From NCBI GenBank assembly GCA_018435125.1, contig JAHDNZ010000036.1:31014-95013 (forward strand): a DNA stretch of 64,000 nt. Direction: 5' to 3'. Both the position numbers and the translations under genes were made by a program. Positions 1 through 64,000 of the stretch are shown here, piece after piece. Under the pieces are notes generated by a model. The model had not been told where the DNA came from, did no database searches, and saw nothing but the letters and a program-made list of their open reading frames with translations. How positions within the stretch are numbered: position 1 is the stretch's first letter; each line of letters begins with the position of its first letter. The stretch comes from Bacillota bacterium (GTDB taxonomy: Bacteria; Bacillota; DTU065).

Positions 1-1
1 A

Positions 2-523
2 GCCATAGAAGACCTTAAAGATCTGATTTTTAAAGAATGCGGCCCCGAAGCTATTGCCGATATTAAAAACGCCTCCGAAAGTTTAAATGAAATACGGCAG
101 TTTACTGATATCTTTCTCAAGATACTAGGCGTTTTGGCTTTTTTTGCTGTAGTTGTCAGTTCAATTGGGATACTCAGTATTATGCTGGTAAATATCTTGG
201 AACGCACACGAGAAATAGGTATAAGACGTTCTTTGGGAACTAGTCAAAGAGCTGTCTTTTTTCAAATACTAATTGAATCAATGGTTCTTTCTTTAGGTGG
301 TGGTATATTGGGGGTAATCTTGGCCTTTATAATCACCTGTCTGTTCAATGTCTCTAATATCTTTGCTGTCTTTAACGAAATTTTTGCCTTACCAAATTTG
401 GGATTCAACATCGAAGCAGTTTTGGTGTCCTTAGCTCTAAGTTGTGTTGTCGGTGGTCTTTTTGGCATCTACCCTGCCTACCAAGCTGCTAAACTACCAC
501 CGGTTGAAGCCTTACAAGAATAA
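2..523 (+). CDS. ABC transporter permease, FtsX/MacB-type, C-terminal part (5' end lies outside window)
   Basis: Open frame runs from window edge with no stop. C-terminal 4-TM FtsX-like sequence with ERTREIGIRRSLG motif typical of MacB/FtsX permeases. Followed in operon by HlyD and ABC ATPase genes. Confidence 0.7.
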   Translation, partial: AIEDLKDLIFKECGPEAIADIKNASESLNEIRQFTDIFLKILGVLAFFAVVVSSIGILSIMLVNILERTREIGIRRSLGTSQRAVFFQILIESMVLSLGGGILGVILAFIITCLFNVSNIFAVFNEIFALPNLGFNIEAVLVSLALSCVVGGLFGIYPAYQAAKLPPVEALQE

Positions 524-542
524 TAAGGTTAGGAGGATAATA

Positions 543-1838
543 ATGCCCAAAGATAAGCCTATAATCAAAGAAAAGCCACATAGTAAAAAAACCCAGCGTG
601 AGCTGGGCCTAACCTGGTTTGTCCTTATTATTTTGGCCTTTTTAATCGGTGTCCCGGCTTATATATTTTTACCTAAGCATAAAACCTATAAGCTGGCCAA
701 TTATACCTACGCTACCGTGGGTGAAGCAACTTTTCGCGAGCTTATTCGGGGAACCGGCTCCTTAAAACCTCAAATCGGTCTTGAGATAACCAATAAATAT
801 AAAGGCATAGTTAAATCAGTCTCAGTTGAGTCTCTTTCTGATGTAACCAAAGGTGATCTCCTGCTTAAGATAGACTCACCCGAACTAAACAATAGCCGAA
901 AAGAACAAGAAGAACTTTTAGTCAAGGCTCAAACCGAACTGGAAAAAGTACTGATCGATAGGGAGCTGGAGCTGCAAAAACTTAACTGGTCAATCAGAGA
1001 ACAGCAAAAGGTAGTAAATGATAACCAAGACACACTTGAAGAGAAAGAACTGATGTATAAATTAGGTACTGTCAGTCAAAAAAGTTTAGAGGAAGCCAAA
1101 CTTAATGTGTTAAACAGTCAAGAAGAATTAGCTATGCGTGAAAAAAACCTAGCCAAAGTCGAAATCACTACCTCACTTGCTGTCGATACAGCTAACAAAC
1201 AAATAAAAACCATTACCGAAAAAATCCACGAGATCGAAAAAAGCATCCGAGAAAACACTTATACTGCCCCCATCACCGGTAAAGTCCTTGAAGTTTTCGT
1301 AAAACCGAGTTCGGAAATAAACGCCGGAACAACTCTCTTAAAAATAGTCAGTGTGGATGATCCTTATGTGGAAATAAAAATTGCCTCCCAAGATGCTGAA
1401 CGCATCGAAGAAGGTTTGCCTGCTCTGTTAAAAATAGCCGGACGCTCTCACCATGGAGAAGTTGCTAAACTCTCTTATGCCACTAGTCTAGAGCAAGGCA
1501 TTCCCTACCTATTGGCAGAAATTGTTTTTATAAACAATCCGGGTTTTATTCTACCCCATACCGAGGTTCAAGTAGAGATTGAAACTTCAAAAAGAGACCA
1601 GGTAGTATGTCTACCCCGCGGACCCTTTTTATCAAGCGGACAAAGTATGTTTGTCTATAAAATCGAAGGGGCTAAAGCATACCGTACTGATATAAAGTAC
1701 GGTGGATATGATGGTAACCTCATTGAAATCAAAACCGGTCTAAATCCCGGTGATAAAATTATCACCAGTTCTTATGAGGCTTTCAAGGATGAAAAAGAAA
1801 TCATTTTAAATCCTGAAGGAGGCAGAGCAGATGATTGA
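543..1838 (+). CDS. HlyD-family membrane fusion protein (periplasmic adaptor of tripartite efflux pump)
   Basis: ATG at 543 is preceded by AGGAGG at 531-536. One N-terminal TM helix, a long coiled-coil segment and a C-terminal beta-barrel-like region. Operon position between permease and ATPase. The ORF-track start at 444 is rejected because it overlaps the permease and has no RBS. Confidence 0.75.
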   Translation: MPKDKPIIKEKPHSKKTQRELGLTWFVLIILAFLIGVPAYIFLPKHKTYKLANYTYATVGEATFRELIRGTGSLKPQIGLEITNKYKGIVKSVSVESLSDVTKGDLLLKIDSPELNNSRKEQEELLVKAQTELEKVLIDRELELQKLNWSIREQQKVVNDNQDTLEEKELMYKLGTVSQKSLEEAKLNVLNSQEELAMREKNLAKVEITTSLAVDTANKQIKTITEKIHEIEKSIRENTYTAPITGKVLEVFVKPSSEINAGTTLLKIVSVDDPYVEIKIASQDAERIEEGLPALLKIAGRSHHGEVAKLSYATSLEQGIPYLLAEIVFINNPGFILPHTEVQVEIETSKRDQVVCLPRGPFLSSGQSMFVYKIEGAKAYRTDIKYGGYDGNLIEIKTGLNPGDKIITSSYEAFKDEKEIILNPEGGRADD

Positions 1839-2556
1839 ACTTAAGGACATTAAGAAGATTTATCAGTTAGGCCATAACAAGATTGAGGCCTTAGGCGGAG
1901 TTTCTTTGAAGATCAACCGCGGAGAAATGCTGGCTGTTATGGGTCCTTCCGGCTCCGGAAAATCAACTTTACTCCATATTCTAGGTTGTCTGGATCTCCC
2001 GGAAAGTGGTCAATATTTGCTTGAAGATACTGATATTACAAACCTCAGTGATAAAGAACTATCTCGTATTCGCAATGAGCACTTTGGCTTTGTATTTCAG
2101 GCCTATAATCTGCTTCCAGAGCTAAAAGCCTGGGAAAATGTAGCTTTACCGATGGTAATTAACCATGTTAAAAAAGCTGAACGTAAAGAACGTGCTGTAG
2201 CCCTGCTGCATAAAGTTGGCCTAAAAGAGCGTCTGAATCACTTCCCCAACCAGCTCTCCGGCGGTGAACAGCAAAGAGTAGCTATTGCCAGAGCTTTAGC
2301 TAATGATCCGGACCTCATTTTGGGTGATGAACCCACGGGTAACCTCTCTACTGTTCAATCTGACGAAATCTTAGAGATGCTTTGCCAGTTAAATGAAGAA
2401 GGCGTAACTGTAGTTCTGGTTACTCACGATTCAAATGTCGGAGCCAAAGCTAAAAGATTGGTAACACTTCAAGATGGTTTATTAGTACGTGATGTCCCTA
2501 TTGAAAAACGCCACTCTGCAGAGTACATTACAACCTTGTTGCAAGCTGCCAATTAA
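1831..2556 (+). CDS. ABC transporter ATP-binding protein (MacB/LolD-type ATPase)
   Basis: Walker [13 protein letters not shown] signature [15 protein letters not shown], Walker [13 protein letters not shown]-loop THD. GGAGG RBS 8 nt upstream. 8-nt overlap with the HlyD stop. Confidence 0.9.
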
Positions 2557-2582
2557 AACAACTACTAACGGAGGTTTGGCTT

Positions 2583-3659
2583 ATGAAAAAAGCTTATCAG
2601 CTAGTATCTTTAATCTTCACTGTTGTCTTTCTTTTCTCGGCGATTGCCTTTTCGGAGGTAAAGCCTCTTTCCCTTTCAGAGTTTACTCAGCTGGTATTAA
2701 ATAATAGCCCTGAATTGAAAAAGACTAAGATCACCTTGGAAATAAAAGAGATTGACTATACCAAAGCAAAATATCAATCCCATAACCTAGCCTTAAAAAC
2801 TCTTAATGAAAAAGAAACTACTCTCTCTTTGGCTAAAGAAACAGTTGCTTCTACTAAAACACAGGTTATCCTAGATGCTAGTGAACAGCTCCTAAGTTTT
2901 TTGGATGCTAAAGCTAATTTACTGGAAAAAGAATTGCTCCTTGTAAAAAGTCAAAGAGATCTTACCTTATTCGAGTTTAGATTTGAAAAAGGTTTAATTT
3001 CAAAATCTGAACTTGAAAGCCATAAAGAACAAGTCAATCAAAACGAACAAGGCAAAAAGCAAGCAGAATACAGTTTAAAACTTCAAGTTATGAAGCTCAA
3101 CCACTTAGCCGGTCTACCTCTAGAAGATGAACTTGAGTTAGATATACCTCTCCTACCCCTACCTAAATTACCTGATAAAGATGAGCTTTACAAGGTTTTA
3201 CTCCAAGGAAATACTGCTCTAAAGCAATTGAAAAGCCAAATGGATGAAGCATCTCTGGCTTTAGAACTGCTTCATCTCCAACATGAAGCCGCCTTGACCA
3301 TAAGAGAAAAAGAGCTCCAACTAGAGGAATTGCAGCTTGATTTTAAAACTAAAGAAAGTGAAATTCTCTTTTTAGCTGAACAAGAATATGCTAACCTTTT
3401 GGAACAACTAAGAAGAACCGAATCCTTTCTAAAAGAAATAACCGCTTCCCTCTCTAAAGTAACAGAAGTTACAGAGCAGTATAAGTTAGGTCTAATTGCC
3501 CAAAATGAGCTGGAAGAAGCAAAATCCCAGGTTAAACTAACAGAATTAAAGGCTCAAAAAGGGGTTTTTGCCCTTACCATTGCACTTGGACATTTAGGGC
3601 TCCTTCCTGAAAGCTCTTCTTTAGATAATTTTTCCCTAGCAGGTGGGCCTAATGACTAA
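2583..3659 (+). CDS. TolC-family outer membrane efflux protein (short)
   Basis: Signal peptide (MKKAYQLVSLIFTVVFLFSAIAFS). Extensive coiled-coil/alpha-helical repeat character typical of outer membrane efflux proteins. C-terminal ALTIALGHLGLL resembles the TolC repeat ending. GGAGG RBS. Confidence 0.55.
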   Translation: MKKAYQLVSLIFTVVFLFSAIAFSEVKPLSLSEFTQLVLNNSPELKKTKITLEIKEIDYTKAKYQSHNLALKTLNEKETTLSLAKETVASTKTQVILDASEQLLSFLDAKANLLEKELLLVKSQRDLTLFEFRFEKGLISKSELESHKEQVNQNEQGKKQAEYSLKLQVMKLNHLAGLPLEDELELDIPLLPLPKLPDKDELYKVLLQGNTALKQLKSQMDEASLALELLHLQHEAALTIREKELQLEELQLDFKTKESEILFLAEQEYANLLEQLRRTESFLKEITASLSKVTEVTEQYKLGLIAQNELEEAKSQVKLTELKAQKGVFALTIALGHLGLLPESSSLDNFSLAGGPND

Positions 3660-4923
3660 ATTAAAACCCCAATCAATTCTTAGCTTTACAATAGTTGTTT
3701 TAATTTGTTTTTTGTTATTTCCAGGTTCCAAAATCCTCGCTCTTACCTTTCCCGAAGCATTTAACCTGGCCAAAAGTAATTCTAAGGGGCAGCTTAGTCA
3801 ACTTGAAACCGAAATAGCTCGACTCTCTCAAGCTCCAACTTCATTTATAGGTAAACTGTTAGCCACTACTGAGATTAACCTAAAAGCAGATACCTCGGGC
3901 AGTAAAGATAGTACTAACCTAAGTTTATCCGCCTTAAGCCAGGCCGATAATTTAACCCTGGCTTCAATCACCTATAACCCTCTGACTTCCGGGATTTCTT
4001 TTGCTCTATCCATACAACTCTATCCCCTAAAAACCAACGCCTCCTTAGCCAAACAAAAGCTTTCCCCAGATGAACTGGAAATAAAAATCCACACAGCCAG
4101 ATTGTTTTTTGCGGTATTTATTGGCCGCCTTGAAGTACCTTTAATAGAAAAAGACTGTCAGCTAAAAGAAGAGCATTTATCCTTACAGAAAGAAAAATTT
4201 TCTTTAGGTTTAATCTCTTTTGCGGAGGTAAAAAATGCCGCTAAGAATTCGAGTACTCTGCAAACGGAACTGAAATTAGCTAGAGAAAAACTAGTCAAAG
4301 ATGAAAATGCTTTAAAAAAACTGCTCGGGCTGTCTAACTTAAATGATCTTGACTTACAATTAGAACAGAATTGGCCACATATAGAGCAACTAGAGATTAA
4401 TCCTGAGCTTATAGCGGCCTTAGATCTACACCTTTTACAAGCCCAATCCGAATTAAGCCAGCTGGAAAAACAAAAAAAACCGCAAGTTTTTGCCAGCTTA
4501 AATCTCAATCATTTACCAAAAAACCAAAATTTTTTAACTCAGATTAGTTTTAGTCACAATCTTTATAAACCTCAACATACAAAACAGATAGCTCTTGCTA
4601 AACTAGAAGTTACAAAGCAAGAAATTCTTCTTAACGAAAAAAAAGAGGCTTTTTATGAGGAGGTTAAGGAAGCCCTAAACAGTTATAAAAAGGCTCAAGA
4701 GACCTGGCAAAATGCCGCATCTTCCCTTGCAGAAACCACTGAACTACTCGATTTAGCCAATACAGGTGCTTCTTTGGGTATCATATCTGAAGGAGAAATT
4801 CAAGAAATCGCTCTCGAATATGAGTGGGCTAAGGTTAAGGTAAGTAAAACTGCCTTAGATTGTCTACTTAGTTACTTTAATCTGCAAAAATATTCTGCTT
4901 CTCTTCCAGAGCTTAGCCTGTAA
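3652..4923 (+). CDS. TolC-family outer membrane efflux protein (second tandem copy)
   Basis: ATG at 3652 with AGGTGG just upstream. The track's GTG at 3643 sits inside that RBS. Signal peptide, helical repeat composition. Overlaps the previous gene's end, so the two are translationally coupled. Confidence 0.5.
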   Translation: MTKLKPQSILSFTIVVLICFLLFPGSKILALTFPEAFNLAKSNSKGQLSQLETEIARLSQAPTSFIGKLLATTEINLKADTSGSKDSTNLSLSALSQADNLTLASITYNPLTSGISFALSIQLYPLKTNASLAKQKLSPDELEIKIHTARLFFAVFIGRLEVPLIEKDCQLKEEHLSLQKEKFSLGLISFAEVKNAAKNSSTLQTELKLAREKLVKDENALKKLLGLSNLNDLDLQLEQNWPHIEQLEINPELIAALDLHLLQAQSELSQLEKQKKPQVFASLNLNHLPKNQNFLTQISFSHNLYKPQHTKQIALAKLEVTKQEILLNEKKEAFYEEVKEALNSYKKAQETWQNAASSLAETTELLDLANTGASLGIISEGEIQEIALEYEWAKVKVSKTALDCLLSYFNLQKYSASLPELSL

Positions 4924-4967
4924 ACAACTTATAGCAATTTAGATCCCCAAAATTAAAAGCAGAAAAA

Positions 4968-5017
4968 TTAAGGTTAAAAACTTTGGCTTAACCTTAATTT
5001 TTTAATCTTTTTTTCTG
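4968..5017 (+). terminator. Rho-independent terminator of efflux operon
   Basis: Perfect inverted repeat TTAAGGTTAA / TTAACCTTAA (4968-4977 and 4990-4999) followed by TTTTTTAATCTTTTTTT. Confidence 0.8.
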
Positions 5018-5135
5018 TTATTGCAGTGGCAATCTCTCTCTTTATTCTTAAAAAGCCTTGTAAGAAAAAGGACAATTGATACCCTCAGCGAAGAAATTTG
5101 TGGTAGGAAGAACGATTTAAGAAAGGAGTTTATCA

Positions 5136-6872
5136 ATGCCAAGAACTTTACAGCGAGTATTTCTACTCCTTTTATTACTGCTCTCATTTAGCGTTCTTAC
5201 CTTTGCAGATTTTATGCCCACTAGGATTAAGGAACTAAGCTTAGAAATAAGCAGTCTGGAAAAATCAATGGAAACAGCAAAGTTAGAAATGCGACGCTTA
5301 AACTACGATTTTCTTGAAGAAAAAATAAACCTTTTGCAACTAAACTTAGAAAAGGCTACCTTACTTGCTAAAAACAACCCTGATAGCCAAGAAGCCATCC
5401 AATTATTAGCAGACATCACTTTTATGCTAAAAGAAATCTCACCTTTTTTGTATGAGTCTTTACCAGTTGAAACCAGAGGGATTTGGCTTGACAATGCAAC
5501 TGTTGATAGTTTTTTTACTAGAGAAGATATAAGCAATTACCTGGATAAATTAAAAGCAATTAATGTTAATATAATCTTTCCCGATGTATATGGAAAAGGA
5601 TCAGCCATCTACCCTAGCGATGTAGTCCCTCAAAACTGGCGTTTTAAAACCATGTACAATGGCAAAGATATTCTTAAGGACCTAATTACCGAAGCACATA
5701 AAAGGAATATTGAAGTGCATCCACTGGTTAGGGTTTTTGCTCTGCATAATGATCCCGAACATTTTTTGGCAAGCCATATAGATTGGCTAGATAAAACCAA
5801 AGCAAATAACTATACCCTAGCCAATGGATTTTATTGGCTTTCACCGGTACATCCTGGGGTAAGGGAATATCTAATTGCTATGTTGGTTGAGCTGGCTAAT
5901 AATTATGATATCGATGGTGTCCATTTAGACTATATTCGCTTTGATTCAGATTATGGCTACAACGAATATACTCGCAATCTCTATAAAAAGTTATTTGGAT
6001 TAGATCCCCTAGATTTTAAAACTCCGAAACAAGAAGAAGATTTCATTATTTTCAAAACCCAATTCATTAATAGATTTGTGGAACGTAGTTTTAAGGAATT
6101 AAAAGCCATTAAACCGTCTTTAATAATATCGGCTGCTGCTTGCTCTCCGTACGCCTGGTATAAGTTAGAAAAGGGCCAGGACTGGTTAAGTTGGATGCAA
6201 AATAGAACTGTCCATTTTTGTACGCCTATGTCTTACCGCAAGACTGCCACCGAATATCTAGCTGTAGTAAATAGTGATCTAAACTCCGTGGCCCAATCAG
6301 GTTATCTCTTCACCGGATTAGGGGTTTATCTTTTTAACGATACCGTTTTACTAGAACAGATAGCCGCTGGTAGAAAAGCTGCCCTGACCGGGCAGATGAT
6401 TTTTTCAACTACCAACATGAAACTTTCACACTTTGATGTCTTACAAAAGGGTCCCTGGAGTAAACCCTCCATGCCAACATACCGTGACCCTATGGAAGCA
6501 GCTTATCAAATTTTAATCGACTTATGTCAAAGAATTATTGAGTTTAAACCAGTCCTTGGTAACTATTCTTTACAACTTGAAAAGTATATTTCTACCATTG
6601 AAAAACTAGCTAAGCAAGTTAAGGATTTAGAACTTAAACCCTGGGATACAAGAGATCTGAGGGAAGAATCGCCAATGGATGTAACCCAACTAGAACCCAT
6701 AATAAAGGCCATTGAAAGTTTTATTTTACAGCTTAAGCGTGAGAGTAAGAATGAAAACCTTATTCCGGTTATAACGGCTGAAAGAATAATTACCGATTTA
6801 AGTTGGGTAAATAGTCTACTCCTACCACTTCTTTATACCAGTAAACCCTACAAATTTATAGCTACAAAGTAG
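5136..6872 (+). CDS. Secreted glycoside-hydrolase-like family 10 (GHL10, YngK-like) protein
   Basis: AAAGGAG RBS. N-terminal signal/TM segment. Central region (IFPDVYGKGSAIYPSD...GVHLDYIRF) resembles the family-10-like glycosyl hydrolase domain of Bacillus YngK-type lipoproteins. Confidence 0.5.
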   Translation: MPRTLQRVFLLLLLLLSFSVLTFADFMPTRIKELSLEISSLEKSMETAKLEMRRLNYDFLEEKINLLQLNLEKATLLAKNNPDSQEAIQLLADITFMLKEISPFLYESLPVETRGIWLDNATVDSFFTREDISNYLDKLKAINVNIIFPDVYGKGSAIYPSDVVPQNWRFKTMYNGKDILKDLITEAHKRNIEVHPLVRVFALHNDPEHFLASHIDWLDKTKANNYTLANGFYWLSPVHPGVREYLIAMLVELANNYDIDGVHLDYIRFDSDYGYNEYTRNLYKKLFGLDPLDFKTPKQEEDFIIFKTQFINRFVERSFKELKAIKPSLIISAAACSPYAWYKLEKGQDWLSWMQNRTVHFCTPMSYRKTATEYLAVVNSDLNSVAQSGYLFTGLGVYLFNDTVLLEQIAAGRKAALTGQMIFSTTNMKLSHFDVLQKGPWSKPSMPTYRDPMEAAYQILIDLCQRIIEFKPVLGNYSLQLEKYISTIEKLAKQVKDLELKPWDTRDLREESPMDVTQLEPIIKAIESFILQLKRESKNENLIPVITAERIITDLSWVNSLLLPLLYTSKPYKFIATK

Positions 6873-6941
6873 ATAACAACCTAAAACTAATCCCTTCCTT
6901 AAGTTTGTGCGTTTTGCTAGGCAATTGCTTAACAAATAGCT

Positions 6942-6970
6942 TTGACAAGAGCCCTAGGCTCAGGTATAAT
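6942..6970 (+). promoter_or_regulatory. Consensus sigma-A promoter for tRNA-Pro
   Basis: TTGACA (6942-6947), 17-nt spacer, TATAAT (6965-6970). Mature tRNA 5' end is at 6981. Confidence 0.75.
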
Positions 6971-6980
6971 TATTTTGTTT

Positions 6981-7057
6981 CGGAGTGTGGCTCAGTTTGG
7001 TAGAGCGCTGCGTTCGGGACGCAGAGGCCCGGGGTTCAAATCCCCGCACTCCGACCA
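6981..7057 (+). tRNA. tRNA-Pro (anticodon CGG)
   Basis: Cloverleaf by eye. Acceptor CGGAGTG/CACTCCG, D-arm GCTC..GAGC, anticodon stem CTGCG/CGCAG with loop TTCGGGA (CGG, G37), T-arm CGGGG TTCAAAT CCCCG, encoded CCA. Confidence 0.9.
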
Positions 7058-7072
7058 TATAAAACCATTGAT

Positions 7073-7113
7073 AGCCCTCACTTTGTACAAATTTTAAAGT
7101 GAGGGCTTTTTGT
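7073..7113 (+). terminator. Rho-independent terminator after tRNA-Pro
   Basis: AGCCCTCACTTT ... AAAGTGAGGGCT hairpin followed by TTTTT. Confidence 0.8.
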
Positions 7114-7136
7114 ACACAAACAGAAAAATGTAGCCA

Positions 7137-7602
7137 TCATGTAGCCAACGGCATTCTAGGGCAGGAAGTCTCAATTACTCGATTAAAATACTTATACCAA
7201 AGACTAAGAAGCCACCGGCCATTTAACGAGTTGTTTCTTTGCATGGCTACCTTAACTATGACTCCGCCAAACAACCTCAAAAGGTTTCTCTTCCTTCGGT
7301 TCTTCTTTTGGCAATGCCGTTTAGCTCTAGCTGAAGGTGTTAGACCAAACTCGAAAGCGATTACTCGCATTTGATCGAAGAGCTGTTTTTTCTTAGTTAG
7401 GAGCGGATTTGGTATACTGTTGGTCTCTCCAGCCTTGTTGGCTTATTCAATTACAAATCCTTCTTTGCCGATGATCTCTGTAAATTCTTGGTAGCTGACA
7501 TAAACGTCTAAGTAGGTTGCTAGCATATCCACATAAACATTGGACATTAAGTCAACTTCCTGTAGCTCCTTCGCAATTCGGTTGAATGCTTTCTGTCTAA
7601 CA
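7137..7602 (-). pseudogene. Phage terminase small subunit (P27-family-like) remnant, N-terminally truncated and interrupted
   Basis: Minus-strand frame 7443-7602 reads ...KAFNRIAKELQEVDLMSNVYVDMLATYLDVYVSYQEFTEIIGKEGFVIE then a stop. The downstream ORF 7137-7370 begins with EFGLTPSARAK, which is the characteristic C-terminal motif of P27 terminase small subunits. The two pieces are broken by a stop or frame change. Confidence 0.4.
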
Positions 7603-7633
7603 ATCAACCCTTCTTTAATCTTATAGAATTTAG

Positions 7634-8150
7634 CTACTGTTTTAATCTGGAATACTGGTCATAGATCATGTGTGTCTCCATGTGGTCTTTGCAGTATTGG
7701 TACTCCGAAAACCGATTACATCCTATAGCTTTACCGGGTCTTAAAGCTTGTTTAAGCACATTGAAGAAGGAGTAGACCAACGTCTCTATCTTGCCGAGTA
7801 TATTCAGAATCTGACCATACATCCCATTCATCATATCTTCTCTTAATTAACCCTTCCAAAACTTTACCATTACTCCTTACCCATGATAAAAAATTCTTTA
7901 GTTCGACAGCAGCTGTCTTACCAGACTTTATAATCTTCCACATGTCCGACCTATCTATAATGTTTCCTATTCCAATATTAAATACAAAACTAACAATGGC
8001 GTCAAACTCCTGATGTTTTAGATCTACATTAATGGTCTCAAACAAGTCATTAGGTTCCTTTACTCTACTTTGAAGATCCTTCGTGAATAAATCCTTAGCA
8101 GCTTCAGGTGTAATACCGCGGGCGGAAACCCACTCACGCTGTATAACCAC
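7634..8150 (-). pseudogene. Phage-type lysozyme (GH24/Phage_lysozyme family) gene disrupted by a frameshift
   Basis: ORF 7752-8150 contains the QEFDAIVSFVFNIGIGN and GLIKRR motifs of phage lysozymes. The C-terminal continuation lies in another frame (7634-7834). No functional full-length frame. Confidence 0.55.
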
Positions 8151-8321
8151 TGTTTGTCCGACTATATTAATCGCTTGCAGGTGCGGAGATGGTCGCCGTG
8201 CGTGTAGTGGAGGAAACTGATAAGAAACAATGGAATGTAATTATGTATTTTCAAGTCAATACTACACACCATGTAAAGCAAAAAACTTTCCGTTGTCGAT
8301 TATCGTGAAAGCGAGGAAACT

Positions 8322-8909
8322 ATGAAAAAGCCTTTTGTTATCAGCATTTCTGGCATATCTGGCAGCGGTAAAACCACAATCGCTAACGCGCTGAAGAAAC
8401 GGGTTGCAAATACTGAAGTCATTAACTTCGATAATATTTCGGGAGATTTGCCCGGCCAAGATTACTGCGAATGGTCGGAATCAGGAGCAGACTGCAACGA
8501 ATGGATACTTACTCCAATAATTGATGAAATAGAGCGCTTATGCTCCGATCCGCTTGAATATATTGTTCTTGATTATCCCTTTGGGACAGCTCACCGTAAG
8601 GTTGGAGCATATGTAGATATTTCTGTTTGGATAGATATACCGCTTGATATATCACTTGCACGACGTATACTGCGTGACTTTACACGCTGCTCAAAAATAC
8701 GCCATCCACTAAAAGGACATGTAGCGGAAGAAGTATCATCATATCTTGATTATTACCTTGCTCGACATAGGGACACATATTTACGCCATATTGAAACAAT
8801 TAGACCATTTGTCGATTTAATTGTTGACGGTACAAATACGCCAGAAGAAATTACAGATGAGATATTGTCCTATATCAATACCCGTAACCATTTACGATGC
8901 CCTCATTGA
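8322..8909 (+). CDS. P-loop NTPase / small-molecule (nucleoside-type) kinase family protein
   Basis: N-terminal Walker A ISGISGSGKTT. About 195 aa. Noticeably higher GC than flanks. First gene of a tightly packed 4-gene cassette. Confidence 0.5.
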   Translation: MKKPFVISISGISGSGKTTIANALKKRVANTEVINFDNISGDLPGQDYCEWSESGADCNEWILTPIIDEIERLCSDPLEYIVLDYPFGTAHRKVGAYVDISVWIDIPLDISLARRILRDFTRCSKIRHPLKGHVAEEVSSYLDYYLARHRDTYLRHIETIRPFVDLIVDGTNTPEEITDEILSYINTRNHLRCPH

Positions 8910-9480
8910 TGAAATCAACGACCCCGTCTGCGACCCGGTACTGCTAAGAGAATATATGGACAAATGGGACGGCGAAGTATTCATTGAAGTACTGCAGTTT
9001 TCGCCGGACAAGACAGTTTTAGAAGTAGGCATTGGAACAGGGCGGCTTGCGGTGCGCATTTGCGGTAAATGCGAACGTTTCACCGGCATTGATATATCAC
9101 CGAAAACCATTGAGAGAGCAAAAGAAAACCTCCGGGGTTTTAATAACGTTTCTCTTATTTGCGGCAACTTTCTTACTTATCAGTTTAATGAGAGATTTGA
9201 TATAATCTACTCATCTCTCACTTTTATGCACATTCAGAATAAGCGAGCGGCAATTCAGAGAGCAGCAATCCTTCTTAATCCCGGTGGTCGGTTTGTATTG
9301 TCTATTGATAAAAACCAGCAGATGGAAATTGATTATGCAAGTGGCTATGGTAGTCGGAAAATTGTTGTTTATCCCGACACACCGGAGGAAATCACCGCTT
9401 TAATTACCGAAGCTGGATTAAATATCGAGAAACAATTTGAAACCGAGTTTGCTTTGATTATCACTGCAAGGAAAGGATGA
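8857..9480 (+). CDS. Class I SAM-dependent methyltransferase
   Basis: Motif I VLEVGIGTGRLA plus post-I acidic residue. Start is ambiguous: TTG 8821, ATG 8857 or ATG 8956. The 5' end overlaps the kinase gene in another frame. Confidence 0.55.
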   Translation: MRYCPISIPVTIYDALIDEINDPVCDPVLLREYMDKWDGEVFIEVLQFSPDKTVLEVGIGTGRLAVRICGKCERFTGIDISPKTIERAKENLRGFNNVSLICGNFLTYQFNERFDIIYSSLTFMHIQNKRAAIQRAAILLNPGGRFVLSIDKNQQMEIDYASGYGSRKIVVYPDTPEEITALITEAGLNIEKQFETEFALIITARKG

Positions 9481-10079
9481 TAAAAACCATGCATCTTGAA
9501 ATCAAGCCTCTAACCCCCGAACTTGCTGCTGATTTCTTTGACTTCTTCGAAAATCGAGCGTTCACAGATAATTCCCCATATCGGTGTTATTGCCAGTTCT
9601 ATCAAATGACCAAGGAACAGGAGAAAGCAGCGTTCGACAAAGTAGACGGGCCTGATATCGGTCGCGTGGCTCGAAAAGTAGCCGAGCGACAGATCGATTC
9701 AGGCATCCTGCAGGGATATCTTGCGTTTGCTGACGGCGTGACTATCGGCTGGTGCAACGCGAACGACAAAGCGAACTTTCCCATAGAATCGTGTACCGGT
9801 GAGCGTTTTTACGCGCCAGCCAAAAAGCGAGAAAAGGCCGTGGTGTGTTTCGAAATTGCCCCGGAATTTCGCGGGAAGGGTGTCGCCACCGCTCTTTTGC
9901 TGCGGGTCGTTGCCGACGCAAAAGCCGAAGGCTATATCGCCATCGAGGGTTTCCCCGTTGTGCGCAACAAACGATATGAATGGGATAACGCCGGCCCCAT
10001 TCGGTTATACGAAAAGGTCGGGTTTATAAAAGTAGCGGAAACGGAAAAAAATGCGGTCATGCGAAAGGAATTAAGATAA
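9477..10079 (+). CDS. GNAT family N-acetyltransferase
   Basis: Acetyl-CoA binding motif VCFEIAPEFRGKGVATALL. ATGA overlap with the methyltransferase stop. Higher-GC cassette. Confidence 0.7.
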   Translation: MIKTMHLEIKPLTPELAADFFDFFENRAFTDNSPYRCYCQFYQMTKEQEKAAFDKVDGPDIGRVARKVAERQIDSGILQGYLAFADGVTIGWCNANDKANFPIESCTGERFYAPAKKREKAVVCFEIAPEFRGKGVATALLLRVVADAKAEGYIAIEGFPVVRNKRYEWDNAGPIRLYEKVGFIKVAETEKNAVMRKELR

Positions 10080-10528
10080 TGAAATACGAATTTGATGCAG
10101 AAATCAAACGGCTTGAGGGTAAAATCCAGTGGAGCGTCTTTTATTTTCCCGAATCTGCTGTAGACTGTTTTGGCTCAAAGGGTAACATTCCTGTCAAAAT
10201 CATGGTGGATGGACACCCCTTTGAACACACGCTCTTGAGTTCTCGAAACGGACATTATCTCGTTTACAACGAATTTATTCGCCGCGCTGTCGGCAAAGAA
10301 ATGGGTGACAGTGTACACGTTACTTTGGAGAAAGACGAACAACCGAGAATTTTTACGGTTCCGGCTTATCTCGAAACGATTCTCAGGGATGGAGGCGTTT
10401 TGGAGACCTTTCTGAAACAGCCGGATTATTTGAAGCGCGAGCAAATCAACAAAATCGAATTGGCTAAGAAAGAAGAAACCAAGGCGAATCGGATTAAAAA
10501 GCTAATTACAGAGTTGGGAGATATCTAA
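10079..10528 (+). CDS. DUF1905 / YdeI-like domain protein
   Basis: TAATG overlap with the GNAT gene. Sequence pattern (KIQWSVFYFP...GNIPVKIMVDGHPFEHTLL) resembles the DUF1905 beta-barrel domain often fused or adjacent to YdeI/OmdA. Confidence 0.45.
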   Translation: MKYEFDAEIKRLEGKIQWSVFYFPESAVDCFGSKGNIPVKIMVDGHPFEHTLLSSRNGHYLVYNEFIRRAVGKEMGDSVHVTLEKDEQPRIFTVPAYLETILRDGGVLETFLKQPDYLKREQINKIELAKKEETKANRIKKLITELGDI

Positions 10529-10613
10529 AATGATTTGTCAAAACTGTAAGAAAAACATCCGCTAAATAGAGATATATGTCCCGATTGTCGGCTATCCTGT
10601 AAAACCAATCCCT

Positions 10614-10960
10614 GTGCCACCTGGTGGTAAAATCAACTTCGGCAACTTCGACTGGTTCGTGCCGTATATACAGGACGATAAGACGCTCATTATCACTGAG
10701 AAGGTAATCGAAAAGAGGATGTATCACAGTGAAGAAGCTTCCATCACATGGGAAACGTACGCTATGCGGAAATATCTGAACAGCGAGTTTTATAATTCGT
10801 TCAACGAAGCCGACTGCTAACAAGATATTTTTGCTGAGTATTAGTGAGATCCTCAAATATTATGGTGACAGCGGACAGATAAAAGCATGGTATATGTACC
10901 CGAATTGCGAATGATGCAAGGATAAGTTTTTGCCGTGGATTGATGACCAATAACATCAAC
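10614..10960 (+). pseudogene. DUF6273-like domain gene fragment, frameshifted
   Basis: Frame 10614-10820 reads ...ITWETYAMRKYLNSEFYNSFNEADC. The continuation ...KIFLLSISEILKYYGDSGQIKAWYMYPNCE lies in a different frame. No start context and no intact ORF. Confidence 0.4.
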
Positions 10961-10985
10961 CGCCACGCTGTGGAAGTAAAAAGAA

Positions 10986-11025
10986 CCCCTGCTAGAAGTG
11001 CAGGGGTATTTGTTATTTATTTATT
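10986..11025. terminator. Bidirectional Rho-independent terminator
   Basis: CCCCTGC tagaagt GCAGGGG hairpin (10986-11006) with a T-rich tract on the plus side and TTCTTTTT on the minus side. Lies between convergent units. Confidence 0.7.
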
Positions 11026-11767
11026 CCGTGCTTTCAAAACGCTCATTCATAATTAAATTTCTACAGTAAGTATATTCATCATCCCCGCAACCTTGCAAAA
11101 TTATCACATCTTCGCTATATGACTTTACACTCCAAAAAATCCCTTGATCTTTTATTGAACAAGATCCGGTATGAAAATTAGAAGAATCGACATCAGGTAT
11201 AATTACATCTTCACCCAGAAAGGAATAGAACCCACAATATGGTTCACTATTGTCTTGATAGTTTCTAATTCGAAAATATTGTCGTCCTCCGAATAGTCCT
11301 TTATCACAAGAAACAGTAACAGATGCTCCGCAGTAAATGTTTTCATCCTTGTTTCGAAGTAGAAAAACAAACTCCAGCTTATTGGTATTCATTGTAAAGA
11401 ACATCTCATCTTCAGATACCGTTGGCATATATCTATCAGGAGCTGCCAAACAGATTATGTCTTTTCTTAAATACGCTGATAAATCAACAGTCTGAAAACT
11501 TCGATTAAGTCTTTGTTTTAGCTTGAAATTATTACCAGAAGCTTCTCCAAGTGAATTAATAAATGCATATCCTGTAGCTGCTTCACTTTGATAGCGTTCA
11601 CAAATGCCGATCAGTTTATGTTCGGTACTATCTCCAATATATAATGCTGCTCCGAGAATATCATTGTCCAAATTATATAGTTCAAAAACAAATTGACGAG
11701 TTATTACTAGCTCTCTATTAGAAGATGAATACACCCCATATGGTATTGTGTGATTCATTTTTCTCAC
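11021..11767 (-). CDS. Hypothetical cytoplasmic Cys-rich protein (about 248 aa), no recognisable domain
   Basis: AGGAGGTGA RBS 5 nt upstream of ATG. No signal peptide. Several Cys residues in the C-terminal half. Island context. Confidence 0.5.
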   Translation of the reverse strand: MRKMNHTIPYGVYSSSNRELVITRQFVFELYNLDNDILGAALYIGDSTEHKLIGICERYQSEAATGYAFINSLGEASGNNFKLKQRLNRSFQTVDLSAYLRKDIICLAAPDRYMPTVSEDEMFFTMNTNKLEFVFLLRNKDENIYCGASVTVSCDKGLFGGRQYFRIRNYQDNSEPYCGFYSFLGEDVIIPDVDSSNFHTGSCSIKDQGIFWSVKSYSEDVIILQGCGDDEYTYCRNLIMNERFESTE

Positions 11768-12251
11768 CTCCTAGCAACAAATATCTAGAAATTTGCTCTT
11801 TACAAACTAAATAGTCTTGGTTTTCCCTTCTTGTCCAGCTTTTTACTTTGCTACAACTAATAGTTATGTTTTTGCACAAGTAATCTTTCCAATATTAGTT
11901 CAATAAAAGATGGTCTTAACAAGTATAAAACAGCATTAAGATAAGCTAACACCTTAGCTAAATTTCCATCAACCTAGTTTAGCTTTTCTACCATCTTCGT
12001 TTAGTAACTGACGTGGATGTTAATTTTCTTAAAATAGAGAACTCTAATGTTTCTTGCCATGAATTAGACAGTTGAGTTCGTCCCCTTGCCTATTTCCTAA
12101 AAACTCAATGTTTCGGTTTGAACAGGTTTAGCTAATTAAGGGTATTCATTTCCATCTTCTTTCTATAAACAACTTTTAGGCAGGAATATACATTCCTTTA
12201 TCTAAAGATCAATATGGTACATTTTTACCAGCAAACAAGGAGTTGAATTCC

Positions 12252-12881
12252 ATGGATATCAGTGGCCTTTTATCTTTGACATATATGTTAGCATATCTAG
12301 AAATCAAAAACCCTCAGAATAAACAGCTAAATAATATGTTTACTTCTTTATCTAAAACTCGGATTGCAGTAGTTGGTGCAATCTCAGGGTTTTTGGTGCC
12401 ACTGGCTATATGTCTGCCCGCTTTATTGTATTTAGGAGCTGGTTTTTTATATACAATTATGGCTGAAACTCTAATCCCTGGAATAACAGGATTTCAAGGC
12501 GAACCCTTTACAAACATATTTACGCAAAACCTTAGTTTTTTTAGCCAGATACTGGTTTTAATTCTAAAATATACAGCTCTGCCATCAATATTAATGGGTT
12601 TATGTGATATTACTTTGCGTCACAGATTTTTTAATAACCCCCAAAATAATGTATGGCCGTGGCTTTACAAACATTGTGCAGCCCCTATTTCTGCTTTTTT
12701 TATTATTATATCTATTTTAACATGGTCCTCTCGGAAAGCGATGTTTGGCATAGCCGGCTTGTTAGTTATCAACAGTCTTCCAGCTGTTTTTTTGGGATTA
12801 CTATACCGAGGTATTCTGCTTGCAACACTAGACAAGCAATTACTCATAATAACCAAATTTAAAAACCTTAGGTCTAGTTAG
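12252..12881 (+). CDS. Hypothetical polytopic membrane protein
   Basis: AAGGAG 10 nt upstream of ATG 12252. The TTG at 12243 in the track is too close to the RBS. Five to six predicted hydrophobic helices. Confidence 0.5.
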   Translation: MDISGLLSLTYMLAYLEIKNPQNKQLNNMFTSLSKTRIAVVGAISGFLVPLAICLPALLYLGAGFLYTIMAETLIPGITGFQGEPFTNIFTQNLSFFSQILVLILKYTALPSILMGLCDITLRHRFFNNPQNNVWPWLYKHCAAPISAFFIIISILTWSSRKAMFGIAGLLVINSLPAVFLGLLYRGILLATLDKQLLIITKFKNLRSS

Positions 12882-13186
12882 AACTCAGTTAACCATTTTC
12901 ACTAATATGCATACCAACTAATACTAAACTGAGAGCTTCTCCTTATAAGAGTTGGTAACTAAATTGTTATCGTCTTGATTGTGTGTAAGTTTTCAAATTA
13001 TCTGACTTAATCTTTGGACTATGTTCCTAGCACGTCTTTATTCATTGTTTAACTGAAAAAAGAAGTGTAATCTTCTATCATTTGACCTTCGGTGATTGTT
13101 GCGATTGCTGCTTTCTTTCTTAAGATTGATGAGACTGCAAATATCGGTAAGACCATGTCCAAAATGTCTTTAAAAAAGTAGCTTCC

Positions 13187-13225
13187 CCCTATTACAGGGA
13201 AAAGCTACTTTATTAATATTTAAAG
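13187..13225. terminator. Rho-independent terminator (serves the small minus-strand peptide gene; bidirectional shape)
   Basis: AAAAAAGTAGCTTCCCC ctattaca GGGAAAAGCTACTTTATTAATATTT. Confidence 0.6.
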
Positions 13226-13242
13226 AGGGATTTTACCCTGCT

Positions 13243-13344
13243 TTACCAACCGCATCCGCCGCCGTTCATAGTCATAATGACCAAAAGAATCAGTATTAAA
13301 AACAAGCCTGCTGCTTCTTGGCCATTTGAAGCCTTATCTACCAT
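13243..13344 (-). CDS. Small hydrophobic peptide, 33 aa (MVDKASNGQEAAGLFLILILLVIMTMNGGGCGW), YjcZ-like
   Basis: Below the ORF-track cutoff, found by eye. GGGAGG RBS 8 nt upstream of ATG 13344. The terminator hairpin lies 20 nt past the stop. Architecture is a hydrophobic core with a Gly/Cys-rich tail, as in YjcZ-family sporulation peptides. Confidence 0.45.
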   Translation of the reverse strand: MVDKASNGQEAAGLFLILILLVIMTMNGGGCGW

Positions 13345-13597
13345 AGCTGATCCTCCCTTCTAGAAAGGTTACTATAACTTATGCTGCGTTTTCAAAATCG
13401 CCATGAACTATTTAACTCATCTTATTGTTTTTTTAAAACCTGCCATCGAGTTCTAGAAGAGATTACCGGATTTCTAAAACTGAAGTTAGTACCTTTAATG
13501 TTCTGCTGATTTTCTCAAGACCTTTAACCTTGAAAAAACACAACTTTTGCAGGTCAAATTGTTTTTATGTCCAAATCCATCTACAGGAGGGAGCCAA

Positions 13598-14422
13598 ATG
13601 AAGCTAGCAGAGATAGTTGTGGAAAATGTAAGGAGTTTTAAAAAACTATTAAAAATTGACTTTACCGATCACTACACCGGTTTACCTAATGATCGTTTGG
13701 TTATTGTAGGTACTAATGCCTCTGGTAAAACTACACTTTTAGAAATAACTATTTCACTCTTAAAAGCTTTTTATCATGAGCAAGATTCTCTCTATAAGGA
13801 ACTTAGCTCAGCCGGAGTAGCTACCAAGGTGGTTTTTCTAGATCAAAACGATAACCGGCTTGCTCTTGAACTTAAAGATGGCAGGCTTTCACTAGAAGGT
13901 AAGAGTGAGCTTTTACCCTTTTATTTGTATTTCCCGGCGGAGCGCTATTTTTCTGAGCCAGCTCAATCAGAGCCAATAAAAATAAACCCTTGGGGCTATG
14001 AGTATAAAAACGGAGAAGAATACTTTACTAACTATTTAGATAATAGCTTTTCTGAGTTAGCCACCCGTTTTTTTTCAGGACGTATACTGGCTAAAACAGA
14101 TGATCAGTACACACTATCGGCTTCTGCCAACGATCCCACCCCGATACCATTAAAAAGACTACCTTCTGGCGAAAAGCAAGCCTTAATTTTGCTTACGATC
14201 ATTGCTAAGCATCTTAAAAGGAGATCGCTGGTGATGATTGATGAATTTGAACTTAGCCTTCATCCTACAGCTCAAAGAAAGCTTTACTATCTTCTCAGTG
14301 CTTATCTTAAAGAGAGAGATTCGCAACTAATTGTGGCCACTCATTCTCTAGAAATTGTCCGTGCATCCCTGGAAACAGAAGTTTTTAGTCTAGACGAAAT
14401 CTTAGGGGGGCTAAAGACATGA
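13598..14422 (+). CDS. AAA_21/ABC-type ATPase (AriA/AbiLi-like), short form, about 274 aa
   Basis: GGAGGG RBS 6 nt before ATG 13598. RecF/SMC-like N-terminal strand MKLAEIVVENVRSFKK, Walker A GTNASGKTT, signature-like LPSGEKQAL, Walker B/H-loop VMIDEFELSLHP (the DEPE..LHP hallmark of AAA_21). Confidence 0.65.
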   Translation: MKLAEIVVENVRSFKKLLKIDFTDHYTGLPNDRLVIVGTNASGKTTLLEITISLLKAFYHEQDSLYKELSSAGVATKVVFLDQNDNRLALELKDGRLSLEGKSELLPFYLYFPAERYFSEPAQSEPIKINPWGYEYKNGEEYFTNYLDNSFSELATRFFSGRILAKTDDQYTLSASANDPTPIPLKRLPSGEKQALILLTIIAKHLKRRSLVMIDEFELSLHPTAQRKLYYLLSAYLKERDSQLIVATHSLEIVRASLETEVFSLDEILGGLKT

Positions 14423-15273
14423 GCTACTTATCATTAGATCAACTGCTCCTTAGAATCCGCTCTGGGAAGGGACTAGCTATAGTCATTGAAGGCATTAAAA
14501 ACGGTGATGATGAGTGGGTATACTCCCAGTGGTTTGGTAATTTAGCTCATTTAGTAACTTTTTACCCCCAGGATGGTTATAGCCGTGTCTATGATGCGGT
14601 TGAAAATCTCAGAAATAAAAGCCCTCACAAACTTATTGCCGGCATTATCGATCGTGACTTCGCAACTGAAATTGAAGTTAAAGCACAGTTTGAAGCAGAT
14701 TATGCGCAACATGTCTATCGCACTAAACGTTATACCTTAGAAAATTATCTTTTAGAACCGGAAGGTTGGCTAGAGATAGCCTCTCTTTTTTGGCGTCATA
14801 AACATCCTGTGGGTTTTCGAACTTTGGAAGAATGCAGCCAAACTATTGAGTTGGTTTTTAAATCATTTTTACCTGCTGCAGCTTATAATTGGCTTGTCTG
14901 GGATTTAGGGCAAAAATACGGGCCCAAATATTATCTGAATTATAAAGACACTCCTAATCTAGATCCGGAAAAACTTTATTTTGATCTTCGTATCTACTGC
15001 CAAAGAGAAGGTCTGCCTAGTCCTGATGAATATGAATTAAGACTTAATCTCCTTCGAAGGAAAAAAGAGCTCTGGCATCAAAAGGTTAGTGGCAAAATGG
15101 TTTTTAATTATCTGATCGAAAACATTCCGGTTCCTAGAAGCCGCCCGGATAAACATCTTTTTATAAACTATTATGTATCCAGAACGGAAGCTCCAAAAGA
15201 GCTAAACCGCCTGGTTAATTTTCTGATCACTAAATATCTTAAGGAAGCATCTCTTGCCAAGAGTGCAATCTAG
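14419..15273 (+). CDS. DUF4435/Toprim-like protein (AriB/OLD-C-terminal-like), putative nuclease partner
   Basis: ATGA overlap with the ATPase stop. Acidic motifs VIEGIKNGDDEWVY and GIIDRDF are compatible with the Toprim E...DxD pattern of DUF4435. About 284 aa, matching the typical size of that family. Confidence 0.45.
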   Translation: MSYLSLDQLLLRIRSGKGLAIVIEGIKNGDDEWVYSQWFGNLAHLVTFYPQDGYSRVYDAVENLRNKSPHKLIAGIIDRDFATEIEVKAQFEADYAQHVYRTKRYTLENYLLEPEGWLEIASLFWRHKHPVGFRTLEECSQTIELVFKSFLPAAAYNWLVWDLGQKYGPKYYLNYKDTPNLDPEKLYFDLRIYCQREGLPSPDEYELRLNLLRRKKELWHQKVSGKMVFNYLIENIPVPRSRPDKHLFINYYVSRTEAPKELNRLVNFLITKYLKEASLAKSAI

Positions 15274-16411
15274 AAGGTTCGCCATCTAAAAATACACTGT
15301 AAAGGTTTTGATTTGCCATTTGCCAGGTTACTATATCATCATCTAGCTGCAGTTCGCCTTTTTCGGCAATCGAATAGGTTTTTCCTGACAACCTTCGCAA
15401 AAATCGCTCTAGATCATTTCTTTCCAGTGTTAATTTGCTAGACTCTCTTGCCCCAACAACCTTGATCATTTCCGAGATTAGCTCAGAGAGAGGACGTTTG
15501 GTAACCGCAACAATCTCTGCCAGTAAAAGACCAAGCCAAAGCCCATCTCCTACACCTAAATGGGGTCTATAGATAATCTCGTCGCCTACAAAAAAATCTG
15601 CCTCTTTTTCTACATCAAGACCTGCTCTTTCTGCCACACGATCAAAAAAGCGTGACCTATCCCAGGCTCTGGCTACACTTTTTAAACTTCCCTGTTCCTT
15701 AAGATAGCGAGCTATTAGAGCTGCTACAACTTCAACCTTTAGAACCTCCCCGGTGTCAGCGACAAATTCAGCCTTTGTACCTAAACTATTAAGTTTTAGG
15801 CCTAAATCAGCTCGTAAACGCAAGACTGATTCTCCTACTGTATTTATAGATATATCTCCATCTGAGCGAACTCGCCATAGACCTTTAAAAGTTATTATCT
15901 GTGAGAGTAAACTAAACAATTTAGCATCTTCCAGTCCACCCAAAGCTAAAAAAATCGACCCTAGCTTATCAGCTGCAGTTTCTCGACGCAGATGCCTAAT
16001 ATACTCTCTTTGTACATCTAAACGCATAGTTTTGCCACGTTTTCTTCTTTCCAAGCGTTTGATTGAAAAAGTGCCTTCAACATAACTTCCGGTTGTAGTT
16101 AAAAAAGTATAACTATTATCTTCTACATAACATGCTGAAGCACTAAGTCTTCTTGCCATAAGAGAGAGTTCTGGCAACAAACATTCTCCGGTTTGGGCTA
16201 CATCAAAACCGTTTGCCAGCAAAAGATCTACAGCTTGCAAAGCATAAACAGGAACCCCAATACTCTTGCTAGGGTCTTTATAACCGACAAGAGCTAATCC
16301 ACTTTGGGTTTTTTCTTTAAGGTAATCGGCCAAGTGTCCCCTTACCATAGGTGTATCATCTACAAGCTTTCCACTTTTAACCAAGTAGCCGTCTTTTACA
16401 GCCTCGTTCAC
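15239..16411 (-). CDS. Hypothetical protein with weak alpha-D-phosphohexomutase-like features (divergent active-site loops)
   Basis: GTG start with an AGGAGG RBS. Its start region overlaps the stop of the upstream CotS-like gene (TAATGTG). RLSASACYVE resembles the TASHNP loop with HNP lost. RSDGDISI resembles the DGDGDR metal loop. The 3' end overlaps the convergent gene by 35 nt. Confidence 0.3.
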   Translation of the reverse strand: MNEAVKDGYLVKSGKLVDDTPMVRGHLADYLKEKTQSGLALVGYKDPSKSIGVPVYALQAVDLLLANGFDVAQTGECLLPELSLMARRLSASACYVEDNSYTFLTTTGSYVEGTFSIKRLERRKRGKTMRLDVQREYIRHLRRETAADKLGSIFLALGGLEDAKLFSLLSQIITFKGLWRVRSDGDISINTVGESVLRLRADLGLKLNSLGTKAEFVADTGEVLKVEVVAALIARYLKEQGSLKSVARAWDRSRFFDRVAERAGLDVEKEADFFVGDEIIYRPHLGVGDGLWLGLLLAEIVAVTKRPLSELISEMIKVVGARESSKLTLERNDLERFLRRLSGKTYSIAEKGELQLDDDIVTWQMANQNLYSVFLDGEPSRLHSWQEMLP

Positions 16412-16412
16412 A

Positions 16413-17456
16413 TTACCACCTCCTAGTAGGTAGCTTAGGGAAAGGTTTCCAGGCTAGGGTTTCTTTAGGTTTGGTTTTTTCATCCACTGCAAGTTTTTTT
16501 TCACTTGCTTCTAATTCAGAATCTACACTAGTGGCATCATTAAAAGCTTCTGGTGCCTCCCCTTGGTAGCTTATTTCTTCTGGGCAAGGCATAAGCGCAT
16601 CAAGCGAACTAGTTTCAATTTCTTCCGGTTTACTAAGTGTCACAGATTCATTCTCGGTAACACTACTTTTTGCAGGTAAGATACTTTGTGTTTCTAAGTA
16701 TTCACTTACAGGTACACTAAGCTCACTTACCGGCAAATTGCTATATTCCTGCGTTGCTATAAGAGGCCATAGCATTTCCATTAACTCCTGTAACTTTTCC
16801 AAAGATGGCTCAACAGTGTCCTTTTTTGGTCCTATTTGTCCTAAAAGAATAGCACTATCCCAAATTAATTGTTCAGCCTGGACTAACTCCGTAGTGTTTA
16901 CAGGCAAGACCTCCTTATATTTTTGCAACACAAATTCTCTCGTTTTTTCATTGGCGCAATCGTAGAGAAGATGGGCTAAACTTAAGAGAGGATTTTCTAC
17001 CCGCAGATTCTCAAAAGCTCCCAGAGTCAATTCTCCGTATCTACCTACATATAAAGAATCGGGCATAATGTGAATCGAAAGCACATTACCATGAATCTCA
17101 AAAAGTGCAAGCTTATGGAGTCTGGCTAGCAATTTAGCTGCACGTTCCAAATCGAGCAAATTGGTTAAATCCAGAGCTCTTCCTTGAGGTTGATCGACAA
17201 GATAATAATAATTATCTAAAAGATAACCATTATCTGCTCCTTTATAAGGCAAAACCACCTTTACTAAGCCTGTTTTTGCAAGTTGAAGAGCTCGCTTTTG
17301 AGCCTCGTTAAAATCGCCTTTTTCCCAGGTTTTAAGTAAACGATTGCCACGTGATGTCTCCCATAAATTGCCTTCATATCTATAGACTTCAACTTGCCAG
17401 TAGGCTGCTGCCTTGCTTACCTCGTTATAGAGACGCAATTCCTCTGCAAAGTTCAT
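16413..17456 (-). CDS. CotS-family (spore-coat kinase-like, phosphotransferase fold) protein
   Basis: GGGAGGAAGG RBS. N-terminal YWQVEVYRYEGNLWE and a kinase-like core with an HxD-type region IHGNVLSIHIMPD, as in CotS/YutH-like proteins. Confidence 0.45.
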   Translation of the reverse strand: MNFAEELRLYNEVSKAAAYWQVEVYRYEGNLWETSRGNRLLKTWEKGDFNEAQKRALQLAKTGLVKVVLPYKGADNGYLLDNYYYLVDQPQGRALDLTNLLDLERAAKLLARLHKLALFEIHGNVLSIHIMPDSLYVGRYGELTLGAFENLRVENPLLSLAHLLYDCANEKTREFVLQKYKEVLPVNTTELVQAEQLIWDSAILLGQIGPKKDTVEPSLEKLQELMEMLWPLIATQEYSNLPVSELSVPVSEYLETQSILPAKSSVTENESVTLSKPEEIETSSLDALMPCPEEISYQGEAPEAFNDATSVDSELEASEKKLAVDEKTKPKETLAWKPFPKLPTRRW

Positions 17457-17576
17457 GTTCCTTCCTCCCCAAACTAAGCTAATAACAGTCTATGATACGA
17501 AGGTCCCCCATGTGACTAAAGCATCAAGACAAAAAAAGGCCTCTGCCAATTTATGTATGTGAATAGCAGAGGTCTT

Positions 17577-18335
17577 TTACTTTTTGATGCTTTGCCTTAG
17601 AATCTCTCTTTTGGCAATATTTAAAAATTGAGTATTTGTAGGACAACAATTACTGGCTAAACTAGTAGGAAGTATCGAAAGAATATTCCTACTATTTGTC
17701 TTCCAGGCAGAATGCAATGCGCTACGGATAGCAGCTTCTACATTAACAGGTGAAGTATGATATTTTTTAGCTAAATTAGGATAAAGAGACTTAGTTAGTC
17801 CATCTATAAGATAAGCTTTGTTGCTTAATATTAAAAGCAAAGCTTCTTTGAGATAACTGTGGCCTTTTAACTGACTCTTAATCCCTATGTTTTTCAAGAA
17901 CTCTTCTACGCAGTATGTTAGTGTATGATCATCGACTACTATACCTATCAGACTTTTATCAAGGACAATCTCTTCTTTAAAGGCACAAACCTCTCTGATA
18001 GTTTTTTCTAAGGCAGTTAAATAAAAGGGCTTTACTAAACAATAGCTAGCACCCTTTTTTATAGCTGTTTGTAAAATTTCTTCTTTGGAAAAAGCAGTGA
18101 TTACTAAAACCTTAGGTAGTTCGCTGCTTAAAGTATCCAATACCTCTAGTCCGTCTAATATGGGTAAACCCAGATCTAGAATTAAAAGTTCCGGTCTTAG
18201 TTCTCTTACTTTTTTAACTGCTTCTCTACCATCATGACCTACCCCGATTACCTCAAAATCAGGCTGAAAGGAAAGATACTGCACCATGATGTCACAAAGA
18301 GCATGATTTTTATCAACTACTAAAATAGAGACCAT
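17577..18335 (-). CDS. spo0A: Sporulation master regulator Spo0A (receiver domain plus Spo0A_C DNA-binding domain)
   Basis: Receiver domain with conserved Asp residues (VVDKN...LILDLGLP). C-terminal Spo0A-specific motifs LKGHSYLKEAL, LTKSLYPNLAKKYHTSPVNVEAAIRSALHSAW and CPTNTQFL. Start set at ATG 18335 (AAGGGGG RBS) rather than the track's 18368. Confidence 0.8.
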   Translation of the reverse strand: MVSILVVDKNHALCDIMVQYLSFQPDFEVIGVGHDGREAVKKVRELRPELLILDLGLPILDGLEVLDTLSSELPKVLVITAFSKEEILQTAIKKGASYCLVKPFYLTALEKTIREVCAFKEEIVLDKSLIGIVVDDHTLTYCVEEFLKNIGIKSQLKGHSYLKEALLLILSNKAYLIDGLTKSLYPNLAKKYHTSPVNVEAAIRSALHSAWKTNSRNILSILPTSLASNCCPTNTQFLNIAKREILRQSIKK

Positions 18336-18385
18336 AGATAACCCCCTTAATTTGAAACTAAAGTCCAATCAGATTGTTTGAGCTG

Positions 18386-19696
18386 TTATCTTTTACGTAA
18401 GCGACAATAATAAAATCCATCGGTATCTGTTTTATGCGAATAGCTTTGATAACCGTACTTATCTCGGTACAATCCCCTAATAAGAGGTATTTCTTCTTCA
18501 TAAAAATTATTGTTCTCTTTAAGGAACAATTCTATAACGTTTGAGTTTTCCCTCTTTTCTGTTGTACATGAACTATAAACTAATATTCCACCAGGTTTTA
18601 AAAGATAAGCTGCTCTTTCTAAGATCGACAATTGCAACTTAGGTAACTCTAGAAGACTAGCCTCTGTCTTATGATATCTGGCATCCGGTCTATGACTAAG
18701 TGTACCAAGACCAGAACAAGGAACATCAACTAAGATCCTGTCCTGTAAAGGCAAGTTAACTTGAGTTGCATCTGCAACAAGAAACTCAACATTTTTCACT
18801 TTTAGCCGTTCTAAATTTTTTTTGGCTAGATCTAAACGGTCCAAACTTAGATCTATAGCGGTGATATGACCAGTATTTAGCATCAATTCAGCTAGATATC
18901 CTGTTTTTGTCCCCGGTGCGGCACAAAGATCGGCTATCATCTCTCCTGGTTTAGGATCAAGTGCTATAGCAGCCAGCATACTAGCCTTAGACTGGGGTTG
19001 TATTGCTCCCTCGGAAAAATGGGGCATTTCTAAGACTGAGCCACTTTTGGCTATATATAAAGCTTGTTTAATCTCCGGATCTACTCTAAAAGCAATCCCC
19101 AAGTCAGTAAGAACTCGACTATATTCTTCAGGTGTTGTTACCAAGGTATTAACCCTTACACAAAGATCATGGCGTTTGTTGTTCCATTTAAGTAGATCTT
19201 CTGTTTCTCTAACGCCTAAATCCTGATACCATCTTTTAACAAGCCAAAGTGGATGCGAATATTGGATAGATAATCTTTCTAAAGTTGCTTCAGGTAAAGT
19301 CCACCTTTTTTCACGTAAAACACTATTTAAAACACCACTTACAAGACGTTGTACACCTTTATGACCAAAACGTCCCGCCAGCCTAACTGCATCATAGATA
19401 ACCTTTTTGGGTGGCATGCGATCTAAGAATTGCAGCTGGTAGAGAGAACTTCTTAAGATGTTTCTAATCTGGGGAGTTAGTTTTTGCAGTGGATATTCTA
19501 AATAAAATCCCAAGATATAATCTAAAAGCAGCTTATTTTGCAATGTCCCATAAGTTATTTCCGTGCTAAGAGCTTTATCTCCTGAATCTGTAAATTTGTC
19601 TAGCGCCTCTTTAGCCCAAAGCCCTTCTTCAATAGAAACAAGGGCAAGGAGAGCTTCCTCCCTTGCCCTGTAGTATTTATTAGTATTAGTCATCAC
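18386..19696 (-). CDS. rsmB: 16S rRNA (cytosine967-C5)-methyltransferase RsmB (Sun)
   Basis: N-terminal NusB-like domain. SAM-binding site, PCSG and C-terminal catalytic Cys motifs (DAPCSG..., VYSSCT). Confidence 0.85.
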   Translation of the reverse strand: MMTNTNKYYRAREEALLALVSIEEGLWAKEALDKFTDSGDKALSTEITYGTLQNKLLLDYILGFYLEYPLQKLTPQIRNILRSSLYQLQFLDRMPPKKVIYDAVRLAGRFGHKGVQRLVSGVLNSVLREKRWTLPEATLERLSIQYSHPLWLVKRWYQDLGVRETEDLLKWNNKRHDLCVRVNTLVTTPEEYSRVLTDLGIAFRVDPEIKQALYIAKSGSVLEMPHFSEGAIQPQSKASMLAAIALDPKPGEMIADLCAAPGTKTGYLAELMLNTGHITAIDLSLDRLDLAKKNLERLKVKNVEFLVADATQVNLPLQDRILVDVPCSGLGTLSHRPDARYHKTEASLLELPKLQLSILERAAYLLKPGGILVYSSCTTEKRENSNVIELFLKENNNFYEEEIPLIRGLYRDKYGYQSYSHKTDTDGFYYCRLRKR

Positions 19697-20384
19697 GTGA
19701 ACCTCGCAATATAATCAATCTTAATAACTGAGCAGCTGCCATAGCTACAGCAGCTATATAGGTCATTGCTGCAGCTGTAAGAACCTTCTTGGCTTTGCTA
19801 GTCTCGTTTGAAGTAAGATATTCTCCTTCATTTAAAAGAGCTAAAGCTTTTGAAGAGGCATTAAACTCAACAGGTAAGGTAATTAATTGAAAAGCTAACG
19901 CTCCTAAAAAGAGATATATACCAAGAGTCATCATGGTATAGCCAATGTTACTCCCAAAAAGAAAACCTATAAAGAAAATGGGAAACGCAGCTTGTGAACC
20001 AAAAGCAGCCACTGGAAAAATAGCGTTTCTGACATTTAAAAAAGTATAGCCTTCCAAATGCTGAATCGCATGACCTGTCTCATGAGCAGCTACACCTAAG
20101 GCTGCAATGGAGTTGCTGTTATAAACCTCAGGAGAGAGACGCATCACTCTTTTAGTAGGATCATAATGATCCGTAAGTTTTCCCTGGGTAAGCTCAACCG
20201 GAACATCACTAAGACCTACTCTATCAAGAATATCTCTAGCTACTTGAGCTCCGGTATAACCCTTTTGACTTTTTTCCTTTGAATATTTTCTAAAAGCACT
20301 TTGAACCATGCCTTGAGCTATAAAAGCAAAGATTAAAGCAGGAATCAATAAGATATATGTTGGATCTCCATATGGAAACATCAA
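19686..20384 (-). CDS. Membrane zinc metallopeptidase (Zn_peptidase_2-like, HEXXH)
   Basis: HETGHAIQH motif, flanking TM helices. Sits between fmt and rsmB. Confidence 0.7.
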   Translation of the reverse strand: MMFPYGDPTYILLIPALIFAFIAQGMVQSAFRKYSKEKSQKGYTGAQVARDILDRVGLSDVPVELTQGKLTDHYDPTKRVMRLSPEVYNSNSIAALGVAAHETGHAIQHLEGYTFLNVRNAIFPVAAFGSQAAFPIFFIGFLFGSNIGYTMMTLGIYLFLGALAFQLITLPVEFNASSKALALLNEGEYLTSNETSKAKKVLTAAAMTYIAAVAMAAAQLLRLIILRGSRDD

Positions 20385-20400
20385 GGACCCTCCTTTACTA

Positions 20401-21360
20401 TCAATTCTCTTCTTTAAGTGGTTCGAAAAAATCCCCTACCCTAAGGTTGTAGCCATTTAAATATTCCTCTACCCGCATAAGACGCCGTCCCTGAGGCTTT
20501 ATGGCTGCAAATCTAATTGTCTGGTCACTACAGCTAACTGCAAAGTATTCCGGAGTAACTTCAGTAACAGACCCAGGCCTCGGTTTTTTGCTTTCTAACC
20601 TAGAGCCAAGGCTAATTTCTTCTAAACTGAGTTCTCTATTATTATGAATAAACTTGATCCCCGGCCAAGGCAAAAGCGCCCTTAAGTGGTTGAATACAGT
20701 TAGAGCACTTCTATCCCAACTTATTATTTGATCAGCTTTGGTAATTTTAGGTGCATTGGTAGCTTTGGCATGATCTTGGGGTAGTGGTGTAATTTCTTTG
20801 TTGGACAGTTTTTCTAAAGTTTCAATTAGTAAGTTCGCTCCAGCTAACATCATTTTATCATGCATGGTACCGGCTGTATCTTCTAGTTCAATCGGCAGCT
20901 CACATTTTAAAAGCATATCACCTGTATCCCAGCCCTCATCCATAAGCATTGTTGTAAGACCGGTTTTGCTCTCACCGTTCATTATAGCCCTTTGGATTGG
21001 TGCCGCACCCCTGTATTTTGGCAGTAGTGAGCCATGCAGGTTAATACAGCCATAGGGTGCAAGTTCTAAAATCTCCAGTGGTATTTTTTGACCAAAAGCT
21101 ACAACAACAATGGCTTCTGGTCTCAACTCTTTTAGTTTAGCTATTATTTCCGGCTTATTTATTCTCTCAGGTTGCAAAAGGGGGAGATTACACTCTGTAG
21201 CTACCACTTTGACAGGAGGAGGTGTAAGTTTGTAACCCCTGCCAAAAGGCCTGTCTGGTTGGGTAACAACCAAAGCTACCTCATGAGATTGGCTAAGCTT
21301 TAAAAGAGAGTGGGCTGCAAATTCCGGTGTCCCCATAAAAACTATTCTCAAAACCAACAC
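20401..21360 (-). CDS. fmt: Methionyl-tRNA formyltransferase
   Basis: IVFMGTPEFA N-terminus, formyltransferase core HGSLLPKYRGAAPIQ, C-terminal domain. Confidence 0.9.
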   Translation of the reverse strand: MLVLRIVFMGTPEFAAHSLLKLSQSHEVALVVTQPDRPFGRGYKLTPPPVKVVATECNLPLLQPERINKPEIIAKLKELRPEAIVVVAFGQKIPLEILELAPYGCINLHGSLLPKYRGAAPIQRAIMNGESKTGLTTMLMDEGWDTGDMLLKCELPIELEDTAGTMHDKMMLAGANLLIETLEKLSNKEITPLPQDHAKATNAPKITKADQIISWDRSALTVFNHLRALLPWPGIKFIHNNRELSLEEISLGSRLESKKPRPGSVTEVTPEYFAVSCSDQTIRFAAIKPQGRRLMRVEEYLNGYNLRVGDFFEPLKEEN

Positions 21361-21370
21361 CCTCTCTATA

Positions 21371-21808
21371 TTAATCTACTTTATCAATAAACAGTATACC
21401 ATCCAAATGATCGATCTCGTGTTGCAAACAGCGTGCGAATAAATTTTCAGCCTCATAATGGACTGGTTTTTCGTCTTGATCCATACCCTCTACAACAACT
21501 CTAAGTGCTCTTTTTACATAGCCTTTCTCTCCCGGTACAGAGAGACAACCCTCGACATCAATGGCTTCACCTGCGGCTTTTATTATCACCGGATTAACAA
21601 TCGCCAAAGGGCCCTCACCAACATCAATTACAATAATTCTTTCAGAAACACCTACCTGAGGAGCTGCAAGGCCAATGCCGTCTGCTTTATACATAGTTTC
21701 TAACATATCTCGTATTAACTTTTTCCTTTTTTTAGTAACCTTATCTACTGTTACTGCCTTAGTTCTTAGTATATCATCACCGATTTTATTAATAGGTAAC
21801 AAGGCCAT
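21371..21808 (-). CDS. def: Peptide deformylase
   Basis: Motifs GIGLAAPQVG, EGCLSVPG and HEIDHLDG. Start set at MALLPIN (ATG 21808, AAGGGTGG RBS) rather than 21850. Confidence 0.9.
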   Translation of the reverse strand: MALLPINKIGDDILRTKAVTVDKVTKKRKKLIRDMLETMYKADGIGLAAPQVGVSERIIVIDVGEGPLAIVNPVIIKAAGEAIDVEGCLSVPGEKGYVKRALRVVVEGMDQDEKPVHYEAENLFARCLQHEIDHLDGILFIDKVD

Positions 21809-21827
21809 GATTAACACCACCCTTAGA

Positions 21828-24212
21828 TTAAAGTACAGAGCTTGGATCAAGGCGCAGTTGCAGCTTAACCTTTTTTTTCGCAGCTATTTCTTCCATAAGA
21901 GGCTTTTTAGCTCTAAAAAAATCTGTTGTCACTTCCCAACTCGGTGCACGGAACAAGATATTGTATCTATATAATTTTCTTAATCTTTTAAGAGGTGCAG
22001 GACCTCTTCTAATAATTTCAAGACTTTGTGGTAGAACTGGCATACAAAGAGCATTAGTTTCAAGCATCGCATCTCTTACTTTCAATTCATCGACACCTTC
22101 AAAAAGTAGCTGTGCCAGGTGATAATAAGGTGGATACGAAGCTTTTTTTCTAAATCTATTTTCCTTTTCATAAAAGCTGAGGTAATCGTGATCTTTAGCA
22201 CACAAAATAGCATAATGATCAGGTGTATAGGTCTGCACTACCACCTCACCGGGATAATCTCCTCTACCAGCCCTGCCGGAGACCTGTGTCAATAGCTGAA
22301 ATGTCTTTTCATAGGCTCTGTAATCTCCTATGTTAAGCGATGTATCTGCAGTGACTACACCTACTAAGGTAACATTGGGAATATCTAGACCTTTAGCTAC
22401 CATTTGGGTACCAATTAATACATCGGCTTTATGAGCCTGAAACTTATCCAAAATTTGCTGATGAGCGTTTTTGCGTCTTGTTGTATCGATATCCATCCTT
22501 AAGGTACGTACACCCGGGAAAAGTGCTAGTACCTCGGTCTCTATTCTCTCGGTACCAATACCGAAATGTTTGATATATACCGAACGACATCTTGGACACC
22601 TAGGCGGCGGTTTTATCTCTAAATTACAGTAGTGACAAGTAAGCATATTGTTCTCTAAATGATAAGTTAAGGCCACATCGCAGTTAGAACAGTTTATCAC
22701 AAATCCACATTCTCTGCAAATAACAAAGCTGGAAAAACCACGTCGGTTTAAAAACAGAATAGCCTGTCTTTGTTGTTCTAAGTGAACCTGAAGTGCCTCC
22801 TTTAGTTTAGAAGAAAAGATAGTCAAGTTGCCTTTTTTTAATTCTTCTCGCATATCAACTATATGAACCTCAGGTAGAGTCTGCTTAGTGGCGCGATTTT
22901 TCAATCTACCTAAAGCTATTTTACCCTCAAGTGCTTTATGATAGGTTGTAATATCTGGGGTAGCACTTCCTAAAACCAATCTTATCTGGTGCCATTTAGC
23001 CCTAAATTCAGCTAATTCCTTGGCATGATAGAAAGGTTGTTTATCATCTTGCTGATAGCTATCTTCATGCTCTTCGTCTAAAACTATAATACCCAGATTA
23101 TCTATCGGTGCAAATACCGCCGATCTTGCCCCAATAACAACATCAGCATCGGCGTTTTTGACCCTTTGCCACTCATCATAACGTTCTCCTAAACCCAGAC
23201 TACTATGCAAAACAGCTACGCGAGTACCAAAGCGACCCACAAATCGATCTACCATCTGCGTGGTTAAGGCTATCTCGGGTACTAAAACAAGGGCTTTTTT
23301 ACTCTGCTTAAGGAAATGATCAATCGCCTGCAGATAAACTTCAGTTTTACCGCTGCCTGTAATACCAAAAAGCAAATAGACTCCCTGACCACTAACAATA
23401 TCGGTAAGTGCTTTTTGTTGTTCTTCATTTAGAGAATAAGCTTGGCTGCTTGCGATATTGCGTAAACTTAATGGATCTCGCCTTGTGGGGATATTTAGTT
23501 CCTCAATAACTTGGTTCTTAGTCAGAGTTTTTAAAACTGCAGTCGAGACACCGGTCTTTTGTAATATTTCCTCCTGGGTTAGAGGACCTGCTTTTAAAAG
23601 CTCGCTAACCAAAACTTGTTTTTTTGTTTTCACACCCTTTAGATCTTTTAGCAGATAGCCTTTTTTAGTCTTATCCCTGACACCCTTTTGACGCCATTCT
23701 TCCTTGAAATAGATTAAATCTAAACGCAATAGACGCTTGATAATATCCTCGCTAACCTTTTCCAGAGTAGAACCTCTTTTTACAGCAACATAAATTGCTT
23801 CCATATCTTCAGCGAGAAAAAGACCCGGGTCTTTGCTTTGAATAATATTATCCCAAGCTTCTTTTTTAAGGAAGTAAAAACGGGTACAGACAAGGTCCAT
23901 ACCCGCAGGAATCATTGCAAATACACAAGCCCCAAGCGGGGACAGATAGCGATTGTGCATCCAGATTGCCAGATCCACAAGTTCCTCTGACAACAGAGGT
24001 TCACTCTCTAGAATTTTAGTAACTGCTTTTAGTTCGGTGTAGATAGATGTCGCAACTATCTCTACCACAATTCCTTCCTTTTTACTTTTTCCAAAAGGCA
24101 CTATTACCCTTTGGCCTCTTTTTATCTTCATTTCAGGTAAGATAGTATAATCATAAACTTTGTCTAGGGCCTGCGTTGTTCTTACTACTACTCTTGCAAT
24201 CATATCAATCAC
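21828..24212 (-). CDS. priA: Primosomal protein N' (replication restart helicase PriA)
   Basis: 794 aa. Walker [14 protein letters not shown] box, Cys-rich zinc-binding region ([20 protein letters not shown]...CHYC...CPRC), C-terminal helicase domain. Confidence 0.9.
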
Positions 24213-25387
24213 TTATAGCTGGCTAAAATTTCAGCCTTGTCCGTTTTTTCCCAGCTAAGATTGAGGTCTTCTCTACCAAAGTGCCCATAAGCTGCTACTT
24301 GTTGATAGATAGGTCTTCTTAGATCGAGTTTCTGAATAATAGCTGCTGGCCTTAAATCAAAATTTTCTTTAACAATTGCTTCTATTTTGCTATCCGGCAA
24401 GACACCTGTGCCGTAGGTATTAACCCTAATAGAAACTGGATTAGCTACACCAATAGCATAAGCAATCTGTAGTTCACAACGACTAGCCAGCCCGGCTTTA
24501 ACTATGTTTTTAGCGACATATCTAGCAGCATAGCTCGCTGAACGGTCTACCTTGGTAGGATCCTTACCTGAAAAAGCCCCTCCTCCATGAGGTGCAGCTC
24601 CACCATAAGTGTCAACAATAATTTTTCTTCCGGTAAGACCAGTATCTCCCTGGGGACCACCCACAACAAAACGCCCGGTCGGATTTATTAAGAATTTGGT
24701 TTTCTCATCAAGTAGATCAGGGGAAATAACCTCTTGGATAACCTTTTCAATAATATCCTTTTTAAGCTCATTATAGGATATATCCGGACTATGCTGTGTA
24801 GATATCACTACTGTATCCACTCTTCGCGGAATACCATCTACATATTCTACCGTAACTTGGCTCTTGCCATCAGGACGAATATAGGGTAAAAGACCGGTTT
24901 TACGCACTACAGCCAGCTTTTTAGCCAGTTTATGTGCCAAAGAAATAGGAAGTGGCATTAGCTCTGGAGTTTCATCACAGGCATAGCCAAACATTAAACC
25001 TTGATCTCCTGCACCAAGTTCCAAACCTTTAGAACCTTGTCCTCTGATCTCCAGAGCTTCATCCACACCCATAGCAATATCGGGAGACTGTTCATGGACC
25101 GTTGTTAAAACAGCACAAGTCTCTCCGTCAAACCCATATTTAGCACGCGTATAGCCAATGCCAACAACTGTATCTCTAATAATAGCTGGAATATCCACAT
25201 AACAATTAGTTGTAATTTCACCTGAAACTAAGACTAGACCGGTTGTAAGAAGGGTTTCACAAGCTACTCTACTCAACGGATCTTTGGCTAGAATAGCATC
25301 TAATATAGCATCTGAAATCTGATCGGCCATTTTATCTGGATGACCTTCAGTAACCGACTCAGATGTAAACAGATAACGTTCAGACAT
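24209..25387 (-). CDS. metK: S-adenosylmethionine synthetase
   Basis: [20 protein letters not shown] and GGGAFSGKD motifs. Start moved to ATG 25387 (AAGGAGTGA RBS); the GTG at 25396 lies inside that RBS. Confidence 0.95.
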
Positions 25388-25408
25388 TTCAATCACTCCT
25401 TGGAATTT

Positions 25409-26611
25409 TTAGAGCCATATTTCTACGAGTGTATCCATAATTTTATGGGCTGTCTCCTCTTTAGATAGAAGATTCAATTCACGTTTGAAATTTTTACCAA
25501 GTATTACAACCTGGTTGGTATCGACAGCAAAACCAGTGTCTTGACGCGAGATATCATTAGCTATAATTAGATCTAATTCTTTTTGGTCAAGTTTATGGTT
25601 CGCATTTCGAATCAAATCTTCAGATTCAGCTGCAAATCCTACTATAATCTGATGCACCCGTTTTTTTGTTAGTGAAGCTAAAATATCGGGATTGGGAATT
25701 AAAGGCCAATTTACCTTTTCACCCCAAATCTCCCTTTTTACCTTGCCGGAAAAACGTTTCTCAATACGGAAATCAGAAACAGCAGCTGCACCGATTACAA
25801 CATCAGCTTGCTCAAAAAGACTAGCTGCTGTATTTAGCATCTCCATAGCATCTGTTACCCGGTAGACATTAATCCCCCTAGGGACTTCGATCTGACTTGG
25901 TCCAAGTACTAGATCCACATTGGCCCCTCTTAGTTTAGCGGCCTTAGCCAAAGCTAAACCCATTTTACCAGTCGAAGGATTAGAGATATAACGGAAATCG
26001 TCTACATATTCCCTCGTCGGGCCGGCTGTGATGAGAAACCTTTTTTTGGCAAGATCCTGGGGCCAGAGTAGGCTTTCTAACTCAAAAAGAATAGTCTCCT
26101 CTTTGGGTAAACGGCCTTTACCAATCTGACCACAGGCAAGATGCCCAGTTTCGGGCTCAATTACTTTAATTCCATGTTGCCTTAATTGGGCAATATTATC
26201 CTTAACCACAGAGTTTTCCCACATCTTACTATTCATAGCTGGAGCTACGGCTAGGGGAGTAGCTAAAGCCATCAAAGTAGTGGTAAGCAGATCGTCTGCA
26301 ATGCCATGAGCTAGTTTGCCAATAATATTAGCGGTAGCTGGAGCTACTAAGGCTAGATCTGCTTCCTCACTAAGGGATATATGAGCCATATCATAACTTT
26401 GAGGCTCTTGCCACATATCATAATAGACAGGGGCATTAGCTACCTCTCTAAAAGTGAGCGGGGTAACAAAACGTGTGGCATTTTCAGTCATAATAATCCG
26501 AAGTTTTGCTCCGGATTTTCTAAGTGTACTAGCTAGTTCCACTGCCTTATAAGCAGCAATACCACCACTGACACCTAATAGAATAACTTTATCTTGCCAG
26601 ACGCTTGTCAT
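25409..26611 (-). CDS. coaBC: Bifunctional phosphopantothenoylcysteine decarboxylase / phosphopantothenate-cysteine ligase
   Basis: N-terminal flavoprotein domain (GVSGGIAAYK) and C-terminal DFP/CoaB domain (AAVSDF). Confidence 0.9.
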   Translation of the reverse strand: MTSVWQDKVILLGVSGGIAAYKAVELASTLRKSGAKLRIIMTENATRFVTPLTFREVANAPVYYDMWQEPQSYDMAHISLSEEADLALVAPATANIIGKLAHGIADDLLTTTLMALATPLAVAPAMNSKMWENSVVKDNIAQLRQHGIKVIEPETGHLACGQIGKGRLPKEETILFELESLLWPQDLAKKRFLITAGPTREYVDDFRYISNPSTGKMGLALAKAAKLRGANVDLVLGPSQIEVPRGINVYRVTDAMEMLNTAASLFEQADVVIGAAAVSDFRIEKRFSGKVKREIWGEKVNWPLIPNPDILASLTKKRVHQIIVGFAAESEDLIRNANHKLDQKELDLIIANDISRQDTGFAVDTNQVVILGKNFKRELNLLSKEETAHKIMDTLVEIWL

Positions 26612-26626
26612 TTTTGCTCCCCCTGT

Positions 26627-26881
26627 CTATTCCATATCTTCAAACTCCTGAATAGTGCGAGTATTGCTTTCGGGTTTTTTGGTAAATGTTTTTTCAACAA
26701 TCTTAATTTTTTTGTTCAAAATATCCCACATGGCAATTGATACTGGCTTAACTACACCAGGGTAATCAGATTCATTGTTCTCTTCCATAATTTGCCTGGC
26801 TCTTTTGGCTACTCCAATTACCATGTTATATCTGCTGGGTACGACCTTTTCTAAGTCATCAAGATAAGGTTGACTACGCAT
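26627..26881 (-). CDS. rpoZ: DNA-directed RNA polymerase subunit omega
   Basis: Small protein with VVPSRYNMVIGVAKRARQI motif. Position between gmk and coaBC. Confidence 0.8.
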   Translation of the reverse strand: MRSQPYLDDLEKVVPSRYNMVIGVAKRARQIMEENNESDYPGVVKPVSIAMWDILNKKIKIVEKTFTKKPESNTRTIQEFEDME

Positions 26882-27506
26882 TTAACCCCTCCTTGAGAGA
26901 AGATATCACCAAATCCCAGTTAATTCGTTTTACTTTGAAAGACTCAGCTTGTCTAATTGCTTCTAGTTCAAGGACTGTTTTCTCGGTGTTATCATGAACC
27001 AGATAGTAGTCATACATACGTCCTACATCCATTTCAATAAGAGCTTGCTTCAAGCGAGCCTCAATTTCTTCACTAGTCTCTGTTTTGCGGTTTTTTATTC
27101 GCCTAGCCAGCTCTTCAAGGGATGGTGGCACTAAAAAGATCAAAACAGCTTCAGGCCATTTTTCACTGACTTGTTTTGCTCCTTGAATCTCAATATCCAT
27201 AATAACATCATACCCATCTGCCAAAGCTTCTTCAATAGGCTTGATGGGAGTACCGTAATAGTTGCCACAAAACTCAGCCCATTCTAAAAATGCTTCTTCT
27301 TCAATCATGTTACAAAATTGTTCTTGCGAAAGGAAATAGTAGTCAATATTGTCCTTTTCATGATTGCGTGGTTTACGGGTAGTTGCAGATATTGAATAGC
27401 GGATGTCTTTATTGCGATTTAAAAACATATCGATCAAAGTGTTTTTGCCAACACCACTTGGACCTGATAGTACTAATAAAGTCCCTTTTTTTTGCTCCTC
27501 AATCAT
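26874..27506 (-). CDS. gmk: Guanylate kinase
   Basis: P-loop [11 protein letters not shown], guanylate kinase signature ATTRKPR...E.DG.DY.F. Confidence 0.9.
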
Positions 27507-27762
27507 CTACGTTTTCATCATCCTTATCGTTTAACCTATGAGCCACTGTCTCAGGTTGAACTGCCGAAAGGATTACATGATCACTATCTGTGATAACAAC
27601 AGCACGAGTTCTGCGTCCATAGGTAGCATCAATTAGCATACCTCGTTCGCGGGCTTCTTGAATAATCCTTTTAATTGGTGCAGATTCCGGACTAACTATT
27701 GCAATAATGCGATTAGCAGCTACAATGTTACCAAAACCAATATTAATTAGCTTAATTTCCAT
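27499..27762 (-). CDS. remA: RemA/DUF370-family regulator (YlzA-like)
   Basis: 87 aa with conserved IGFGN and AxVITDSD segments. Canonical position between yicC and gmk. Confidence 0.75.
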
Positions 27763-27777
27763 ACAAACATCTCCTTC

Positions 27778-28086
27778 CTATCTAATCTTTTTTAATAGTT
27801 CCTCTTTTTGTCTTGTCCCAAGCCCCTGTACTCTTCGACTTTCAGTAATACCAATCTCTTCCATGATCTTTTGGGCAGTAACCTTGCCAATTTGCGGTAA
27901 AGATTCGAGCAAATAATTGACTCGCATTTTAGTTATGACTTCATTTTCTGTATCATTTAATACTTCATCTAAAGTAATTTCCCCGGCTTTAAGTTTAGCT
28001 CTCAACTCAGCACGTTTTTTTCGCATTAACTGTGCCTTCTCAAGTGCTTCACGACGTTGTTTGGGGGATAGTGATGGAATACCCAT
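27778..28086 (-). CDS. mihF: mIHF-like integration host factor (helix-hairpin-helix DNA-binding protein)
   Basis: Sequence SPKQRREALEKAQLMRKKRAELRAKLK...LPQIGKVTAQKIMEEIGITESRRVQGLG closely matches actinobacterial mIHF. Canonical location upstream of gmk-rpoZ. Confidence 0.65.
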   Translation of the reverse strand: MGIPSLSPKQRREALEKAQLMRKKRAELRAKLKAGEITLDEVLNDTENEVITKMRVNYLLESLPQIGKVTAQKIMEEIGITESRRVQGLGTRQKEELLKKIR

Positions 28087-28111
28087 AAAAACACCTCCGG
28101 AAACTTTCTAT

Positions 28112-28990
28112 TTATTCAATGTTTTGTATTTGCTCGCGGATCTTTTCTAACTCACTTTTTACTTCAACCACCAGACGACTAATAGCTAAGCTAGAGGACT
28201 TAGACCCTGTGGTATTTATTTCTCTGTTCATCTCCTGTAAAAGAAAATCAAGTTTCCTACCAACACTAGTATCCTCAGTCATGATCTGTAAAAATCCATC
28301 ACAATGGCTTTTTAATCTGACTAATTCTTCAGTGACACTCATCCTATCAGCCATTAAAGCAACTTCTTGTTCCAAACGATCTTCAGCCAGATTTACCCCT
28401 AATTCTGCTATACGTTCGGACAACCTTTCCCGGTATTCGTTAGTAACAAGTGGTGATAGAAGTTCAAGCTCAGATACTTTATTCTTAATAAAATTGATTC
28501 TTTTTACTATATCCTCAGAAAGTCTTTGCCCTTCACTTTGCCGCATCAAATAAAGCTGTTGCAAAGCTCCTTGTAAGGCTTCTTTAAGTAAAAGCCAGAT
28601 CTCTTCTAGGTCCTCTTCTGGTTTTTCTACTTTAAGTACACCTTCTACAGCCAAAAGATCAGCAAAACTAAGTGGCTCTGAAAGGCCGACTTTTGTCTCA
28701 ACTTTAGCATGTGCCTCTTTAACACTCTCCAGTAGTTCCCAATCAATAGAGAGTTTGGCATCACTTTGGATATAGTGAGCTATAATATTAACTTCTATTC
28801 TGCCTCTTGAGAGCTTTGCTGTAATCATCTCACGCAAGCGCTCTTCAAGTTCTCCCCACATAGGTGGCATTTTAAACTTTAGTTCTAAATACCGGCTATT
28901 AACTGAACGCATCTCAATTGTAATTGATAATTTCCCAGAGCTAACCGAACTTTGTCCATAACCTGTCATACTGAAGATAGGATACTGCAT
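28112..28990 (-). CDS. yicC: YicC/YloC-family stress-induced protein
   Basis: SMTGYG N-terminal motif and DUF1732-type C-terminus. Start chosen at ATG 28990 (TAGGAG RBS) rather than 29023. Confidence 0.8.
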   Translation of the reverse strand: MQYPIFSMTGYGQSSVSSGKLSITIEMRSVNSRYLELKFKMPPMWGELEERLREMITAKLSRGRIEVNIIAHYIQSDAKLSIDWELLESVKEAHAKVETKVGLSEPLSFADLLAVEGVLKVEKPEEDLEEIWLLLKEALQGALQQLYLMRQSEGQRLSEDIVKRINFIKNKVSELELLSPLVTNEYRERLSERIAELGVNLAEDRLEQEVALMADRMSVTEELVRLKSHCDGFLQIMTEDTSVGRKLDFLLQEMNREINTTGSKSSSLAISRLVVEVKSELEKIREQIQNIE

Positions 28991-29152
28991 TAAGCGAACA
29001 ACTCCTAAAGGTAGCAGTTTCAAAATACCTTGGTATTTCGAAGCAATTATACCATATAGTTTCTGTCAAATCTAGGAAAAATGTTTATTAAGCTCAGCAT
29101 TTCTCTTTCAGGCTTGATTATGCTTGTTTTTTGAAGTAAAGCACATAATTCT

Positions 29153-29905
29153 TTAGTTAAGAACACTTTCAGCTAGCCATTTTTGCTTAAGTGTCTTGGC
29201 TTCTTCTAAAAAACTATCAAGTTCTAAGGCTCTATCTAGCTGCTGTAAGCCTTTATCTTTAACTCCTGAAGCATAAAGCGCTTTTGCATACCAAAGATGA
29301 TTTTGTGCTGAACCACGATCTTTTTCTACCGCCACAGCAAAATGCTGACTTGCCTCAACATATTTTTTAAGTACATATTCAACCTGGCCGGCAGAGATCA
29401 ATGTTTCTACACGCTCCGGATTAAGTTCTAAAGCTTGGAGATAAAAACTTAGAGCTTCGTTTAATTTATTGTCTTGCTCTCTAACTTTACCAATACCTAT
29501 ATAAGCCATTACAGACTTAGGTTGTTTTTTTAAAGCTTTTTTATAATACTCCTCTGCCTTTTTACTGTTTTTCATCCTCCTAAATAGATCGCCCTGCAAC
29601 ATATAAATTCCTACCGTAGGAGTTGCTCTTTCAGCACTATTAAGAAATTTAGTGGCTTGTGAATCGTCCCCTAACACAGATAAAAAAGCACCGATAAATG
29701 TCAAGAGTTCTGGTTCGTTGGCATCTTCTTTTAAGGCGTTATTAAGTTCTGGGGTAACTTTATCCCAACGCCCGGTGCTAAAATAAAGCAAAGCTCTTTC
29801 AAAAGCTGTTGGATACAAGTTAGTAAGTGTTTCTCCCAAAACAAATGGTGATAGAGAGAGTGTGCATATACAGATAGCTAGATAAATCGTGATAGTTTTA
29901 CGCAT
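29153..29905 (-). CDS. Secreted tetratricopeptide-repeat protein
   Basis: Signal peptide followed by several 34-residue TPR-like helical repeats (AEEYYKKALKKQPKS..., ALSFYLQALELNPER...). Confidence 0.6.
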   Translation of the reverse strand: MRKTITIYLAICICTLSLSPFVLGETLTNLYPTAFERALLYFSTGRWDKVTPELNNALKEDANEPELLTFIGAFLSVLGDDSQATKFLNSAERATPTVGIYMLQGDLFRRMKNSKKAEEYYKKALKKQPKSVMAYIGIGKVREQDNKLNEALSFYLQALELNPERVETLISAGQVEYVLKKYVEASQHFAVAVEKDRGSAQNHLWYAKALYASGVKDKGLQQLDRALELDSFLEEAKTLKQKWLAESVLN

Positions 29906-30037
29906 AAAATAACCTCCCCTTTTGGTAGAGAACCTAAGCTAAATCGATTAAAAGATAAAGTTACCATTAAACTTTTCATTCGACAATTCACCCCTTAATG
30001 CCTTCTCATGGTATACTTTAGTTTGGGAGGGATTTAA

Positions 30038-31732
30038 ATGTCTTTTAATGCTTTTTTATTACAATCAATTGCCGTTGAACTTAATAAAACCATCCGCGGA
30101 GCCAGGGTAGAAAAAATCCACCAGCCTGAAAATGCCACCCTCACCTTAGAACTTAGATTACCAGGCAGACATCTCTCTCTCTTGCTGTCAGCACATCCGG
30201 TTTTAGCTAGATTCTATCTTACAGAATACAAATTTACTAATCCGATAGTACCAAGTAGCTTTTGTATGCTGCTTCGAAAACATTTGGAAAAATATCGTCT
30301 CGATACCATAACGTCAGTTACTTTTGAGAGGATTGTGCGTCTTGATTTCAGTCGTGAAGAAGATTATGGCCGTTCCAGGGAGAAAAAAAGCCTGATTCTA
30401 GAGATCATGGGTAAACACTCTAACTTAATCTTAGTTGATGAATCAGATGTAATTATCGATGCCTACTATAGAATCGATGAATCAAAAAGCCGAGTAAGGC
30501 AGGTTTTGCCAAAACTCGCCTACACTTTACCACCTGAACAAAAAAAGATAAGTCCGGATAAATTAACTGTAAAGCAACTAGCCTGGTTTTTAGAGGTAGC
30601 TGATCCTAGTAATTTAGCCAAAGCTTTAGTTAAAAATATCAAAGCTCTTAGCCCAGAGCTTGCAGAACAAATAATTCGAGTAGTTTATAATCCTAAAGAA
30701 AACCCAGATGCTATCTTAAATATCCTGCAACAATTACAGCAAAAAGCATCTGGGGGTCTTTTGGTTCCAACTATTCAAAACAATGAGCTTTCTTTTTATC
30801 CTTTAGCTGAAGGCTCTGTAAATCAAGTTGTCGATCAGTTTTATACCGGTATCTACTTAAATGAAAAAACTGCGCACATAAAACGCAGTCTCACTACTAG
30901 TTTAAATGCTCAAATCGAAAGAGTTGATAAAAAACTGGATCTGCGAAATGATGCCCATCAACAAGCTCTCCTAGCAGACGATTTGCGTAAAAAAGGCGAC
31001 CTGCTTACAGCCAGCCTTTATCTTCTTCAAAGGGGGGAATACCTAGCAAAGATCCCTGATTATTATACTGAGGGGCAACCCCTGATTGAAATAGAACTTA
31101 ATCCTCGCCTTGGGCCAAATGAAAACGCCCAAAGTTATTATAAACGTTATAACAAAGCTCGCTCAGCCTTAAAAAGCCTTGATAAACTACTAACAGAAAC
31201 TAAAACTGAATTGGACTACTTAAAAGAGGTTAGGGGTCTTATTGAAGCTGCCAAAGATTTAGATGATCTTGACTCTTTAACTGATGAACTAATTAAAGAA
31301 GGTTATATCAAAGAAAAAATTACCAAACAAGTAACCAGATCTAAAGATCAAAAAACAGTTATAAAACCCAGATGCTTTTTAACCTCATCTGGAAAAGAGA
31401 TTGTTGTCGGACGAAATAATAAGCAAAATGATGCTATTCGCAGACAAAACTCTGGTGACTTCGTGTGGTTTCATGCCCAAAAGATACCTGGTTCACATGT
31501 AGTATTAAAAGATAATAATCCCATTGATAATGATCTGCTTTTAGCTGCAACTCTGGCTGCTATTTTTTCCAAAGGCAGCACCGACAGTTATGTTGCTGTA
31601 GATAGTGCCAGGCTAAAACATGTTAGAAAGCCTAGCGGTGCTAAGCCAGGTTTTGTTCTTTATGATAATGAACGTACTTTTATTATCTCTCCTGATGAAT
31701 CGATATTTACACAATTAAAGGTTATCGAATAA
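30038..31732 (+). CDS. rqcH: NFACT-family ribosome quality-control protein RqcH (FbpA-like)
   Basis: 564 aa. N-terminal NFACT-N/FbpA domain (IMGKHSNLILVD), coiled coil, C-terminal NFACT-R with DYVAVDSARLKHV. Confidence 0.8.
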   Translation: MSFNAFLLQSIAVELNKTIRGARVEKIHQPENATLTLELRLPGRHLSLLLSAHPVLARFYLTEYKFTNPIVPSSFCMLLRKHLEKYRLDTITSVTFERIVRLDFSREEDYGRSREKKSLILEIMGKHSNLILVDESDVIIDAYYRIDESKSRVRQVLPKLAYTLPPEQKKISPDKLTVKQLAWFLEVADPSNLAKALVKNIKALSPELAEQIIRVVYNPKENPDAILNILQQLQQKASGGLLVPTIQNNELSFYPLAEGSVNQVVDQFYTGIYLNEKTAHIKRSLTTSLNAQIERVDKKLDLRNDAHQQALLADDLRKKGDLLTASLYLLQRGEYLAKIPDYYTEGQPLIEIELNPRLGPNENAQSYYKRYNKARSALKSLDKLLTETKTELDYLKEVRGLIEAAKDLDDLDSLTDELIKEGYIKEKITKQVTRSKDQKTVIKPRCFLTSSGKEIVVGRNNKQNDAIRRQNSGDFVWFHAQKIPGSHVVLKDNNPIDNDLLLAATLAAIFSKGSTDSYVAVDSARLKHVRKPSGAKPGFVLYDNERTFIISPDESIFTQLKVIE

Positions 31733-31774
31733 AAACAGCTGTGACACAAAAGTCACAGCTGTTTGTTTTAATTG

Positions 31775-32524
31775 TTATTTTTTAGGAGCTTTAAATGAAG
31801 CAATTAAAAGATCCCACATACGTTTTAAACCAACTAGAGCTTTAGGAGTTGATTTATGAGCCTCTGTAAAAGCAAAATAGTCAAAATCAATTCCTCCACC
31901 ACGACTAGTAAGCCTTACACGATACTCTTTATCTTTTTCTAGATAAAAAAGATAGGGTTCTTCAACAAACTGATCAAGCTGAGCTTTGATCTTTTGTACT
32001 GTCCAATCATAGAAAGGATCTCCTAAAACTTGTGAAGATCCAGGCATTGTCTCGCCTTTGGGCAGAGTTAGTCTGCCAGCTTGAGCAAATGGCTCTTCTT
32101 CGTTAAGCGTTAATGCTCTAACAAAAACGCCTGTATCTCTTTCACTTCTAGGAATACGATAAACAAATGTAATGCTGTATAAACCTGTTTGAGGTACTTT
32201 TACCATATATTCAAGATAATGATAACGTTCCTTCCAATTGGTTACATAGGTAACAACCTTGTCACCTTTTTCTTGTTTCTCAGTAACAATTTCAACCTTT
32301 GGAATTTCACCGCTTCTTGGTTCTCTTTCCATACCCTCATTAATAAAACTCTCAGCCTCTACGATTACAGGCGTCTTAAGTTTGGTAAGCCTCTTATAGC
32401 CTTTAGCTTTATAAGCTTCAAGAGCTTCCTGGTAAGAACCGTACTCTTCGGCAAAAACTATTGTACCAGTGCTTAGAATCAAAAAAGCCAGTAAAAATAA
32501 GCATAATTTGGATAACTTCTTCAT
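31775..32524 (-). CDS. Secreted hypothetical protein with beta-sandwich/CBM-like C-terminus
   Basis: Signal peptide. C-terminal GGGIDFDYFAF resembles carbohydrate-binding-module endings. Confidence 0.4.
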   Translation of the reverse strand: MKKLSKLCLFLLAFLILSTGTIVFAEEYGSYQEALEAYKAKGYKRLTKLKTPVIVEAESFINEGMEREPRSGEIPKVEIVTEKQEKGDKVVTYVTNWKERYHYLEYMVKVPQTGLYSITFVYRIPRSERDTGVFVRALTLNEEEPFAQAGRLTLPKGETMPGSSQVLGDPFYDWTVQKIKAQLDQFVEEPYLFYLEKDKEYRVRLTSRGGGIDFDYFAFTEAHKSTPKALVGLKRMWDLLIASFKAPKK

Positions 32525-32642
32525 AGGCCAAAATGCCCCCTCTCAAAGAATAGTTCAAGCCATAATAATAACAGGTTTTTTTGTAAGTCAGTTATAAACA
32601 ACACTAACCTACCAATCACTAAATAGACTTCTCCCTTTTCTC

Positions 32643-33230
32643 TCAGAATCCTTCTCGCTTATACTTTATTTGAGAACCTCTAGAGTTATCTTTGTCTATC
32701 AATTTTAAATTCGAACCAAATTTTATTAGAACTGTCTCTCTAGCTAAACCCGCTTGGTAAAAAAGAATTAGCTTACCGCCAAAAGGTTTATAAAGCTGAA
32801 TATGAACCAGATAAATATTCTCTAAAACTTCTGCCCATTCTTTGAATAGCACTTCCTCGGTACAAAGTGGCCAGACTGTTGCCAAACTAATTTGTTTTAA
32901 GCCATGATCATTAGCAATAAAAATACCTTCTTTAATCTCAGAAGATTTAATGCTTGAAAGATGCACCAGGTCGTTAGCTTCAAGTTGCTCTTGTGCCAGA
33001 TGATACATTAACTGCTCTAATTTGTAAACACAATCCCCGGTATCTCTATCAGGTTTCCACCTCAGGGCGTAAAGTTTTCTTAATTCTTGTAAGGAAATAT
33101 TATTTTCATATAAAACTGTACGTACATAACGAGCTGTAGTATCTGCTAAAGTAGCAATTTTTTCAACCGTTAAAAAGGGATCGTCTTTAGCAAGATGTAC
33201 TATTTTTTCTCTTTTAAACTCTTTTTCCAT
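32643..33230 (-). CDS. Hypothetical protein with N-terminal HTH-like segment
   Basis: LTVEKIATLADTTARYVRTVLYEN looks like a helix-turn-helix. No further assignment. 30-nt overlap with the upstream lytic transglycosylase gene. Confidence 0.4.
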   Translation of the reverse strand: MEKEFKREKIVHLAKDDPFLTVEKIATLADTTARYVRTVLYENNISLQELRKLYALRWKPDRDTGDCVYKLEQLMYHLAQEQLEANDLVHLSSIKSSEIKEGIFIANDHGLKQISLATVWPLCTEEVLFKEWAEVLENIYLVHIQLYKPFGGKLILFYQAGLARETVLIKFGSNLKLIDKDNSRGSQIKYKREGF

Positions 33231-33826
33231 ACTACCAGCTCCCTAGACAATTGATTGTTATAAAGATAGTTGTACCACTTCTCCAAAATAACAACCTTAA
33301 TAACAAAATCTCTGGTTTCGTAAAATGGGATATCCGCTCTTTTTTCCCAGCTGCCATCCCAAGTTTCTTCATTAATCCATCTCTCTACATTGCCTCTGCC
33401 CGCATTATAAGCAGCTATAGCGGAAATTTTTCCCAAATCGTTAACTAGAGTTTTTAGATAATATGAACCTAAGCTAATATTAATAACAGGATCATATAAA
33501 GAATCTGCGGTTAGTTTGATACCTTTTACTTCGGCTAGCCAGGCAGCTGTAGATGGCATAAGCTGCATCAAGCCTACAGCTCCCTTAGGAGAGACTGCTT
33601 CCTTGCGATAATTACTCTCCACCTTAATAAGGCTGGCAATAAGATAGGGGTTAATCTCGTTTTCCTTGGCTAAAATCCAGATCTCTTCTTGATACTTTAA
33701 CGGACAAAACCTAGCCATAAAAGGTTTGTGCAAGAGAGCAAAGATAAAAACAATAATCATAAGTGCTTTTAGAAATCTCTTTAGCTTCATCTGCCCTCTC
33801 CTTTTAACTATCTTATTTTTTGGCAT
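33200..33826 (-). CDS. Lytic transglycosylase domain (SLT) protein, membrane anchored
   Basis: N-terminal TM helix. SLT catalytic motifs ES ([27 protein letters not shown]) and AYNAG. Confidence 0.75.
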
Positions 33827-34211
33827 TTTGTAATATTTCCTCAGCTAAAGAAACCAAAAGAATCTCAGCTGTAGCTTCATTTGTGGCAACCGGAATATTG
33901 TGTACATCACAAACTCTTAAAAGAGCTGAAATATCCGGTTCATGAGGCTGAGCTGTTAGCGGGTCACGTAAAAATATTACCAGATCTATCTGTCCTCCGG
34001 CAATTTTAGCCCCAATCTGTTGATCTCCACCATAGGGACCTGATAGCATTTTCTCCACCTGCAACCCAGTGTTTTCCTCTATTAACTTCCCAGTAGTACC
34101 TGTGGTAACTATTTCCATGCTTTTAAGTATGCCGACATGTTTACGCGCAAACTTTATCATCTGTGGTTTCATCCGATCGTGTGCTACTAGTGCAATTCTA
34201 ATTTGTCTCAT
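33813..34211 (-). CDS. mgsA: Methylglyoxal synthase
   Basis: IALVAHD, TTGTTG and GGDQQ motifs. Start set at ATG 34211 (GGAGGT RBS), giving a 14-nt overlap with coaE. Confidence 0.85.
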
Positions 34212-34788
34212 TTTTACCTCCAATATGCGCCAAAATCTCTTCAAGCTGTGCGATAGTCTCTGGCCACTTGCCAGAATTATCAATAATATAATCCGCTTGT
34301 CTTGCTTTTATTTCTTGAGCCATTTGAGATTGCAGGCGTTTTTTTGCATCTTCTTCAGTTACTGAGTCTCTTTCCATTATTCTTCTTAATCTAATATCGT
34401 CATCTGCTCTTACTAAGATAACTTTATCAAAACGATCTTGCCAGTTAATTTCGTATAAAAGAGGGAGCTCTACCACTACAATCTCTCTTCCTTGCATTTG
34501 TTCTATTAACTTACTCCAAATCAAGGGGTGAAGAATAGCTTCCAACTTCTTTTTTTTATGTTTGTCGCTAAAGATAATTATGCCTAATCTTTTTCGATCT
34601 AGGGAGCCATCTTCTTTGATTATCTCAGGCCCAAAAGTCTCTCTGATAATATCTAATGCTTTGGAACCTGGTTTTACCACCTCTCTGGCTAAAATATCCG
34701 TATCGATTACATAAAAGCCTTTTTTTTGCAAGTGTTTACCTATCTCTGTTTTGCCAGAACCTATATTTCCTGTAAGAGCGATTCTCAT
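34198..34788 (-). CDS. coaE: Dephospho-CoA kinase
   Basis: Walker [10 protein letters not shown], CoaE core, about 196 aa. Confidence 0.9.
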
Positions 34789-34989
34789 AATAACCCTCTA
34801 TTCCACACGTCCACGCGCTTATGCGTGGTACAAATAGTAATGATAAAATCTTTCAAGCTATTACAACAACGTTACTTTGAAGAGAGAAATACACAGCGAG
34901 ACATGTTATAGACTGCTCTTATCAATTTTATCTATTCTCTTTAGAGCAGGTTTTTACCTTTACCTTACAAAAATTGCATTGTAACTTCT

Positions 34990-35030
34990 GTAAAAAAAAA
35001 GAGTTAGGGTAATAAATACCCCAACTCTTT
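34990..35030 (-). terminator. Rho-independent terminator of lipoprotein gene 35044-36465
   Basis: On the minus strand: AGAGTTGGGGTA tttat TACCCTAACTCT followed by a T9 run. Confidence 0.75.
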
Positions 35031-35043
35031 AGCCTACTTAATT

Positions 35044-36465
35044 TTAGTAATTATAGACACTGATTTCGTCAATCTCAATACCACCATTAAATTCGATAAA
35101 TACTCCACCTTTAGTGTGGAAATAATTTGCATCTGTTTCAGTCATTTGATTTATCAAAGCGCCATTTTTGTAATATTTAAGAGTATTTCCCTGAACAACT
35201 ACAGCTGCTGTCACCCATGTACCGTCTTCAGTAAATAAGGGTTGGGATGAAGGAGGTGTAACAGGAGATGTTTTCTTAAATTTCGGGGTTTGATCGTGAC
35301 CATACCAAGTCCAATTAGCCAGATCAAAGCTACCAGTTGAGGCGTTCAAAGCATATCCATCAGCCCATACGCTGGCATTGTTTCTAACTTGAATACGTAG
35401 ACCAGCAATAACACCTTGACGAACTTCAGTTGTTCTTGCCTTAACAATTACAATAGCATCGGTAATTTCAAGATCTTTAATTTTTAGACCACTTGTATAG
35501 CTACCTTTTTCTGTAGGTTCAAAATCTCTAGTTAAAACACCATTTACTACTTTGGGAGCGGGTTTAGACATAGCCCAAGCATTTAAGTCCCAAGCTTCTT
35601 CTCCAACCCATTTGGTTAGAGTTCCAGTGAAATTGTCATAAAATAGACGCTTGTCATTAACGTCAAACTTCAACTCAGTCGCAGTACCAATTACAGCAGT
35701 CTTTGTAAAAGAATAACTATGGTCAGTACCTGCCAATAGTAGGTTAACAGCTACGTCTGCTGAACCAGCTGGCGCAATAAAACTAAGCAAACCTGCCCCA
35801 TTAGTTTTTACTGTATCCTCAAATGCGCCAAGTTTTATAGTAGCATTTATAGCAGCGTGGCCTTCGCCTTTATCATTTTTTAGTGTTAGTGATCTTTCGG
35901 CCAACTCAGCAATTGTTAATTTTTCTTCTTTGATTGTTTCTGCTGGCATATCGTAGGTGTCATTAACTGTTTTACTGAAGCCTTTATAGGTTACTTTTAA
36001 AACTTGCTCACCGGGAAGAACAACCATATAATATTTACCATCTTTATCCACAGTATTAGATACTGCACCTAGTGTTACTGAAGCCCCTACTAAAGGTTTC
36101 TCATCAGAAGTTTTTACTGTCCCAGTTAAAATAGCTAAGCCAGTAACTTTAAGAGGTTCTTTCAACTCATTAATTGCACCATTTTTGATCTCTATAGCCT
36201 GAGCTTGTGAAGATTTCCCTTGAAACTCAGCATGGACATTATACTTACCTGGTTTTAGAACAAGTGAAAATTTCCCGTCTTTATCAGCTGTTGCTACTTC
36301 TTTGTCACCAAGAAAAACTTTTGCATTTATTGGTGTTTCCCCATCACCCATAGTTACTTTTGCAATTAGTCTACCATTTTTTGCAGAGAATAGAGTACAG
36401 CCACTTAACACAATCACAGCTAGCATTAGAGACATGAAAATATAAGCCTTTTTTCTAAACTTCAT
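35044..36465 (-). CDS. Lipoprotein with tandem carboxypeptidase-regulatory-like (transthyretin-like beta-sandwich) domains and a C-terminal DUF1080/ConA-like domain
   Basis: Lipobox LSGC after the signal peptide. Repeated about 80-aa beta-sandwich modules (GKFSLVLKPGKYNVHAEF, GKYYMVVLPGEQVLKVTY). C-terminal region ends GGIEIDEISVYNY, resembling the 3-keto-disaccharide-hydrolase-like DUF1080 fold. Confidence 0.55.
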   Translation of the reverse strand: MKFRKKAYIFMSLMLAVIVLSGCTLFSAKNGRLIAKVTMGDGETPINAKVFLGDKEVATADKDGKFSLVLKPGKYNVHAEFQGKSSQAQAIEIKNGAINELKEPLKVTGLAILTGTVKTSDEKPLVGASVTLGAVSNTVDKDGKYYMVVLPGEQVLKVTYKGFSKTVNDTYDMPAETIKEEKLTIAELAERSLTLKNDKGEGHAAINATIKLGAFEDTVKTNGAGLLSFIAPAGSADVAVNLLLAGTDHSYSFTKTAVIGTATELKFDVNDKRLFYDNFTGTLTKWVGEEAWDLNAWAMSKPAPKVVNGVLTRDFEPTEKGSYTSGLKIKDLEITDAIVIVKARTTEVRQGVIAGLRIQVRNNASVWADGYALNASTGSFDLANWTWYGHDQTPKFKKTSPVTPPSSQPLFTEDGTWVTAAVVVQGNTLKYYKNGALINQMTETDANYFHTKGGVFIEFNGGIEIDEISVYNY

Positions 36466-37094
36466 CTTCTAATTGCCCCCCCTAATTTTTCTTGTTTTGA
36501 ACTTAAAATTAAGCTGTGGTATTGAATAATACCTTTGCTCTTACCCCTCTTATTTCCTCATCTTAAATGTTTTTCCTGCTTAAAAATCTTAATTTCTTAC
36601 TTAAATTGTAAAAAACACTATTTTCATCTAAACCCTCATCAGCCAAAAGACAATAGTCTTTCCATCATTTTCCTCAAAATATTATGATGTTAAAGGATTG
36701 CCTGATAATAGTTCTCCCGAAAGAACAGTTCACTTTCTTTCTATATACCCATATAAGTTAAACTTCGTTTTGTTAGATTTTATTACCACTAATCTCCCCC
36801 ATTAAACTATCATTATTCATTCAAAAAACAAAACAACCCTCACACACTTAACAATAACAATATTCTCTACACTTATATTTAAATCCTTCCTTTAAATAAA
36901 TAGAAGATAAATAACAAAAAGTCTTCGAGCTGTAACAATCTTCCAAAGATGTTTTGGCTATCAAAGCTTTTCTCCCACTAACTCTTTTATAGTTTTAACT
37001 AACTGTTTTCTTTTAGCTTCGTAATCTTTGCTGTATTCCACAAATACTTATTTGCATCAAAAAAAGCTAGGAATAACAGGAAATTACAAAGCTA

Positions 37095-37135
37095 CCCCAA
37101 GACCTAATTTACAAGTCTTCGGGGCAGTTTTTTTT
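37095..37135. terminator. Strong hairpin plus T8 terminator in the intergenic spacer (T-run on plus strand; also usable by the upstream minus-strand gene)
   Basis: CCCCAAGAC ctaatttacaa GTCTTcGGGG followed by TTTTTTTT (37128-37135). Preceded by an A-run, so bidirectional in form. Confidence 0.55.
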
Positions 37136-37279
37136 ATACTTAACTTATCTAGTTGGAAGTCTCTTTTCCGTCTAGATCACTTACAGAGTTATCGTGTTTA
37201 GAATTGATTATTTCAAAAGCACTCTGGTTTTTGTAAGAAAAATAATTTTAATCATCACCAGAGTGCTTAACACTAATTA

Positions 37280-38836
37280 TTATACGGCTGGTGCAATTTC
37301 GTCGACAAAGATATTTTTGAACTTAGTATTATTAAAACCTCTAAAGCCTAAATAGCCATCTCTATAGAGGTTATCTGTACCTGGCAGGACTGCTTTATCT
37401 AAAATAACTTCGCCATTATCTAAATTCGTAATTGTTACTTCTACAGAGTTATCTTGTTTCATAACCATTAAAATGTTTACCCATTTATCATTAGGAACAA
37501 CACAATCAGTTTGATTTTCTTTTAACGAACCTACTGTTGTGTGGCTTCTTATGGCAAATTTCCCTAATTTACTATCAACAGTAACAGCTCCATTATAATA
37601 AGCATTCGCTACTTGATGAGCAATAGACGGACTATAGCGAGCACCATATAAGACATCAACTGAATAGGCATAATGACCCGTGACACGAATATTGCTAATA
37701 AAGCGACACTCTGAAGCAGCTGTGGCAATAAACTCACCATTGTTTTCTTCCCAAGTCCCTGTTTTATAGAGATTGTCTCCGAAATCCGCAAAGCTTGTAA
37801 AGGCCCTTAAGGAAGCTAATTTAATTGTTTCTGTTTTTTTCTTAGATTCAACCGTAATTGCATTAAGGTTTCTGTTATATGCTGAGCCGATTATGGCCAC
37901 CGGTGTTTTTTTCCCTACTCCAATAAGACCCTGGAATGATCCTTCCCCTACTTTAATTAAAGCTTTACCCTCAACTTTAATTTCCTTTACTTGTACAGGT
38001 TTACCATTTTTGTCAACAACAGTTATGGTGTATAGGCCAAAATCATTAATTACATAATTTAATTCTTTTGTGAGATCAACAGCCACCTTAGTAAAGACTT
38101 GATCTAAATAACTAATACTTACATCAGCTGTATTTTCTTTAAGATACATTACAAACTTACCGTCTTCATCAGTTTCTTTTTCTGTAGTTCCTACTTTAAC
38201 TTTTGCTTTTTCTACTTTAGTTCCATCCGCAAAAGCAACTGTTCCTTTAAATTCGTTAACCTCAAGACTTATCTGTTTGGCCAATTTACCACTAGGAACA
38301 ACTAAGTCTTCGAGTTCAGACTCAATTCCCATATTCTCTGCTTTTACCTGGTAAGTACCTTTTTTCATATAAAATGCTGCCACACCTTCGGCATTAGTTT
38401 GTTTAGTATAGGTCTTGTCTCCATCAATTATTACCACATTACTTTTACCAATAGGATTACCTGATGTAGCATGCACCACAGTGGCAGTTACTCTTCCTAG
38501 AGCTTCGTCCAATATGGTTTCTTTAGTCAAATCACCAGATTTAATACCTACTTTTCTTGAAATCGAATAAGTTGAATTATCTATTAACACGATATTAGCC
38601 TTTAAAGAATACTCGCCTGGAGCTAGAACAAATTTTACAAATCCATTTTTATCAGTTGTTGCTTTAGCAGAAGTTTTCCCTAAAGTCATTGTTACTTCGA
38701 CTCCGTCAATTGCCATACCATCTTTTAATTGCATAGTTAAATTTACAGAACCGTTTTTTTTAGCAAATAAAGTACAACCTGATAATAAAACCGTAACTAC
38801 AGCCAACAAAATTAAACACTTGTTTTTCCCCTTCAC
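37280..38836 (-). CDS. Paralogous lipoprotein: carboxypeptidase-regulatory-like beta-sandwich repeats plus C-terminal DUF1080/ConA-like domain
   Basis: Lipobox LSGC. Same domain order and several shared local motifs with 35044-36465 (GEYSLKANI / GKYNVHAEF; KNIFVDEI / IEIDEI endings). Confidence 0.55.
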   Translation of the reverse strand: MKGKNKCLILLAVVTVLLSGCTLFAKKNGSVNLTMQLKDGMAIDGVEVTMTLGKTSAKATTDKNGFVKFVLAPGEYSLKANIVLIDNSTYSISRKVGIKSGDLTKETILDEALGRVTATVVHATSGNPIGKSNVVIIDGDKTYTKQTNAEGVAAFYMKKGTYQVKAENMGIESELEDLVVPSGKLAKQISLEVNEFKGTVAFADGTKVEKAKVKVGTTEKETDEDGKFVMYLKENTADVSISYLDQVFTKVAVDLTKELNYVINDFGLYTITVVDKNGKPVQVKEIKVEGKALIKVGEGSFQGLIGVGKKTPVAIIGSAYNRNLNAITVESKKKTETIKLASLRAFTSFADFGDNLYKTGTWEENNGEFIATAASECRFISNIRVTGHYAYSVDVLYGARYSPSIAHQVANAYYNGAVTVDSKLGKFAIRSHTTVGSLKENQTDCVVPNDKWVNILMVMKQDNSVEVTITNLDNGEVILDKAVLPGTDNLYRDGYLGFRGFNNTKFKNIFVDEIAPAV

Positions 38837-39485
38837 AATTCTTCCCCCTTAATAAAGAGTTAGTGAAGCAGTTTAAGAAATATGTTGTGGTGTTAGTTTG
38901 GTTTTTAAGCATACTTTATCATTTTTTTGCTATTTTTTGCTTCTATGTTTAAAATTATTTGTGAATAAAATTTTTCCTTCATAACATAGGTTCATTTTTT
39001 TATTTTTTTAGTACTTTTGTTTTCTTAAGATAGTTTTTGGCAACTATCCTATGTAAATAAAAAGAAGCTCTTTATAATTAGGTATATGTTTTGTGACAGC
39101 CAAAACAAACCCTTATTAGAAGGACCTCTCTATATCTCTAATCCAAAGCTTAAGTATTTGTAGCACTTTTGTTATCCTTGCTGGCGACACCTTATCAAAC
39201 TGAATTGTCATAGTTATTATTCTTAGAGATACTTACTGGAAACCCCCACCACTTTAGTTATTCTCGTAATGTTTATTATCAGTCTTTAGAGACAAAATAT
39301 TGTAAATAAATAGTCCTCATTTTCTGATATCGTTGTTTTGTAGTATTGTTTGTAAAGATGCTCGCAAATTTTGCATATTATACAGTAAATCATCATCGTT
39401 ACCAGTGACGATTTTACCTTGGTTGTTTTCTAATAAAGATTTTCTTTAAATTAATCTACCCCATATATGCCAACCTAACTAAAAA

Positions 39486-39513
39486 AAGACTGCAGGCATT
39501 TGCCCACAGTCTT
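39486..39513 (-). terminator. Rho-independent terminator of OMP gene
   Basis: AAGACTG...CAGTCTT hairpin 15 nt past the stop, followed on the minus strand by a T7 run. Confidence 0.75.
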
Positions 39514-39527
39514 TTGTACCTTAAGTC

Positions 39528-41375
39528 TTAGAAGCTTGCACTATAGGATACTTTCACGAAAGTATCGGCAGTGCCAGCTTTTTCAGCAAAGTTATCTGGG
39601 AATGAATATTTAGCAGCAAAACCAATACCGTTAGGTGCTTTATAACTAGCTGAAATATCCATATAAAGAGGATGTTTTCTTGTTTCCCAGCGGCCAGAAG
39701 TTGTGTTAATAGTAACACTACGTCCTTCAATATATCCGCCGTAGCGGTTATCAAAGTTTAGACCAGCACTAAGACCAATACCTTTAGCCTTTAACACATC
39801 AACTGTAGTACCTAGAGCAAGACGCTGCCAGGTCGTAAAGAAGATACCATTTTGCTGATCGCCAGCAGGAAGAATAGGATTGACTTTATTAGCATTTGCA
39901 AGCCAGTACTCTGAAGTGTAATCAACTGAAATAGGAGTATTTAAGCCAGGAACAGCTAATTTATAACCGTTGTAGTTCAAATCAACTCTGTGCCAAGTTG
40001 GCTTAACACCACTAACTAAGTCTTTATCCCAAATTAATGCGTATTTAGCAACTGCATCAGCTTTGAAAAGCTTTGTAGCGGCTGATAGATTTGCTCTAAC
40101 AGCATAAGAAGTACCAGCCGAATAATTTTGTGTTGATATGACATAGAACATCTCGTTAGGATCAGCATTATCGGCAGCAGCGAATTTGTTATCAGTTACC
40201 CATTTTCTTGAACCATCCTTTTTGTTGGTAACTGCGAATGAACTGCCAGCATCTAACTTAATGCCATTGATTGTGTAGCTTGCGCTACCATTTAGACTAT
40301 CAACTGTCTGTAGGAAATCAAGATCGATATTTTTAAACCAGTTAAAGCCATCTCTCTTAACAGCAGACCAGTTGTAGCCGCCTGAGAGAGCAACTCCAGC
40401 AACCTTAGTTGATGCTGATAGACCATACTTAATCTGACCACGATCAGCCATCAAGTTTGTTTGACGGTTTCCTCCTGCCCATCCAGCTTGTGCATAACGC
40501 CACTCTGGAGCAAAGAAAGGATGGACATCAGAAGCGGACAATGTAAAGGAAACATTTGGAATTAGCTTATCAAAAGTTGTAGAAACTCTGGCTACATAAG
40601 GTTTAGAACCTACTAATTTTCCTGCATTGTCAGTATTGACAATAACAGCACTTTCAAGATTCATGTTGCCGATTGTACCGAGTTTCTGTTTGTAAAGCGC
40701 GCGTGCGAGGTTAGTGGATTTGCCTGTAAAGACCTTGTTTTTATTACCGTCTGGGCGATCTACATTTTTGAACTCTTTTAAACCACGCACCAGAGCTAGA
40801 TCAAGGTTATAACCTTTTACAACATCGCCGGCAACCTTAACACCGAAGATAGGTCTTGACTGTGCATTTCTAGAAGCTGAAGTATCATAAGCATAAACGC
40901 CTTCAGCAGTCATTTTAGCAATCTTTAGGCCTTCAATTTTCCAACCATAGTAAGAGCCGCCATCAATATTTTCCCAAGGAGCTTCGTTTTTCTTAAAATA
41001 TTGGGCACCCCAGTCAATTGCCAAAGGTCCAATTGTGGTTGTAACTTTTTGACCATCGGTAACAAAAGGTCCTGTAATGGTTAACTTACCATAGTTGTGA
41101 CTAAAATTATTTAATTTGCCACCGTTAAGAGGATAGCTGTTATGGAACCAGTTTTCTTGGCCACCCATAGCGCCGTCCCAAACCAGCTTAAGTCCGCCTT
41201 TGTCAATGTTTATAGCACTAGTAAAAGTATACTTCATCCAGGACTCAAGGTTTCCTTCGGGAGTCCAGCGCATATCAGCAGTTAAGCTACCTGAAAATTG
41301 TAGTGGTACTACAGCAAAAGCAGAAGCTGTCAGCGCTAGAGCCACTACTAGCACCATCAAATTCTTTTTACTCAT
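39528..41375 (-). CDS. Outer-membrane beta-barrel protein (porin-like), 615 aa
   Basis: Signal peptide MSKKNLMVLVVALALTASAFA. Alternating amphipathic beta-strand composition rich in G/Y/N/S/T. C-terminal ...VSYSASF with terminal Phe, typical of BAM-dependent OMPs. No SLH motif seen. Confidence 0.55.
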   Translation of the reverse strand: MSKKNLMVLVVALALTASAFAVVPLQFSGSLTADMRWTPEGNLESWMKYTFTSAINIDKGGLKLVWDGAMGGQENWFHNSYPLNGGKLNNFSHNYGKLTITGPFVTDGQKVTTTIGPLAIDWGAQYFKKNEAPWENIDGGSYYGWKIEGLKIAKMTAEGVYAYDTSASRNAQSRPIFGVKVAGDVVKGYNLDLALVRGLKEFKNVDRPDGNKNKVFTGKSTNLARALYKQKLGTIGNMNLESAVIVNTDNAGKLVGSKPYVARVSTTFDKLIPNVSFTLSASDVHPFFAPEWRYAQAGWAGGNRQTNLMADRGQIKYGLSASTKVAGVALSGGYNWSAVKRDGFNWFKNIDLDFLQTVDSLNGSASYTINGIKLDAGSSFAVTNKKDGSRKWVTDNKFAAADNADPNEMFYVISTQNYSAGTSYAVRANLSAATKLFKADAVAKYALIWDKDLVSGVKPTWHRVDLNYNGYKLAVPGLNTPISVDYTSEYWLANANKVNPILPAGDQQNGIFFTTWQRLALGTTVDVLKAKGIGLSAGLNFDNRYGGYIEGRSVTINTTSGRWETRKHPLYMDISASYKAPNGIGFAAKYSFPDNFAEKAGTADTFVKVSYSASF

Positions 41376-41644
41376 TTTTTTTCCTCCTTAAATAACCGTG
41401 AAATAACCGAAGCATTCGTGTTTTTTTTACAAATACCTCCTAATGCAAGTTGCCGTGTTTCCTTGCAAAAGATTGCACTTGTTTCTTAAAACACACACCT
41501 GATACTTTATGACTGCAGGAGGACCCTCCTTTCCTCGTCTGATATAGCTTCAGGCCATATGTTTCGGTCTTCACCTTATTATTCATCATCTGTAAATAAA
41601 CTCCTTCTGAAATACTAACTTTTCTAACAAAAACCTGTAGAATT

Positions 41645-44164
41645 TTAAACTTTTTCCATTTCGAGCCAATTTTCCCCGACCTGAATATCTACCACAAGCT
41701 TAGTTTCTAAATTATAAGTATGGTTTAACACTTCTCTTACTAACGCACAGGTCTTTTCCAAATCCTCATCGGCTACCTCTAACACCAATTCATCGTGTAC
41801 CTGTAAAAGCATCCTCGCTTTAAGATCCCTTGTTTGCAATTCTCTATCTATCTTAAGCATAGCAAGCTTCATAATATCAGCAGCAGTTCCTTGAATTGGT
41901 GTGTTTAAGGCCATCCTCTCCGACAGGCTTCTTTTTAAAAAGTTACTGCTGTTAATATCAGGAAGGTATCTTCTTCGCCCTAGAAGAGTTGTTACATAGC
42001 CTTGTTTTTTAGCTGTTTGAATGATCTCATCCATGTATTGTTTTACCTTAGGATAACGGTTAAGATATTTTTCAATATATTTGTCCGCTTCTTTCTTACT
42101 AAGATCAGTGTTGCGAGCTAAGCCAAAACCACTAATACCATAAATAATTCCAAAATTGATGGCTTTAGCCCAACTTCTTTCTTCTTTTGTTATGCTGTCT
42201 ATATCTTTTTCTAGTACTTCGGCTGCAGTCCTCAGATGAATATCTTCATTGCGTCTGAACGTGTTTATAAGATCAGGATCTTCGGCGATATGGGCGAGTA
42301 TCCTAAGTTCAATTTGCGAATAATCGGCTGATATAAGAACAGAACCTCTCTCAGGAACAAAGCAGTGTCTTATCTTGGCACCTTCTTCAGTTCTTACAGG
42401 AATATTTTGCAGATTGGGGTTACTGCTTGAAAGTCTTCCGGTAGCTGTCACCAGCTGGTTAAAACTAGTATGAATTCTACCGGTAAGAGGGTTTATAAGA
42501 TCCTGCAGAGCATCGGTATAGGTGCTTTTTAGTTTCTGTAATTGTCTATACTCGATTACAAGCTGGGGTAAGGGATGAATGGGAGCCAACTTTTCTAAAA
42601 CCTCAGCTGAGGTTGAATAACCGGTTTTGGTTTTTTTATAAGCAGGCAAGCCGAGTTTGGCAAACAGGATCTCCCCTAGTTGCTTGGAAGAGTTAATATT
42701 AAACCTTTCGCCAGCCAGAGCAAAGATACTCTCTTCCAGCTCGTCCATCCTTAGAGAAAACTCTTTAGATAACTTAGCTAACTCCTTTTTATCAACTTTG
42801 ATACCAGTTCTCTCCATCTTTGCTAATACTTTGCTTAAAGGTAGTTCAACTTCTTTATATAAATAGCTTAGTTCTTTATCTTTAATCTCATTTTCCATTA
42901 TATCTTTTAACTTCCAAGCTACGGCAGCTCTTGCTCCCAGAGAATCATTTAAGTCCAAATTTAGGTATCTTTCAGTCAAAGCCTTAAATTCATGCGAAAA
43001 ATCCGGATCTAAAAGGTAGCCTGCAATCTCTAAATCAGAAGCAATTAATAGTTCGGGCTCTGAAAGATACAGCTCTTTGGCGCCATGGGTAAAGACACTT
43101 CTGCCTCTGACAAGCTCTAAAATATTAATGTTCTCTTCGGCAAAGAGAGTCTGGTTTTTTTTAGGCAGAGTAATATACCAGGTTTGGCTAGCAAGAAGAT
43201 AAACCTCATTTAAATCCTCCAGGAAAACTGTCTTTTCTTCTTCTAATAGCTCTGTAGTAAGTTTGTCTATGCGAGGAAGTTCTAAAACTTGAGCCTTTTT
43301 TCTTGTATCTTCCGGCAATTTCTTTAGAAAAGAAGTGAATTCCAGTCTTTGATAAAAATCCCGTAGAGGTTCAATTTCCGGTTCTTTTAATCTGGCCATC
43401 TCCAGTTTGACAGGGAGCTTAAGATCGGTCTTGATCGTTGCCAGTTCCTTACTTAAAAGGGCAATTTCTTCCTGACCGGATAGCTTTCTCGCAATACTTG
43501 GTGGCAGATTGTTTATGTTTTTTAAAACATTTTCCACACTTTCATAGTCGGCTATTAGTTTTACGGCAGTTTTATCACCAATGCCTTTAACTCCCGGAAT
43601 ATTATCAGACGGATCACCCACTAGGCCTTTATAATCAGGTACTTGCTCAGGTGTAATAGAAAAATCTTTTATAACCGTTTCTTTATCGTAAAACCTTATC
43701 TCTGAGATACCTTTTTTGGTTAATAAAACATAGCAGTTATCGTTAACTAACTGGAGCGAGTCTTTGTCCCCTGTTAAAATAAGATACTCTAGTCCCCACT
43801 CCTTAGCCATTATAGAAACAGCTCCGATGAGATCGTCAGCTTCTATTCCATCTAAAGCGATATGAGGTATTCCCAAATAATCTAGGAGTTCCTTGGTAAG
43901 ATCTAGCTGAGAAACAAGTTCATCTGGCATAGGCGGTCGTTTAGCCTTATACTCTTTATACTGCTTATGCCGAAAAGTAGGTTTCCCAGAGTCAAAGGCT
44001 ACATAAATATAATCTGGTTTATAATCGGCCAGGATCTTCTCTAACATCAGGTTAAAACCATATACAGCTCCCGTGCTTTGCCCTGTGGCAGTAGTAAAAC
44101 CAGGCAAAGCATAAAAAGCTCGATATAAGAGACTGTGTCCATCGATGGCTATCATGCGTTTCAT
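41645..44164 (-). CDS. polA: DNA polymerase I
   Basis: 839 aa. 5'-3' exonuclease N-terminus, polymerase motifs A (DYSQIELR), B (RRxAKxxNFGxxYG) and C (VHDE). Confidence 0.95.
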   Translation of the reverse strand: MKRMIAIDGHSLLYRAFYALPGFTTATGQSTGAVYGFNLMLEKILADYKPDYIYVAFDSGKPTFRHKQYKEYKAKRPPMPDELVSQLDLTKELLDYLGIPHIALDGIEADDLIGAVSIMAKEWGLEYLILTGDKDSLQLVNDNCYVLLTKKGISEIRFYDKETVIKDFSITPEQVPDYKGLVGDPSDNIPGVKGIGDKTAVKLIADYESVENVLKNINNLPPSIARKLSGQEEIALLSKELATIKTDLKLPVKLEMARLKEPEIEPLRDFYQRLEFTSFLKKLPEDTRKKAQVLELPRIDKLTTELLEEEKTVFLEDLNEVYLLASQTWYITLPKKNQTLFAEENINILELVRGRSVFTHGAKELYLSEPELLIASDLEIAGYLLDPDFSHEFKALTERYLNLDLNDSLGARAAVAWKLKDIMENEIKDKELSYLYKEVELPLSKVLAKMERTGIKVDKKELAKLSKEFSLRMDELEESIFALAGERFNINSSKQLGEILFAKLGLPAYKKTKTGYSTSAEVLEKLAPIHPLPQLVIEYRQLQKLKSTYTDALQDLINPLTGRIHTSFNQLVTATGRLSSSNPNLQNIPVRTEEGAKIRHCFVPERGSVLISADYSQIELRILAHIAEDPDLINTFRRNEDIHLRTAAEVLEKDIDSITKEERSWAKAINFGIIYGISGFGLARNTDLSKKEADKYIEKYLNRYPKVKQYMDEIIQTAKKQGYVTTLLGRRRYLPDINSSNFLKRSLSERMALNTPIQGTAADIMKLAMLKIDRELQTRDLKARMLLQVHDELVLEVADEDLEKTCALVREVLNHTYNLETKLVVDIQVGENWLEMEKV

Positions 44165-44332
44165 TAATTTTCTCCCCTTAAACCTAAACTTTCCTCTAAT
44201 TGCTATCTTTCGTCACTAAAACAAAGCTTACCTGCTTATAAAGGCATTGCTTTTTCTGCTCTAAACTACATCAAGGGTTTAAGAATAATAGCTAGAAAAG
44301 ATCAGACGAAGCTATATTGAGGAGGATATTAA

Positions 44333-45112
44333 ATGAAAAAAACCATTTTTATATTGCTTGCCATCTGCATTCTCAGCGCTGTAGTTCTTACAGTAGTGGT
44401 AATAAAAACAAAGAACAATTCGCTTAAAGAAACTAATCAAAATACATCCATTGAAAAAGAGGAGGTTATAACACCCCCCCTACCCAAACCAACCAACAAA
44501 GAAATAATTGCCAAAAACCTTACTCTCGATAATTTGACCCCCGAAGAGGTTGCTCTTTTTCTTGAGCTAAACCCCGAAAAAGAAGCAGAATCTCCTGATG
44601 TACTAGCTAGACAGGTAGCCAGGCTGACTACTTTTTCCGGCCTGCTTCAAGCTGCCAATGATCAGTCGGTAACTATTGCTCCCTTGTTTAATGCTCCTGA
44701 TAGTTTTACTCTAGTCGAAAATAGTGTTATTGAAAGAAACAACGAGAAAAACACCTGGCACAAACTTGTTAAAGGTGACCGAGTCGATCTAATCACTCTT
44801 GACGGGCAGGTTGTTAAACTTGTCTCCTCCGGTCTTATCACTAAGGCTGATCTTAAAGATACTGTCAGTGAAGCAACCTCTTTGCCACCAGAACTAGTCG
44901 AAAAAATCCTTTCCGGTGATACCAAAGATCTTGAAAAAGATGCTATCACCCGTATTAAAACTTACCTCACCAGCTATTATGGTATCCCAGCAGGGACTCT
45001 TGATGCCTTGTTTAACGGTAATTTTCAAATAAGCCGAGAAATGATCGAACAGTTAGTTCTAGGTCGGCTTCTGGGGTCACTGGCCACTAATGATTCCTCG
45101 AATTCAGTCTAA
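44333..45112 (+). CDS. Hypothetical membrane-anchored protein
   Basis: GAGGAGG RBS. Single N-terminal TM helix. No recognisable domain. Confidence 0.5.
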   Translation: MKKTIFILLAICILSAVVLTVVVIKTKNNSLKETNQNTSIEKEEVITPPLPKPTNKEIIAKNLTLDNLTPEEVALFLELNPEKEAESPDVLARQVARLTTFSGLLQAANDQSVTIAPLFNAPDSFTLVENSVIERNNEKNTWHKLVKGDRVDLITLDGQVVKLVSSGLITKADLKDTVSEATSLPPELVEKILSGDTKDLEKDAITRIKTYLTSYYGIPAGTLDALFNGNFQISREMIEQLVLGRLLGSLATNDSSNSV

Positions 45113-45125
45113 TACCTTATCCTAA

Positions 45126-46562
45126 TTAATAAGCTATTTCCATTAAGTCGGTATGATTTAGGTCCTGACAATTGTCATCTCCTATAATTATACCGACACT
45201 TTCTATTTTAACTTCCAGACCCAAGACAGAGGTCACATCATCAACCGCTAGGTAAAAATTATTACCTCTAGCCCTATTGGCCTCCATAACAGACTCGCCT
45301 ATCTTAACTCTTTCTAAAATCCGATCCACCCAGTCTGGAATAAAGCCTAGCTGTTCTAATGCGCTAAGCGGTAGATAGGCTTTCTGCTTGTAAATGTAAC
45401 CGTTCTCATTAAACTCAGTGCCAAATAAGAACACAGGTATAGACCCCACTGTGGCGGTATAATTCTCTGTATCCCACACTACACCTAAAGCTAAATAGTC
45501 TGCTAGCTCAGCTTCACTTAGAAAGAGTGTGCCCTGATAGAACCTAGGAGCTGTAATAAGCTGACCATCTAGCATAGCAGCGTTTAATTCGGAATTAATA
45601 AAAAGTGATATTGATAATAGCTTGGCAATTTGAGTAGCATTAAAGAGGTATTCCCCTCGATATAAAACTCGGCCAAGGCTTTGGCCTTCAAAGTAAGATT
45701 GGTAAAACTCTAAAGAGAGTTCTGTTTCATTAGTAACTTTAAGCCAGAGGGAGTTGTCTAAATCACTTAAATAGCTAAAAGCTACTTTATTGCCTACTAC
45801 AGGATTAATTGGGCTAGCTTCTATAAAATAGCCTGCTTGCTCCTTAGAAACATTTAGGTTGCCATGCCTTAAAGCTACTAGTGGCAGAGCTATATCACCA
45901 GCAATCTCATAGCCAAATCCGGCTAGTACCCCGTTTATTCTAAGGTCCTTTGCTTTAGGTAATGAGTAGGCCTGACCCTCAGACTTTTTTAGATATTCAT
46001 TTAACACCCAATTAGGTGCTTCTAAACTATAGCCATAAAAAGCAGCTATATTTCTAAGGTTGTTGGGTGTATTAATACCTAAATCATAGAGATCGTCAAA
46101 GACTGCGATCTTAAATAAAGAATCCTCAAAAAAAGCCACCAAAGGCTCATAACGAAGTCTAACCGGTGTTCCCTTTTGAACTTTACCGGCTAGATACTTT
46201 ACATCTTCATTGTGCATCCGAATACAACCTTTGGATTGAGCTTTGCCAATAGATGCAGGTGAATTGTTGCCATGAATGCCATACCCGGGATAATTAAGAC
46301 CTAACCACCAAGGTCCTAAAGGATTATCCTCTCCCGGAGGAACGGGATCTTTACCTTGAGGATACCAAGTGGGATTTTTAACTATAGTTGCGATCTGAAA
46401 ATCACCTAAGATCGAAGGAGTAACAGATTTTCCCACCGCGATAGGATAAATTGCAACTAAGATATCATCTTCATAGAGTCTTAATTTATATTCAGGAATA
46501 TTGATATCAATAAGATAGCTAGCAACCCCAAAATAAGAAGCTGCTACCAAAAGCACTGCCAT
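45126..46562 (-). CDS. L,D-transpeptidase (YkuD domain) protein with C-terminal extension
   Basis: Catalytic motif HGNNSPASIGKAQSKGCIRMHNEDV. N-terminal TM MAVLLVAASYFGV. Start placed at ATG 46562. The track's 46700 start would overlap the next gene. Confidence 0.6.
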   Translation of the reverse strand: MAVLLVAASYFGVASYLIDINIPEYKLRLYEDDILVAIYPIAVGKSVTPSILGDFQIATIVKNPTWYPQGKDPVPPGEDNPLGPWWLGLNYPGYGIHGNNSPASIGKAQSKGCIRMHNEDVKYLAGKVQKGTPVRLRYEPLVAFFEDSLFKIAVFDDLYDLGINTPNNLRNIAAFYGYSLEAPNWVLNEYLKKSEGQAYSLPKAKDLRINGVLAGFGYEIAGDIALPLVALRHGNLNVSKEQAGYFIEASPINPVVGNKVAFSYLSDLDNSLWLKVTNETELSLEFYQSYFEGQSLGRVLYRGEYLFNATQIAKLLSISLFINSELNAAMLDGQLITAPRFYQGTLFLSEAELADYLALGVVWDTENYTATVGSIPVFLFGTEFNENGYIYKQKAYLPLSALEQLGFIPDWVDRILERVKIGESVMEANRARGNNFYLAVDDVTSVLGLEVKIESVGIIIGDDNCQDLNHTDLMEIAY

Positions 46563-46614
46563 TTTAATGAATTTAATCAAAACGCTCACCCCGAATATTA
46601 GTTTATCTGGCAGT

Positions 46615-47151
46615 CTAATTACCAAAAGTTCTTTTAATGACCCTGATTCTACGCCCGTGGGCCACAATATCGTCGATGCGTTCAAGGGGTAGATTGTCAA
46701 CTAAAGCACAAAGTTCTGTTTTTAAATCTATCCAATAAAGAATTTTACCTTGATAAGGATTAAGATAATCATAATCATGGAGGACTGTCACAATGCTACG
46801 CTGAAATTCAGTAGTATCAAGGGTAATATCCTGAGAGAAGTCTCCCCTTAAATGCGATATTTTATAACGTGCAAGGGTCAATACAAGATATTCCTCGTCA
46901 AGTTTTACCGCTTCATAGATAAGTTTTGGTACCGGAAAAGGTAAAAGAGGTAATTTTTCAAAGCTTTGGGCAATAACCTCTCCCATGATGGGCAAAACAA
47001 CTGCTAAATAGTCATTATGTCCTAGACCATCTAGAATATCTTCATGGTAAAATATGGTACCAAGTTGTTTTTCAGCTTTAAGTATCTGATTTAATTCCTC
47101 TTCCTTAACCTGATAAAACTCACACAGTTCGTTTCTTGTTAAATAAAGCAT
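46615..47151 (-). CDS. Hypothetical protein (about 178 aa)
   Basis: GGGGGG-type RBS before ATG 47151. No domain recognised. Divergent from the 47181 gene, with start codons only 30 nt apart. Confidence 0.45.
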   Translation of the reverse strand: MLYLTRNELCEFYQVKEEELNQILKAEKQLGTIFYHEDILDGLGHNDYLAVVLPIMGEVIAQSFEKLPLLPFPVPKLIYEAVKLDEEYLVLTLARYKISHLRGDFSQDITLDTTEFQRSIVTVLHDYDYLNPYQGKILYWIDLKTELCALVDNLPLERIDDIVAHGRRIRVIKRTFGN

Positions 47152-47180
47152 TAATATACCCCCCAAAGGAGTGGTAGACA

Positions 47181-47594
47181 TTGGAGAGATACCTGCCGGA
47201 AAATCAGTTTATAAATACTTTGATTTATTATGCCAAAAGGCGAGGTGTGAAATTTTCTCACAGCCGGACACCTCTTTGGTACTACCGCCCTGATACAAGA
47301 ACCATCTATCTTTGGAAAGAGGACCTTAGATCTCAGCCTTTGGAGTTTTTAATAACTGCGCTAGCACATGAAATCGGACATGTGGTAGATTTTGATCTAA
47401 ATCCAGATAAAGCACGTGTCATCGCCTGCCTTGGCGTTGATGAAGTGCCAGAAGAAGTAGAAATCAATGCCTTTTTGATCGGTTTTAAAATAATCAGGGA
47501 TCTTAAAATTCCCTTTTCAGTATCTCATTATGTGCAGTGGATCTCAGAACCCCTAAAAAAGAGAGTTATCTCTTTTTTAGTGAATCCAATTTAG
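47181..47594 (+). CDS. Small HExxH protein with ImmA/IrrE-like motif (putative zinc metallopeptidase)
   Basis: AAAGGAG RBS. ITALAHEIGHVVDFD matches the tlAHElGH core of the DUF955/ImmA family. 137 aa. Confidence 0.4.
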   Translation: MERYLPENQFINTLIYYAKRRGVKFSHSRTPLWYYRPDTRTIYLWKEDLRSQPLEFLITALAHEIGHVVDFDLNPDKARVIACLGVDEVPEEVEINAFLIGFKIIRDLKIPFSVSHYVQWISEPLKKRVISFLVNPI

Positions 47595-47621
47595 TATATC
47601 CTCTCTAGCTTAAGATATGTT

Positions 47622-47656
47622 AAAAAGGGCGAAAGTTGTTCTTTCGCCCTTTTTAC
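47622..47656. terminator. Bidirectional Rho-independent terminator between convergent genes
   Basis: AAAAA GGGCGAAAG ttgtt CTTTCGCCC TTTTT. Confidence 0.8.
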
Positions 47657-47892
47657 TACGATATAATAGCAATTATAATACTAAGCACTATAAAACCTAC
47701 AGCCAGATAGGTAGTCATCTTATCAAGCAGACCTTCTAGGCCACCACTTCTTCCGGCAAAGACCTGCGAGTTTCCTCCCAAAGCACCTAAACCAGCTTCT
47801 TTACTTGGCTGAATTATAACCACAATGGTTAAGGCAATAGCTACGATGATATCTAATACTGTAAGGAAAGTTAACACCCACCTCACCTCCAA
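47656..47892 (-). CDS. secG: Preprotein translocase subunit SecG
   Basis: 78 aa, two TM helices, Gly-rich central loop LGALGGNSQVFAGRSGG. Confidence 0.85.
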   Translation of the reverse strand: MEVRWVLTFLTVLDIIVAIALTIVVIIQPSKEAGLGALGGNSQVFAGRSGGLEGLLDKMTTYLAVGFIVLSIIIAIIS

Positions 47893-47940
47893 TTATGAAG
47901 ATATTTTATCATATTAATAACTTAGTCACAATAACTAAGA

Positions 47941-47974
47941 GGAGGCTTATTTTGACTTAGCAAAATGAGCCTCC
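47941..47974. other. 13-bp interrupted stem-loop between eno and secG
   Basis: GGAGGCTtATTTTG acttag CAAAATgAGCCTCC. T-run only on the plus side. Possible eno 3' stabiliser or weak terminator. Confidence 0.35.
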
Positions 47975-47990
47975 CTTTTTAGAGTCGCAA

Positions 47991-49343
<1,353 letters not shown>

Positions 49344-50870
49344 CTACTTTAGTAAAAGTGATTTCCCAGTCATCTCAGCCGGTGCCACAAGTTCCATTAG
49401 CTCAAGCAATGTAGGAGCCACATCAGCTAGAACCCCGGTTTTTTCTAGCTTATATTTTTGCCGGCTTACTAAAATCACAGGCACTTCGTTTAAGGTGTGA
49501 GCAGTATAGGGTTCTGCGGTAAAATAATCTACCATCTGCTCACAATTGCCGTGATCAGCGGTAATTAGCACTGTACCATCTTTCTCAAGTACACTAGCTA
49601 CGATCTTACCGACACAGCTATCTACCGTTTCGACAGCTCTTATGGCTGCAAGTAACATCCCGGTATGCCCAACCATATCACCGTTTGCAAAGTTAAGAAT
49701 GATACAGTCATATTTATCGCTTTCAATGGCATCGATAGCTTTGCCGGTTACCTCATAAGCACTCATCTCAGGTTTCATATCATAGGTAGCTACCTTGGGA
49801 GAGGGTACTAAGATGCGATCTTCCAAGGCAAAAGGATTTTCTTCCAAACCATTAAAAAAGAAAGTTACATGAGCATACTTCTCGGTTTCAGCAATCCTTA
49901 GCTGTCTTTTACCGTTTTTAGACAGCCACTCGCCTAAAGTGTTTTTGTTTTCCAGAGGTTTATAAGCAAAAGGAGCGGCTATTTTTTCATCGTAACGAGT
50001 CATACAAAGAAAATTAACAGCTAATCTTTCTCTTTCAAAACCGGCAAAATCTTCGTCTACAAAAGCTCTGGTCAGTTGTCTGGCTCTGTCAAAACGGAAA
50101 TTAAAGAAAATAACTCCATCACCGTTATTGACAACAGCTGTCGGCTTGCCGTCTTTTATTACTACTGTAGGCAGGACAAACTCGTCGGTTACATCTTCGC
50201 GATATGAATTTTCCAAAGCTTCCAGAGCGGAATCAGCCTCTCTCCCAGCTCCCAAAGTAATAGCTTGATAGGCTTTCTGAGTTCTTTCCCAGCGATTATC
50301 CCTATCCATCGCATAATAACGCCCGGAGATAGTGGCAATAGCTCCCACACCTATCTCGCTAAGCTTTTCTTGCAGTTCTAAAAGATATTCTTTAGCCGAG
50401 GCAGGAGGCACATCGCGTCCATCTAAAAAGGCGTGGATATAGACTTTTTTGAGACCTTTTTTCTTGGCCAGTTCAAGTAAAGCATATAAGTGTTTGGTAT
50501 GAGAGTGAACACCACCCGGAGAAACAAGTCCCATTAAATGGAGTGCACTGCCTTGTTTTCCCACCTTATCCATAACTCGAACTATTTCAGGGTTTTTAAA
50601 AAACTCACCCGAATCGACAGCTTTAGAAAGCCTTACCAAGTCTTGATAGACAATGCGACCGGCTCCTAGATTTAGATGGCCTACGTTGGAATCGCCCATC
50701 TGACCTTCCATAATCCCGACAGCTTCGCCACTGGCTTTAAGACTAGCAGTTGGATATTCTAAAGCCAGTCTGTCTAAATTAGGTGTCTTACTTAAAAATA
50801 CCGCGTTACCTTCTTTTTTAGGATTTTGACCCCAGCCATCCATAATTAGCAACATTACTGGTTTAGCCAT
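49344..50870 (-). CDS. gpmI: 2,3-bisphosphoglycerate-independent phosphoglycerate mutase
   Basis: 508 aa. LIMDGWG, catalytic Ser region, metal-binding DGRD and ADHGN motifs. Confidence 0.95.
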   Translation of the reverse strand: MAKPVMLLIMDGWGQNPKKEGNAVFLSKTPNLDRLALEYPTASLKASGEAVGIMEGQMGDSNVGHLNLGAGRIVYQDLVRLSKAVDSGEFFKNPEIVRVMDKVGKQGSALHLMGLVSPGGVHSHTKHLYALLELAKKKGLKKVYIHAFLDGRDVPPASAKEYLLELQEKLSEIGVGAIATISGRYYAMDRDNRWERTQKAYQAITLGAGREADSALEALENSYREDVTDEFVLPTVVIKDGKPTAVVNNGDGVIFFNFRFDRARQLTRAFVDEDFAGFERERLAVNFLCMTRYDEKIAAPFAYKPLENKNTLGEWLSKNGKRQLRIAETEKYAHVTFFFNGLEENPFALEDRILVPSPKVATYDMKPEMSAYEVTGKAIDAIESDKYDCIILNFANGDMVGHTGMLLAAIRAVETVDSCVGKIVASVLEKDGTVLITADHGNCEQMVDYFTAEPYTAHTLNEVPVILVSRQKYKLEKTGVLADVAPTLLELMELVAPAEMTGKSLLLK

Positions 50871-50884
50871 TAATAGACCTCCAA

Positions 50885-51634
50885 TTAGAACTTTACAATT
50901 GCTGTAAAGGAATCAGCCTTTAGACTAGCTCCTCCAACTAAAGCTCCATCGATATCGCTTTGCGTCAAGATTTCATGAGCATTGTCAGGTTTTACGCTCC
51001 CGCCATACTGAATGCGAATCGAATTTGCTTCTAAAGGAGAATACATCTCTTTTACAGTGTTGCGAATTAAAGCAATCACACGATTAGCTTCCGTACTAGT
51101 AGCTGTCTTGCCAGTGCCGATAGCCCATATTGGCTCATAGGCGATGACTATATTCTTTAGCTGATATGGTTCAATACCATCTAAGTCACGGAAAACTTGT
51201 TTTCTTACCAGTGTTTCGGTTTCGCCGGCTTCGCGCTGTTCAAGACTTTCACCTACACAGATTATAGGTTTTAAACCCTTTAATAGTAAAGCTTTTGCTT
51301 TCTTATTGATGAGATCGTCATTTTCGTTAAAATAGCCACGTCTTTCCGAGTGTCCTATAACTACATATTCTACCCCGATATTTTTTAACATCAGTGGCGA
51401 AACTTCACCTGTAAAAGCACCTTCATCTTCAAAATAACAGTTTTGAGCCCCAAGTTTAATATTTGTCCCGGATAGCTCTTTATAAACAGTGTGCAAAGCC
51501 GTAAACGGAGGACAAACAACTATTTCCCGATTGTTTACATCGGCTAGTTTTTCTTTTAGCTCCCGCACTAAAGCTACTGCTTCATCTACGGTCTTGTACA
51601 TTTTCCAGTTGCCAGCGATAATTGGTATGCGCAT
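50885..51634 (-). CDS. tpiA: Triosephosphate isomerase
   Basis: AGNWKM, IGHSERR and AYEPIWAIGTG motifs. Confidence 0.95.
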   Translation of the reverse strand: MRIPIIAGNWKMYKTVDEAVALVRELKEKLADVNNREIVVCPPFTALHTVYKELSGTNIKLGAQNCYFEDEGAFTGEVSPLMLKNIGVEYVVIGHSERRGYFNENDDLINKKAKALLLKGLKPIICVGESLEQREAGETETLVRKQVFRDLDGIEPYQLKNIVIAYEPIWAIGTGKTATSTEANRVIALIRNTVKEMYSPLEANSIRIQYGGSVKPDNAHEILTQSDIDGALVGGASLKADSFTAIVKF

Positions 51635-51684
51635 ATAATCTCCTCCTAAATACCCAGCCAGAAGGTAGCTTCAAACATTCAAAA

Positions 51685-51705
51685 CCCCTCCCCAAACGGG
51701 AGGGG
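51685..51705 (-). other. GC-rich stem-loop between pgk and tpiA
   Basis: CCCCTCCC caaac GGGAGGGG, followed on the minus strand by UUUUGAAUGUUUG. Candidate attenuator or processing/stability element. Confidence 0.4.
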
Positions 51706-51730
51706 TAACCCAGAGAGCTTATTTAGCTAC

Positions 51731-52912
51731 CTACTTGTCTTTTAAGGCTTTTACCCCAGGTAATTCTTTACCTTCTAAAAATTCAAGACTGGCACCGCCG
51801 CCTGTAGAGACATGGGTAACTTTATCGGCAAAACCAAGCTGTTCTACTGCAGCAGCAGAGTCCCCTCCACCGACAATAGTCGTACCACTGCATTCGGATA
51901 GAGCTTTGGCTATGGCTTTGGTTCCTTCGGCAAATGCTTCCCACTCAAATACTCCCATAGGTCCATTCCAGACCACGGTTTTGGCTTTTAAAATTTCCTC
52001 ACTAAAGAGTTTTTGAGTTTTAGGTCCAATATCAAGACCTTCCCAATCAGTTGGAATATTATCGGCAGCCACTACCTTTTTATTGGCATCGGCTGCAAAG
52101 TTATCGGCTATCACTGTATCTAGGGGTAAAAGAAGTTTCACCTTTTGCCTTGCAGCTTTTAATAGCAACTCACTTGCAAGTGATATCTTATCTTCTTCAA
52201 GCAAAGATTTGCCTATCTCATAACCCTTTGCTTTTAAGAAGGTATACGCCATGCCACCACCGATTAAAAGAGTATCTACTTTACCGAGGAGATTTTCAAT
52301 GACACCGATTTTATCGGAAACTTTAGCTCCACCAAGAATGGCCACAAATGGATGCTCGGGGTTTTTTAGGGCATTTCCCATAACTTCAATTTCTTTTTGC
52401 ATCAAAAATCCAGCCACTGAAGGCAAAAATTCAGCCACACCATAGGTGGAAGAATGAGCTCTGTGAGCAGCGCCAAAAGCATCGTTAACAAATATTTCTC
52501 CTAAAGAAGCCAGGTTTTTACTAAATTCGGGATCGTTTTTAGTGTCATTGTAAAAACGCACATTTTCCAGAAGAATAATATCGCCAACTTGCATGGTCTG
52601 TACTTTACCTTCAACCTCAGGACCGACACAGTCATCAAGTTTTTGTACTGGGTGTTCCATAATCTCGCTTAAGCGTTCACCTAAGCGATCAACTTTCATG
52701 TCAGGATCAAAGGCTACCTTTGGGCGACCAAAGTGAGTCATTAAAATAACTTTGGCACCTTTATCAAGAAGATACTGAATTGTCGGCACTGCAGAGCGAA
52801 TCCTGCGATCATCTGTGATCATACCCTTATCATCTACAGGCACGTTAAAATCTACTCTCACTAGGACCCGTTTACCTTTAACATCGATATCTTTAATCGT
52901 CATCTTCTGCAC
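51731..52912 (-). CDS. pgk: Phosphoglycerate kinase
   Basis: Motifs RVDFNVP, GGGA and GGGDS. Start taken as GTG 52912 (GGAGGTGA RBS, 8-nt spacer), alternative ATG 52903. The track's 52942 start contains the RBS within its own coding frame and is rejected. Confidence 0.9.
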
Positions 52913-52933
52913 AGAAATCACCTCCAAAAAAGT

Positions 52934-52966
52934 GGCCCGCAAAAGGTAAGTCCCGGCGGGCCTTTT
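52934..52966 (-). terminator. Intrinsic terminator between gap and pgk
   Basis: GGCCCGC (15-nt loop) GCGGGCC followed on the minus strand by AC-TTTTTT and then immediately the pgk RBS. T8 on the plus side as well. Confidence 0.6.
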
Positions 52967-52984
52967 TTTTAAGACTTACAATTT

Positions 52985-54019
<1,035 letters not shown>

Positions 54020-54081
54020 TCACCTCCTAGAAATAAAGTGTATTGGCATCCTGTGTCTAAAGACACAGGTAAAACCCCAAT

Positions 54082-55116
54082 TCATTCAGCCAGCTTCCTG
54101 GCAACTCCTTCATCGGTAACTAAAATATCGATGGGAGCTAGTTTTAAGAAAGCTTTAATAGCTTCCGCCTTGCTGACTCCGCCACCAACAGCAATGGAGA
54201 TAGCAATGTTTCTTAAATCTTCAAGACGCAACCCTGCAGATGGTGTTGTATGCACAATCCTACCTTCGGCGTCAAAATAGTAACCGAAGGCTTCACCTAC
54301 TGCTTTGGAGTCTTGGATTTTTTTGAGAAATATCGGTTGAAGGCTACGTCTTCCTGCCATCTCCTCAGCAGTTCCGATACCATGCAATAAAATATCGGCA
54401 TGTTTTATCTTGTCAATTACCTCATTTATATAAGAACTTGTTAAAAGTGGTTTTAACAGCTCTTCTTCTAAAACATCCGGTATGTGTAACAACCTGTAAC
54501 TGCCCCCTAAAGATTTAGCCATTTTTGCAGCTACCGTATTGGCCTGTTTTTCAACATCCTCACCTAAGCCTCCCCTGGCAGGAACAACCGTAACAACCTT
54601 CGGCTCTGAAAAAGTGTCCATCGAATCAGCCACCATGGCCATGGTTGTACCACCAGATACTGCCAGAATCATACCGTTTTTTAGCTCTTGTTCCAAAACT
54701 CTGGCTGCAGCAGCAGACATTTCTTTTTTAGCTGTTAGATCTTTATCAGCATCGCCGGAAACAATAATTGTTCTCTTAAGATTATACCTTTGCGCAATTA
54801 GTTTTTCCAAGTTTTCAATACCCTTAATCTTCTCAATATATTCCTTTAATAACCACAGGGTATCGGAACCTTTTTTAGTAGTTATTAAACCCAAAGGTGT
54901 CGTTTGAAGTAAACCTTGTTGTTTCAATTCTTCTACCAGATTTCTTACTGTTCTTTCTCCGGTTAAAAGGTAGTCTGAAAGAGCACGGCGACCTATTGGT
55001 TGTAGAAAATAAATAGCCCTTAAAACACGATAACGCTCATCGAGTAGTTCTTCTAGATTAGGCAGGACTAGTTGTAAAAGTTCAAGCAGCATCTCCACAC
55101 TGTTTTTTTCTGGCAA
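54082..55116 (-). CDS. cggR: Central glycolytic genes regulator CggR (SorC family)
   Basis: N-terminal wHTH, C-terminal sugar-phosphate-binding SorC domain. Canonical position upstream of gap. Confidence 0.85.
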   Translation of the reverse strand: MPEKNSVEMLLELLQLVLPNLEELLDERYRVLRAIYFLQPIGRRALSDYLLTGERTVRNLVEELKQQGLLQTTPLGLITTKKGSDTLWLLKEYIEKIKGIENLEKLIAQRYNLKRTIIVSGDADKDLTAKKEMSAAAARVLEQELKNGMILAVSGGTTMAMVADSMDTFSEPKVVTVVPARGGLGEDVEKQANTVAAKMAKSLGGSYRLLHIPDVLEEELLKPLLTSSYINEVIDKIKHADILLHGIGTAEEMAGRRSLQPIFLKKIQDSKAVGEAFGYYFDAEGRIVHTTPSAGLRLEDLRNIAISIAVGGGVSKAEAIKAFLKLAPIDILVTDEGVARKLAE

Positions 55117-55213
55117 TACTTTTCCACCACCCGAGGGACCAATTATGTCCCACTAGTTATTATTTTGTCCCACCGGCCCCTAAAAGAAACCGGTTTTTAC
55201 CGGCTCCTTTATT

Positions 55214-56167
55214 TTATTCGCTATCAGTTTTATCTGTCCTGCTTAATTGGGAAATTTTTTCAGCCTCTTTTTCAATTTTTTTCAATCGATAACTGACAGC
55301 CGATTTACTTATACCTAGTAACTGGCCAATTTTTAAATAACTTGCATCGAAATTTTGCTTACGTATCTTAGCTACCTCTTGGAAACTTTTTGGCATTTTA
55401 GACAAGATTCCTTGTGCATCTAATGTTTCTATAGCTCTTAGTTGTTTTAGCGAAGCTGTTACGGTCTTATCTATGTTAGCGTCTTCACAATTTACCAAGC
55501 GATTGACATTATTTTTCATCTCTTTTATAATGCGAATATTTTCCATCTCCAAAAGCGATCTGTGAGCTTGAGTCATGGTAAGGAAAACAGCAATCGATTC
55601 ACCGTCTTTAAGATAAAGAAGGTATTCATTGCGTCTTTCAACGAGGCCAAATTTAAGTGGTGGAGCAATTTCATTTAAGTATTCTTGCAAACGTTCAGCA
55701 AAAACCTTATCAGCGATTCTAATCTCCAAATGATAGGTTTTTTCGGGATTTTGCAGTGAACCACTACCTAAAAACAAGCCTCTTAAATAGGAGCGGCGGC
55801 AACATTCTTCCTGTAACTTAGGTACATTTTTATCAAGAATATTCTCAACCACAGTCTGAGAAAAGACACTATCTATTTGTCCAACTTCGCTTCTTATCCG
55901 ATAGAGATTGCGTTTTTTTAATTTAGTTTCTTTCTCGACCACCAGCATTGTTTTGCCTTGGCTTAACTCTTTATATAAAGAAACCACTTTCCTGGCCAAA
56001 GCCGCATTTTCGGTTTTTATTTCTAAGGAAGGACCTTTAGTACTGATATTCAACACTCCTGCAGTCTGAATTAGTCCATACAGTTCGGCTTTTTTACACT
56101 CTTTATGAGATGGTTTTACACGTACCAGCTCACTTTTAACTTTCTGAGAAAAATTCACTAAAGCCAT
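55214..56167 (-). CDS. whiA: DNA-binding protein WhiA
   Basis: 317 aa. LAGLIDADG-like N-terminal domains, C-terminal HTH (ISKSAVSYRLKKI). Confidence 0.9.
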   Translation of the reverse strand: MALVNFSQKVKSELVRVKPSHKECKKAELYGLIQTAGVLNISTKGPSLEIKTENAALARKVVSLYKELSQGKTMLVVEKETKLKKRNLYRIRSEVGQIDSVFSQTVVENILDKNVPKLQEECCRRSYLRGLFLGSGSLQNPEKTYHLEIRIADKVFAERLQEYLNEIAPPLKFGLVERRNEYLLYLKDGESIAVFLTMTQAHRSLLEMENIRIIKEMKNNVNRLVNCEDANIDKTVTASLKQLRAIETLDAQGILSKMPKSFQEVAKIRKQNFDASYLKIGQLLGISKSAVSYRLKKIEKEAEKISQLSRTDKTDSE

Positions 56168-56250
56168 ACTTAATCTCCTTCCTTACTATCTTAACCAGTG
56201 ATAAAATTCTACAACTATAAATAAAAGCCTGCTTAAAACGCAGGCTCGGT

Positions 56251-56796
56251 TTAATCCTTGAAAGACTCAGGGATATTACGTTTGTACCAGATTAAAATTC
56301 TAGGAAAGATTAAAGCTGTAAATAAGATGTTAATAAAAGACTTTAAGAAATTAAAGGGAATAATCGCCGGTACTAAAAGCTTAAGCACAGCATCGCGAGG
56401 CATACCGTAAAAGATAGGATTTAACCAAACATTTAAAAGCGGCATCACTATGGTCATCGCAGTAGCTCCTAAAACCAAACCTCGACGAGCACTTTTAATT
56501 GTACCCTTATAAATAGATGCCGCCACTACAGATAAAATACCTGTTGCTATGATATGCATTATTACTCCAAAGACTGGGTTTAGATTAGCAACAAAAAGCC
56601 CAAGTAAAATGGAGATGGCTACAGTCATACCCATGGCTGCCAGTGGTCCAAAAAGCAGACCTCCAATTAAAATAGGTACATCACCAGGTTCATAGATTAA
56701 AAAAGGGGCTGTTGGAAATGGAATCTTAATCAATAAGGTAAGCACTGCACTAAGCGCAACCAAAACCGACATAACCGCAAGTTTTTGCAATTTCAT
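56251..56796 (-). CDS. ribU: ECF-transporter S component, riboflavin-specific (RibU-like)
   Basis: 181 aa, 5-6 TM helices. EPGDVPILIGGLLFGPLAAMG matches the RibU FSDVPALIGGFLFGPLAG signature. Immediately preceded by an FMN riboswitch. Confidence 0.7.
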   Translation of the reverse strand: MKLQKLAVMSVLVALSAVLTLLIKIPFPTAPFLIYEPGDVPILIGGLLFGPLAAMGMTVAISILLGLFVANLNPVFGVIMHIIATGILSVVAASIYKGTIKSARRGLVLGATAMTIVMPLLNVWLNPIFYGMPRDAVLKLLVPAIIPFNFLKSFINILFTALIFPRILIWYKRNIPESFKD

Positions 56797-56820
56797 TTTT
56801 TAAGACCTCCTAACAGGAAA

Positions 56821-56985
56821 CGCCCTGAAGGAGATCCTTCAGGGCGTAAAAAGCATTTACTTTAATGCCGATCTTTCTATCATCCGGACTTTACCGTCGG
56901 TCCTGGAATTGCACCAGGTCAGCTTGCGCTCGTGGACTTTTACCACCGGCCAGGAATTTCACCTTGCCCTGAAAGATCATTTATG
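56821..56985 (-). promoter_or_regulatory. FMN riboswitch (RFN element) with downstream 11-bp expression-platform hairpin
   Basis: Minus-strand RNA reads GAUCUUUCAGGGCAAGGUGAAAUUCCUGGCCGGUGGUAAAAGUCC...CUGGUGCAAUUCCAGGACCGACGGUAAAGUCCGGAUGAUAGAAAGAUC. P1 is GAUCUUUC/GAAAGAUC (56971-56978 with 56870-56877). The core is near-identical to the B. subtilis ribD RFN consensus (GGGCAGGGUGAAAUUCCCGACCGGCGGUA...GACAGUGAAAGUCUGGAUG). The hairpin CGCCCUGAAGG-aucu-CCUUCAGGGCG (56821-56846) is followed by UUUCCUGUU and then the ribU RBS. Confidence 0.85.
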
Positions 56986-57036
56986 GGGTTTTCCTGTTTT
57001 TTATTATACCTAACTTTACCAAAAAAATCAATCTAA

Positions 57037-58386
57037 CTAACGTCTTTTTAACTGTTTTACCTGTCTGGGACGTTGTTTAAAAGTCACATTGGCAAGGACA
57101 CTCATTATCGCAGAAGCGAGCTTGCCTGGATCGTGTCTGGCCAGATCATTGCTGTTTGCCAGTTCTTTGGCTATAACCTTAACTCCAAATGCTTCCAGTT
57201 TTTTGTTATCAACCGCAACTGGGGCAGCGCCTTGTCTTTCATAACGTTCCAAAATTGTGCGGTCAAAATCGCCAATATTGACAAGCACATAATCTATAAG
57301 CCTTTGAGGCTCTATATGTCTGAGGATTGTTTTGAGGTGATCGCTTGCCGAATAACCTGTGGTTTCTCCTGGCTCTGTCATCACATTAACTACATATATT
57401 ACCGGAACATTGTTTCTTTCAATAGCCTCAACAATACCCGGAACAAGGAGATTAGGCATAATTGATGTATAAAGGCTACCCGGGCCCAAAACAATGAGAT
57501 CTGCCTTTATAATGGCCTTAATGGCTGATGGATTAGGCTTGCAGTTAGGAGGTTCTAACTCCACTTTATGAATTTTTTCACCTTGCGACGAAATAGCTGA
57601 TTCGCCAAGAACTTCTGTGCCGTTTTCATAGATGGCTTTGAGGTTGATATTATTTAACGTTGAGGCCATTACCTGTCCTCTGACTTTTAAGACGCGGCTA
57701 AATTCCTGTACAGCTGTTTCAAAGTCTCCTGTAACCTCACTCATGGCTAAAATAAAGAGATTGCCAAAATTATGGCCTTCTAAACCTGCTCCACCAGTGA
57801 AGCGATAATCAAAAAGTGCATTCATTAAAGGTTCTGTGTCAGCTAATGCCAATAGACAGTTTCTTATATCTCCAGGCGGAACAAGGCCCCACTCGCGACG
57901 AATTCGCCCTGAAGAGCCACCATCATCAGCAGCTGTAACAATTGCAGTCAGATTGCTAGTATAGTTTTTTAAACCTCTAAGTAGGGCTGAAAGACCGGTT
58001 CCACCACCTATAACCACAATCTCAGGTCCTTGAGAGAGAAGCCTTCTTTTGTATAGCCCGTCAGCCATTTCGCCTAAATCAGCTTTTGTCATGGTCCCAA
58101 AAAGATGATTGATTGCTTTTTGAACCCCCAGCATAACTAAAAAAAGTCCACTTGCAAATAAGACAATAGCTAAAATATAGGAAATAAAAGGTGGTATTAA
58201 TAAAGCCAACTTACTCATTAGATAGCCAGAATAATCTTTAGGCAAAGACATTGAAGCAAGGAGAACAAGCATTGCTAAAGCAACGCTAGCCATGATTACA
58301 CCAAAAGCGCTAAGAATTATATAGCGTTTTACTCTAATCCCTGGATAAAACCAGCGTAAAAGTTTGTGCTTTGCCTTTTTATCCAT
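57037..58386 (-). CDS. yvcK: Gluconeogenesis factor YvcK (CofD-like) with an about 115-aa N-terminal membrane extension
   Basis: Core IVVIGGGTGLS...DGGSSGRIRRE motifs. Two to three N-terminal TM helices. Start ATG 58386 (GGAGTGA RBS) overlaps the rapZ stop as ATGGATAA. The track's 58422 start is rejected. Confidence 0.85.
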   Translation of the reverse strand: MDKKAKHKLLRWFYPGIRVKRYIILSAFGVIMASVALAMLVLLASMSLPKDYSGYLMSKLALLIPPFISYILAIVLFASGLFLVMLGVQKAINHLFGTMTKADLGEMADGLYKRRLLSQGPEIVVIGGGTGLSALLRGLKNYTSNLTAIVTAADDGGSSGRIRREWGLVPPGDIRNCLLALADTEPLMNALFDYRFTGGAGLEGHNFGNLFILAMSEVTGDFETAVQEFSRVLKVRGQVMASTLNNINLKAIYENGTEVLGESAISSQGEKIHKVELEPPNCKPNPSAIKAIIKADLIVLGPGSLYTSIMPNLLVPGIVEAIERNNVPVIYVVNVMTEPGETTGYSASDHLKTILRHIEPQRLIDYVLVNIGDFDRTILERYERQGAAPVAVDNKKLEAFGVKVIAKELANSNDLARHDPGKLASAIMSVLANVTFKQRPRQVKQLKRR

Positions 58387-59257
58387 TATCATCACTCCGA
58401 CTGGCAACATCTCTGTGTTCAACTACAGAATTATATCCTCTTTGCCTTAGAGAAACACCTAACCAGTCAGCAACAGAAACAGACCTATGTTTACCTCCCG
58501 TGCAACCGATAGCAATGCTAAGTTGGGCTTTACCTTCCTTGATGTAATAAGGTATTAAAAATAGGAGAAAGTTATTTAACTTATTCATGAATGTATTAGT
58601 GATGGGATATTTTACTAGATAATCCTTAATAATCTGCTCAGAACCAATATGGTTCCTTAATTCATCTATCCAATAAGGATTGGGTAAAAATCTCACATCA
58701 AAAACTAAATCTGCATCCAGAGGGAGACCATGTTTATATCCAAAGGAGATAATATTGATAAGCATCCGATCTTTCTCATCCTGTTCTAGCCATTTAGCTA
58801 GGACATTTTTAAACTCACTAATCCCTAAAGAAGATGTATCAATGATCTTGTTGGCTTTGCTTTTAATCTCTTGCAGTTTCTTTTTTTCCAGTTCTAATCC
58901 CTCTAGGATTCCTCCTTCAAGGCTAAGAGGGTGACGTCTGCGACTTTCTTTATAACGCCTAACCAACACTTCATCGCTGGCTTCTAGAAATAGAATTTCG
59001 TAACCAAAGCCCATTTCCTCGAGGGTTTGTAAAGCCTTGGCCAAATGATCGAAAAACTGGCCTCCGCGTACATCGCTAACCAAGGCTACTTTATTAATAT
59101 TGCCATTTGCTTGAGCTACTATTTCTGCAAACTTAGGGATTAATAGAGGTGGCAAGTTATCAACACAAAAATAGCCAAAGTCTTCTAAAACTTTAGCAGT
59201 TAACGATTTACCCGCGCCAGATAAACCTGTTACAATAATAAAATTTTTGCTCTCCAA
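58379..59257 (-). CDS. rapZ: RNase adapter protein RapZ (YvcJ)
   Basis: Walker A TGLSGAGKS at the N-terminus when started from TTG 59257 (AGGAGGG RBS, 6-nt spacer). The ATG at 59302 would add 15 residues with no RBS. Confidence 0.85.
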   Translation of the reverse strand: MESKNFIIVTGLSGAGKSLTAKVLEDFGYFCVDNLPPLLIPKFAEIVAQANGNINKVALVSDVRGGQFFDHLAKALQTLEEMGFGYEILFLEASDEVLVRRYKESRRRHPLSLEGGILEGLELEKKKLQEIKSKANKIIDTSSLGISEFKNVLAKWLEQDEKDRMLINIISFGYKHGLPLDADLVFDVRFLPNPYWIDELRNHIGSEQIIKDYLVKYPITNTFMNKLNNFLLFLIPYYIKEGKAQLSIAIGCTGGKHRSVSVADWLGVSLRQRGYNSVVEHRDVASRSDDNG

Positions 59258-59538
59258 CTTAATCCCTCCTCGTAGCCAAAAAGCTGTCCTTAACTTTACC
59301 ATATGCCAAAAGTCATATAAGGTGCTAAATCACTCCGTCTGTTTTTAACTTCTAAGAGTAATCTCATTGATTTTGAATTTTTAAGGTTTTTTTACTGTTT
59401 GTCCAGTCTAGAAATGCTACCCTAATCTATTTGAATGCTCAGTGAAGATGTTAAAATAAACTCTGCTTAAGCTGTTTATAGCATCTTTGGCTGTCTTAGT
59501 TTACAGATTAAAAAACTTATGGTTAAGACTAGCTTAGC

Positions 59539-60492
59539 TCAATCCTCTCCCCAAAGAAAAGCTTTGGCAGGATGGCTAATGAGCAAAATCTGCTCGTTTC
59601 CCTTGCCCAGAAAATCGCCGCTAGTGACCGCGACTAGGCCCCAGCCCACTGAAGGTAATTTATCTGTAAATTGCAAACTCCCACTGTTATCTAACTGGTA
59701 GATAAAAACCGAACCAGAATCGTCACCAACAAGTAGCTTACTGCCTTTAAAACTATTAAGGGCAAAGACCGGGTATTCTCTTAGGGTTTTGGAAGTAAGT
59801 GACTCGAAGTCTTGTAATACTGTTATAATCCCTTTTTTATAAGCTTGTCCTTCTTCGTAGACTATCTCCCAAATCCCATTACCATCAAGATCTAGACTGG
59901 TTATCGTTCTAATATTTCCTAGCCCCATTGTTTCGCTAAGCCTTTTTAAGCTTCCATCTTGGAATTTATAAACCACTATTTTTTTATCAACAGTTTTGTT
60001 TAGAAGTTTAGCCACAGATGTCACCAAAAGCTCACTATAACCATCACCATCTATATCGCCGGAGCTAACTTCCATAATGCCTGTGATATTACTACCTGAA
60101 TACTTTTCTTCCAGAGTGTTGTCACAAACTTTATAAAGCTTCCAACCGTAATCTGTAAGGATAATTACTTCTTGATCAAAAGAAGAAAAATTACCTGCAG
60201 CACACATGAGATTGCTGCCTCTTTCATATAGATTGGAGCTTTGCCAGAGAATTTCAACCTTTTGATTTATTAACTCAACCAGAGCCACTATAGCCTCTGC
60301 TTTTTCATAATTCTTACCCCATATAAGAAGTCTTCCCGGGGAATTTCCAATTGTTTCTATCCCTAAAACGGCATCAAAAATAAGCTTATCCTGTGACCAA
60401 AGCTTTTCCCAAGAAAGGGCTGGAAGTGATATTAATATAAATAATAATAAGATCAAATTTTTTCTAGTTTCTACTTTCTTAGAAAAAAGCAC
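59539..60492 (-). CDS. Secreted FG-GAP/beta-propeller-like repeat protein
   Basis: Signal peptide. Repeated calcium-binding-like loops DIDGDGYSEL and DLDGNGIWEI. Confidence 0.45.
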   Translation of the reverse strand: MLFSKKVETRKNLILLLFILISLPALSWEKLWSQDKLIFDAVLGIETIGNSPGRLLIWGKNYEKAEAIVALVELINQKVEILWQSSNLYERGSNLMCAAGNFSSFDQEVIILTDYGWKLYKVCDNTLEEKYSGSNITGIMEVSSGDIDGDGYSELLVTSVAKLLNKTVDKKIVVYKFQDGSLKRLSETMGLGNIRTITSLDLDGNGIWEIVYEEGQAYKKGIITVLQDFESLTSKTLREYPVFALNSFKGSKLLVGDDSGSVFIYQLDNSGSLQFTDKLPSVGWGLVAVTSGDFLGKGNEQILLISHPAKAFLWGED

Positions 60493-60654
60493 CTCTTCTC
60501 ATCCCTTTCGTAGATTAAATAAAACAAATAACTTATAAGTTTCAAATTCTTTTCTACAAAGGTTTTTTCCTGCTTTGAGTCTCCAATAAGCATAATTTGC
60601 CTGGTAATAGAGCCATAATACCATAGAGATCAATCTTTAGAAGGAGGCAGGACA

Positions 60655-61440
60655 GTGACATTTTCTCTGACCACACATAAACCTGACCTGTTTAAAAATG
60701 ATCTGAATCATCCTCTTAAATATAAAGGGCATGAGGCTGCACTGCCTTCAGGGTATGCCACCAATCGACTAATTGCTATGGTCCGTGATCCTTATTGGCT
60801 CTTTTGCTATTGGGACTTTGATAATAATTCTTGGGAAACAGTTAATCAATATATAAAACAGCCTTTTTTTCTAAGGCTTTTAACAGAGGAAAATGAATTA
60901 GCAAAAATTCCCATAAACCCGCAAGCTCGTAGTTGGTATATCAATACTTATGCCCCGGGAAAAACAATTTCCCTAGAGTTAGTTGTATGTACTGCTAGTG
61001 GCTTTTTAGTCTTATTAAAATCAAATTTGATTACTATGCCTACCGGCTCTGTCTCTTCATTCACCGATGAGCTTTGGCTTTCAATTAATGAACTTTACTC
61101 TGAAAAGTATTGTCTGAGTTTAGGTGGATCACCTCATTATTGGCAAAAGGAGGCAAAAAGGGAAGAAGCGCACTACTTAGCCAGCCCCATTCCTCAATTA
61201 TTACCCTCTGCAAAAGACCATTATTTGTGGCTCGATACCGAACTTATTATTTATGGGAAAACCACACCCGATGCTGTTTTATTACAAAATGACCAAGTTG
61301 TAGCCCTAGATCCGGAAGGTCAATTTCAATTGCATTTCAAACTCAATGATGGTAAGCAAAGCCTCAATTTCGAATCCTATGCTAAAAATGGCTTATCAAA
61401 AACCAAAGCTCTTACTGTAGAAAGGAGTTTACAGCCATGA
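60655..61440 (+). CDS. Hypothetical protein, possibly DUF4912-type partner of GH57 enzymes
   Basis: GAAGGAGG RBS. 4-nt overlap (ATGA) with the downstream GH57 gene. DUF4912 assignment rests on memory of the conserved GH57 neighbourhood only. Confidence 0.35.
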   Translation: MTFSLTTHKPDLFKNDLNHPLKYKGHEAALPSGYATNRLIAMVRDPYWLFCYWDFDNNSWETVNQYIKQPFFLRLLTEENELAKIPINPQARSWYINTYAPGKTISLELVVCTASGFLVLLKSNLITMPTGSVSSFTDELWLSINELYSEKYCLSLGGSPHYWQKEAKREEAHYLASPIPQLLPSAKDHYLWLDTELIIYGKTTPDAVLLQNDQVVALDPEGQFQLHFKLNDGKQSLNFESYAKNGLSKTKALTVERSLQP

Positions 61441-62999
61441 AAAAAGGCTACCTTGCCATTATTTTGCATGCCCATCTGCCTTATATCAGACACCTCAGTG
61501 ATGGAGACCTTGAAGAGGAATGGTTGTATGAGGCGATTATTGAAACCTATATTCCGCTTTTAAATTTGCTGGAAAACCTAGAAGCAGAGAGAGTGCCAGT
61601 TAGAATCGGTATCTCCCTAACTCCTCCTCTTTTAAATATGCTGGAAGATAAGACTTTGCTCAAACGCTTTAAAAAACGCTTGGAAGTATATTTAGAACTA
61701 GCTGATAAGGAAGTAAAACGGACTGAAAGAACCTATCCTTTCAATGAAACAGCTCAGTTATATAAAAACAATCTCCTTAATGTAAAGGCTAAGTTCGAGT
61801 TTTTTCAAGGCGACTTGATCGCTCCCTTTAAGCATTTTCAGTCTGTGGGCATGGTAGAACTATTAGCTTCGGCTGCTACTCATGGTTATCTGCCTTTAAT
61901 GGATTTAACACCAAACTGTCAGAAAGCTCAAATCGTTCAGGGTGTCTCTGAATATAAACGTTTTTTTGGTGTGGACCCCAAAGGGTTTTGGCTGCCGGAA
62001 TGTGGGTTTAGCCCGGGAATCGATACCTTTTTAGCGGCTAATGGTTTACGCTATTTTATTACCGATACTCATGCTCTCCTGCATGCTAATATTAAACCTC
62101 GCTATGCTAATTATGCTCCTATCTATACTCCAGGCAAAGTAGCTGCCTTTGGCAGAGATCAGGAATCTTCTAAACAGGTCTGGTCAGCTACTGAAGGTTA
62201 TCCCGGTGATTATGATTACCGTGACTTTTACCGTGATATCGGCTTTGATTTGGACTATGAGTATTTACATTTTATTTTAGAACCAGTAGGTAGCCGGAAG
62301 ATGACCGGTTTTAAGTATTATAAAATCACTAGCTCCTCTGATTATAAAGAACCTTATTATCCTGCTACAGCAAGAGCTAAAGCTAAGCTACATGCCGCTA
62401 ATTTTGTTTTCAACCGCGAAGCCCAAGTCAATTATCTGGCAACCATAACTGATAGGCCACCTATACTTGTAGCTCCTTACGATGCTGAATTATTTGGACA
62501 TTGGTGGTTTGAAGGGCCAATCTTTTTAGAAGAAGTGCTGCGTTTGGCAGCTAATTCCTCAGTTTTAGAACTTGTAACTCCCAAAGACTACCTAGAATAT
62601 CATCCCACCAATCAAATAGCTATCCCCTCTGCTTCAAGCTGGGGTTATAATGGTTATAACGAAGTTTGGCTGGAAGGATCAAATGACTGGATCTACCCTC
62701 ATCTGCATGCAGCCGGGTGGCATTTGGCTAATCTGGCAGCTCAAAAAGACCTGCCACAGTCAAAGCAACGGCGACTTAATCAAGCAGCTAGAGAGTTACT
62801 CTTAGCTGAAAGCTCCGACTGGGCTTTTATTATGAAAACAGGTACTTTCGCCGACTATGCCCGCAAAAGAACCAAAGAGCATTTGGCAAACTTTTGGCAG
62901 CTAACTACAAATCTTGATCAGCCTCTTAATGATCTGGTAGAAAAATTAGAAAAACTAAATCCAATCTTTCCTGAGATTGATTACCGTATATTTGCATAA
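61437..62999 (+). CDS. Glycoside hydrolase family 57 protein (1,4-alpha-glucan branching enzyme type)
   Basis: N-terminal YLAIILHAHLPYIRH (GH57 HxHxP motif), catalytic region ...PECGFSPG..., 520 aa. Confidence 0.8.
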   Translation: MKKGYLAIILHAHLPYIRHLSDGDLEEEWLYEAIIETYIPLLNLLENLEAERVPVRIGISLTPPLLNMLEDKTLLKRFKKRLEVYLELADKEVKRTERTYPFNETAQLYKNNLLNVKAKFEFFQGDLIAPFKHFQSVGMVELLASAATHGYLPLMDLTPNCQKAQIVQGVSEYKRFFGVDPKGFWLPECGFSPGIDTFLAANGLRYFITDTHALLHANIKPRYANYAPIYTPGKVAAFGRDQESSKQVWSATEGYPGDYDYRDFYRDIGFDLDYEYLHFILEPVGSRKMTGFKYYKITSSSDYKEPYYPATARAKAKLHAANFVFNREAQVNYLATITDRPPILVAPYDAELFGHWWFEGPIFLEEVLRLAANSSVLELVTPKDYLEYHPTNQIAIPSASSWGYNGYNEVWLEGSNDWIYPHLHAAGWHLANLAAQKDLPQSKQRRLNQAARELLLAESSDWAFIMKTGTFADYARKRTKEHLANFWQLTTNLDQPLNDLVEKLEKLNPIFPEIDYRIFA

Positions 63000-63030
63000 A
63001 AAACCGAGGCTTTTTAGGCCTCGGTTTTTA
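63000..63030. terminator. Bidirectional Rho-independent terminator between convergent genes
   Basis: AAAA CCGAGGC tttttag GCCTCGG TTTTT. Confidence 0.8.
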
Positions 63031-63958
63031 TGATTTCAGAAATTCTGGCGGCAAGTTCAGTAGCTAATTCCATGTTTTTACTTTCTACTTTTAGATGAAC
63101 GATGGGTTTAATATCATCTGGCTCAAGGTAAGCAAAGCCAGTTTCATCTCTGTAAAACAAACCTGCTTCTTTTTTGGAGTTCTCACCAAATGCCTCAGCA
63201 AACTTTAGCATGGTTTGGCTTCTCCTATCTAAAGAACATGGCAGCTCTTTGGTAATTTGGATCTTTAGGGGTATTTTTTTTAAGATTATACTTAGTGGCT
63301 CTTTACGATCGGTTGAAAATAAACTCAAAAGACGAAAAGCATCATGCCAGGGAATGGTTGACTCTTCGCTATAACAAAGTCCGGGTCTTACTCTTAAAAC
63401 CTTACTGCCGAATTCGGAGGCAATTTCTTCAACCGTACTGGTGGCACCTATGGGAACCTTGATTAAACCAGGTTCACTCTTTGAGTAAAAATAAACTGCC
63501 AAAGCCTCGATCTGTGCTGGAGTCAGTTCTTCCCCCTTTTCATCAAAGACTCGACAATCTTCTCCGGATGCAGATATCTGAGCTTTATAACCTAGTTGCT
63601 CCCGAGGAGATAAAACCTCTAGAACTCTTTTACCTGCTGGAGACTGACAGCTTATATCTTGTGTCAAAACCAGATTAGGATACTTTTTGAGATATTCCTG
63701 CAAATGGTTGGGGTTAAAAAAGAGGTGCCCTGGTTCTAAATCAGGGTGAAGTCCATCACTGGTTTTAATGAGGTTTTCTATTTTACGTTCTTTTCCCGAA
63801 TCAAGATAACAACCCTTTGAATCCAAAAAACGAACCACAATCTGTTCGCCTTCTAAAAACACATAGAACCCGCCGTTATATTTACCCTCAGAAAAGCTAA
63901 GCTTAAAAGCAGGTATTATTTGATCTCCCAAATCATACAAATCTGCTCCTTTGGCCAT
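63014..63958 (-). CDS. Hypothetical protein, possibly a degenerate phosphohexomutase-like C-terminal module
   Basis: Weak similarity of SASGEDCRVFDEKGEELTPAQIEALAVYF...GLIKVPIGATSTVEEIASEFGSKVLRV to PGM/PMM domains II-III. No SHNP active-site loop. Confidence 0.3.
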   Translation of the reverse strand: MAKGADLYDLGDQIIPAFKLSFSEGKYNGGFYVFLEGEQIVVRFLDSKGCYLDSGKERKIENLIKTSDGLHPDLEPGHLFFNPNHLQEYLKKYPNLVLTQDISCQSPAGKRVLEVLSPREQLGYKAQISASGEDCRVFDEKGEELTPAQIEALAVYFYSKSEPGLIKVPIGATSTVEEIASEFGSKVLRVRPGLCYSEESTIPWHDAFRLLSLFSTDRKEPLSIILKKIPLKIQITKELPCSLDRRSQTMLKFAEAFGENSKKEAGLFYRDETGFAYLEPDDIKPIVHLKVESKNMELATELAARISEIIKTEA

Positions 63959-64000
63959 TATGCCAGAGCTTATTATCCTTTTTACCAGTTTGGCTTTATC

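Follow-up and report, generated by a model that had tools for sequence, protein, structure and literature searches.

Decayed phage sequence and foreign genes beside a tRNA-Pro(CGG) gene in a Bacillota bacterium: probably a layered mosaic

Is the DNA directly downstream of a tRNA-Pro(CGG) gene in this Bacillota bacterium a single integrated element or several pieces of different origin? In the window (the whole stretch of DNA analysed, 64 kb), an intact tRNA-Pro gene with the anticodon CGG was located on the forward strand at 6981-7057 (ARAGORN; Rfam tRNA model, 68.6 bits). It is preceded by a sigma-70 promoter at 6942-6970 (+), in which TTGACA and TATAAT are separated by a 17-nt spacer and 12 of the 12 consensus positions match, and it is followed at 7073-7107 (+) by its likely terminator, a hairpin with a 12-nt inverted repeat (AGCCCTCACTTT/AAAGTGAGGGCT) and then TTTTT. 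An earlier note on this DNA, which had named the tRNA gene and its promoter correctly, read 6942-15300 as one island at the tRNA, with a decayed prophage and cargo of mixed origin. The phage debris, the foreign cargo 3' of the tRNA gene and their degraded state were all found here; however, the single extent did not hold, since the 11.0-13.3 kb part is common to a sister species and a pair of genes beyond it belongs to the backbone. We estimate a probability of about 60% that the stretch is instead a mosaic of several layers, no longer mobile, which built up where a variable site separates tRNA-Pro(CGG) from a conserved block of genes.

The phage debris starts just 30 nt beyond the tRNA terminator. 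A pseudogene of a P27-family small terminase (terS) lies on the reverse strand at approximately 7137-7607 (PF05119, E = 3e-10); it contains one in-frame stop, past which the reading frame resumes in the frame translation, and residues 15-108, a stretch that includes the stop, show 59% identity to Bacillus/Geobacillus phage terS. A phage lysozyme/endolysin gene is represented by a 3' fragment at 7752-8150 (-) (PF00959, E = 5e-20, covering just positions 33-125 of the 125 in the profile). The fragment matches PHROG endolysin families and is about 35% identical to phage lysozymes. Its N-terminal part is missing, and frame translation upstream of the fragment revealed no lysozyme-like sequence in any frame. 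Both fragments had been recognised earlier, and Pfam, tblastn and PHROG searches recovered them, one with a stop and one truncated. The terS pseudogene also contains a site of insertion-sequence polymorphism (7394-7404, no strand assigned), exactly where the tail of one contig (L004) and the head of another (L001) diverge from the window. In sample ERZ27283066, an element with the terminal inverted repeats GGGGCTACTGAA/TTCAGTAGCCCC and a target duplication of 6-8 bp (TAGTTA[GG]) splits the pseudogene, and the window lacks this element. This first layer (about 7137-8150) would be tailed-phage debris, made up of the terminase pseudogene and the truncated lysozyme gene, and its composition is only mildly atypical (tetranucleotide z of 1-2.6), which counts against the mosaic reading.

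The strongest tetranucleotide anomaly of the window covers 8.0-11.2 kb (robust z of 5.6-17), with the highest values, up to 17, at 9.0-10.5 kb, and the 600-bp GC maximum is 0.50 at 9501 compared to a window mean of 0.387 (s.d. 0.030). The discontinuity in the windowed GC and k-mer profile, which had been suggested as a check, is thus real; from about 11.5 kb on, the tetranucleotide composition is native, and these compositional boundaries are seen directly. Inside the anomaly, four genes run on the forward strand: a nucleoside/nucleotide-kinase-like P-loop protein that resembles PRK08233 (8322-8909; PF00485/AAA_18; NF006085 at 167 bits, below the model cutoff of 198), a class I SAM-dependent methyltransferase (8857-9480; Methyltransf_25/31/11), a GNAT N-acetyltransferase (9477-10079; PF00583; GC 0.50) and a small protein of DUF1905 plus OmdA/YdeI type (10079-10528; PF08922, E = 3e-15; PF13376, E = 2e-8). 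A DUF6273 pseudogene, also named by the earlier note, follows at 10530-10960 (+; one ORF piece matches PF19789 at E = 2e-8), with several in-frame stops in the frame translation. GC3 is 0.40-0.53 in the methyltransferase, GNAT, DUF1905 and DUF6273 genes and 0.25-0.35 in backbone genes. The run of four genes had been described as a high-GC cassette, which fits the methyltransferase, GNAT and DUF1905 genes (GC3 of 0.40, 0.53 and 0.47) but not the kinase gene, whose GC3 is native-like (0.31).

Homology points outside this lineage as well. GNAT has 1320 homologues, with 70-86% identity across unrelated taxa, and these matches are annotated as Saccharofermentanales, Oscillospiraceae, Herbinix, Victivallaceae and Lentisphaerae (also Clostridia and Lentisphaerota). 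Positions 8822-10025 share 80% DNA identity with an unrelated contig of 46% GC (L066), on which the counterpart genes lie within an array of GNAT, NUDIX, MazG and APH genes beside a DDE transposase. Judged by these matches and its composition, GNAT is the clearest foreign gene of the patch, and part of the patch is demonstrably foreign in origin. The cassette was compared with Clostridia-type detoxification/modification arrays (GNAT, methyltransferase, kinase, NUDIX, MazG, APH), as represented by L066. The methyltransferase and GNAT genes are in the same order in both, at the DNA identity given above, with a kinase-type P-loop domain in front; in contrast, the window holds only a four-gene piece with no adjoining transposase, and no inverted-repeat ends were found at the flanks of the cassette. 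On L066, kinase and methyltransferase form one fused 391-aa protein, whereas in the window the kinase part has diverged to 35% identity, with a frame switch at about 8885-8895 between it and the methyltransferase, which is 71% identical to residues 197-387 of the fusion protein. The pair looks like the N- and C-terminal halves of a fusion gene that was frameshifted and split. This second layer (about 8200-11010) would consist of horizontally acquired, higher-GC small-molecule-modifying genes, namely the split kinase-methyltransferase, GNAT and the YdeI-like gene, followed by the DUF6273 pseudogene. The genes likely to be active are limited to GNAT, the YdeI-like gene and, possibly, both kinase/methyltransferase halves.

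The right end of the patch was observed directly. A contig of the sister species (L046, approximately 87% identical) is collinear with the window from 26437 down to about 11010 and carries other genes from there; similarity is lost about 15 nt beyond the stop codon of a Cys-rich gene, beside a bidirectional terminator-like hairpin at 10985-11007 (terminator scan). Same-species contigs (99.7-100% identical) that cover these stretches show an identical arrangement. By comparison with the relatives available, the species-specific part would be about 7110-11010. All relatives are metagenome contigs and chimerism is possible, but the recurrence of the pattern in independent assemblies argues against it. 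No empty site turned up, and the sister contig stops 3.3 kb beyond the synteny break without reaching any tRNA. We therefore infer, rather than observe, where the patch begins on the left (the tRNA terminator) and whether this species gained the DNA or the other lost it. The island had been extended to 15300, but synteny resumes at about 11010 and the native composition soon after. The patch is about half the length first proposed; the features listed are real, yet they are not one 8.4-kb island.

Between the synteny break and the backbone lie three genes shared with the sister species. The Cys-rich protein (11021-11767, -) had been called an orphan, but it belongs to an uncharacterised family with 89 representative homologues at E <= 1e-3 (35 at E <= 1e-10), and four of the nine homologues scanned have an N-terminal XRE-type HTH_3 domain. 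Its gene is intact in the window, and the L046 copy is a pseudogene with 2 stops and a 13-aa insertion (dS 0.085, dN/dS 0.73). A multi-pass membrane protein of unknown family (12243-12881, +), with hydrophobic segments read directly from the sequence and no match in Pfam, PHROG or PADLOC, is 94% identical in amino acids in L046 (dS 0.117). The third gene encodes a 33-aa hydrophobic peptide (MVDKASNGQEAAGLFLILILLVIMTMNGGGCGW; 13243-13344, -), is among the called genes of L001 and L003, has its own terminator-like hairpin at 13182-13203 (terminator scan) and is kept in L046 except for one Gly. All three are absent in those distant relatives whose contigs extend beyond the ATPase gene. Synonymous divergence in the Cys-rich and membrane genes (dS 0.085-0.117, from two short genes only, one of them decaying) is 4-8 times below that of the core genes; dS is 0.46-0.84 for the PGM-like, CotS-like, spo0A and rsmB genes and 0.32-0.42 for the ATPase/DUF4435 pair described below. 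We read 11.0-13.3 kb as an older accessory layer of low-GC DNA shared with the sister species only (layer 3, about 11010-13300), and by its low dS it looks to have been exchanged more recently than the species split.

The pair at 13598-15273 bears most directly on whether there is one island. It consists of a short ABC-type ATPase (13598-14422, +; AAA_15 81 bits, AAA_21 74 bits; PADLOC AriA, E = 8e-24) and a DUF4435 (TOPRIM-like) protein (14419-15273, +; PF14491, 31.4 bits, cutoff 27; PADLOC AriB, E = 9e-10), whose gene overlaps the ATPase stop by 4 nt and, at its 3' end, the convergent PGM-like gene. PARIS is composed of the ABC ATPase AriA and the DUF4435/TOPRIM nuclease AriB (PMC9122126, PMC11464382), and pairs of this kind are as a rule mobile defence cargo (PMC9122126), as expected if a single element of about 8.4 kb, island or prophage, had integrated at tRNA-Pro with the pair as its cargo and then decayed. 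The window pair resembles PARIS as a two-gene operon with overlapping stop and start, has AriA and AriB as its best PADLOC models and scores 81, 74 and 31 under the published Pfam-score rule (AAA_15 >= 32 or AAA_21 >= 27, and DUF4435 >= 27). In contrast to PARIS, its ATPase has 274 aa compared to 464 aa in solved AriA and matches its best solved relative (AriA 8v45/8ux9, E = 1.4e-5) only in the C-terminal ABC motifs, and for its DUF4435 protein no solved chain, not even AriB, gave a detectable sequence match. Instead of occupying a mobile hotspot, the pair adjoins the PGM-like gene on every relative's contig that extends far enough, including lineages with as little as 52% amino-acid identity, and it is under core-like purifying selection (DUF4435 dN/dS 0.105; 64-91% identity across the 6 relatives' copies aligned). 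Its divergence is core-like (ATPase 51% and DUF4435 64% identity vs Spo0A 50% and RsmB 65%) and its composition is native, so by sequence comparison it is vertically inherited backbone of the whole clade, and not part of an island as had been proposed. In the synteny comparison suggested earlier, only layers 1 and 2 come out as species-specific among the relatives available. The name CotS-like for a gene in the adjoining block rests on a single sub-threshold match (TIGR02906, E = 1e-3) and was not upheld.

A single island would also explain the intact tRNA adjoining phage remnants and foreign cargo, but the syntenic pair largely refutes it for 13.6-15.3 kb, layer 3 is common to the sister species, and relatives have no tRNA at the pair's locus. 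Neither Pfam searches of the ORFs nor tblastn with two integrases as queries detected an integrase, in line with the earlier description of a degraded element whose genes have decayed. The search for a direct repeat of the tRNA 3' end, which had not been located by eye, recovered none at <= 3 mismatches; the best degenerate match is 16/25, within the shuffle range of 14-19. Taken together, these results make one island very improbable. Integration at tRNA-Pro is unproven because integrase, repeat and empty site are all missing.

The identical 25-nt tRNA 3' end is, however, a proven attachment site in other organisms. A viral contig carries an integrase and then a copy of it, and on a rumen contig (L094) tRNA-Pro(cgg) is separated by 14 kb of DNA from an integrase, which a 25-nt repeat follows. 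The known tRNA-linked islands include tyrosine-integrase elements whose insertion duplicates the tRNA gene's 3' end. Like such islands and cryptic prophages, the patch lies directly 3' of an intact tRNA, differs between close species and combines phage packaging/lysis remnants with unrelated cargo of atypical composition; unlike them, and unlike L094, it lacks an integrase and a repeat, and its phage sequence is only about 1 kb.

The tRNA may instead be uninvolved and its adjacency coincidental, the patch marking a rearrangement junction or a general insertion hotspot. A block of GGDEF, MacAB-TolC-like, GHL10 and tRNA-Pro genes would have been moved beside the ATPase-spo0A block, and transposon-mediated or illegitimate recombination would have added foreign DNA at that spot. 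In distant relatives the ATPase gene adjoins a GFO_IDH_MocA gene directly or one gene away (300 bp between them in a 54% relative), and the ortholog in the window organism (80% identity over 84 aa) is about 18 kb from the ATPase. What follows GHL10 in the distant relatives is a CodY-like HTH gene with a sigma-factor cluster, and neither side has a tRNA. The transposase that ends the donor-like L066 array, the insertion sequences active at the same spot in the population and the lack of both repeat and integrase also agree with this alternative. The closeness of the phage debris to the tRNA terminator, the use of the same tRNA-Pro 3' end as an integration target elsewhere and the absence of transposon ends around the cassette stand against it, and we consider it rather unlikely.

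In the layered mosaic that we favour, a phage or other element would once have inserted at the tRNA or close to it and would since have lost its integrase, its att repeat and most of its genes by deletion. No part of the stretch is still mobile. The patch would be an ordinary decayed mosaic, a common type of genomic scar.

Scans with Pfam, NCBIfam, PHROG and PADLOC, together with frame translations, were used to build a gene inventory of the DNA to the right of tRNA-Pro(CGG), where the earlier note had claimed one genomic island (6942-15300) composed of a decayed prophage and its cargo. The gene content listed there proved essentially correct. The mean GC content of the window is 38.7% (sd 0.030 in 600-bp windows), and the maximum of the whole window, 0.50, is reached at 9501 (600-bp windows). 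GC3 is 0.40 in the methyltransferase gene, 0.53 in the GNAT gene and 0.47 in both the DUF1905 gene and the DUF6273 pseudogene, and lies at 0.25-0.35 in backbone genes; the kinase-like gene (0.31), the lysozyme fragment (0.31), the ATPase gene (0.31) and the DUF4435 gene (0.32) look native. When the 64 kb were scanned for tetranucleotide usage, all of the 12 most deviant 1.5-kb windows fell within 7.5-11.75 kb, with robust z values of up to 17, and z ranged from -1.4 to +1.7 from ~11.5 to 15.3 kb. The discontinuity in GC and k-mer content is thus genuine and far outside what chance would give, yet its span is ~3 kb and not 8 kb: composition is unlike that of the host at 8.0-11.2 kb only, and 11.5-15.3 kb is native. 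Elsewhere, GC falls to its minimum for the window (0.29-0.32) in two long intergenic stretches (36300-37300 and 38400-39500), where tetranucleotide usage is mildly deviant (z 2.6-2.9) and no Rfam family matches, and an FMN riboswitch (115 bits) is located at 56868-56980 on the minus strand.

A scan of species-representative genomes with Spo0A returned no close relative (best match, 34% identity), and an exact look-up of the CotS-like ORF returned no record. Homologues of the PGM-like gene in metagenomes gave a graded series of relatives, at 99%, 87-89%, 54-59% and 52% identity; the lineage has been seen in metagenomes of digesters and fermentations only. Same-species contigs spanning these stretches (99.7-100% identical) have the same arrangement. 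Collinearity between the window and the contig of the ~87%-identical sister species (L046) extends from window position 26437 to ~11010, both carrying the ATPase, DUF4435, peptide, membrane protein and Cys-rich genes, and the similarity ends ~15 nt beyond the Cys-rich stop codon. Past the break, L046 encodes a 723-aa secreted protein of native composition where the window has the DUF6273 pseudogene, the modification cassette and the lysozyme fragment. In this empty-site comparison, the sister species diverges leftward from ~11010, and its contig stops before any tRNA. The right edge at ~15300 has to be moved, since composition and synteny concur on a boundary at ~11.0 kb, and gene content alone had set it 4 kb too far out.

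Between this boundary and the ATPase gene lie the Cys-rich gene (11021-11767, minus strand), a membrane protein gene (12243-12881) and the gene for a 33-aa hydrophobic peptide (13243-13344, minus strand). Compared with the sister species, the Cys-rich gene has a dS of 0.085 and the membrane protein gene one of 0.117; values rise to 0.32-0.42 in the ATPase/DUF4435 pair and to 0.46-0.84 in the PGM-like, CotS-like, spo0A and rsmB genes. Because of the low dS and a downward step in sliding identity to the sister species at ~13.2 kb, the two species seem to have shared or exchanged the low-GC segment at 11.0-13.3 kb later than their split. The segment is missing in distant relatives whose contigs extend past the ATPase gene, and it is treated here as an older accessory layer. 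The Cys-rich gene had been described as an orphan, a status ruled out by 89 representative homologues at E≤1e-3 (35 at E≤1e-10). An N-terminal XRE-type HTH_3 domain was found in 4 of the 9 homologues scanned, and the L046 copy is a pseudogene that carries two stops and an insertion of 13 aa. The family (homologues P0170-P0257) is uncharacterised and has no Pfam model; its members share a conserved C-terminal domain of ~130 aa. The peptide, MVDKASNGQEAAGLFLILILLVIMTMNGGGCGW, is encoded by a stand-alone gene with its own terminator-like hairpin, and a single Gly sets it apart from the sister-species copy; possible readings are a small membrane peptide and a type I toxin-like gene.

The AAA_15/AAA_21 ATPase gene (13598-14422) and the DUF4435 gene (14419-15273) had been counted as island cargo. 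Genes matching the pair were read in the relatives' loci L046 and L049-L059. The 3′ end of the DUF4435 gene overlaps that of the convergent PGM-like gene (15239-16411), and the same adjacency with overlapping 3′ ends is found in the 52%, 54% and 57% lineages; in the 59% lineage, the contigs stop inside the convergent gene at the same place, and this gene aligns as a DUF4435 ortholog. Identity to the 52% relative is 51% for the ATPase and 64% for the DUF4435 protein, alongside 52% for the PGM-like protein, 52% for the CotS-like protein, 50% for Spo0A and 65% for RsmB. The DUF4435 protein is more conserved than Spo0A (64-71% over distant lineages vs ~50%), reaches 91% identity in the sister species and has a dN/dS of 0.105. 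This constant adjacency to the PGM-like gene and the core-like divergence across relatives show that the pair is vertically inherited backbone, and with its native composition it does not belong to the cargo. The reading as one 8.4-kb island with the defence-like pair among its genes is thereby largely refuted. In the L049 sample, the DUF4435 gene is split in two, with parts of 135 aa and 107 aa. The PGM-like protein itself (390 aa) is a degenerate phosphoglucomutase-like protein that matches only part of PGM domain III, and its gene adjoins the CotS-like gene, an arrangement kept across the relatives examined.

To the left of the boundary, phage remnants come first. A pseudogene of a P27-family small terminase (terS; ~7137-7607, minus strand) carries a single in-frame stop, and its 59% identity to Bacillus/Geobacillus phage terS runs across this stop. 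It is accompanied by a lysozyme fragment (7752-8150, minus strand) that covers positions 33-125 only of the PF00959 profile and lacks the N-terminal part, the part in which T4-type lysozymes have their catalytic Glu and Asp. Two separate phages were considered as the source of the lysozyme-then-terS order and rejected; one contiguous fragment suffices because lambdoid genomes naturally have this order. A phage DNA search with 7058-11030 gave a 146-nt terS match and nothing else, a plasmid DNA search with the same interval gave nothing, and no relatives of the lysozyme fragment or the GNAT protein emerged from scans of viral contigs. In the same species (metagenome sample ERZ27283066), an insertion sequence absent from the window interrupts the terS pseudogene at window position 7394-7404. 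The element ends in the inverted repeats GGGGCTACTGAA/TTCAGTAGCCCC, has duplicated 6-8 bp of its target, TAGTTA[GG], and is seen by its ends alone (same-species contigs L004, 12270-12381, and L001, 1-153), where the assembly breaks.

The phage remnants are followed by a kinase-like gene (8322-8909), a SAM methyltransferase gene (8857-9480), a GNAT acetyltransferase gene (9477-10079), a DUF1905/OmdA (YdeI-like) gene (10079-10528), a DUF6273 pseudogene with several stops (10530-10960) and a bidirectional hairpin (10985-11007). The GNAT protein has 1320 homologues, and the best 120 of these, at 70-86% identity, include proteins annotated as Saccharofermentanales, Oscillospiraceae, Herbinix, Victivallaceae and Lentisphaerae. 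Window positions 8822-10025 share 80% DNA identity with L066, an unrelated contig of 46% GC, in which these genes stand in a long array (GNAT, NUDIX, MazG-like, APH-like and lactamase_B) with a DDE transposase at its end. In L066, a single protein of 391 aa contains both the kinase-type and the methyltransferase domain, and the shared motif EILSYINT..N/H..YDALIDE is divided between two frames at ~8885-8895 in the window; for these reasons, the window pair is most simply read as a frameshifted fusion.

The tRNA-Pro(CGG) gene (6981-7057, plus strand), the only tRNA detected across the window by ARAGORN and Rfam, is preceded by a perfect TTGACA-17-TATAAT promoter (6942-6970) and followed by its terminator, a hairpin with a 12-bp stem and a T-run (7073-7107). 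Phage-derived sequence starts at ~7137, 30 nt past this terminator, and so immediately adjoins the tRNA on its 3′ side. The absence of an integrase reported in the earlier note was upheld, since Pfam found no tyrosine or serine recombinase domain among the ORFs scanned, and tblastn of the whole window with two tRNA-Pro-associated integrases gave a best E of 0.24. A repeated tRNA 3′ end, which could not be located by eye there, failed to appear in the searches as well: no second copy of the 25-nt end was found at ≤3 mismatches, blastn-short with the whole tRNA region gave no match longer than 13 nt, and the best degenerate att match in 7058-17000 (16/25) was within the shuffled-control maxima of 14-19. 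A repeat search across 6500-16000 gave short pairs at chance level only, and Rfam over the patch region reported the tRNA alone (a sub-threshold sRNA match at 13171-13269 was dismissed as chance). When metagenomes were scanned with a tRNA pattern of 48 nt, nothing matched. The 25-nt end returned 115 loci, all from unrelated organisms and with the tRNA as the sole common feature, which were used solely as a positive control for att repeats. In the rumen contig L094, tRNA-Pro(cgg) at 77-152 is followed by 14 kb of DNA, a tyrosine integrase and an exact 25-nt repeat at 14206-14230, and in the viral contig L067 (9238-10441) a PF00589 integrase is followed by a copy of the same tRNA-Pro end. Since both contigs pair an integrase with a copy of the tRNA end, this end is a genuine integration target in other bacteria, and no trace of such an event survives in the window. 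Integration of the patch at tRNA-Pro is plausible, if unproven.

A serious rival, although on balance an unlikely one, is that the site is a rearrangement junction or a general hotspot in which the tRNA has no role. The distance from the ATPase gene to GFO_IDH_MocA is 300 bp in the 54% relative, and one gene lies between them in the 52% relative; in the window organism, the GFO_IDH_MocA ortholog (80% identity over 84 aa) lies ~18 kb upstream of the ATPase gene in the same orientation, and the interval holds GGDEF, MacAB-like, TolC-like and GHL10 genes, the tRNA and the patch. In distant relatives, a CodY-like HTH gene and a sigma-factor cluster come after the GHL10 homologues, and no tRNA is present. 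A GHL10 variant with 92% identity (P0258) likely stems from the sister species. The different surroundings show that the whole interval is variable or rearranged at family depth and that the tRNA is not an ancient anchor there. The start of phage sequence directly beside a tRNA whose end is a target elsewhere speaks for a role of the tRNA. Two TolC-like outer-membrane-efflux (OEP) genes stand beside the MacAB-type pump at 2583-4923, and the Spo0A gene is at 17577-18335, a hint that this uncultured Bacillota lineage forms spores and possibly has two membranes. Taken together, these results favor, with a probability of about 0.6, a layered, immobile mosaic rather than one island. Phage debris would form the layer at 7.1-8.2 kb, and foreign modification genes with a pseudogene that at 8.2-11.0 kb, both species-specific as far as seen; older accessory DNA would occupy 11.0-13.3 kb, and backbone would begin at 13.6 kb.

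The adjacent ATPase and DUF4435 genes resemble PARIS, the defence system of an AriA ABC ATPase and an AriB DUF4435/TOPRIM nuclease, in which anti-restriction proteins set off abortive infection against phages and tRNA is cleaved. They score 81.1 (AAA_15), 73.9 (AAA_21) and 31.4 bits (DUF4435) and pass the PARIS Pfam rule, whose thresholds are 32, 27 and 27, respectively (PMC9122126). However, the ATPase has 274 aa vs 464 aa (about 53-55 kDa) in the solved AriA and so departs from its architecture, and only residues 179-254 align, to AriA 357-429, at the C-terminal ABC motifs (E=1.4e-5). PADLOC AriA models match the ATPase in two partial stretches, and AriB matches residues 23-163 of the DUF4435 protein (E=9e-10); a comparison of this protein with the solved AriB gave no sequence match, and its single-sequence AlphaFold model has a pLDDT of 38, too low for use as fold evidence. 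All 7 DUF4435 orthologs have an invariant glutamate within a VIEG stretch and an IIDRDF stretch, which may correspond to the TOPRIM Glu and DxD motifs. One may go further and propose, though we give the idea little credence, that the pair could be a domesticated, clade-wide core PARIS-like module with a minimal 274-aa ATPase, fixed near spo0A by the 3′ overlap with the PGM-like gene and under purifying selection throughout the divergence of this uncultured Bacillota lineage.

The main value of these results is corrective, in that an apparent island is read as a stack of unrelated layers, and a defence-like pair that is old backbone should not count as island-borne defence. The patch is an ordinary kind of feature; the one point of note is the PARIS-type pair, which is core-like across the clade. 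Its stability in this lineage of uncultured spore-formers offers a modest lead on the fixation of defence modules, and domestication, if true, would point to a standing cellular role, e.g., controlled RNA/tRNA cleavage, as opposed to transient mobile defence.

Follow-up and report, generated by a model that had tools for sequence, protein, structure and literature searches.

The window (the whole stretch of 64,000 nucleotides that was analysed) carries, to the right of a tRNA-Pro gene, a short array of co-directional and tightly coupled genes which directly adjoins a phage lysozyme remnant at the truncated end of the latter. The features of this region are collected in Table 1. In fact, the open reading frames that the initial annotation had listed, namely 8322-8909, 8821 or 8857 to 9480, 9477-10079 and 10079-10528, all on the + strand, are found as described, and its domain calls (P-loop kinase, which is Udk-like, class I SAM methyltransferase, GNAT acetyltransferase and DUF1905/OmdA protein) are borne out by Pfam profiles. 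What has to be revised is the count of four genes: there are three, with the kinase and the methyltransferase being one fusion gene, and the array extends beyond the interval 8322-10528 assigned to it to a fifth co-directional unit, a DUF6273 pseudogene.

Table 1. Features of the array and its surroundings, in window coordinates.
Feature	Position	Strand	Basis
tRNA-Pro(CGG), left landmark of the variable island	6981..7057	+	ARAGORN; Rfam tRNA, 68.6 bits
Phage small terminase subunit (terS) remnant, pieces 7443-7607 and 7137-7370	7137..7607	-	Pfam, PHROG, blastn
Phage lysozyme/endolysin remnant, N-terminally truncated	7752..8150	-	Pfam Phage_lysozyme, 5e-20; PHROG endolysin
Fused kinase-methyltransferase gene, broken by +1 T (intact length 385 aa)	8322..9480	+	ORF reconstruction, sister alleles
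Kinase half, 195-aa ORF ending at an out-of-frame TGA, Udk/NRK-like P-loop kinase	8322..8909	+	Pfam PRK, fold
Frameshift site, TTT here against TT in the intact allele	8890..8892	+	CCATTTACGATG vs CCATTACGATG
Methyltransferase half, class I SAM module opening with the conserved (H)YDALIDE(N/I)NDPV	8893..9480	+	Pfam, fold
GNAT acetyltransferase, 196 aa, extendable to ATG 9477	9489..10079	+	Pfam Acetyltransf_1, homologue lengths
DUF1905 + OmdA (YdeI-like) protein, 149 aa	10079..10528	+	Pfam
DUF6273 pseudogene, last array unit, zinc-ribbon N-terminus	10530..10950	+	tblastn with the intact L015 gene; Pfam DUF6273, 2e-8
Bidirectional terminator-like hairpin closing both the + strand array and orf248, which converges on it	10985..11007	.	

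The block sits in an eroded prophage remnant beside tRNA-Pro. The terminase remnant is recognized by Pfam Terminase_4 (3e-10, on a 54-aa piece) and by PHROG 83, terminase small subunit (2e-9), window positions 7320-7465 match the terS gene of Bacillus phage phIS3501 in blastn, and a 1-nt indel at 7400, also within this remnant, differs between strains. As for the lysozyme, the Phage_lysozyme match covers profile positions 33-125 of 125 only. No integrase ORF occurs in 6900-16500, and the 3' end of tRNA-Pro is not repeated there, the repeat search having given only short chance matches; this fits an eroded element. Moreover, an Rfam scan of 6800-13600 returned the tRNA only, and a promoter scan gave results not better than those on shuffled sequences.

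The kinase and methyltransferase frames were originally described as overlapping by 50-90 nt in different frames, which is exact as far as the letters go (53 nt from ATG 8857, 89 nt from TTG 8821). This apparent overlap is due to a 1-nt insertion at 8890-8892. The extra T falls between the codons of His190 and Tyr191, that is at the domain junction of the fusion, and breaks the frame there, so that in the window the kinase-methyltransferase linker, YINTRNH followed by YDALIDE, is not contained in one ORF. After the extra T the kinase ORF runs into a stop 15 nt further on, with a junk tail of five residues (LRCPH), and gene callers restart an out-of-frame methyltransferase ORF at ATG 8857, which gives the shorter of the two apparent overlaps. 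Removal of one T yields a continuous ORF of 385 aa, and the protein reconstructed in this way is identical to P0202 except for one residue (I/V in motif I) and to P0203 except for two. Three contigs from three different sequencing runs (L012, L013 and L014) are 99.7% identical to window positions 7107-11420 and read CCATTACGATG, with the intact ORF placed between the same lysozyme remnant and the GNAT gene, i.e. at the same locus. In-frame kinase-methyltransferase fusions are also present in other species (L068, L076, P0397, P0398, P0093, P0134 and P0026), for example P0397, which has 391 aa and aligns from end to end at 60% identity, and the fusions of other species share the linker ...YINT(R/L)NHYDALIDENNDP. 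In all the other fusions as well, whatever the N-terminal partner, the homology of the methyltransferase module begins at fusion residues 185-190.

The TTT allele itself is found in six assemblies from different samples (one from JGI, two from ENA, one NCBI MAG and two from Logan, with SRR13787008, SRR2420280, ERZ724030 and JGI 3300002837 among the samples), two of which carry distinguishing SNPs, and it stands on two haplotypes. About 8 of 15 assemblies of the locus have it, and about half of the public assemblies have the intact allele; SRR13155360, SRR10520223 and SRR25844766 are samples with TT. The frameshift is a recent and real polymorphism within one uncultured species. Of the three readings offered at the outset for the overlap, the frameshifted former fusion gene is therefore the right one, as the intact alleles in sister strains reveal; the real overlap, including a true ancestral overlap of two genes, is rejected since the sister-strain contigs carry one intact ORF across both domains. 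Phase variation at the site was likewise considered and rejected because the T run comprises just 2-3 nt. The situation is that of frameshift-split genes and young pseudogenes in decaying prophage and tRNA-linked islands, where a single-base indel splits an ORF, the neighbours are truncated or stopped and the state is polymorphic between strains. Nothing essential differs here, except that the split lies precisely at the domain boundary and thereby mimics two ordinary genes. The TT-to-TTT event is an ordinary young mutation, and nothing found at the locus points to a new mechanism or system.

For the analysis of the two halves, a joint MAFFT alignment of fusions with standalone kinases and methyltransferases misplaced the methyltransferases on the kinase part, and it was discarded in favour of a separate model for each domain. 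The kinase half exceeds the gathering threshold of Pfam PF00485, PRK/uridine kinase (36.1 bits against a cutoff of 22, E 7e-9), and keeps 8 of 8 family-invariant residues, with G14, G16 and K17 of the P-loop (Walker A) being invariant. Its AF2 model has a pLDDT of 91.5 and finds uridine kinase 3asz, UCK2 1udw and NRK1 2qsy as the best Foldseek matches, while the top PDB match by sequence is 9y3v, named 'uridine kinase P10'. The proposal of a uridine-kinase-like enzyme is thus backed by sequence and by predicted fold, whereas the APH or CPT identity suggested along with it is not: neither APH (PF01636) nor chloramphenicol phosphotransferase is among the Pfam matches at E <= 0.01, and the fold search returned nucleoside and nucleotide kinases only, with no ePK-like fold.

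With the uridine(-cytidine)/NRK family the kinase shares the Walker A sequence GISGSGKTT, the motif D-x-PLD-x-x-L-ARR-x-x-RD and a similar topology (Foldseek E 5e-9, TM about 0.65), but at only 14-20% identity, and here it is joined to a methyltransferase. It scores below cutoff in the models of true uridine kinase equivalogs (TIGR00235, 45 bits against 220; NF004018, 51 against 180). Unlike Udk it has a conserved motif of its own, C-E-W-x-E-x-G-A-D-x-N-E-W, and it presumably lacks the ERGR lid motif and the nucleoside-binding motifs of Udk. The best-scoring family is NF006085 (PRK08233, 'hypothetical protein' kinases of Firmicutes), in which residues 2-190 align with model positions 3-182 at E 3e-49, but the 167.4 bits stay under the curated cutoff of 198. 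Most relatives are standalone proteins of 185-210 aa, the standalone form being seen in 72 of 80. Given the complete domain, the mostly standalone relatives and a good SD of its own before ATG 8322 (-10.6 kcal/mol), the kinase half would still be made.

The methyltransferase half matches Pfam Methyltransf_25/31/11 (PF13649/PF08241/PF13847) at about 1e-18, with 65-67 bits against cutoffs of 21-27, and 2736 homologues of the module were found. All of the 23 invariant columns are kept, among them E44, G48 and G50 of SAM motif I; V47 of the same motif, at a position that at least 90% of the family conserve, is Ile in the window. The AF2 model (pLDDT 87) has as its nearest folds NodS 3ofk, NmbA 9ri2 (a bacillithiol N-methyltransferase), CcbJ 4hgy, XrdM 8rdl, NNMT 2iip and YunM 7wzf. 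Accordingly the module looks like a small-molecule class I methyltransferase, with a Rossmann-type SAM fold, a small cap and LE-x-G-x-GTGRL as its motif I (E about 1e-13 and TM ~0.7 in Foldseek), yet identity to these enzymes is 17-26% and no curated family reaches threshold. The family has its own N-terminal cap, HYDALIDENNDPVHDP...YMDKWDG, and in fusions it invariably forms the C-terminal part. A His precedes Tyr1 of YDALIDE in at least 90% of the family's members, and in the restarted frame this His is replaced by Ile. Furthermore no SD is found before the restart codons at 8821, 8857 and 8955, whose duplex energies are +0.3, -1.9 and -3.1 kcal/mol, compared with a mean of -9.6 kcal/mol for 25 host genes. 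Since none of the restart codons has an SD in an organism that relies on it, and since a near-invariant His is lost, the methyltransferase half is probably silent or poorly translated.

Altogether we consider, with a probability of about 0.85, that 8322-9480 is a single two-domain gene with a recent frameshift polymorphism, of which the kinase is still produced and the methyltransferase little translated, in an array of independent modules. The gene joins an N-terminal P-loop kinase of the uridine-kinase/nicotinamide-riboside-kinase type to a C-terminal class I SAM-dependent small-molecule methyltransferase; the gain of one T (TT to TTT, 8890-8892) exactly between the domains shifts the frame, after which the kinase half would still be made and the methyltransferase half little or not at all.

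An unlikely alternative is that the gene underwent a functional fission and that both products work, with the kinase ending at 8909 and a termination-reinitiation without SD at ATG 8857 giving a methyltransferase of 207 aa, the usual standalone size. Work on phage MS2 and E. coli has shown that ribosomes can reinitiate near a stop codon without an SD; the insertion falls exactly at the junction, while the chance of a random hit in the linker of ~12 nt of a 1158-nt gene is about 1%; the standalone form is the commonest architecture of both families; and the allele is frequent, occurs on two haplotypes and keeps every invariant methyltransferase residue. However, the kinase stop comes 50 nt after ATG 8857, and the restart codons are without SD whereas nearly all host genes have a strong one. 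The change from His to Ile in the restarted protein also speaks against fission, as do the V-to-I replacement in SAM motif I that the window haplotype has since gained, and the decay of the neighbouring DUF6273 and phage genes. Still, the place of the frameshift at the domain boundary and the commonness of the allele would equally suit a fission, tolerated or selected, that leaves two working products.

Downstream of the split gene, the GNAT protein (PF00583, 35 bits against a cutoff of 20.7, E 2e-8) has 1201 homologues, annotated as GNAT, at 70-86% identity, nearly all of which are 195-200 aa long and cover the 196-aa form by 99-100%. The genes were said to overlap by 4 nt or more, at an ATGA at 9477 and a TAATG at 10079, and both strings do exist. 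Nevertheless the TAATG (10077-10081) makes an overlap of 1 nt, and the GNAT gene most likely starts at 9489, as called by five of six gene callers, which replaces the ATGA overlap by a spacer of 8 nt. In the next protein both domains are over threshold (DUF1905, 56.4 bits against 24, 3e-15; OmdA, 34.7 bits against 25.6, 2e-8), and PDB 2d9r is matched at 1e-5. Its relatives at 86-92% identity come from Eubacteriales and Oscillospiraceae MAGs, and in cluster look-ups for 18 window proteins the Eubacteriales and Oscillospiraceae DUF1905 homologues were the only named members. The DUF6273 unit is damaged by in-frame stops, a change of frame and a 3' truncation: tblastn recovers aa 1-95 (frame 3) and aa 116-165 (frame 1), each stretch interrupted by a stop, and the remainder is absent.

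The composition of the block, which had been described as higher in GC than its surroundings, is not uniform. Against a baseline of 0.310 +/- 0.037 from 42 window genes, GC3 is 0.306 for the kinase (z -0.1), 0.408 for the methyltransferase (z 2.7), 0.467 for the DUF1905 gene (z 4.3) and 0.533 for the GNAT gene (z 6.1). The description thus holds for the GNAT and DUF1905 genes and mildly for the methyltransferase half, and a foreign origin is supported to the same extent, while the kinase half is host-like, and the block is therefore composite.

Elsewhere, the same modules recur in other orders and with other neighbours. Among 80 kinase loci from metagenomes none has the GNAT or the DUF1905 gene of the window adjacent to the kinase, and one has a GNAT homologue of 37% identity at a distance of 3.5 kb; partial synteny, in the order GNAT-DUF1905-DUF6273, is found in the Oscillospiraceae MAG L015. 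The fusion partners in relatives include Nudix, Ham1/ITPase, ASCH, GNAT, APH and GrpB, and kinase-GNAT, methyltransferase-GNAT and methyltransferase-APH fusions all exist. The genes of the array belong, as modules shuffled independently of one another, to mosaic arrays of accessory genes in anaerobic Firmicutes, where they are often fused together. When the Spo0A-like protein of the window was searched against the genome contigs, no match closer than 34% identity was obtained.

In relatives, the modules belong to runs of 20-30 small accessory genes in one orientation, such as GNATs, glyoxalases, kinases and DUFs, whose order is shuffled between genomes as in integron cassette arrays. Genes of the WYL/PafC-like, MerR and LexA-like regulator types stand beside such runs. 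In contrast to integrons, neighbouring genes are -17 to +59 nt apart, in most cases 0-4 nt, and the SD of the following gene lies inside the preceding one, which leaves no room for attC sites; the genes in these runs look translationally coupled and operon-like. Moreover, attC-like structured repeats are absent from 6900-16500 and an integron integrase from both the window island and the fetched arrays, and an integron was rejected for these reasons, as the genes abut or overlap without attC repeats or IntI. A bolder and decidedly doubtful idea is that the window holds a stray piece of a type of accessory-gene array not described before, in which 20-30 coupled modules would be reshuffled gene-precisely without attC and repeatedly fused or split at conserved linkers, with the TT-to-TTT change as a snapshot of fusion and fission, and with the whole possibly serving as a damage- or xenobiotic-induced house-cleaning toolkit for nucleosides and small molecules. 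The modules of such arrays comprise Udk-like and AAA_18 kinases, the HYDALIDE-type methyltransferase, GNATs, DUF1905, GrpB, PNPOx, glyoxalase, Nudix and Ham1 proteins and others.

The proposal of a dedicated four-gene cassette is not supported by these data. Such a resistance or metabolite-tailoring operon, acquired horizontally, would have its kinase, methyltransferase, GNAT and DUF1905 proteins act on one compound and move together, and could be read from the tight co-directional coupling, the atypical GC3 of three of the genes, the partial synteny with L015 and the known fusions among such modules. Yet the absence of the GNAT and DUF1905 genes beside the kinase at all 80 loci, the differing orders and neighbourhoods and the host-like GC3 of the kinase half make it very unlikely. 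The initial annotation had also raised the possibility of a plasmid-borne block; blastn of the cassette gave zero matches in PLSDB and, among phage genomes, a match on the terS remnant only. No resistance family reached threshold, and the kinase, the GNAT and the DUF1905 protein had no matches in PADLOC, which made no defence assignment; there the methyltransferase matched mad2 in its SAM core alone (120 of 492 positions).

Turning back to the junction, an assembly error, with a true sequence of TT and an intact gene here, was one of the readings offered at the beginning. Metagenome assemblies can hold indel errors, and the window evidently comes from a MAG or metagenome. Yet this reading has almost no probability left: the identical TTT in six independent assemblies, from different pipelines and samples and on two haplotypes, establishes a real polymorphism and excludes the error, other assemblies of the same species read TT, which means that assemblers can resolve both states, and a T run of 3 nt is not error-prone on Illumina. 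A programmed +1 ribosomal frameshift, which would produce the fusion from two long ORFs in +1 overlap and would have a known architecture as its product, is just as far from credible, because the fusion is read in a single frame, lacking the added base, in sister strains and in other species, which hence have no conserved shift site. By the rules of +1 shifting, the site CAU-UUA-CGA offers no re-pairing option for the P-site tRNA, and it has no upstream SD-like stimulator; for transcriptional slippage, a run of three T is not long enough. For annotation, 8322-9480 should consequently be recorded as one frameshifted kinase-methyltransferase gene, and neither as two overlapping genes nor as an assembly error.

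Judged from the folds, the original view of the cassette as a small-molecule modification set is plausible. More specifically, the enzymes may modify nucleoside-like or other small molecules in detoxification or house-cleaning, without a dedicated pathway, a suggestion drawn from fold similarity at 14-25% identity and from fusion partners that are possibly mere former neighbours in dense arrays. The intact gene resembles the bifunctional AAC(6')-Ie-APH(2'')-Ia in having two small-molecule-modifying domains per polypeptide and an accessory or mobile context, and relatives of the methyltransferase are fused to GNAT or APH; the difference is that the kinase here has a P-loop Udk-like fold, not the APH/ePK fold, and that resistance families are not matched. 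Literature searches on DUF1905, on GrpB/GNAT/glyoxalase cassettes and on 'uridine kinase P10' gave nothing relevant.

With both alleles in public metagenomes, the locus is a clean natural case of a two-domain gene split at its junction, and it could be used as a compact example for weighing gene fission against pseudogenisation. Finally, in anaerobic Firmicutes both the Udk-like kinase and the methyltransferase module of the HYDALIDE type fuse very promiscuously with other domains, and they could merit biochemistry.

The four open reading frames of the block were recovered by ORF calling and Pfam searches with the coordinates, plus-strand orientation and domains given in the initial annotation. 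The overlap that it had noticed between the kinase frame and the class I SAM methyltransferase (MTase) frame is present as well, with 53 nt counted from ATG 8857 and 89 nt from TTG 8821. A frameshifted former fusion gene had been one of its explanations, and this is the one borne out by a one-T repair and by intact sister alleles. In fact every MTase family member opens with the conserved motif HYDALIDENNDPV (2736 matches), which in many members stands directly after another domain, and among the kinase homologues an in-frame continuation into an MTase (protein P0026) or into a GNAT is seen. The junction reads ...YINT(R/C)NHYDA(L/I)I(D/N)E... in the homologous proteins P0093, P0134, P0084 and P0111; in the window the kinase frame reads ...SYINTRNH, and the +1 frame gives YDALIDEINDPV. 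For an in-frame fusion the junction DNA would have to be CCATTACGATG but is CCATTTACGATG, and removal of one T yields an ORF of 385 aa. Two 385-aa proteins, P0202 and P0203, cluster with the window kinase at 90% identity; the repaired ORF differs from them by one and two residues, respectively. The sister-strain contigs encoding them (L012, L013 and L014, from three sequencing runs) are 99.7% identical to the window over the corresponding region (lysozyme remnant to DUF1905, GNAT included), and all three have CCATTACGATG and an intact ORF; the fused kinase-MTase is thus the ancestral state and the window allele a 1-nt insertion.

The insertion lies between His190 and Tyr191, and MTase-module homology starts at fusion residues 185-190 regardless of the N-terminal partner; at this module boundary it therefore leaves both domains physically whole. 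The kinase ORF keeps 8 of the 8 family-invariant residues, has the length typical of standalone relatives (72 of 80 metagenome loci) and a strong Shine-Dalgarno (SD) sequence (-10.6 kcal/mol), and we infer that the kinase would still be made. In the MTase half all 23 invariant residues are retained, but a nearly invariant His is lost; no SD was found at its restart codons (+0.3, -1.9 and -3.1 kcal/mol, host mean -9.6), and the MTase is probably largely silent. A functional fission, in which the MTase is made by SD-independent reinitiation, is a minority possibility, favoured by the insertion falling precisely at the domain junction and by the high frequency of the frameshift allele (by contig counts, about 8 assemblies versus about 7 with the intact gene).

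The alleles make a stepwise series from P0203 (L44, intact, V in motif I) through P0202 (P44, intact) and contig L011 (P44, frameshift) to the window (P44, frameshift, V-to-I in motif I). Programmed frameshifting is ruled out because the relatives encode the protein in a single frame. The assembly error also considered initially is ruled out for practical purposes, since the TTT of the frameshift allele is present in six assemblies differing in sample and pipeline (JGI 3300002837; Logan SRR13787008 and SRR2420280; ENA ERZ724030 and ERZ27283039; NCBI MAG GCA_036807985.1), two of which have distinguishing SNPs. The frameshift is young, polymorphic and real but ordinary, and splits a kinase-MTase fusion gene inside a decaying patch in which accessory genes have been shuffled.

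Features of the block and its surroundings
Feature	Position	Strand	Remark
tRNA-Pro(CGG)	6981-7057		first upstream landmark
Phage small terminase gene	7137-7607		fragments; after tRNA-Pro
Phage lysozyme	7752-8150		N-terminally truncated; after terminase fragments
Kinase ORF	8322-8909	+	Pfam PRK/uridine-kinase family, 36 bits (cutoff 22)
MTase ORF	8821/8857-9480	+	Pfam class I SAM methyltransferase families, about 1e-18
GNAT ORF	9477-10079	+	Pfam GNAT, 2e-8
DUF1905 ORF	10079-10528	+	Pfam DUF1905 plus OmdA
DUF6273 gene	10530-10950	+	dead (stops, frame change, 3' truncation); 1 nt after DUF1905
Bidirectional terminator	10985-11007		after DUF6273 pseudogene
248-aa ORF	11021-11767	-	convergent on array; GC 0.343 (low)
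Segment of 1.15 kb	11958-13109		missing from L012, L013
orf212	12243-12881		inside 1.15-kb segment
AriA/AriB-like pair	13547-15273	+	PARIS-like; two overlapping genes

Neither an integrase nor an att repeat was found around the block; with a tRNA and phage remnants beside it, the block is therefore located in an eroded prophage/tRNA-linked variable region. A second between-strain 1-nt indel, at 7400 inside the terminase remnant (G in the window and contig L008, missing in L012), shows that the phage patch is still decaying. Further downstream, the 248-aa ORF has no match in Pfam, NCBIfam, PHROG or PADLOC, nor does the protein collection searched contain an identical sequence; a 245-aa version is called in other assemblies. 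The flanks of the 1.15-kb segment are 98.6-99.9% identical, and orf212 encodes a hydrophobic protein without family matches. The pair downstream of the block comprises an AriA-like ABC ATPase (PADLOC 8e-24; Pfam AAA_15/AAA_21) and an AriB-like DUF4435 protein (9e-10), both shorter than typical AriA/AriB of the PARIS anti-phage system.

The four genes had been regarded as a tightly packed, compositionally distinct cassette, possibly shared with plasmids and other taxa. Its status as a conserved unit is not upheld: no plasmid match was found, and the window GNAT or DUF1905 stands beside the kinase in 0 of 80 metagenome kinase loci. The composition shift is uneven, with third-position GC (GC3) of 0.306 in the kinase, 0.408 in MTase, 0.467 in DUF1905 and 0.533 in GNAT (42 window genes, 0.310 +/- 0.037). 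TAATG is present at 10077-10081 but overlaps by just 1 nt, and GNAT translation probably does not begin at the ATGA at 9477, ATG 9489 being more likely because the homologues (n = 1201, 70-86% identity) are nearly all 196 aa and most gene callers prefer it. Homology to other contigs runs module by module: it begins at 8892 for MTase, DUF1905 is 80-82% identical in nucleotides to L016-L023, and GNAT 69-73% identical to L016, L017, L020 and L021, there not adjoining DUF1905. GNAT-DUF1905-DUF6273 is common only to L015, an Oscillospiraceae MAG, with a radical-SAM gene inserted precisely between DUF1905 and DUF6273; since GC3 there is about 0.5 in these genes, a higher-GC Clostridia donor would fit for this part.

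Moreover, Eubacteriales and Oscillospiraceae MAG contigs (L151, which is L016 extended, L015, L020-L023) contain runs in which 20-30 small genes abut in the same orientation; they encode GNATs, AAA_18/AAA_33 kinases, MTases, GrpB, PNPOx, glyoxalases, DUF3795, DUF1905, HAD, AP_endonuc_2 and others, and are packed too closely for attC-like sites to fit between them. Beyond the end of one run lie LexA-like, Y-family polymerase and SRAP genes. Modules common to the runs are 67-83% identical in nucleotides and vary in order between genomes, and window 9489-10950 is itself a piece of such a run. Fusions among these accessory modules are common. The HYDALIDENNDPV-type MTase (P0397-P0461 and P0083-P0157, related to window 8893-9480) is always the C-terminal module, with N-terminal partners of at least 100 aa in at least 38 representative clusters (PRK-like kinase, AAA_18/SKI-like kinase, Ham1/ITPase, GNAT, ASCH-GNAT, metallophosphoesterase, APH, DUF2971, DUF3795), and the Udk-like kinase has MTase, GNAT, GrpB or Nudix as C-terminal partner. 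Genes of this set appear to be fused, split and truncated often. Broken modules also occur in the relatives L003-L005 (P0019), P0021 and P0026/L002: one kinase has been cut to 153 aa and lies beside a RelB antitoxin gene, another extends just a few residues into the MTase cap, and in one kinase-MTase fusion the MTase is cut after motif I. This highly modular, uncharacterised enzyme set and the mosaic arrays of anaerobic Firmicutes, as sampled here, are the more interesting by-product.

The AF2 model of the kinase (pLDDT 91.5) has uridine kinase, UCK2 and nicotinamide riboside kinase as its nearest structures (TM about 0.65, 14-20% identity), and the protein lies below the Udk equivalog cutoff and slightly under that of NCBIfam PRK08233; of the families proposed earlier, a uridine-kinase-like one agrees with the fold, APH and CPT being unsupported. 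The MTase model (pLDDT 87) resembles the small-molecule N/O/S-methyltransferases NodS, NmbA, CcbJ, XrdM and NNMT. Along with fusion partners of the nucleotide house-cleaning type (Nudix, Ham1, ASCH), these folds weakly suggest action on nucleoside-like small molecules.

Besides PolA, PriA and RsmB, the window codes for an efflux set and a Spo0A-like response regulator, for which 185,579 species genomes, scanned by pattern, gave no relatives above 34% identity. Because genes for HlyD, an ABC ATPase and two TolC-like outer-membrane efflux proteins accompany this regulator (444-4923 and 17577-18335), the host may be a diderm, sporulation-lineage Firmicute.

Follow-up and report, generated by a model that had tools for sequence, protein, structure and literature searches.

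The window, i.e. the whole 64-kb stretch of DNA that was analysed, carries on its minus strand a small open reading frame (ORF) for a peptide of 33 amino acids, which is preceded by a Shine-Dalgarno (SD) sequence and followed by an intrinsic terminator (Table 1). A previous sequence-only reading of this DNA had given exactly this ORF and this peptide, and no competing long ORF is found on any other frame or strand at these positions. The GGGAGG motif was also recognized in that reading, with a distance to the start codon of 8 nt instead of the 7 nt measured here. The peptide gene is present in only one copy in the 64-kb window and is oriented divergently from the genes for an ATPase and a DUF4435 protein, which form a PARIS-like AriA/AriB pair.

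Table 1. Coordinates of the peptide gene, its expression signals and the divergent neighbors in the window.
Feature	Position	Strand	Details
Intrinsic terminator	13172..13211	(-)	17-bp stem 13211-13195 / 13191-13175; loop 13194-13192 (3 nt); T-run 13177-13172
Coding sequence	13243..13344	(-)	33 aa plus stop = MVDKASNGQEAAGLFLILILLVIMTMNGGGCGW; residues 1-10 polar N-terminus, 11-26 conserved hydrophobic core, 27-33 Gly-rich tail with Trp as last residue
Shine-Dalgarno GGGAGG	13352..13357	(-)	7-nt spacer to ATG at 13344
Predicted transcription start	13369..13371	(-)	~13 nt downstream of the C of CATA; 5'-UTR ~26 nt
-10 element GCATAAGTTA	13375..13384	(-)	part of the family-wide CATA-N3/4-TATA box
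Expected sigma-K -35 site ('AC', 17 nt upstream of CATA)	13399..13407	(-)	window TTCATGGCG: GG at 13402-13401, no AC
AAA_15/AAA_21 ATPase	13598-14422	divergent from peptide gene	PADLOC AriA, E 7e-24
DUF4435 protein	14419-15273	divergent from peptide gene	PADLOC AriB, E 9e-10

The other five frames of this region are closed, both in the window and in the homologous locus L007, and the identical peptide is among the gene calls of 23 public contigs; there is also a variant of 32 aa that lacks one Gly. Comparison with the related locus L002, in which the backbone is 90% identical to the window over 6.6 kb, revealed three substitutions within the ORF, all of them at third positions and all synonymous. 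Unlike the conserved ORF, the spacer towards the divergent neighbor is scrambled in L002. The homologue in L007 is located in an unrelated genomic context and shares 76% amino acid identity with the window peptide, and the comparison of the two ORFs gives a dN/dS of about 0.17. Within the 13-codon hydrophobic core, seven codons differ synonymously between the window and L007 and not a single amino acid is changed, and the 19 distinct copies use two to five different codons for each invariant residue. The sequence-only reading had proposed to search relatives for the small ORF and for its pattern of synonymous and nonsynonymous changes, and both comparisons agree with its expectation: the frame is kept, and the changes are synonymous throughout the ORF in L002 and within the core in L007. 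Purifying selection acts on the ORF at the protein level and most strongly on the helix, and judged from these substitution patterns the ORF at 13243-13344 is almost certainly a real protein-coding gene. The SD sequence, the strong terminator and the selection on the ORF are likewise in line with the previous suggestion of a small gene with expression signals of its own.

Directly after the stop codon lies a small hairpin, which is followed by the strong intrinsic terminator, the stem of which begins 31 nt past the stop codon. The sequence-only reading had correctly noted a terminator hairpin here, but its coordinates, 13187-13225, are about 12 nt off and its distance to the stop codon had been given as 20 nt. 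The 76-nt segment after the stop codon folds with -33.4 kcal/mol (z = -6.5), a stability that was reached by none of 200 shuffles, and a scan for terminators returned two matches versus 0.3 expected. In L002, the 5' arm of the terminator contains two substitutions (TC to CT), and both keep the pairing with G, as one U-G pair is changed to C-G and one C-G pair to U-G. Hairpin terminators are also present in other family members, either behind the single gene or behind the last gene of an array. The A- and T-tracts that flank the terminator in the window potentially allow it to act bidirectionally. The gene would be transcribed into a monocistronic mRNA of approx. 200 nt, with its 5' end predicted near 13370 and its 3' end at the terminator (13172).

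When 1.84 billion representatives were searched exhaustively with phmmer, one true match was identified, P0002, a 33-aa peptide (MATASDGQSAATLFLILILLVIMTMSGGKGGLW) which is encoded at L007 in a gene context that differs from that of the window; the top match, P0001, was rejected as a spurious repeat protein. A word search revealed P0005 in addition, and the same core is shared by the HMM-based match P0002 and the word-based match P0005. When a concatenated 66-aa query was used, only P0005 and P0006 were retrieved and the 33-aa members themselves were missed. Scanning 185,579 species genomes with the back-translated core, a pattern with zero expected occurrences in shuffles of the window, yielded 13 loci, all of them in MAGs, and a scan of metagenomes yielded 20 loci of the same types, mostly from fermentation and bioreactor samples; four metagenome matches were rejected as unrelated and signal-peptide-like. 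The hosts in the genome scan are Firmicutes UBA4881 (four dispersed copies), UBA5301, CTOTU4017, AS05jafATM_29 (three copies), Bacillota STF2_155 (four tandem genes), Clostridia DTU065 (three tandem genes) and two Halanaerobiales MAGs. Searching the collected DNA with a family HMM added a single divergent Halanaerobiales paralogue, L021b (…GGGGVAVIFLILILLLLGTSGF), which shows that the core can vary. A full-text literature search did not find the core motif, and none of the Pfam and NCBIfam models was matched by 19 members at E<=10. Based on this census, the peptides of about 30 aa appear to constitute a so far undescribed, multi-copy family of uncultured anaerobic Bacillota from anaerobic digesters and of Halanaerobiales, with copies that are single, dispersed over the genome or arranged in tandem. 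Small proteins of less than 50 aa systematically escape annotation or receive no name, and the present family provides a cleanly supported example, the alignment of which could seed an HMM for annotating such genes; the current understanding of any pathway is unchanged by the family.

The approx. 20 relatives share the common core AA-x-LFLILILLVI-x-TM (alignment A3), in which A11, L14-I23, T25 and M26 are invariant, an invariance that among the scanned loci is partly given by construction because the scan pattern required the core. The peptides are 29-35 aa long, with the exception of the approx. 48 aa long product of the second gene in the tandem arrays, which comprise four copies in L013 and three in L024. 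The start of this second gene abuts or overlaps the preceding stop codon, and a strong SD equivalent precedes every member with an identified start except the second gene of each array. The N-terminus is variable and polar or acidic (D/E/N/S/Q), while the Halanaerobiales members contain a YjcZ-like GYGGYG sequence instead, and the tail consists of four to eight residues, is rich in Gly and ends with W/F/Y/M or C. The layout that had been described for the window peptide (polar N-terminal part, hydrophobic helix, Gly-rich end) applies to the family, but Cys is not a general feature of the tail, and the one in the window peptide lacks conservation among the members.

The window peptide has a Kyte-Doolittle hydropathy of 2.9 over 16 residues, a net charge of -1 and the tail GGGCGW, and its strictly hydrophobic stretch covers just 13-16 residues. 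AlphaFold2, which was run on a 4-sequence family alignment, predicted a single helix from residue 7 to 28 with a pLDDT of 93 in the core. Model and hydropathy together make it very probable that the peptide is a single membrane helix. The 33-residue peptide would then be an integral membrane protein with one predicted helix of 22 residues, which is inserted into the membrane and may work by specific helix-helix packing, either during self-assembly or in contact with a conserved membrane partner. Such a packing would explain the invariance of the helix, and a 13-residue stretch that is invariant across distant lineages would in turn imply a very specific function of this kind.

Upstream of the window gene, the -10 box matches the sigma-K -10 consensus, GCATANNNTA (PMC3416734), at 10 of 10 positions. 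A CATA-N3/4-TATA box, of which this element is a part, is present in 9 of the 13 transcription units, compared with 0.12 on average and at most one in shuffles. In seven units it has a fixed position, 40-43 nt before the start codon, and in the two tandem-array units it lies at about -61. The box is kept in L002 and L023 despite the diverged intergenic DNA around it, and the upstream regions of the family are otherwise unalignable. Apart from this box, matches to the strict B. subtilis -10 consensus sequences of sigma-K, sigma-E, sigma-G and sigma-F are not enriched upstream of the family. A conserved GTCATAGAGC block was considered as a sigma-E-type -35 element and was rejected, as it is 20 nt away from CATA, compared with approx. 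16 nt in the sigma-E promoters of C. difficile and B. subtilis. At the -35 site, L002 contains a correctly spaced AC (TTCATACCT), which the window copy lacks, and because its -35 element is degenerate, both the strength and the sigma assignment of the window promoter are uncertain. The position of the transcription start was predicted from the spacing between -10 elements and mapped starts in the sigma-K promoters of C. difficile (PMC7438776 Table S6).

Sporulation genes that could serve for a lineage-specific calibration of promoters were looked for in the window, but the genes found were housekeeping ones, such as gmk, yicC, coaE and mgsA. C. difficile promoters with experimental support (PMC7438776 Table S6) provided the reference sets for the sigma-K and sigma-E patterns. 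The sigma-K composite pattern AC-N15-18-[CA]ATA-N3-4-TA is matched by 22/27 sigma-K promoters and by 0/33 sigma-E promoters of C. difficile, and by 7/11 family units (mean 0.57 and maximum 4 in 500 shuffles), with the reservations that the pattern was partly tuned after the family data had been seen and that the family units are not independent because their promoters share ancestry. The sigma-E-type pattern ATA-N15-17-[CA]ATA is found in 5/27 sigma-K and 24/33 sigma-E promoters of C. difficile and in 1/11 family units, which corresponds to the chance level in shuffles. The strict sigma-K consensus from the literature, AC-N16-17-CATA-N3-TA, fits only two of the 11 family units. The composite pattern is matched neither by L012, L013 and L018 nor by the window copy with its missing -35 AC, and two Halanaerobiales copies contain TATAAT-type boxes instead of the CATA box.

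The presence of a sigma-K-type promoter in most clostridial copies suggests a late mother-cell expression, as in the case of B. subtilis yjcZ, which has been assigned to the sigma-K regulon (PMC517825), and the host of the window encodes Spo0A (Pfam Spo0A_C). In the clostridial members, transcription by the late mother-cell sigma-K would lead to the production of the peptide late in sporulation, where it would be a functional analogue, and not a detectable homologue, of the YjcZ/Tiny_TM_bacill peptides. We advance the sigma-K-dependent sporulation expression of the family as a tentative proposal that falls somewhat short of being probable, because of the tuned pattern, the shared ancestry of the promoters, the poor strict fit, the loss of the -35 element in the window and the different boxes in the Halanaerobiales. 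The explanation that accounts best for the data as a whole, a monocistronic gene for a single-helix membrane peptide that acts as a late sporulation analogue of YjcZ, is held with moderate confidence. If the assignment to sigma-K is correct, the family would offer a second, sequence-unrelated system for asking which role YjcZ-type peptides play in spores.

A serious alternative to a function in sporulation is a vegetative small membrane protein without any sporulation role, i.e. an accessory subunit or regulator, for example of a GDSL/SGNH hydrolase. A divergent gene for such a hydrolase (450-515 aa) is the one recurrent neighbor of the peptide gene or array and is present at 5 of the 13 loci, in four MAGs. 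In favor of this association, the GDSL proteins are only 30-55% identical to each other and one MAG contains two separate pairs of peptide and GDSL genes, but the linkage may be mere ancestral synteny, and the window and seven other loci are devoid of a GDSL neighbor. The promoters can also be read both ways: the sigma-A-like TATAAT boxes of the Halanaerobiales copies and the lack of a sigma-K -35 element in the window copy are compatible with vegetative expression, but the CATA box is not a feature of sigma-A promoters, and 4 of the 11 'TATAnn' boxes do not contain the critical T6. Weighing these points, we consider a vegetative accessory protein as rather unlikely.

The late sporulation analogue proposed here draws on a similarity to YjcZ that had already been noted in the sequence-only reading, and with regard to the general design this similarity is evident: both groups combine a near-invariant hydrophobic core with variable Gly-rich flanks and occur in multiple or tandem copies. 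Both consist of peptides of less than 50 aa with one Leu/Ile/Val-rich helix and with Cys or aromatic residues, and both are found in Bacillota that encode Spo0A. They also share the occurrence of several paralogues per genome, often in tandem and each with its own SD sequence and terminator. YjcZ genes are multi-copy, and B. cereus carries at least six paralogues (PMC8313275); in the new family, four dispersed copies in the UBA4881 MAG and the arrays in L013 and L024 resemble this pattern. Concerning the size, YjcZ-type peptides are under approx. 60 aa with a single helix and Gly-rich flanks, and the window peptide, with its 33 residues, its helix from 7 to 28 and its Gly-rich tail, is of the same kind. 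A further parallel may lie in the regulation, as yjcZ is assigned to the sigma-K regulon and most clostridial members of the new family, though not the window copy, show the sigma-K-type promoter pattern.

At the level of the sequence, the two groups differ. The suggested HMM check against YjcZ-family models gave no Pfam or NCBIfam match at E<=10 for the window peptide or for the 19 members, and the accession PF13990 that had been given for YjcZ is wrong, as proteins annotated as 'YjcZ family sporulation protein' carry PF09680/TIGR01732. We therefore built a YjcZ HMM from 34 aligned annotated YjcZ proteins (alignment A4), in which F33, V38-I45 and G47 are invariant, and ran it without filters. 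The members of the new family reached a maximum of 6.2 bits and a median of -1.1 bits with this HMM, and segment-shuffled family peptides had a 95th percentile of 7.6 bits and a maximum of 13.5 bits. Reciprocally, the family HMM gave -1 bits or below on YjcZ proteins, and hhalign aligned the two families over 17 columns with a probability of 18%. The divergent paralogue L021b was considered as a bridge to YjcZ and was rejected at 4.9 bits. The YjcZ core motif G-F-A-L-I-V-V-L-F-I-L-L-I-I-V-G-A is not present in the new family, and the invariant cores of the two groups are different, AATLFLILILLVIMTM in the new family versus GFALIVVLFILLIIVGA in YjcZ. In addition, the N-terminus is acidic or polar in the new family, the Halanaerobiales excepted, and rich in G/Y/C in YjcZ, and the tail of 4-8 aa is much shorter than in YjcZ. 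The hosts differ as well, i.e. uncultured digester anaerobes and Halanaerobiales on the one side and Bacillales on the other. Because of the lacking match to a curated model, the low hhalign probability and HMM scores that stay within the range of shuffled controls, the new family is not assigned to YjcZ.

These data also bear on the question of whether the peptide could be a real member of the YjcZ/Tiny_TM_bacill superfamily that has diverged to an extreme degree. A common ancestry could account for the shared architecture, with an invariant core, Gly-rich flanks and Cys or aromatic residues at the ends, for the multiple or tandem copies, for the GYGGYG N-termini in the Halanaerobiales and for the parallel in sigma-K-type promoters, and in the hhalign alignment, which has a pairwise E of 0.0013, the two cores match in register (…ILLVI / …ILLII). 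Nonetheless, we regard it as unlikely, since the hhalign probability is low, the YjcZ HMM scores the family no better than shuffled controls, the reciprocal scores are -1 bits or below, 0/19 members match the curated models, L021b does not connect the two groups and the core motifs are different. From the profile comparisons, the family appears to be YjcZ-like in design and not demonstrably related to YjcZ, with no HMM or profile similarity beyond composition. A more specific proposal, which we consider doubtful, is that the family would be a convergent, sigma-K-controlled counterpart of YjcZ, which clostridial-type spore formers would place in a spore membrane or at a coat interface, possibly together with the recurrently linked GDSL/SGNH hydrolase. 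If this convergence is real, it would indicate that late spore assembly generally requires 'tiny TM' peptides, a need that is satisfied by unrelated sequences in different lineages. Very small, mother-cell-expressed and membrane-associated sporulation peptides are also represented by SpoVM and CmpA. SpoVM forms an amphipathic, surface-binding helix and is encoded by a single-copy gene, and it shows neither sequence similarity nor compositional similarity to the new family.

A small membrane toxin had been mentioned as another option in the sequence-only reading, and the gene would in this case encode a type I toxin-like or other membrane-depolarizing peptide in a defense or variable region, which is controlled by an antisense RNA. 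Fst/Ldr-like toxins, TxpA, BsrG and the type I toxins of C. difficile are likewise hydrophobic single helices of 30-50 aa that are produced from short, terminator-bounded transcripts, and they are often encoded in variable or defense regions; the window gene is also small, hydrophobic and equipped with a strong terminator, and it adjoins the PARIS-like AriA/AriB pair and indel hot-spots. The hallmarks of toxin control, however, were not detected, and this suggestion is quite improbable. No promoter-like site on the + strand faces the ORF, and no Rfam sRNA was found above the gathering score, with only terminator-like matches below this threshold. The mRNA shows no unusual degree of structure (z = -0.9) and the strong SD sequence is exposed and not sequestered by a fold; a conserved 5'-UTR hairpin that would pair with the SD sequence was considered and rejected as negligible, as the consensus stem has just -1 kcal/mol. 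Type I toxins also differ from the window peptide, with its net charge of -1, in their basic C-terminal tail. Furthermore, the arrays of three to four paralogues with coupled translation, in which the second start abuts or overlaps the first stop, do not correspond to a toxin-antitoxin layout. No family copies were found in viral contigs, phage records and plasmid records, although the tblastn part of this search is weak because the BLAST low-complexity filter may mask the core.

The bacteriocin-like peptide that had been listed as a further option is very improbable, and this also holds for other precursors of secreted peptides, such as a RiPP or a pheromone. Leaderless multi-peptide bacteriocins, for which the aureocin A70-type operon with its four genes is an example, are secreted peptides of cationic and amphipathic character that have dedicated transport and immunity genes. 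The new family resembles them in its tandem operons of three to four peptides of approx. 30 aa with variable termini, and some members contain Cys or Trp in their tails, but conservation is confined to a helix of extreme hydrophobicity, without charge or amphipathic character, in a neutral or acidic peptide; this helix is neither a leader nor a cationic core, and the Cys is not conserved. Genes for a transporter, a C39 peptidase, an immunity protein, a radical-SAM enzyme or another maturase do not recur in the vicinity, where unrelated housekeeping, GDSL, transposase and defense genes are found instead, and no bacteriocin family was matched in PADLOC, Pfam or NCBIfam.

The neighborhoods of the loci were read by ORF calling in combination with Pfam. 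The AriA/AriB-like pair adjoins the peptide gene only in the window, in L001-L006 and in L022/L023, the latter representing more distant UBA5301/UBA4881 loci, and it is absent at L007-L021 and L024. A function of the peptide as third component, i.e. as sensor or effector, of the divergently transcribed PARIS-like system can practically be dismissed, because the adjacency that is kept in the window, L002/L005 and L022/L023, and the higher identity between L023 and the window for peptide and promoter (82%) than for the pair (67%), are outweighed by the synteny of all pair-bearing loci, which have a flanking 390-aa gene and Spo0A in common, by the location of most members elsewhere without the pair and by the lack of a PADLOC match for the peptide. 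The link between the peptide and the pair is syntenic and not general. Elsewhere in the family, the neighbors include DUF998, FolD, DegV, a Mutator transposase and an ArsB fragment. Because the neighboring genes differ between the loci, the gene, with its SD sequence, terminator and conserved promoter box, is an autonomous unit that moves between genomic contexts. The assumption that it is carried by the island does not hold for the window: positions 7148-12720 are missing in L002 and positions 11958-13109 in L006, and the gene and its terminator are located in the conserved backbone, just outside these two strain-specific indels.

Members of the peptide family occur singly and in tandem arrays of three to four genes; the same arrays as those of L013 and L024 recur in loci L028, L036, L041, L043 and L044. 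The second gene of every array encodes an N-terminal extension of about 25 amino acids (…NPSY..E.EAG..RR…), and its start either lies directly at the stop codon of the first gene or overlaps it, which suggests that the two genes are translationally coupled. The 5'-UTR of the arrays contains a perfect small hairpin between the family-wide CATA promoter element and the Shine-Dalgarno (SD) sequence, reading CCTTCC-TAA-GGAAGG in L024.

In five of the 13 loci from the genome scan (L012, L013, L018, L020 and L024; four MAGs), a gene for a GDSL/SGNH hydrolase of 450-515 amino acids lies next to the peptide gene, or to the array, in divergent orientation. These hydrolases share 30-55% identity; one MAG carries two separate peptide-hydrolase pairs, and a second GDSL paralog is present in L024. 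In the window, the corresponding position is taken by two defence genes, in which the stop of one and the start of the other overlap. The first encodes a short AAA_15/AAA_21 ATPase of 274 amino acids (PADLOC: AriA, E 7e-24; AbiLi, E 3e-20) and the second a DUF4435 protein of 284 amino acids (AriB, E 9e-10).

On the other side of the window gene, two strain-specific indels stop near its terminator, a pattern pointing to a hot-spot of recombination downstream of this terminator. The cargo of indel 1 comprises genes for a phage-type lysozyme, a kinase, a methyltransferase, a GNAT protein and a DUF1905 protein, together with an orphan gene of 248 aa and the greater part of a multi-TM orphan gene of 212 aa. 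The contigs that carry P0002, a 33-aa homolog in a different gene context (L007-L011 and L014; five assemblies), all stop 40-90 nt past the small gene, suggesting that, directly downstream of it, that organism has a repeat or mobile element at which assembly breaks.

Features of the peptide loci and their surroundings
Feature	Locus	Position	Strand	Remark
Tandem array	L013	5991-6520	-	
Tandem array	L024	1456-1841	-	
PARIS/AbiL-like two-gene defence module	window	13598-15273	+	divergent from peptide gene
Indel 1	window	7148-12720		absent from L002
Indel 2	window	11958-13109		absent from L006
Small 9-bp hairpin including stop codon, UAAAG.AGGG…CCCUCUUUA	window	13221-13245	-	before main terminator
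Second, divergent paralog MGDFLSTEGYGGGGVAVIFLILILLLLGTSGFHSK	L021	about 354-461	+	own SD

The 13-residue core string LFLILILLVILTM is also present in unrelated ORFs that are longer or signal-peptide-like (metagenome loci L032, L035, L039 and L042; for example MMRKLLFLILILLVILTMFGVESANPR). Thus, the family is not diagnosable from the core alone, and its recognition also requires the flanking AA-x motif, the Gly-rich tail and the peptide size. The divergent paralog of L021, located about 100 nt downstream of a canonical Halanaerobiales copy, scores 21 bits with the family HMM and 4.9 bits with that of YjcZ, the Bacillus sporulation peptide family.

Within the hairpin at the stop codon, the syntenic relative L002 differs from the window by one substitution, and pairing is kept.

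Follow-up and report, generated by a model that had tools for sequence, protein, structure and literature searches.

The stretch of DNA analysed here (the window) comprises 64,000 nucleotides from a Bacillota bacterium and carries two overlapping genes on its plus strand, the first for a short ATPase (gene 1) and the second for a protein with a DUF4435/Toprim domain (gene 2). The features considered below are given with coordinates that are counted from the first nucleotide of the window.

6981-7057: tRNA-Pro gene, 6.5 kb from the pair
13585-13593, plus strand: Shine-Dalgarno-like sequence AGGAGGGAG, read from the sequence, which ends 4 nt ahead of the gene 1 ATG
13598-14422, plus strand: gene 1, ATPase ORF of 274 aa with an ATG start (the longest ORF begins at TTG 13547)
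14419-14422, plus strand: ATGA stop/start overlap, read from the sequence, which couples genes 1 and 2
14419-15273, plus strand: gene 2, ORF of 284 aa for a predicted DUF4435/AriB-like Toprim nuclease
15239-15273, no strand assigned: 35-nt convergent overlap between the 3' ends of gene 2 and the PGM/GlmM-like gene, taken from the ORF coordinates
15239-16411, minus strand: PGM/GlmM-like gene, the terminal gene of the spo0A block

Both ORFs and their ATGA overlap lie where the initial annotation had placed them, and every motif that it quoted (GTNASGKTT, LPSGEKQAL, VMIDEFELSLHP, VIEGIKNGDDEWVY and GIIDRDF) is found in the ORF translations. Within the overlap, the TGA of gene 1 occupies positions 14420-14422 and the ATG of gene 2 occupies positions 14419-14421. 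We assign the start of gene 1 to ATG 13598 rather than to TTG 13547 because AGGAGGGAG precedes the former codon and because all close homologues begin with MKLAEIVV. The ~55 nt directly upstream of this ATG are near-identical in the closest relative (L001). Overlapping or abutting junctions between the two genes are present in nearly all related loci, and a convergent overlap of 35-47 nt between gene 2 and the PGM-like gene recurs among relatives. The ATPase gene is located immediately upstream of the nuclease gene in 35 of the 35 related loci checked, and therefore the pairing is not a chance arrangement. Catalytic residues are invariant or nearly so across alignments of the related proteins. 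The two genes are coupled at the level of translation, lie side by side in every case, diverge together and evolve under purifying selection. Scans of the pair's locus with Rfam models and for promoters and terminators yielded nothing specific, with promoter-like sites occurring at the level of shuffled controls. A sub-threshold match to an sRNA at positions 13171-13269 was rejected, as it coincides with the terminator of a small-peptide gene.

The protein encoded by gene 1 matches the Pfam families AAA_15 and AAA_21 with 81.4 and 74.2 bits, respectively (cut-offs 32.1 and 27). Its top PADLOC model is AriA (6.6e-24), and AbiLi and many PtuA models also match. Its motifs include a Walker A sequence at G38-T46 (GTNASGKT; K44), FPxxR (R116), an LPSGEKQ signature at 189-194, Walker B residues D215-E216, SLHPT and H249, all of which are invariant in homologue alignments. 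NCBIfam returned only sub-threshold PtuA/MAD3 matches, and the PHROGs collection returned unnamed families for gene 1 and none for gene 2. In the AlphaFold2 model of the protein (pLDDT 88.5), nothing but an ABC head is seen, with a short loop of low confidence at residues ~113-160, and the structural neighbours of the model are the heads of PtuA, SMC, Rad50 and AriA. Judging from its motifs and its modelled fold, gene 1 encodes a catalytically intact ABC-type ATPase that has been cut down to its nucleotide-binding head, with ATPase activity being predicted.

Such a head could in principle belong to a transporter nucleotide-binding domain (NBD) or to a DNA-repair ATPase of the SMC/RecF type that is functionally unrelated to gene 2. 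Gene 1 does score weakly with ABC_tran (20.6 bits) and SMC_N (37.3 bits), transporter NBDs appear among its low-scoring NCBIfam and PDB matches, and SMC and Rad50 heads are among the structural neighbours just mentioned. However, both of these Pfam scores lie below their cut-offs (25 and 40, respectively), whereas those for AAA_15 and AAA_21 lie far above theirs, and the linkage to DUF4435 is obligate in the 35 loci. The initial annotation had also considered that gene 1 might cluster with transporter NBDs beside a cognate permease. No permease is found among the neighbours of the pair, and the sole set of transporter genes in the window is located 11 kb upstream and has its own NBD. On account of the sub-cut-off ABC_tran score and the lack of a nearby cognate permease, a transporter-NBD identity was rejected, and a role that is functionally separate from gene 2 is highly improbable overall.

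The initial annotation had called the ATPase unusually short and devoid of a coiled-coil insertion, and comparison with AriA bears this out (274 versus 464 aa). Its close homologues form a tiny clade of eight clusters (271-276 aa; 48-99% identity), beyond which scores fall steeply before ATPases of 425-465 aa are reached. When the family profile was compared with PDB sequences, AriA was the best match (E 2.6e-15), and profile positions 27-250 aligned to AriA residues 22-426 with two blocks present in AriA alone. One of these blocks spans ~40 aa (~AriA 81-120) and the other spans ~135 aa (~AriA 161-295). The smaller block corresponds to IS1, whose R116/R119 loops line the central pore and are needed for sensing of Ocr (PMC11464382). 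The larger block is the helical/coiled-coil domain, and these helical domains join three AriA dimers into a hexameric propeller (PARIS structure paper, PMC11464382). ATPases from related pairs in other phyla are 354-402 aa in length and carry ~90-100 extra residues in two inserts, so the 274-aa form is, on these sequence comparisons, a derived variant produced by deletion. Some precedent for short AriA-like proteins exists, since PADLOC already includes an AriA model of 253 positions. Another short AAA_21 ATPase (P0106; 293 aa) has no DUF4435 partner and was set aside as irrelevant.

Gene 2 encodes an N-terminal Toprim domain followed by a C-terminal helical domain (~136-284). Its Pfam match to DUF4435 (31.4 bits; cut-off 27) covers residues 30-124 alone. 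The AAA_15/21 and DUF4435/Toprim assignments of the initial annotation are recovered above curated cut-offs for both proteins. AriB is the top PADLOC model (8.8e-10), and the only others to match are AriAB and, marginally, GajA. The acidic residues of the protein are E24, D30/D31, D78, D80 and E108, the last of which resides in TLENY. In an alignment of 25 homologues (29-91% identity), E24, G25, D30, D31, Q51, G53, D78, D80 and T106-L-E108-N-Y110 are invariant or near-invariant. An alignment of 58 sequences retains E24, G25, D80, E108 and G225 as invariant positions, with D31, D78, R79, N109 and Y110 conserved in at least 90%. In AriB, the two-metal Toprim cluster is composed of E26, D30, D88, E90 and E122 (PMC11464382, PMC12409363). 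The LENY motif of gene 2 (E108) pairs with AriB E122 in an HMM alignment, whereas the other acidic-residue equivalences are suggested by motif order. For D78/D80 and AriB D88/E90, the HMM alignment looks to be ~4 residues out of register.

The AlphaFold2 model of gene 2 (pLDDT 89) was compared with PDB structures by Foldseek, and the sole significant matches were AriB chains (E 1.7e-6; TM 0.45). At the sequence level the two proteins are 13-15% identical. A phmmer search of the PDB with gene 2 found nothing relevant and did not find AriB, and a profile of the gene 2 subclade likewise missed AriB in the PDB. This profile did produce a weak match to DUF2059/PA0856 (E 0.009), which was judged to be noise. 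Only a broadened profile reaches AriB, and then weakly (E 0.0023), and therefore the case for kinship with AriB rests mainly on Pfam and on fold comparison. Judging from these data, gene 2 encodes a Toprim enzyme with the AriB fold and a full two-metal acidic site. Against 1.84 billion representative proteins, the gene 2 profile produced 352 matches at E<=1e-3 and 62 when the threshold was tightened to E<=1e-30. Numbers this low mark the family as a small, deep branch of DUF4435.

Among the closest known systems is PARIS (AriA/AriB), which is encoded by a P4 satellite of E. coli B185 and belongs to class 4 of the OLD family (PDB 8UX9, 8V45-8V49). The phenotype that characterises PARIS is phage defence set off by an anti-restriction protein, in which the effector, once freed, cleaves tRNA. 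The published rule for detecting PARIS requires an adjacent AAA_15 match of at least 32 bits or AAA_21 match of at least 27 bits, together with a DUF4435 match of at least 27 bits (Rousset et al. 2022, PMC9122126). Under this rule, the three Pfam scores given above identify the pair described here, which is homologous to PARIS, as a member. The PARIS-type two-gene architecture that had been suggested for the locus is also supported by the best PADLOC models for both proteins and by the Foldseek match to AriB. Rules of the kind used by DefenseFinder and PADLOC would already call this pair PARIS, so the basic identification is not new. Both systems have a nuclease with a Toprim domain, a C-terminal helical domain and a two-metal acidic cluster, and K44, D215-E216, LPSGEKQ and H249 of gene 1 match AriA motifs (K39 in Walker A and E393 in Walker B). 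Both of the AriA blocks described above are missing, and the AriB helix that contacts AriA carries R28/R31, whereas its putative counterpart in gene 2 is acidic (DDEW), such that the interface with the ATPase may differ from that of AriB. Together with the low identity between gene 2 and AriB, the missing inserts uphold the earlier suggestion that the pair represents a divergent variant and not PARIS in its canonical form.

The closest known systems also include other ATPase-nuclease combinations. AbiL likewise pairs an ABC ATPase with a Toprim protein (PMC11464382), and the AbiL-like label given in the initial annotation holds for gene 1, for which the PADLOC AbiLi model gives a full-length match (residues 3-258; E 2.7e-20). 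It does not hold for gene 2, which has no match to PADLOC AbiLii models at E<=1, and membership in AbiL was rejected on this basis. The PtuA ATPases of Septu and retrons differ in having an HNH nuclease as partner and a long helical insert. In class 1-2 OLD proteins (P2 Old, TsOLD, GajA), the ATPase domain is joined to the Toprim domain in a single chain that carries a dimerisation insert. Assignment to these classes was dismissed, given that the pair encodes two separate proteins and is not matched by Pfam Toprim_OLD.

The genomic setting of the pair departs from what had been proposed for it, namely a defence island with phage debris beside a tRNA. Following the tRNA-Pro gene in the direction of the pair are a truncated endolysin-like ORF, a kinase, a SAM methyltransferase, a GNAT protein, a DUF1905/YdeI protein, two orphan ORFs and a gene for a 33-aa peptide. 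The endolysin-like ORF is the sole phage-like item near the pair, no integrase was found among the pair's neighbours in the window, and defence models searched against these neighbours gave no match except to a generic methyltransferase domain. Downstream and convergent to the pair are the PGM/GlmM-like gene, an unknown gene of 347 aa, spo0A, rsmB, a Zn-peptidase gene, fmt, def, priA and metK. The GC content of the pair (0.39) is like that of this core block and of the genome, and the variable stretch upstream ranges from 0.335 to 0.475.

Related Bacillota loci come from uncultured metagenome-assembled genomes recovered from digesters and fermenters (UBA4881, UBA5301, DTU065 and others). In all 15 relatives whose locus covers the downstream flank, the pair adjoins the block that runs from the PGM-like gene through the unknown gene, spo0A and rsmB to priA, whereas the upstream flank is variable. 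No relative was found with the spo0A/PGM-like block but without the pair, and a metagenome scan yielded four loci, each of which carries the pair. The PGM-like family is itself confined to the Bacillota clade that has the pair. Protein identities to the window, given for L001 and then for more distant loci, are as follows.

ATPase: 85%; 50-57%
DUF4435 protein: 91%; 64-71%
Spo0A: 84%; 50-56%
RsmB: 88%; 65-66%
Fmt: 89%; 62-65%

Values of dN/dS against the closest relative are 0.24 for the ATPase, 0.105 for the nuclease and 0.07-0.15 for neighbouring genes. Because its position is constant, its GC content is genome-like and its divergence keeps pace with that of the core genes, the pair is a fixed chromosomal resident and not island cargo, and the proposal of a defence island or mobile element was therefore discarded. 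The pair is vertically inherited at this locus in the Bacillota lineage without island turnover, and it has remained next to the spo0A block over a family-level evolutionary span in a diderm, spore-forming lineage. This again differs from E. coli PARIS, which resides on a satellite or in a prophage hotspot.

A locus this stable raises the prospect that the pair has been domesticated for a lineage-specific core function, in which an RNase M5-like Toprim enzyme would process or survey cellular rRNA, tRNA or DNA structure under the control of the ATPase. Observations above that fit such a role are the constant position, the genome-like GC content, a nuclease dN/dS equal to the level of the core neighbours and a nuclease identity that tracks those of RsmB and Fmt. 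The active site of AriB resembles that of RNase M5 (PMC12409363), a likeness that lends this idea further support. However, members of the subclade are few and unevenly spread among phyla (the 62 representative clusters at E<=1e-30 noted above), and the behaviour of related pairs elsewhere is also relevant to its evaluation.

Pairs composed of a DUF4435 protein and an ATPase of ~370 aa, all uncharacterised, were found in Acidobacteriota, Chloroflexota, Myxococcota, Armatimonadota and Heliomicrobium. Their DUF4435 proteins fall in the subclade of gene 2 (29-37% full-length identity and identical invariant residues) and their ATPases in the family of gene 1 (~30% identity). The gene junctions overlap as they do in the Bacillota pair, and a difference lies in the longer ATPases described above. 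In five Acidobacteriota genomes, the pair has a fixed place in a packed, co-directional string of genes for DUF309, the ATPase, DUF4435, DUF4149, a pseudouridine synthase and a TrxB-like protein, an arrangement that could be read in favour of a housekeeping function. The same pair nevertheless outpaces its flanking genes by far. In one comparison the pair is 48-50% identical when the flanks are 79-93% identical, and in a second one identity reaches 75% for the ATPase and only 46% for the nuclease. This fast divergence, with its apparent signs of partner swapping, counts against housekeeping. The Chloroflexota pairs point in the same direction, as they often adjoin genes for PglX/BREX-like proteins, type IIG and type III methyltransferases, DUF1848 proteins and PIN toxins. 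Six PglX-like proteins were identified among 109 neighbours from 20 loci (best E-value 0). As a separate observation, fixed synteny with core-paced divergence in Bacillota and an operon-like setting in Acidobacteriota are atypical of defence genes.

Disrupted alleles of the nuclease gene also segregate among near-identical Bacillota strains. Gene 2 is interrupted in L051 by a change of GGA to TGA at Gly75 and in L058 by a 1-nt deletion in a run of four T nucleotides, both with an intact ATPase gene, and both may be real or assembly errors. Each of these alleles is separated from an intact allele by one or zero further bases. A third apparent disruption (L022) is an artefact caused by a run of N. 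Knock-outs that affect the nuclease alone fit a dispensable and potentially toxic effector and, if they are not assembly errors, count against a core function. Moreover, the characterised systems that combine an AAA_15/21 ATPase with a Toprim protein are all defence systems (PMC11464382). Considering the evidence on both sides, we view a domesticated housekeeping role as unlikely.

The same disrupted alleles bear on a third explanation, in which the pair is a chromosomal addiction module with toxin-antitoxin-like properties and no current defence role. The ATPase would neutralise a toxic nuclease, and loss of the ATPase alone would be lethal. Disruptions indeed always hit the nuclease with the ATPase intact, never vice versa, and the tight translational coupling places the gene for the neutraliser first. 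The label chosen for AriA by the PDB depositors is 'AriA antitoxin', and Pfam describes AAA_21 as a putative AbiEii toxin or type IV TA system domain. Addiction would also account for the long retention of the pair at one locus. Yet such a module does not prevent the joint loss of both genes, and both are under purifying selection across ~50% protein divergence, while the BREX and restriction-modification neighbours in Chloroflexota point to defence. Toxin-antitoxin logic and abortive-infection defence are, in addition, not mutually exclusive. We therefore consider a purely addictive function to be slightly more doubtful still than a housekeeping one.

An abortive-infection or toxin-like function is the most likely one for these genes, because of the BREX and restriction-modification neighbours, the rapid evolution in Acidobacteriota, the nuclease-only knock-outs and the uniformly defensive character of the known AAA_15/21-Toprim systems. 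Thus, we favour as the probable explanation that the pair is a PARIS-class (OLD class 4-like) system in which an ATPase restrains a Toprim nuclease according to abortive-infection or toxin-antitoxin-like logic, and which has become a chromosomal fixture in this Bacillota lineage. By analogy with AriA/AriB, an ATP-bound head dimer of the ATPase would keep the nuclease inactive until a stress- or phage-derived cue shifts the state of the ATPase and frees its partner. The freed nuclease might then dimerise and cleave a nucleic acid that the cell cannot do without, with tRNA as the likeliest target. Cleavage of tRNA (or of another substrate) would halt translation and growth. Both the tRNA substrate and the release mechanism are proposed from this analogy, and the weak sequence link between gene 2 and AriB makes it a long extrapolation to carry over the substrate or regulation of AriB.

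The architecture of the ATPase also limits how far the analogy can extend. The protein encoded by gene 1 lacks both the pore loops of IS1 and the helical blade domain, and it would therefore be unable to assemble an AriA6:AriB3 propeller or to sense an Ocr-like trigger in a central pore. Sensing would then have to rely on a different part of the head's surface or on the nuclease. A more specific proposal, which we advance only tentatively, is that the pair is a minimal PARIS in which a head-only AriA-like ATPase controls an AriB-like nuclease by means of another oligomeric state and another mode of trigger sensing, possibly after being repurposed.

Interest centres on an ATPase that is reduced to its head and on a pair that is inherited at a fixed chromosomal site. 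The parts that gene 1 lacks are those that, in E. coli PARIS, sense a phage protein and build a 425-kDa complex, and despite their absence the predicted ATPase and nuclease have stayed intact and coupled, and selection still acts on both. An active pair would define the minimal core with which an ABC ATPase can hold back a Toprim nuclease and set it free, and it would reveal that the sensing of triggers can reside elsewhere than in the AriA pore. Systems of this kind are, as a rule, found in islands with fast turnover, and the stable vertical position of the pair is a useful exception. In other phyla, by contrast, sister pairs lie next to BREX genes or evolve fast, and for this reason the subclade offers a natural series in which to follow the fixation or repurposing of an immune module. 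The Bacillota pair could exemplify an immune nuclease module that is moving to, or is already in, a role linked to RNA surveillance or to stress and sporulation.

The nuclease gene of the pair abuts a block of core genes that is convergent with it:

15239–17456 and 17577–18368, minus strand: spo0A, then a 347-aa gene, then a 390-aa PGM/GlmM-like gene, all in the same orientation

The 3ʹ ends of the nuclease gene and the PGM-like gene always overlap, by 35 to 47 nt. The product of the PGM-like gene matches mutase domains in fragments only, and its family (23 clusters, all at least 52% identical) was found only in this Bacillota clade. The 347-aa gene that follows spo0A yields a weak CotS-like match.

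The ATPase gene is oriented divergently from a small gene that carries its own ribosome binding site and terminator:

13243–13344, minus strand: gene for a 33-aa hydrophobic peptide, MVDKASNGQEAAGLFLILILLVIMTMNGGGCGW
13182–13203, minus strand: its terminator-like hairpin

This gene is kept nearly base-for-base in two related loci, L001 (the closest Bacillota relative) and L002, and no match for the peptide was found in NCBIfam.

Farther upstream lies a variable region, which was probably acquired horizontally (9000–10500 and 11000–13000). Relative to a genome GC content of ~0.39–0.40, its first patch, spanning GNAT and DUF1905/YdeI genes, has a GC content of ~0.47, and its second, spanning two orphan ORFs, has ~0.335. 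Beyond this region are a tRNA and the sole phage-like gene of the stretch; no integrase was found. The upstream features, from the variable region outwards, are:

12243–12881, plus strand: orphan ORF for a membrane protein, low-GC patch, also present in L001
11021–11767, minus strand: orphan ORF, low-GC patch
8821–9480: methyltransferase ORF
8322–8909: kinase-like ORF, overlapping the methyltransferase ORF by 89 nt as listed
7752–8150, minus strand: endolysin-like ORF of 132 aa, matching the Phage_lysozyme model at positions 33–125 only
6981–7057: tRNA-Pro, neighbouring the endolysin-like ORF
444–4923: genes for a HlyD-family adaptor, an ABC ATPase and two OEP/TolC-like outer-membrane efflux proteins

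The top NCBIfam match of the endolysin-like ORF is the gene-transfer-agent endolysin BgtA. The TTG start of the methyltransferase ORF is probably over-extended. Its domain matches the MADS mad2 methyltransferase model, but this match is generic and provides no evidence for a MADS system.

Because the OEP/TolC-like genes, HlyD adaptor and ABC ATPase share one genome with Spo0A, the host lineage, known from MAGs only, is suggested to be a diderm, spore-forming member of the Bacillota.

The window pair lacks a defence-island-like setting, whereas the sister pairs of Chloroflexota reside in one. Across seven such loci (L039, L041, L043, L045, L046, L048 and L049), the immediate neighbours of the pair include methyltransferases of very large size, either PglX/BREX-like or type IIG (Eco57I/MmeI-type), as well as N6_N4/type III methylases, DUF1848 and PIN genes.

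In two further related loci, a single mutation disrupts the DUF4435 gene while the ATPase remains intact:

L051, 6788–7645, minus strand: GGA to TGA at invariant Gly75, compared with L052
L058, 7136–7989, minus strand: 1-nt deletion in a T4 run, compared with L059

The affected strains are otherwise at least 99.8% identical to those with intact alleles. The disruptions may be genuine null alleles that segregate among strains, or they may have arisen as errors in assembly.

Acidobacteriota loci (L029, L034, L040, L047 and L023) hold the sister pair in a fixed slot within a co-directional gene string (DUF309–ATPase–DUF4435–DUF4149–pseudouridine synthase–TrxB-like), where the flanking genes diverge far more slowly than the pair. 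Between L040 and L047, the ATPases are 75% identical but the nucleases only 46%, and this gap in sequence identity suggests that alleles or partners have been replaced at a fixed locus.
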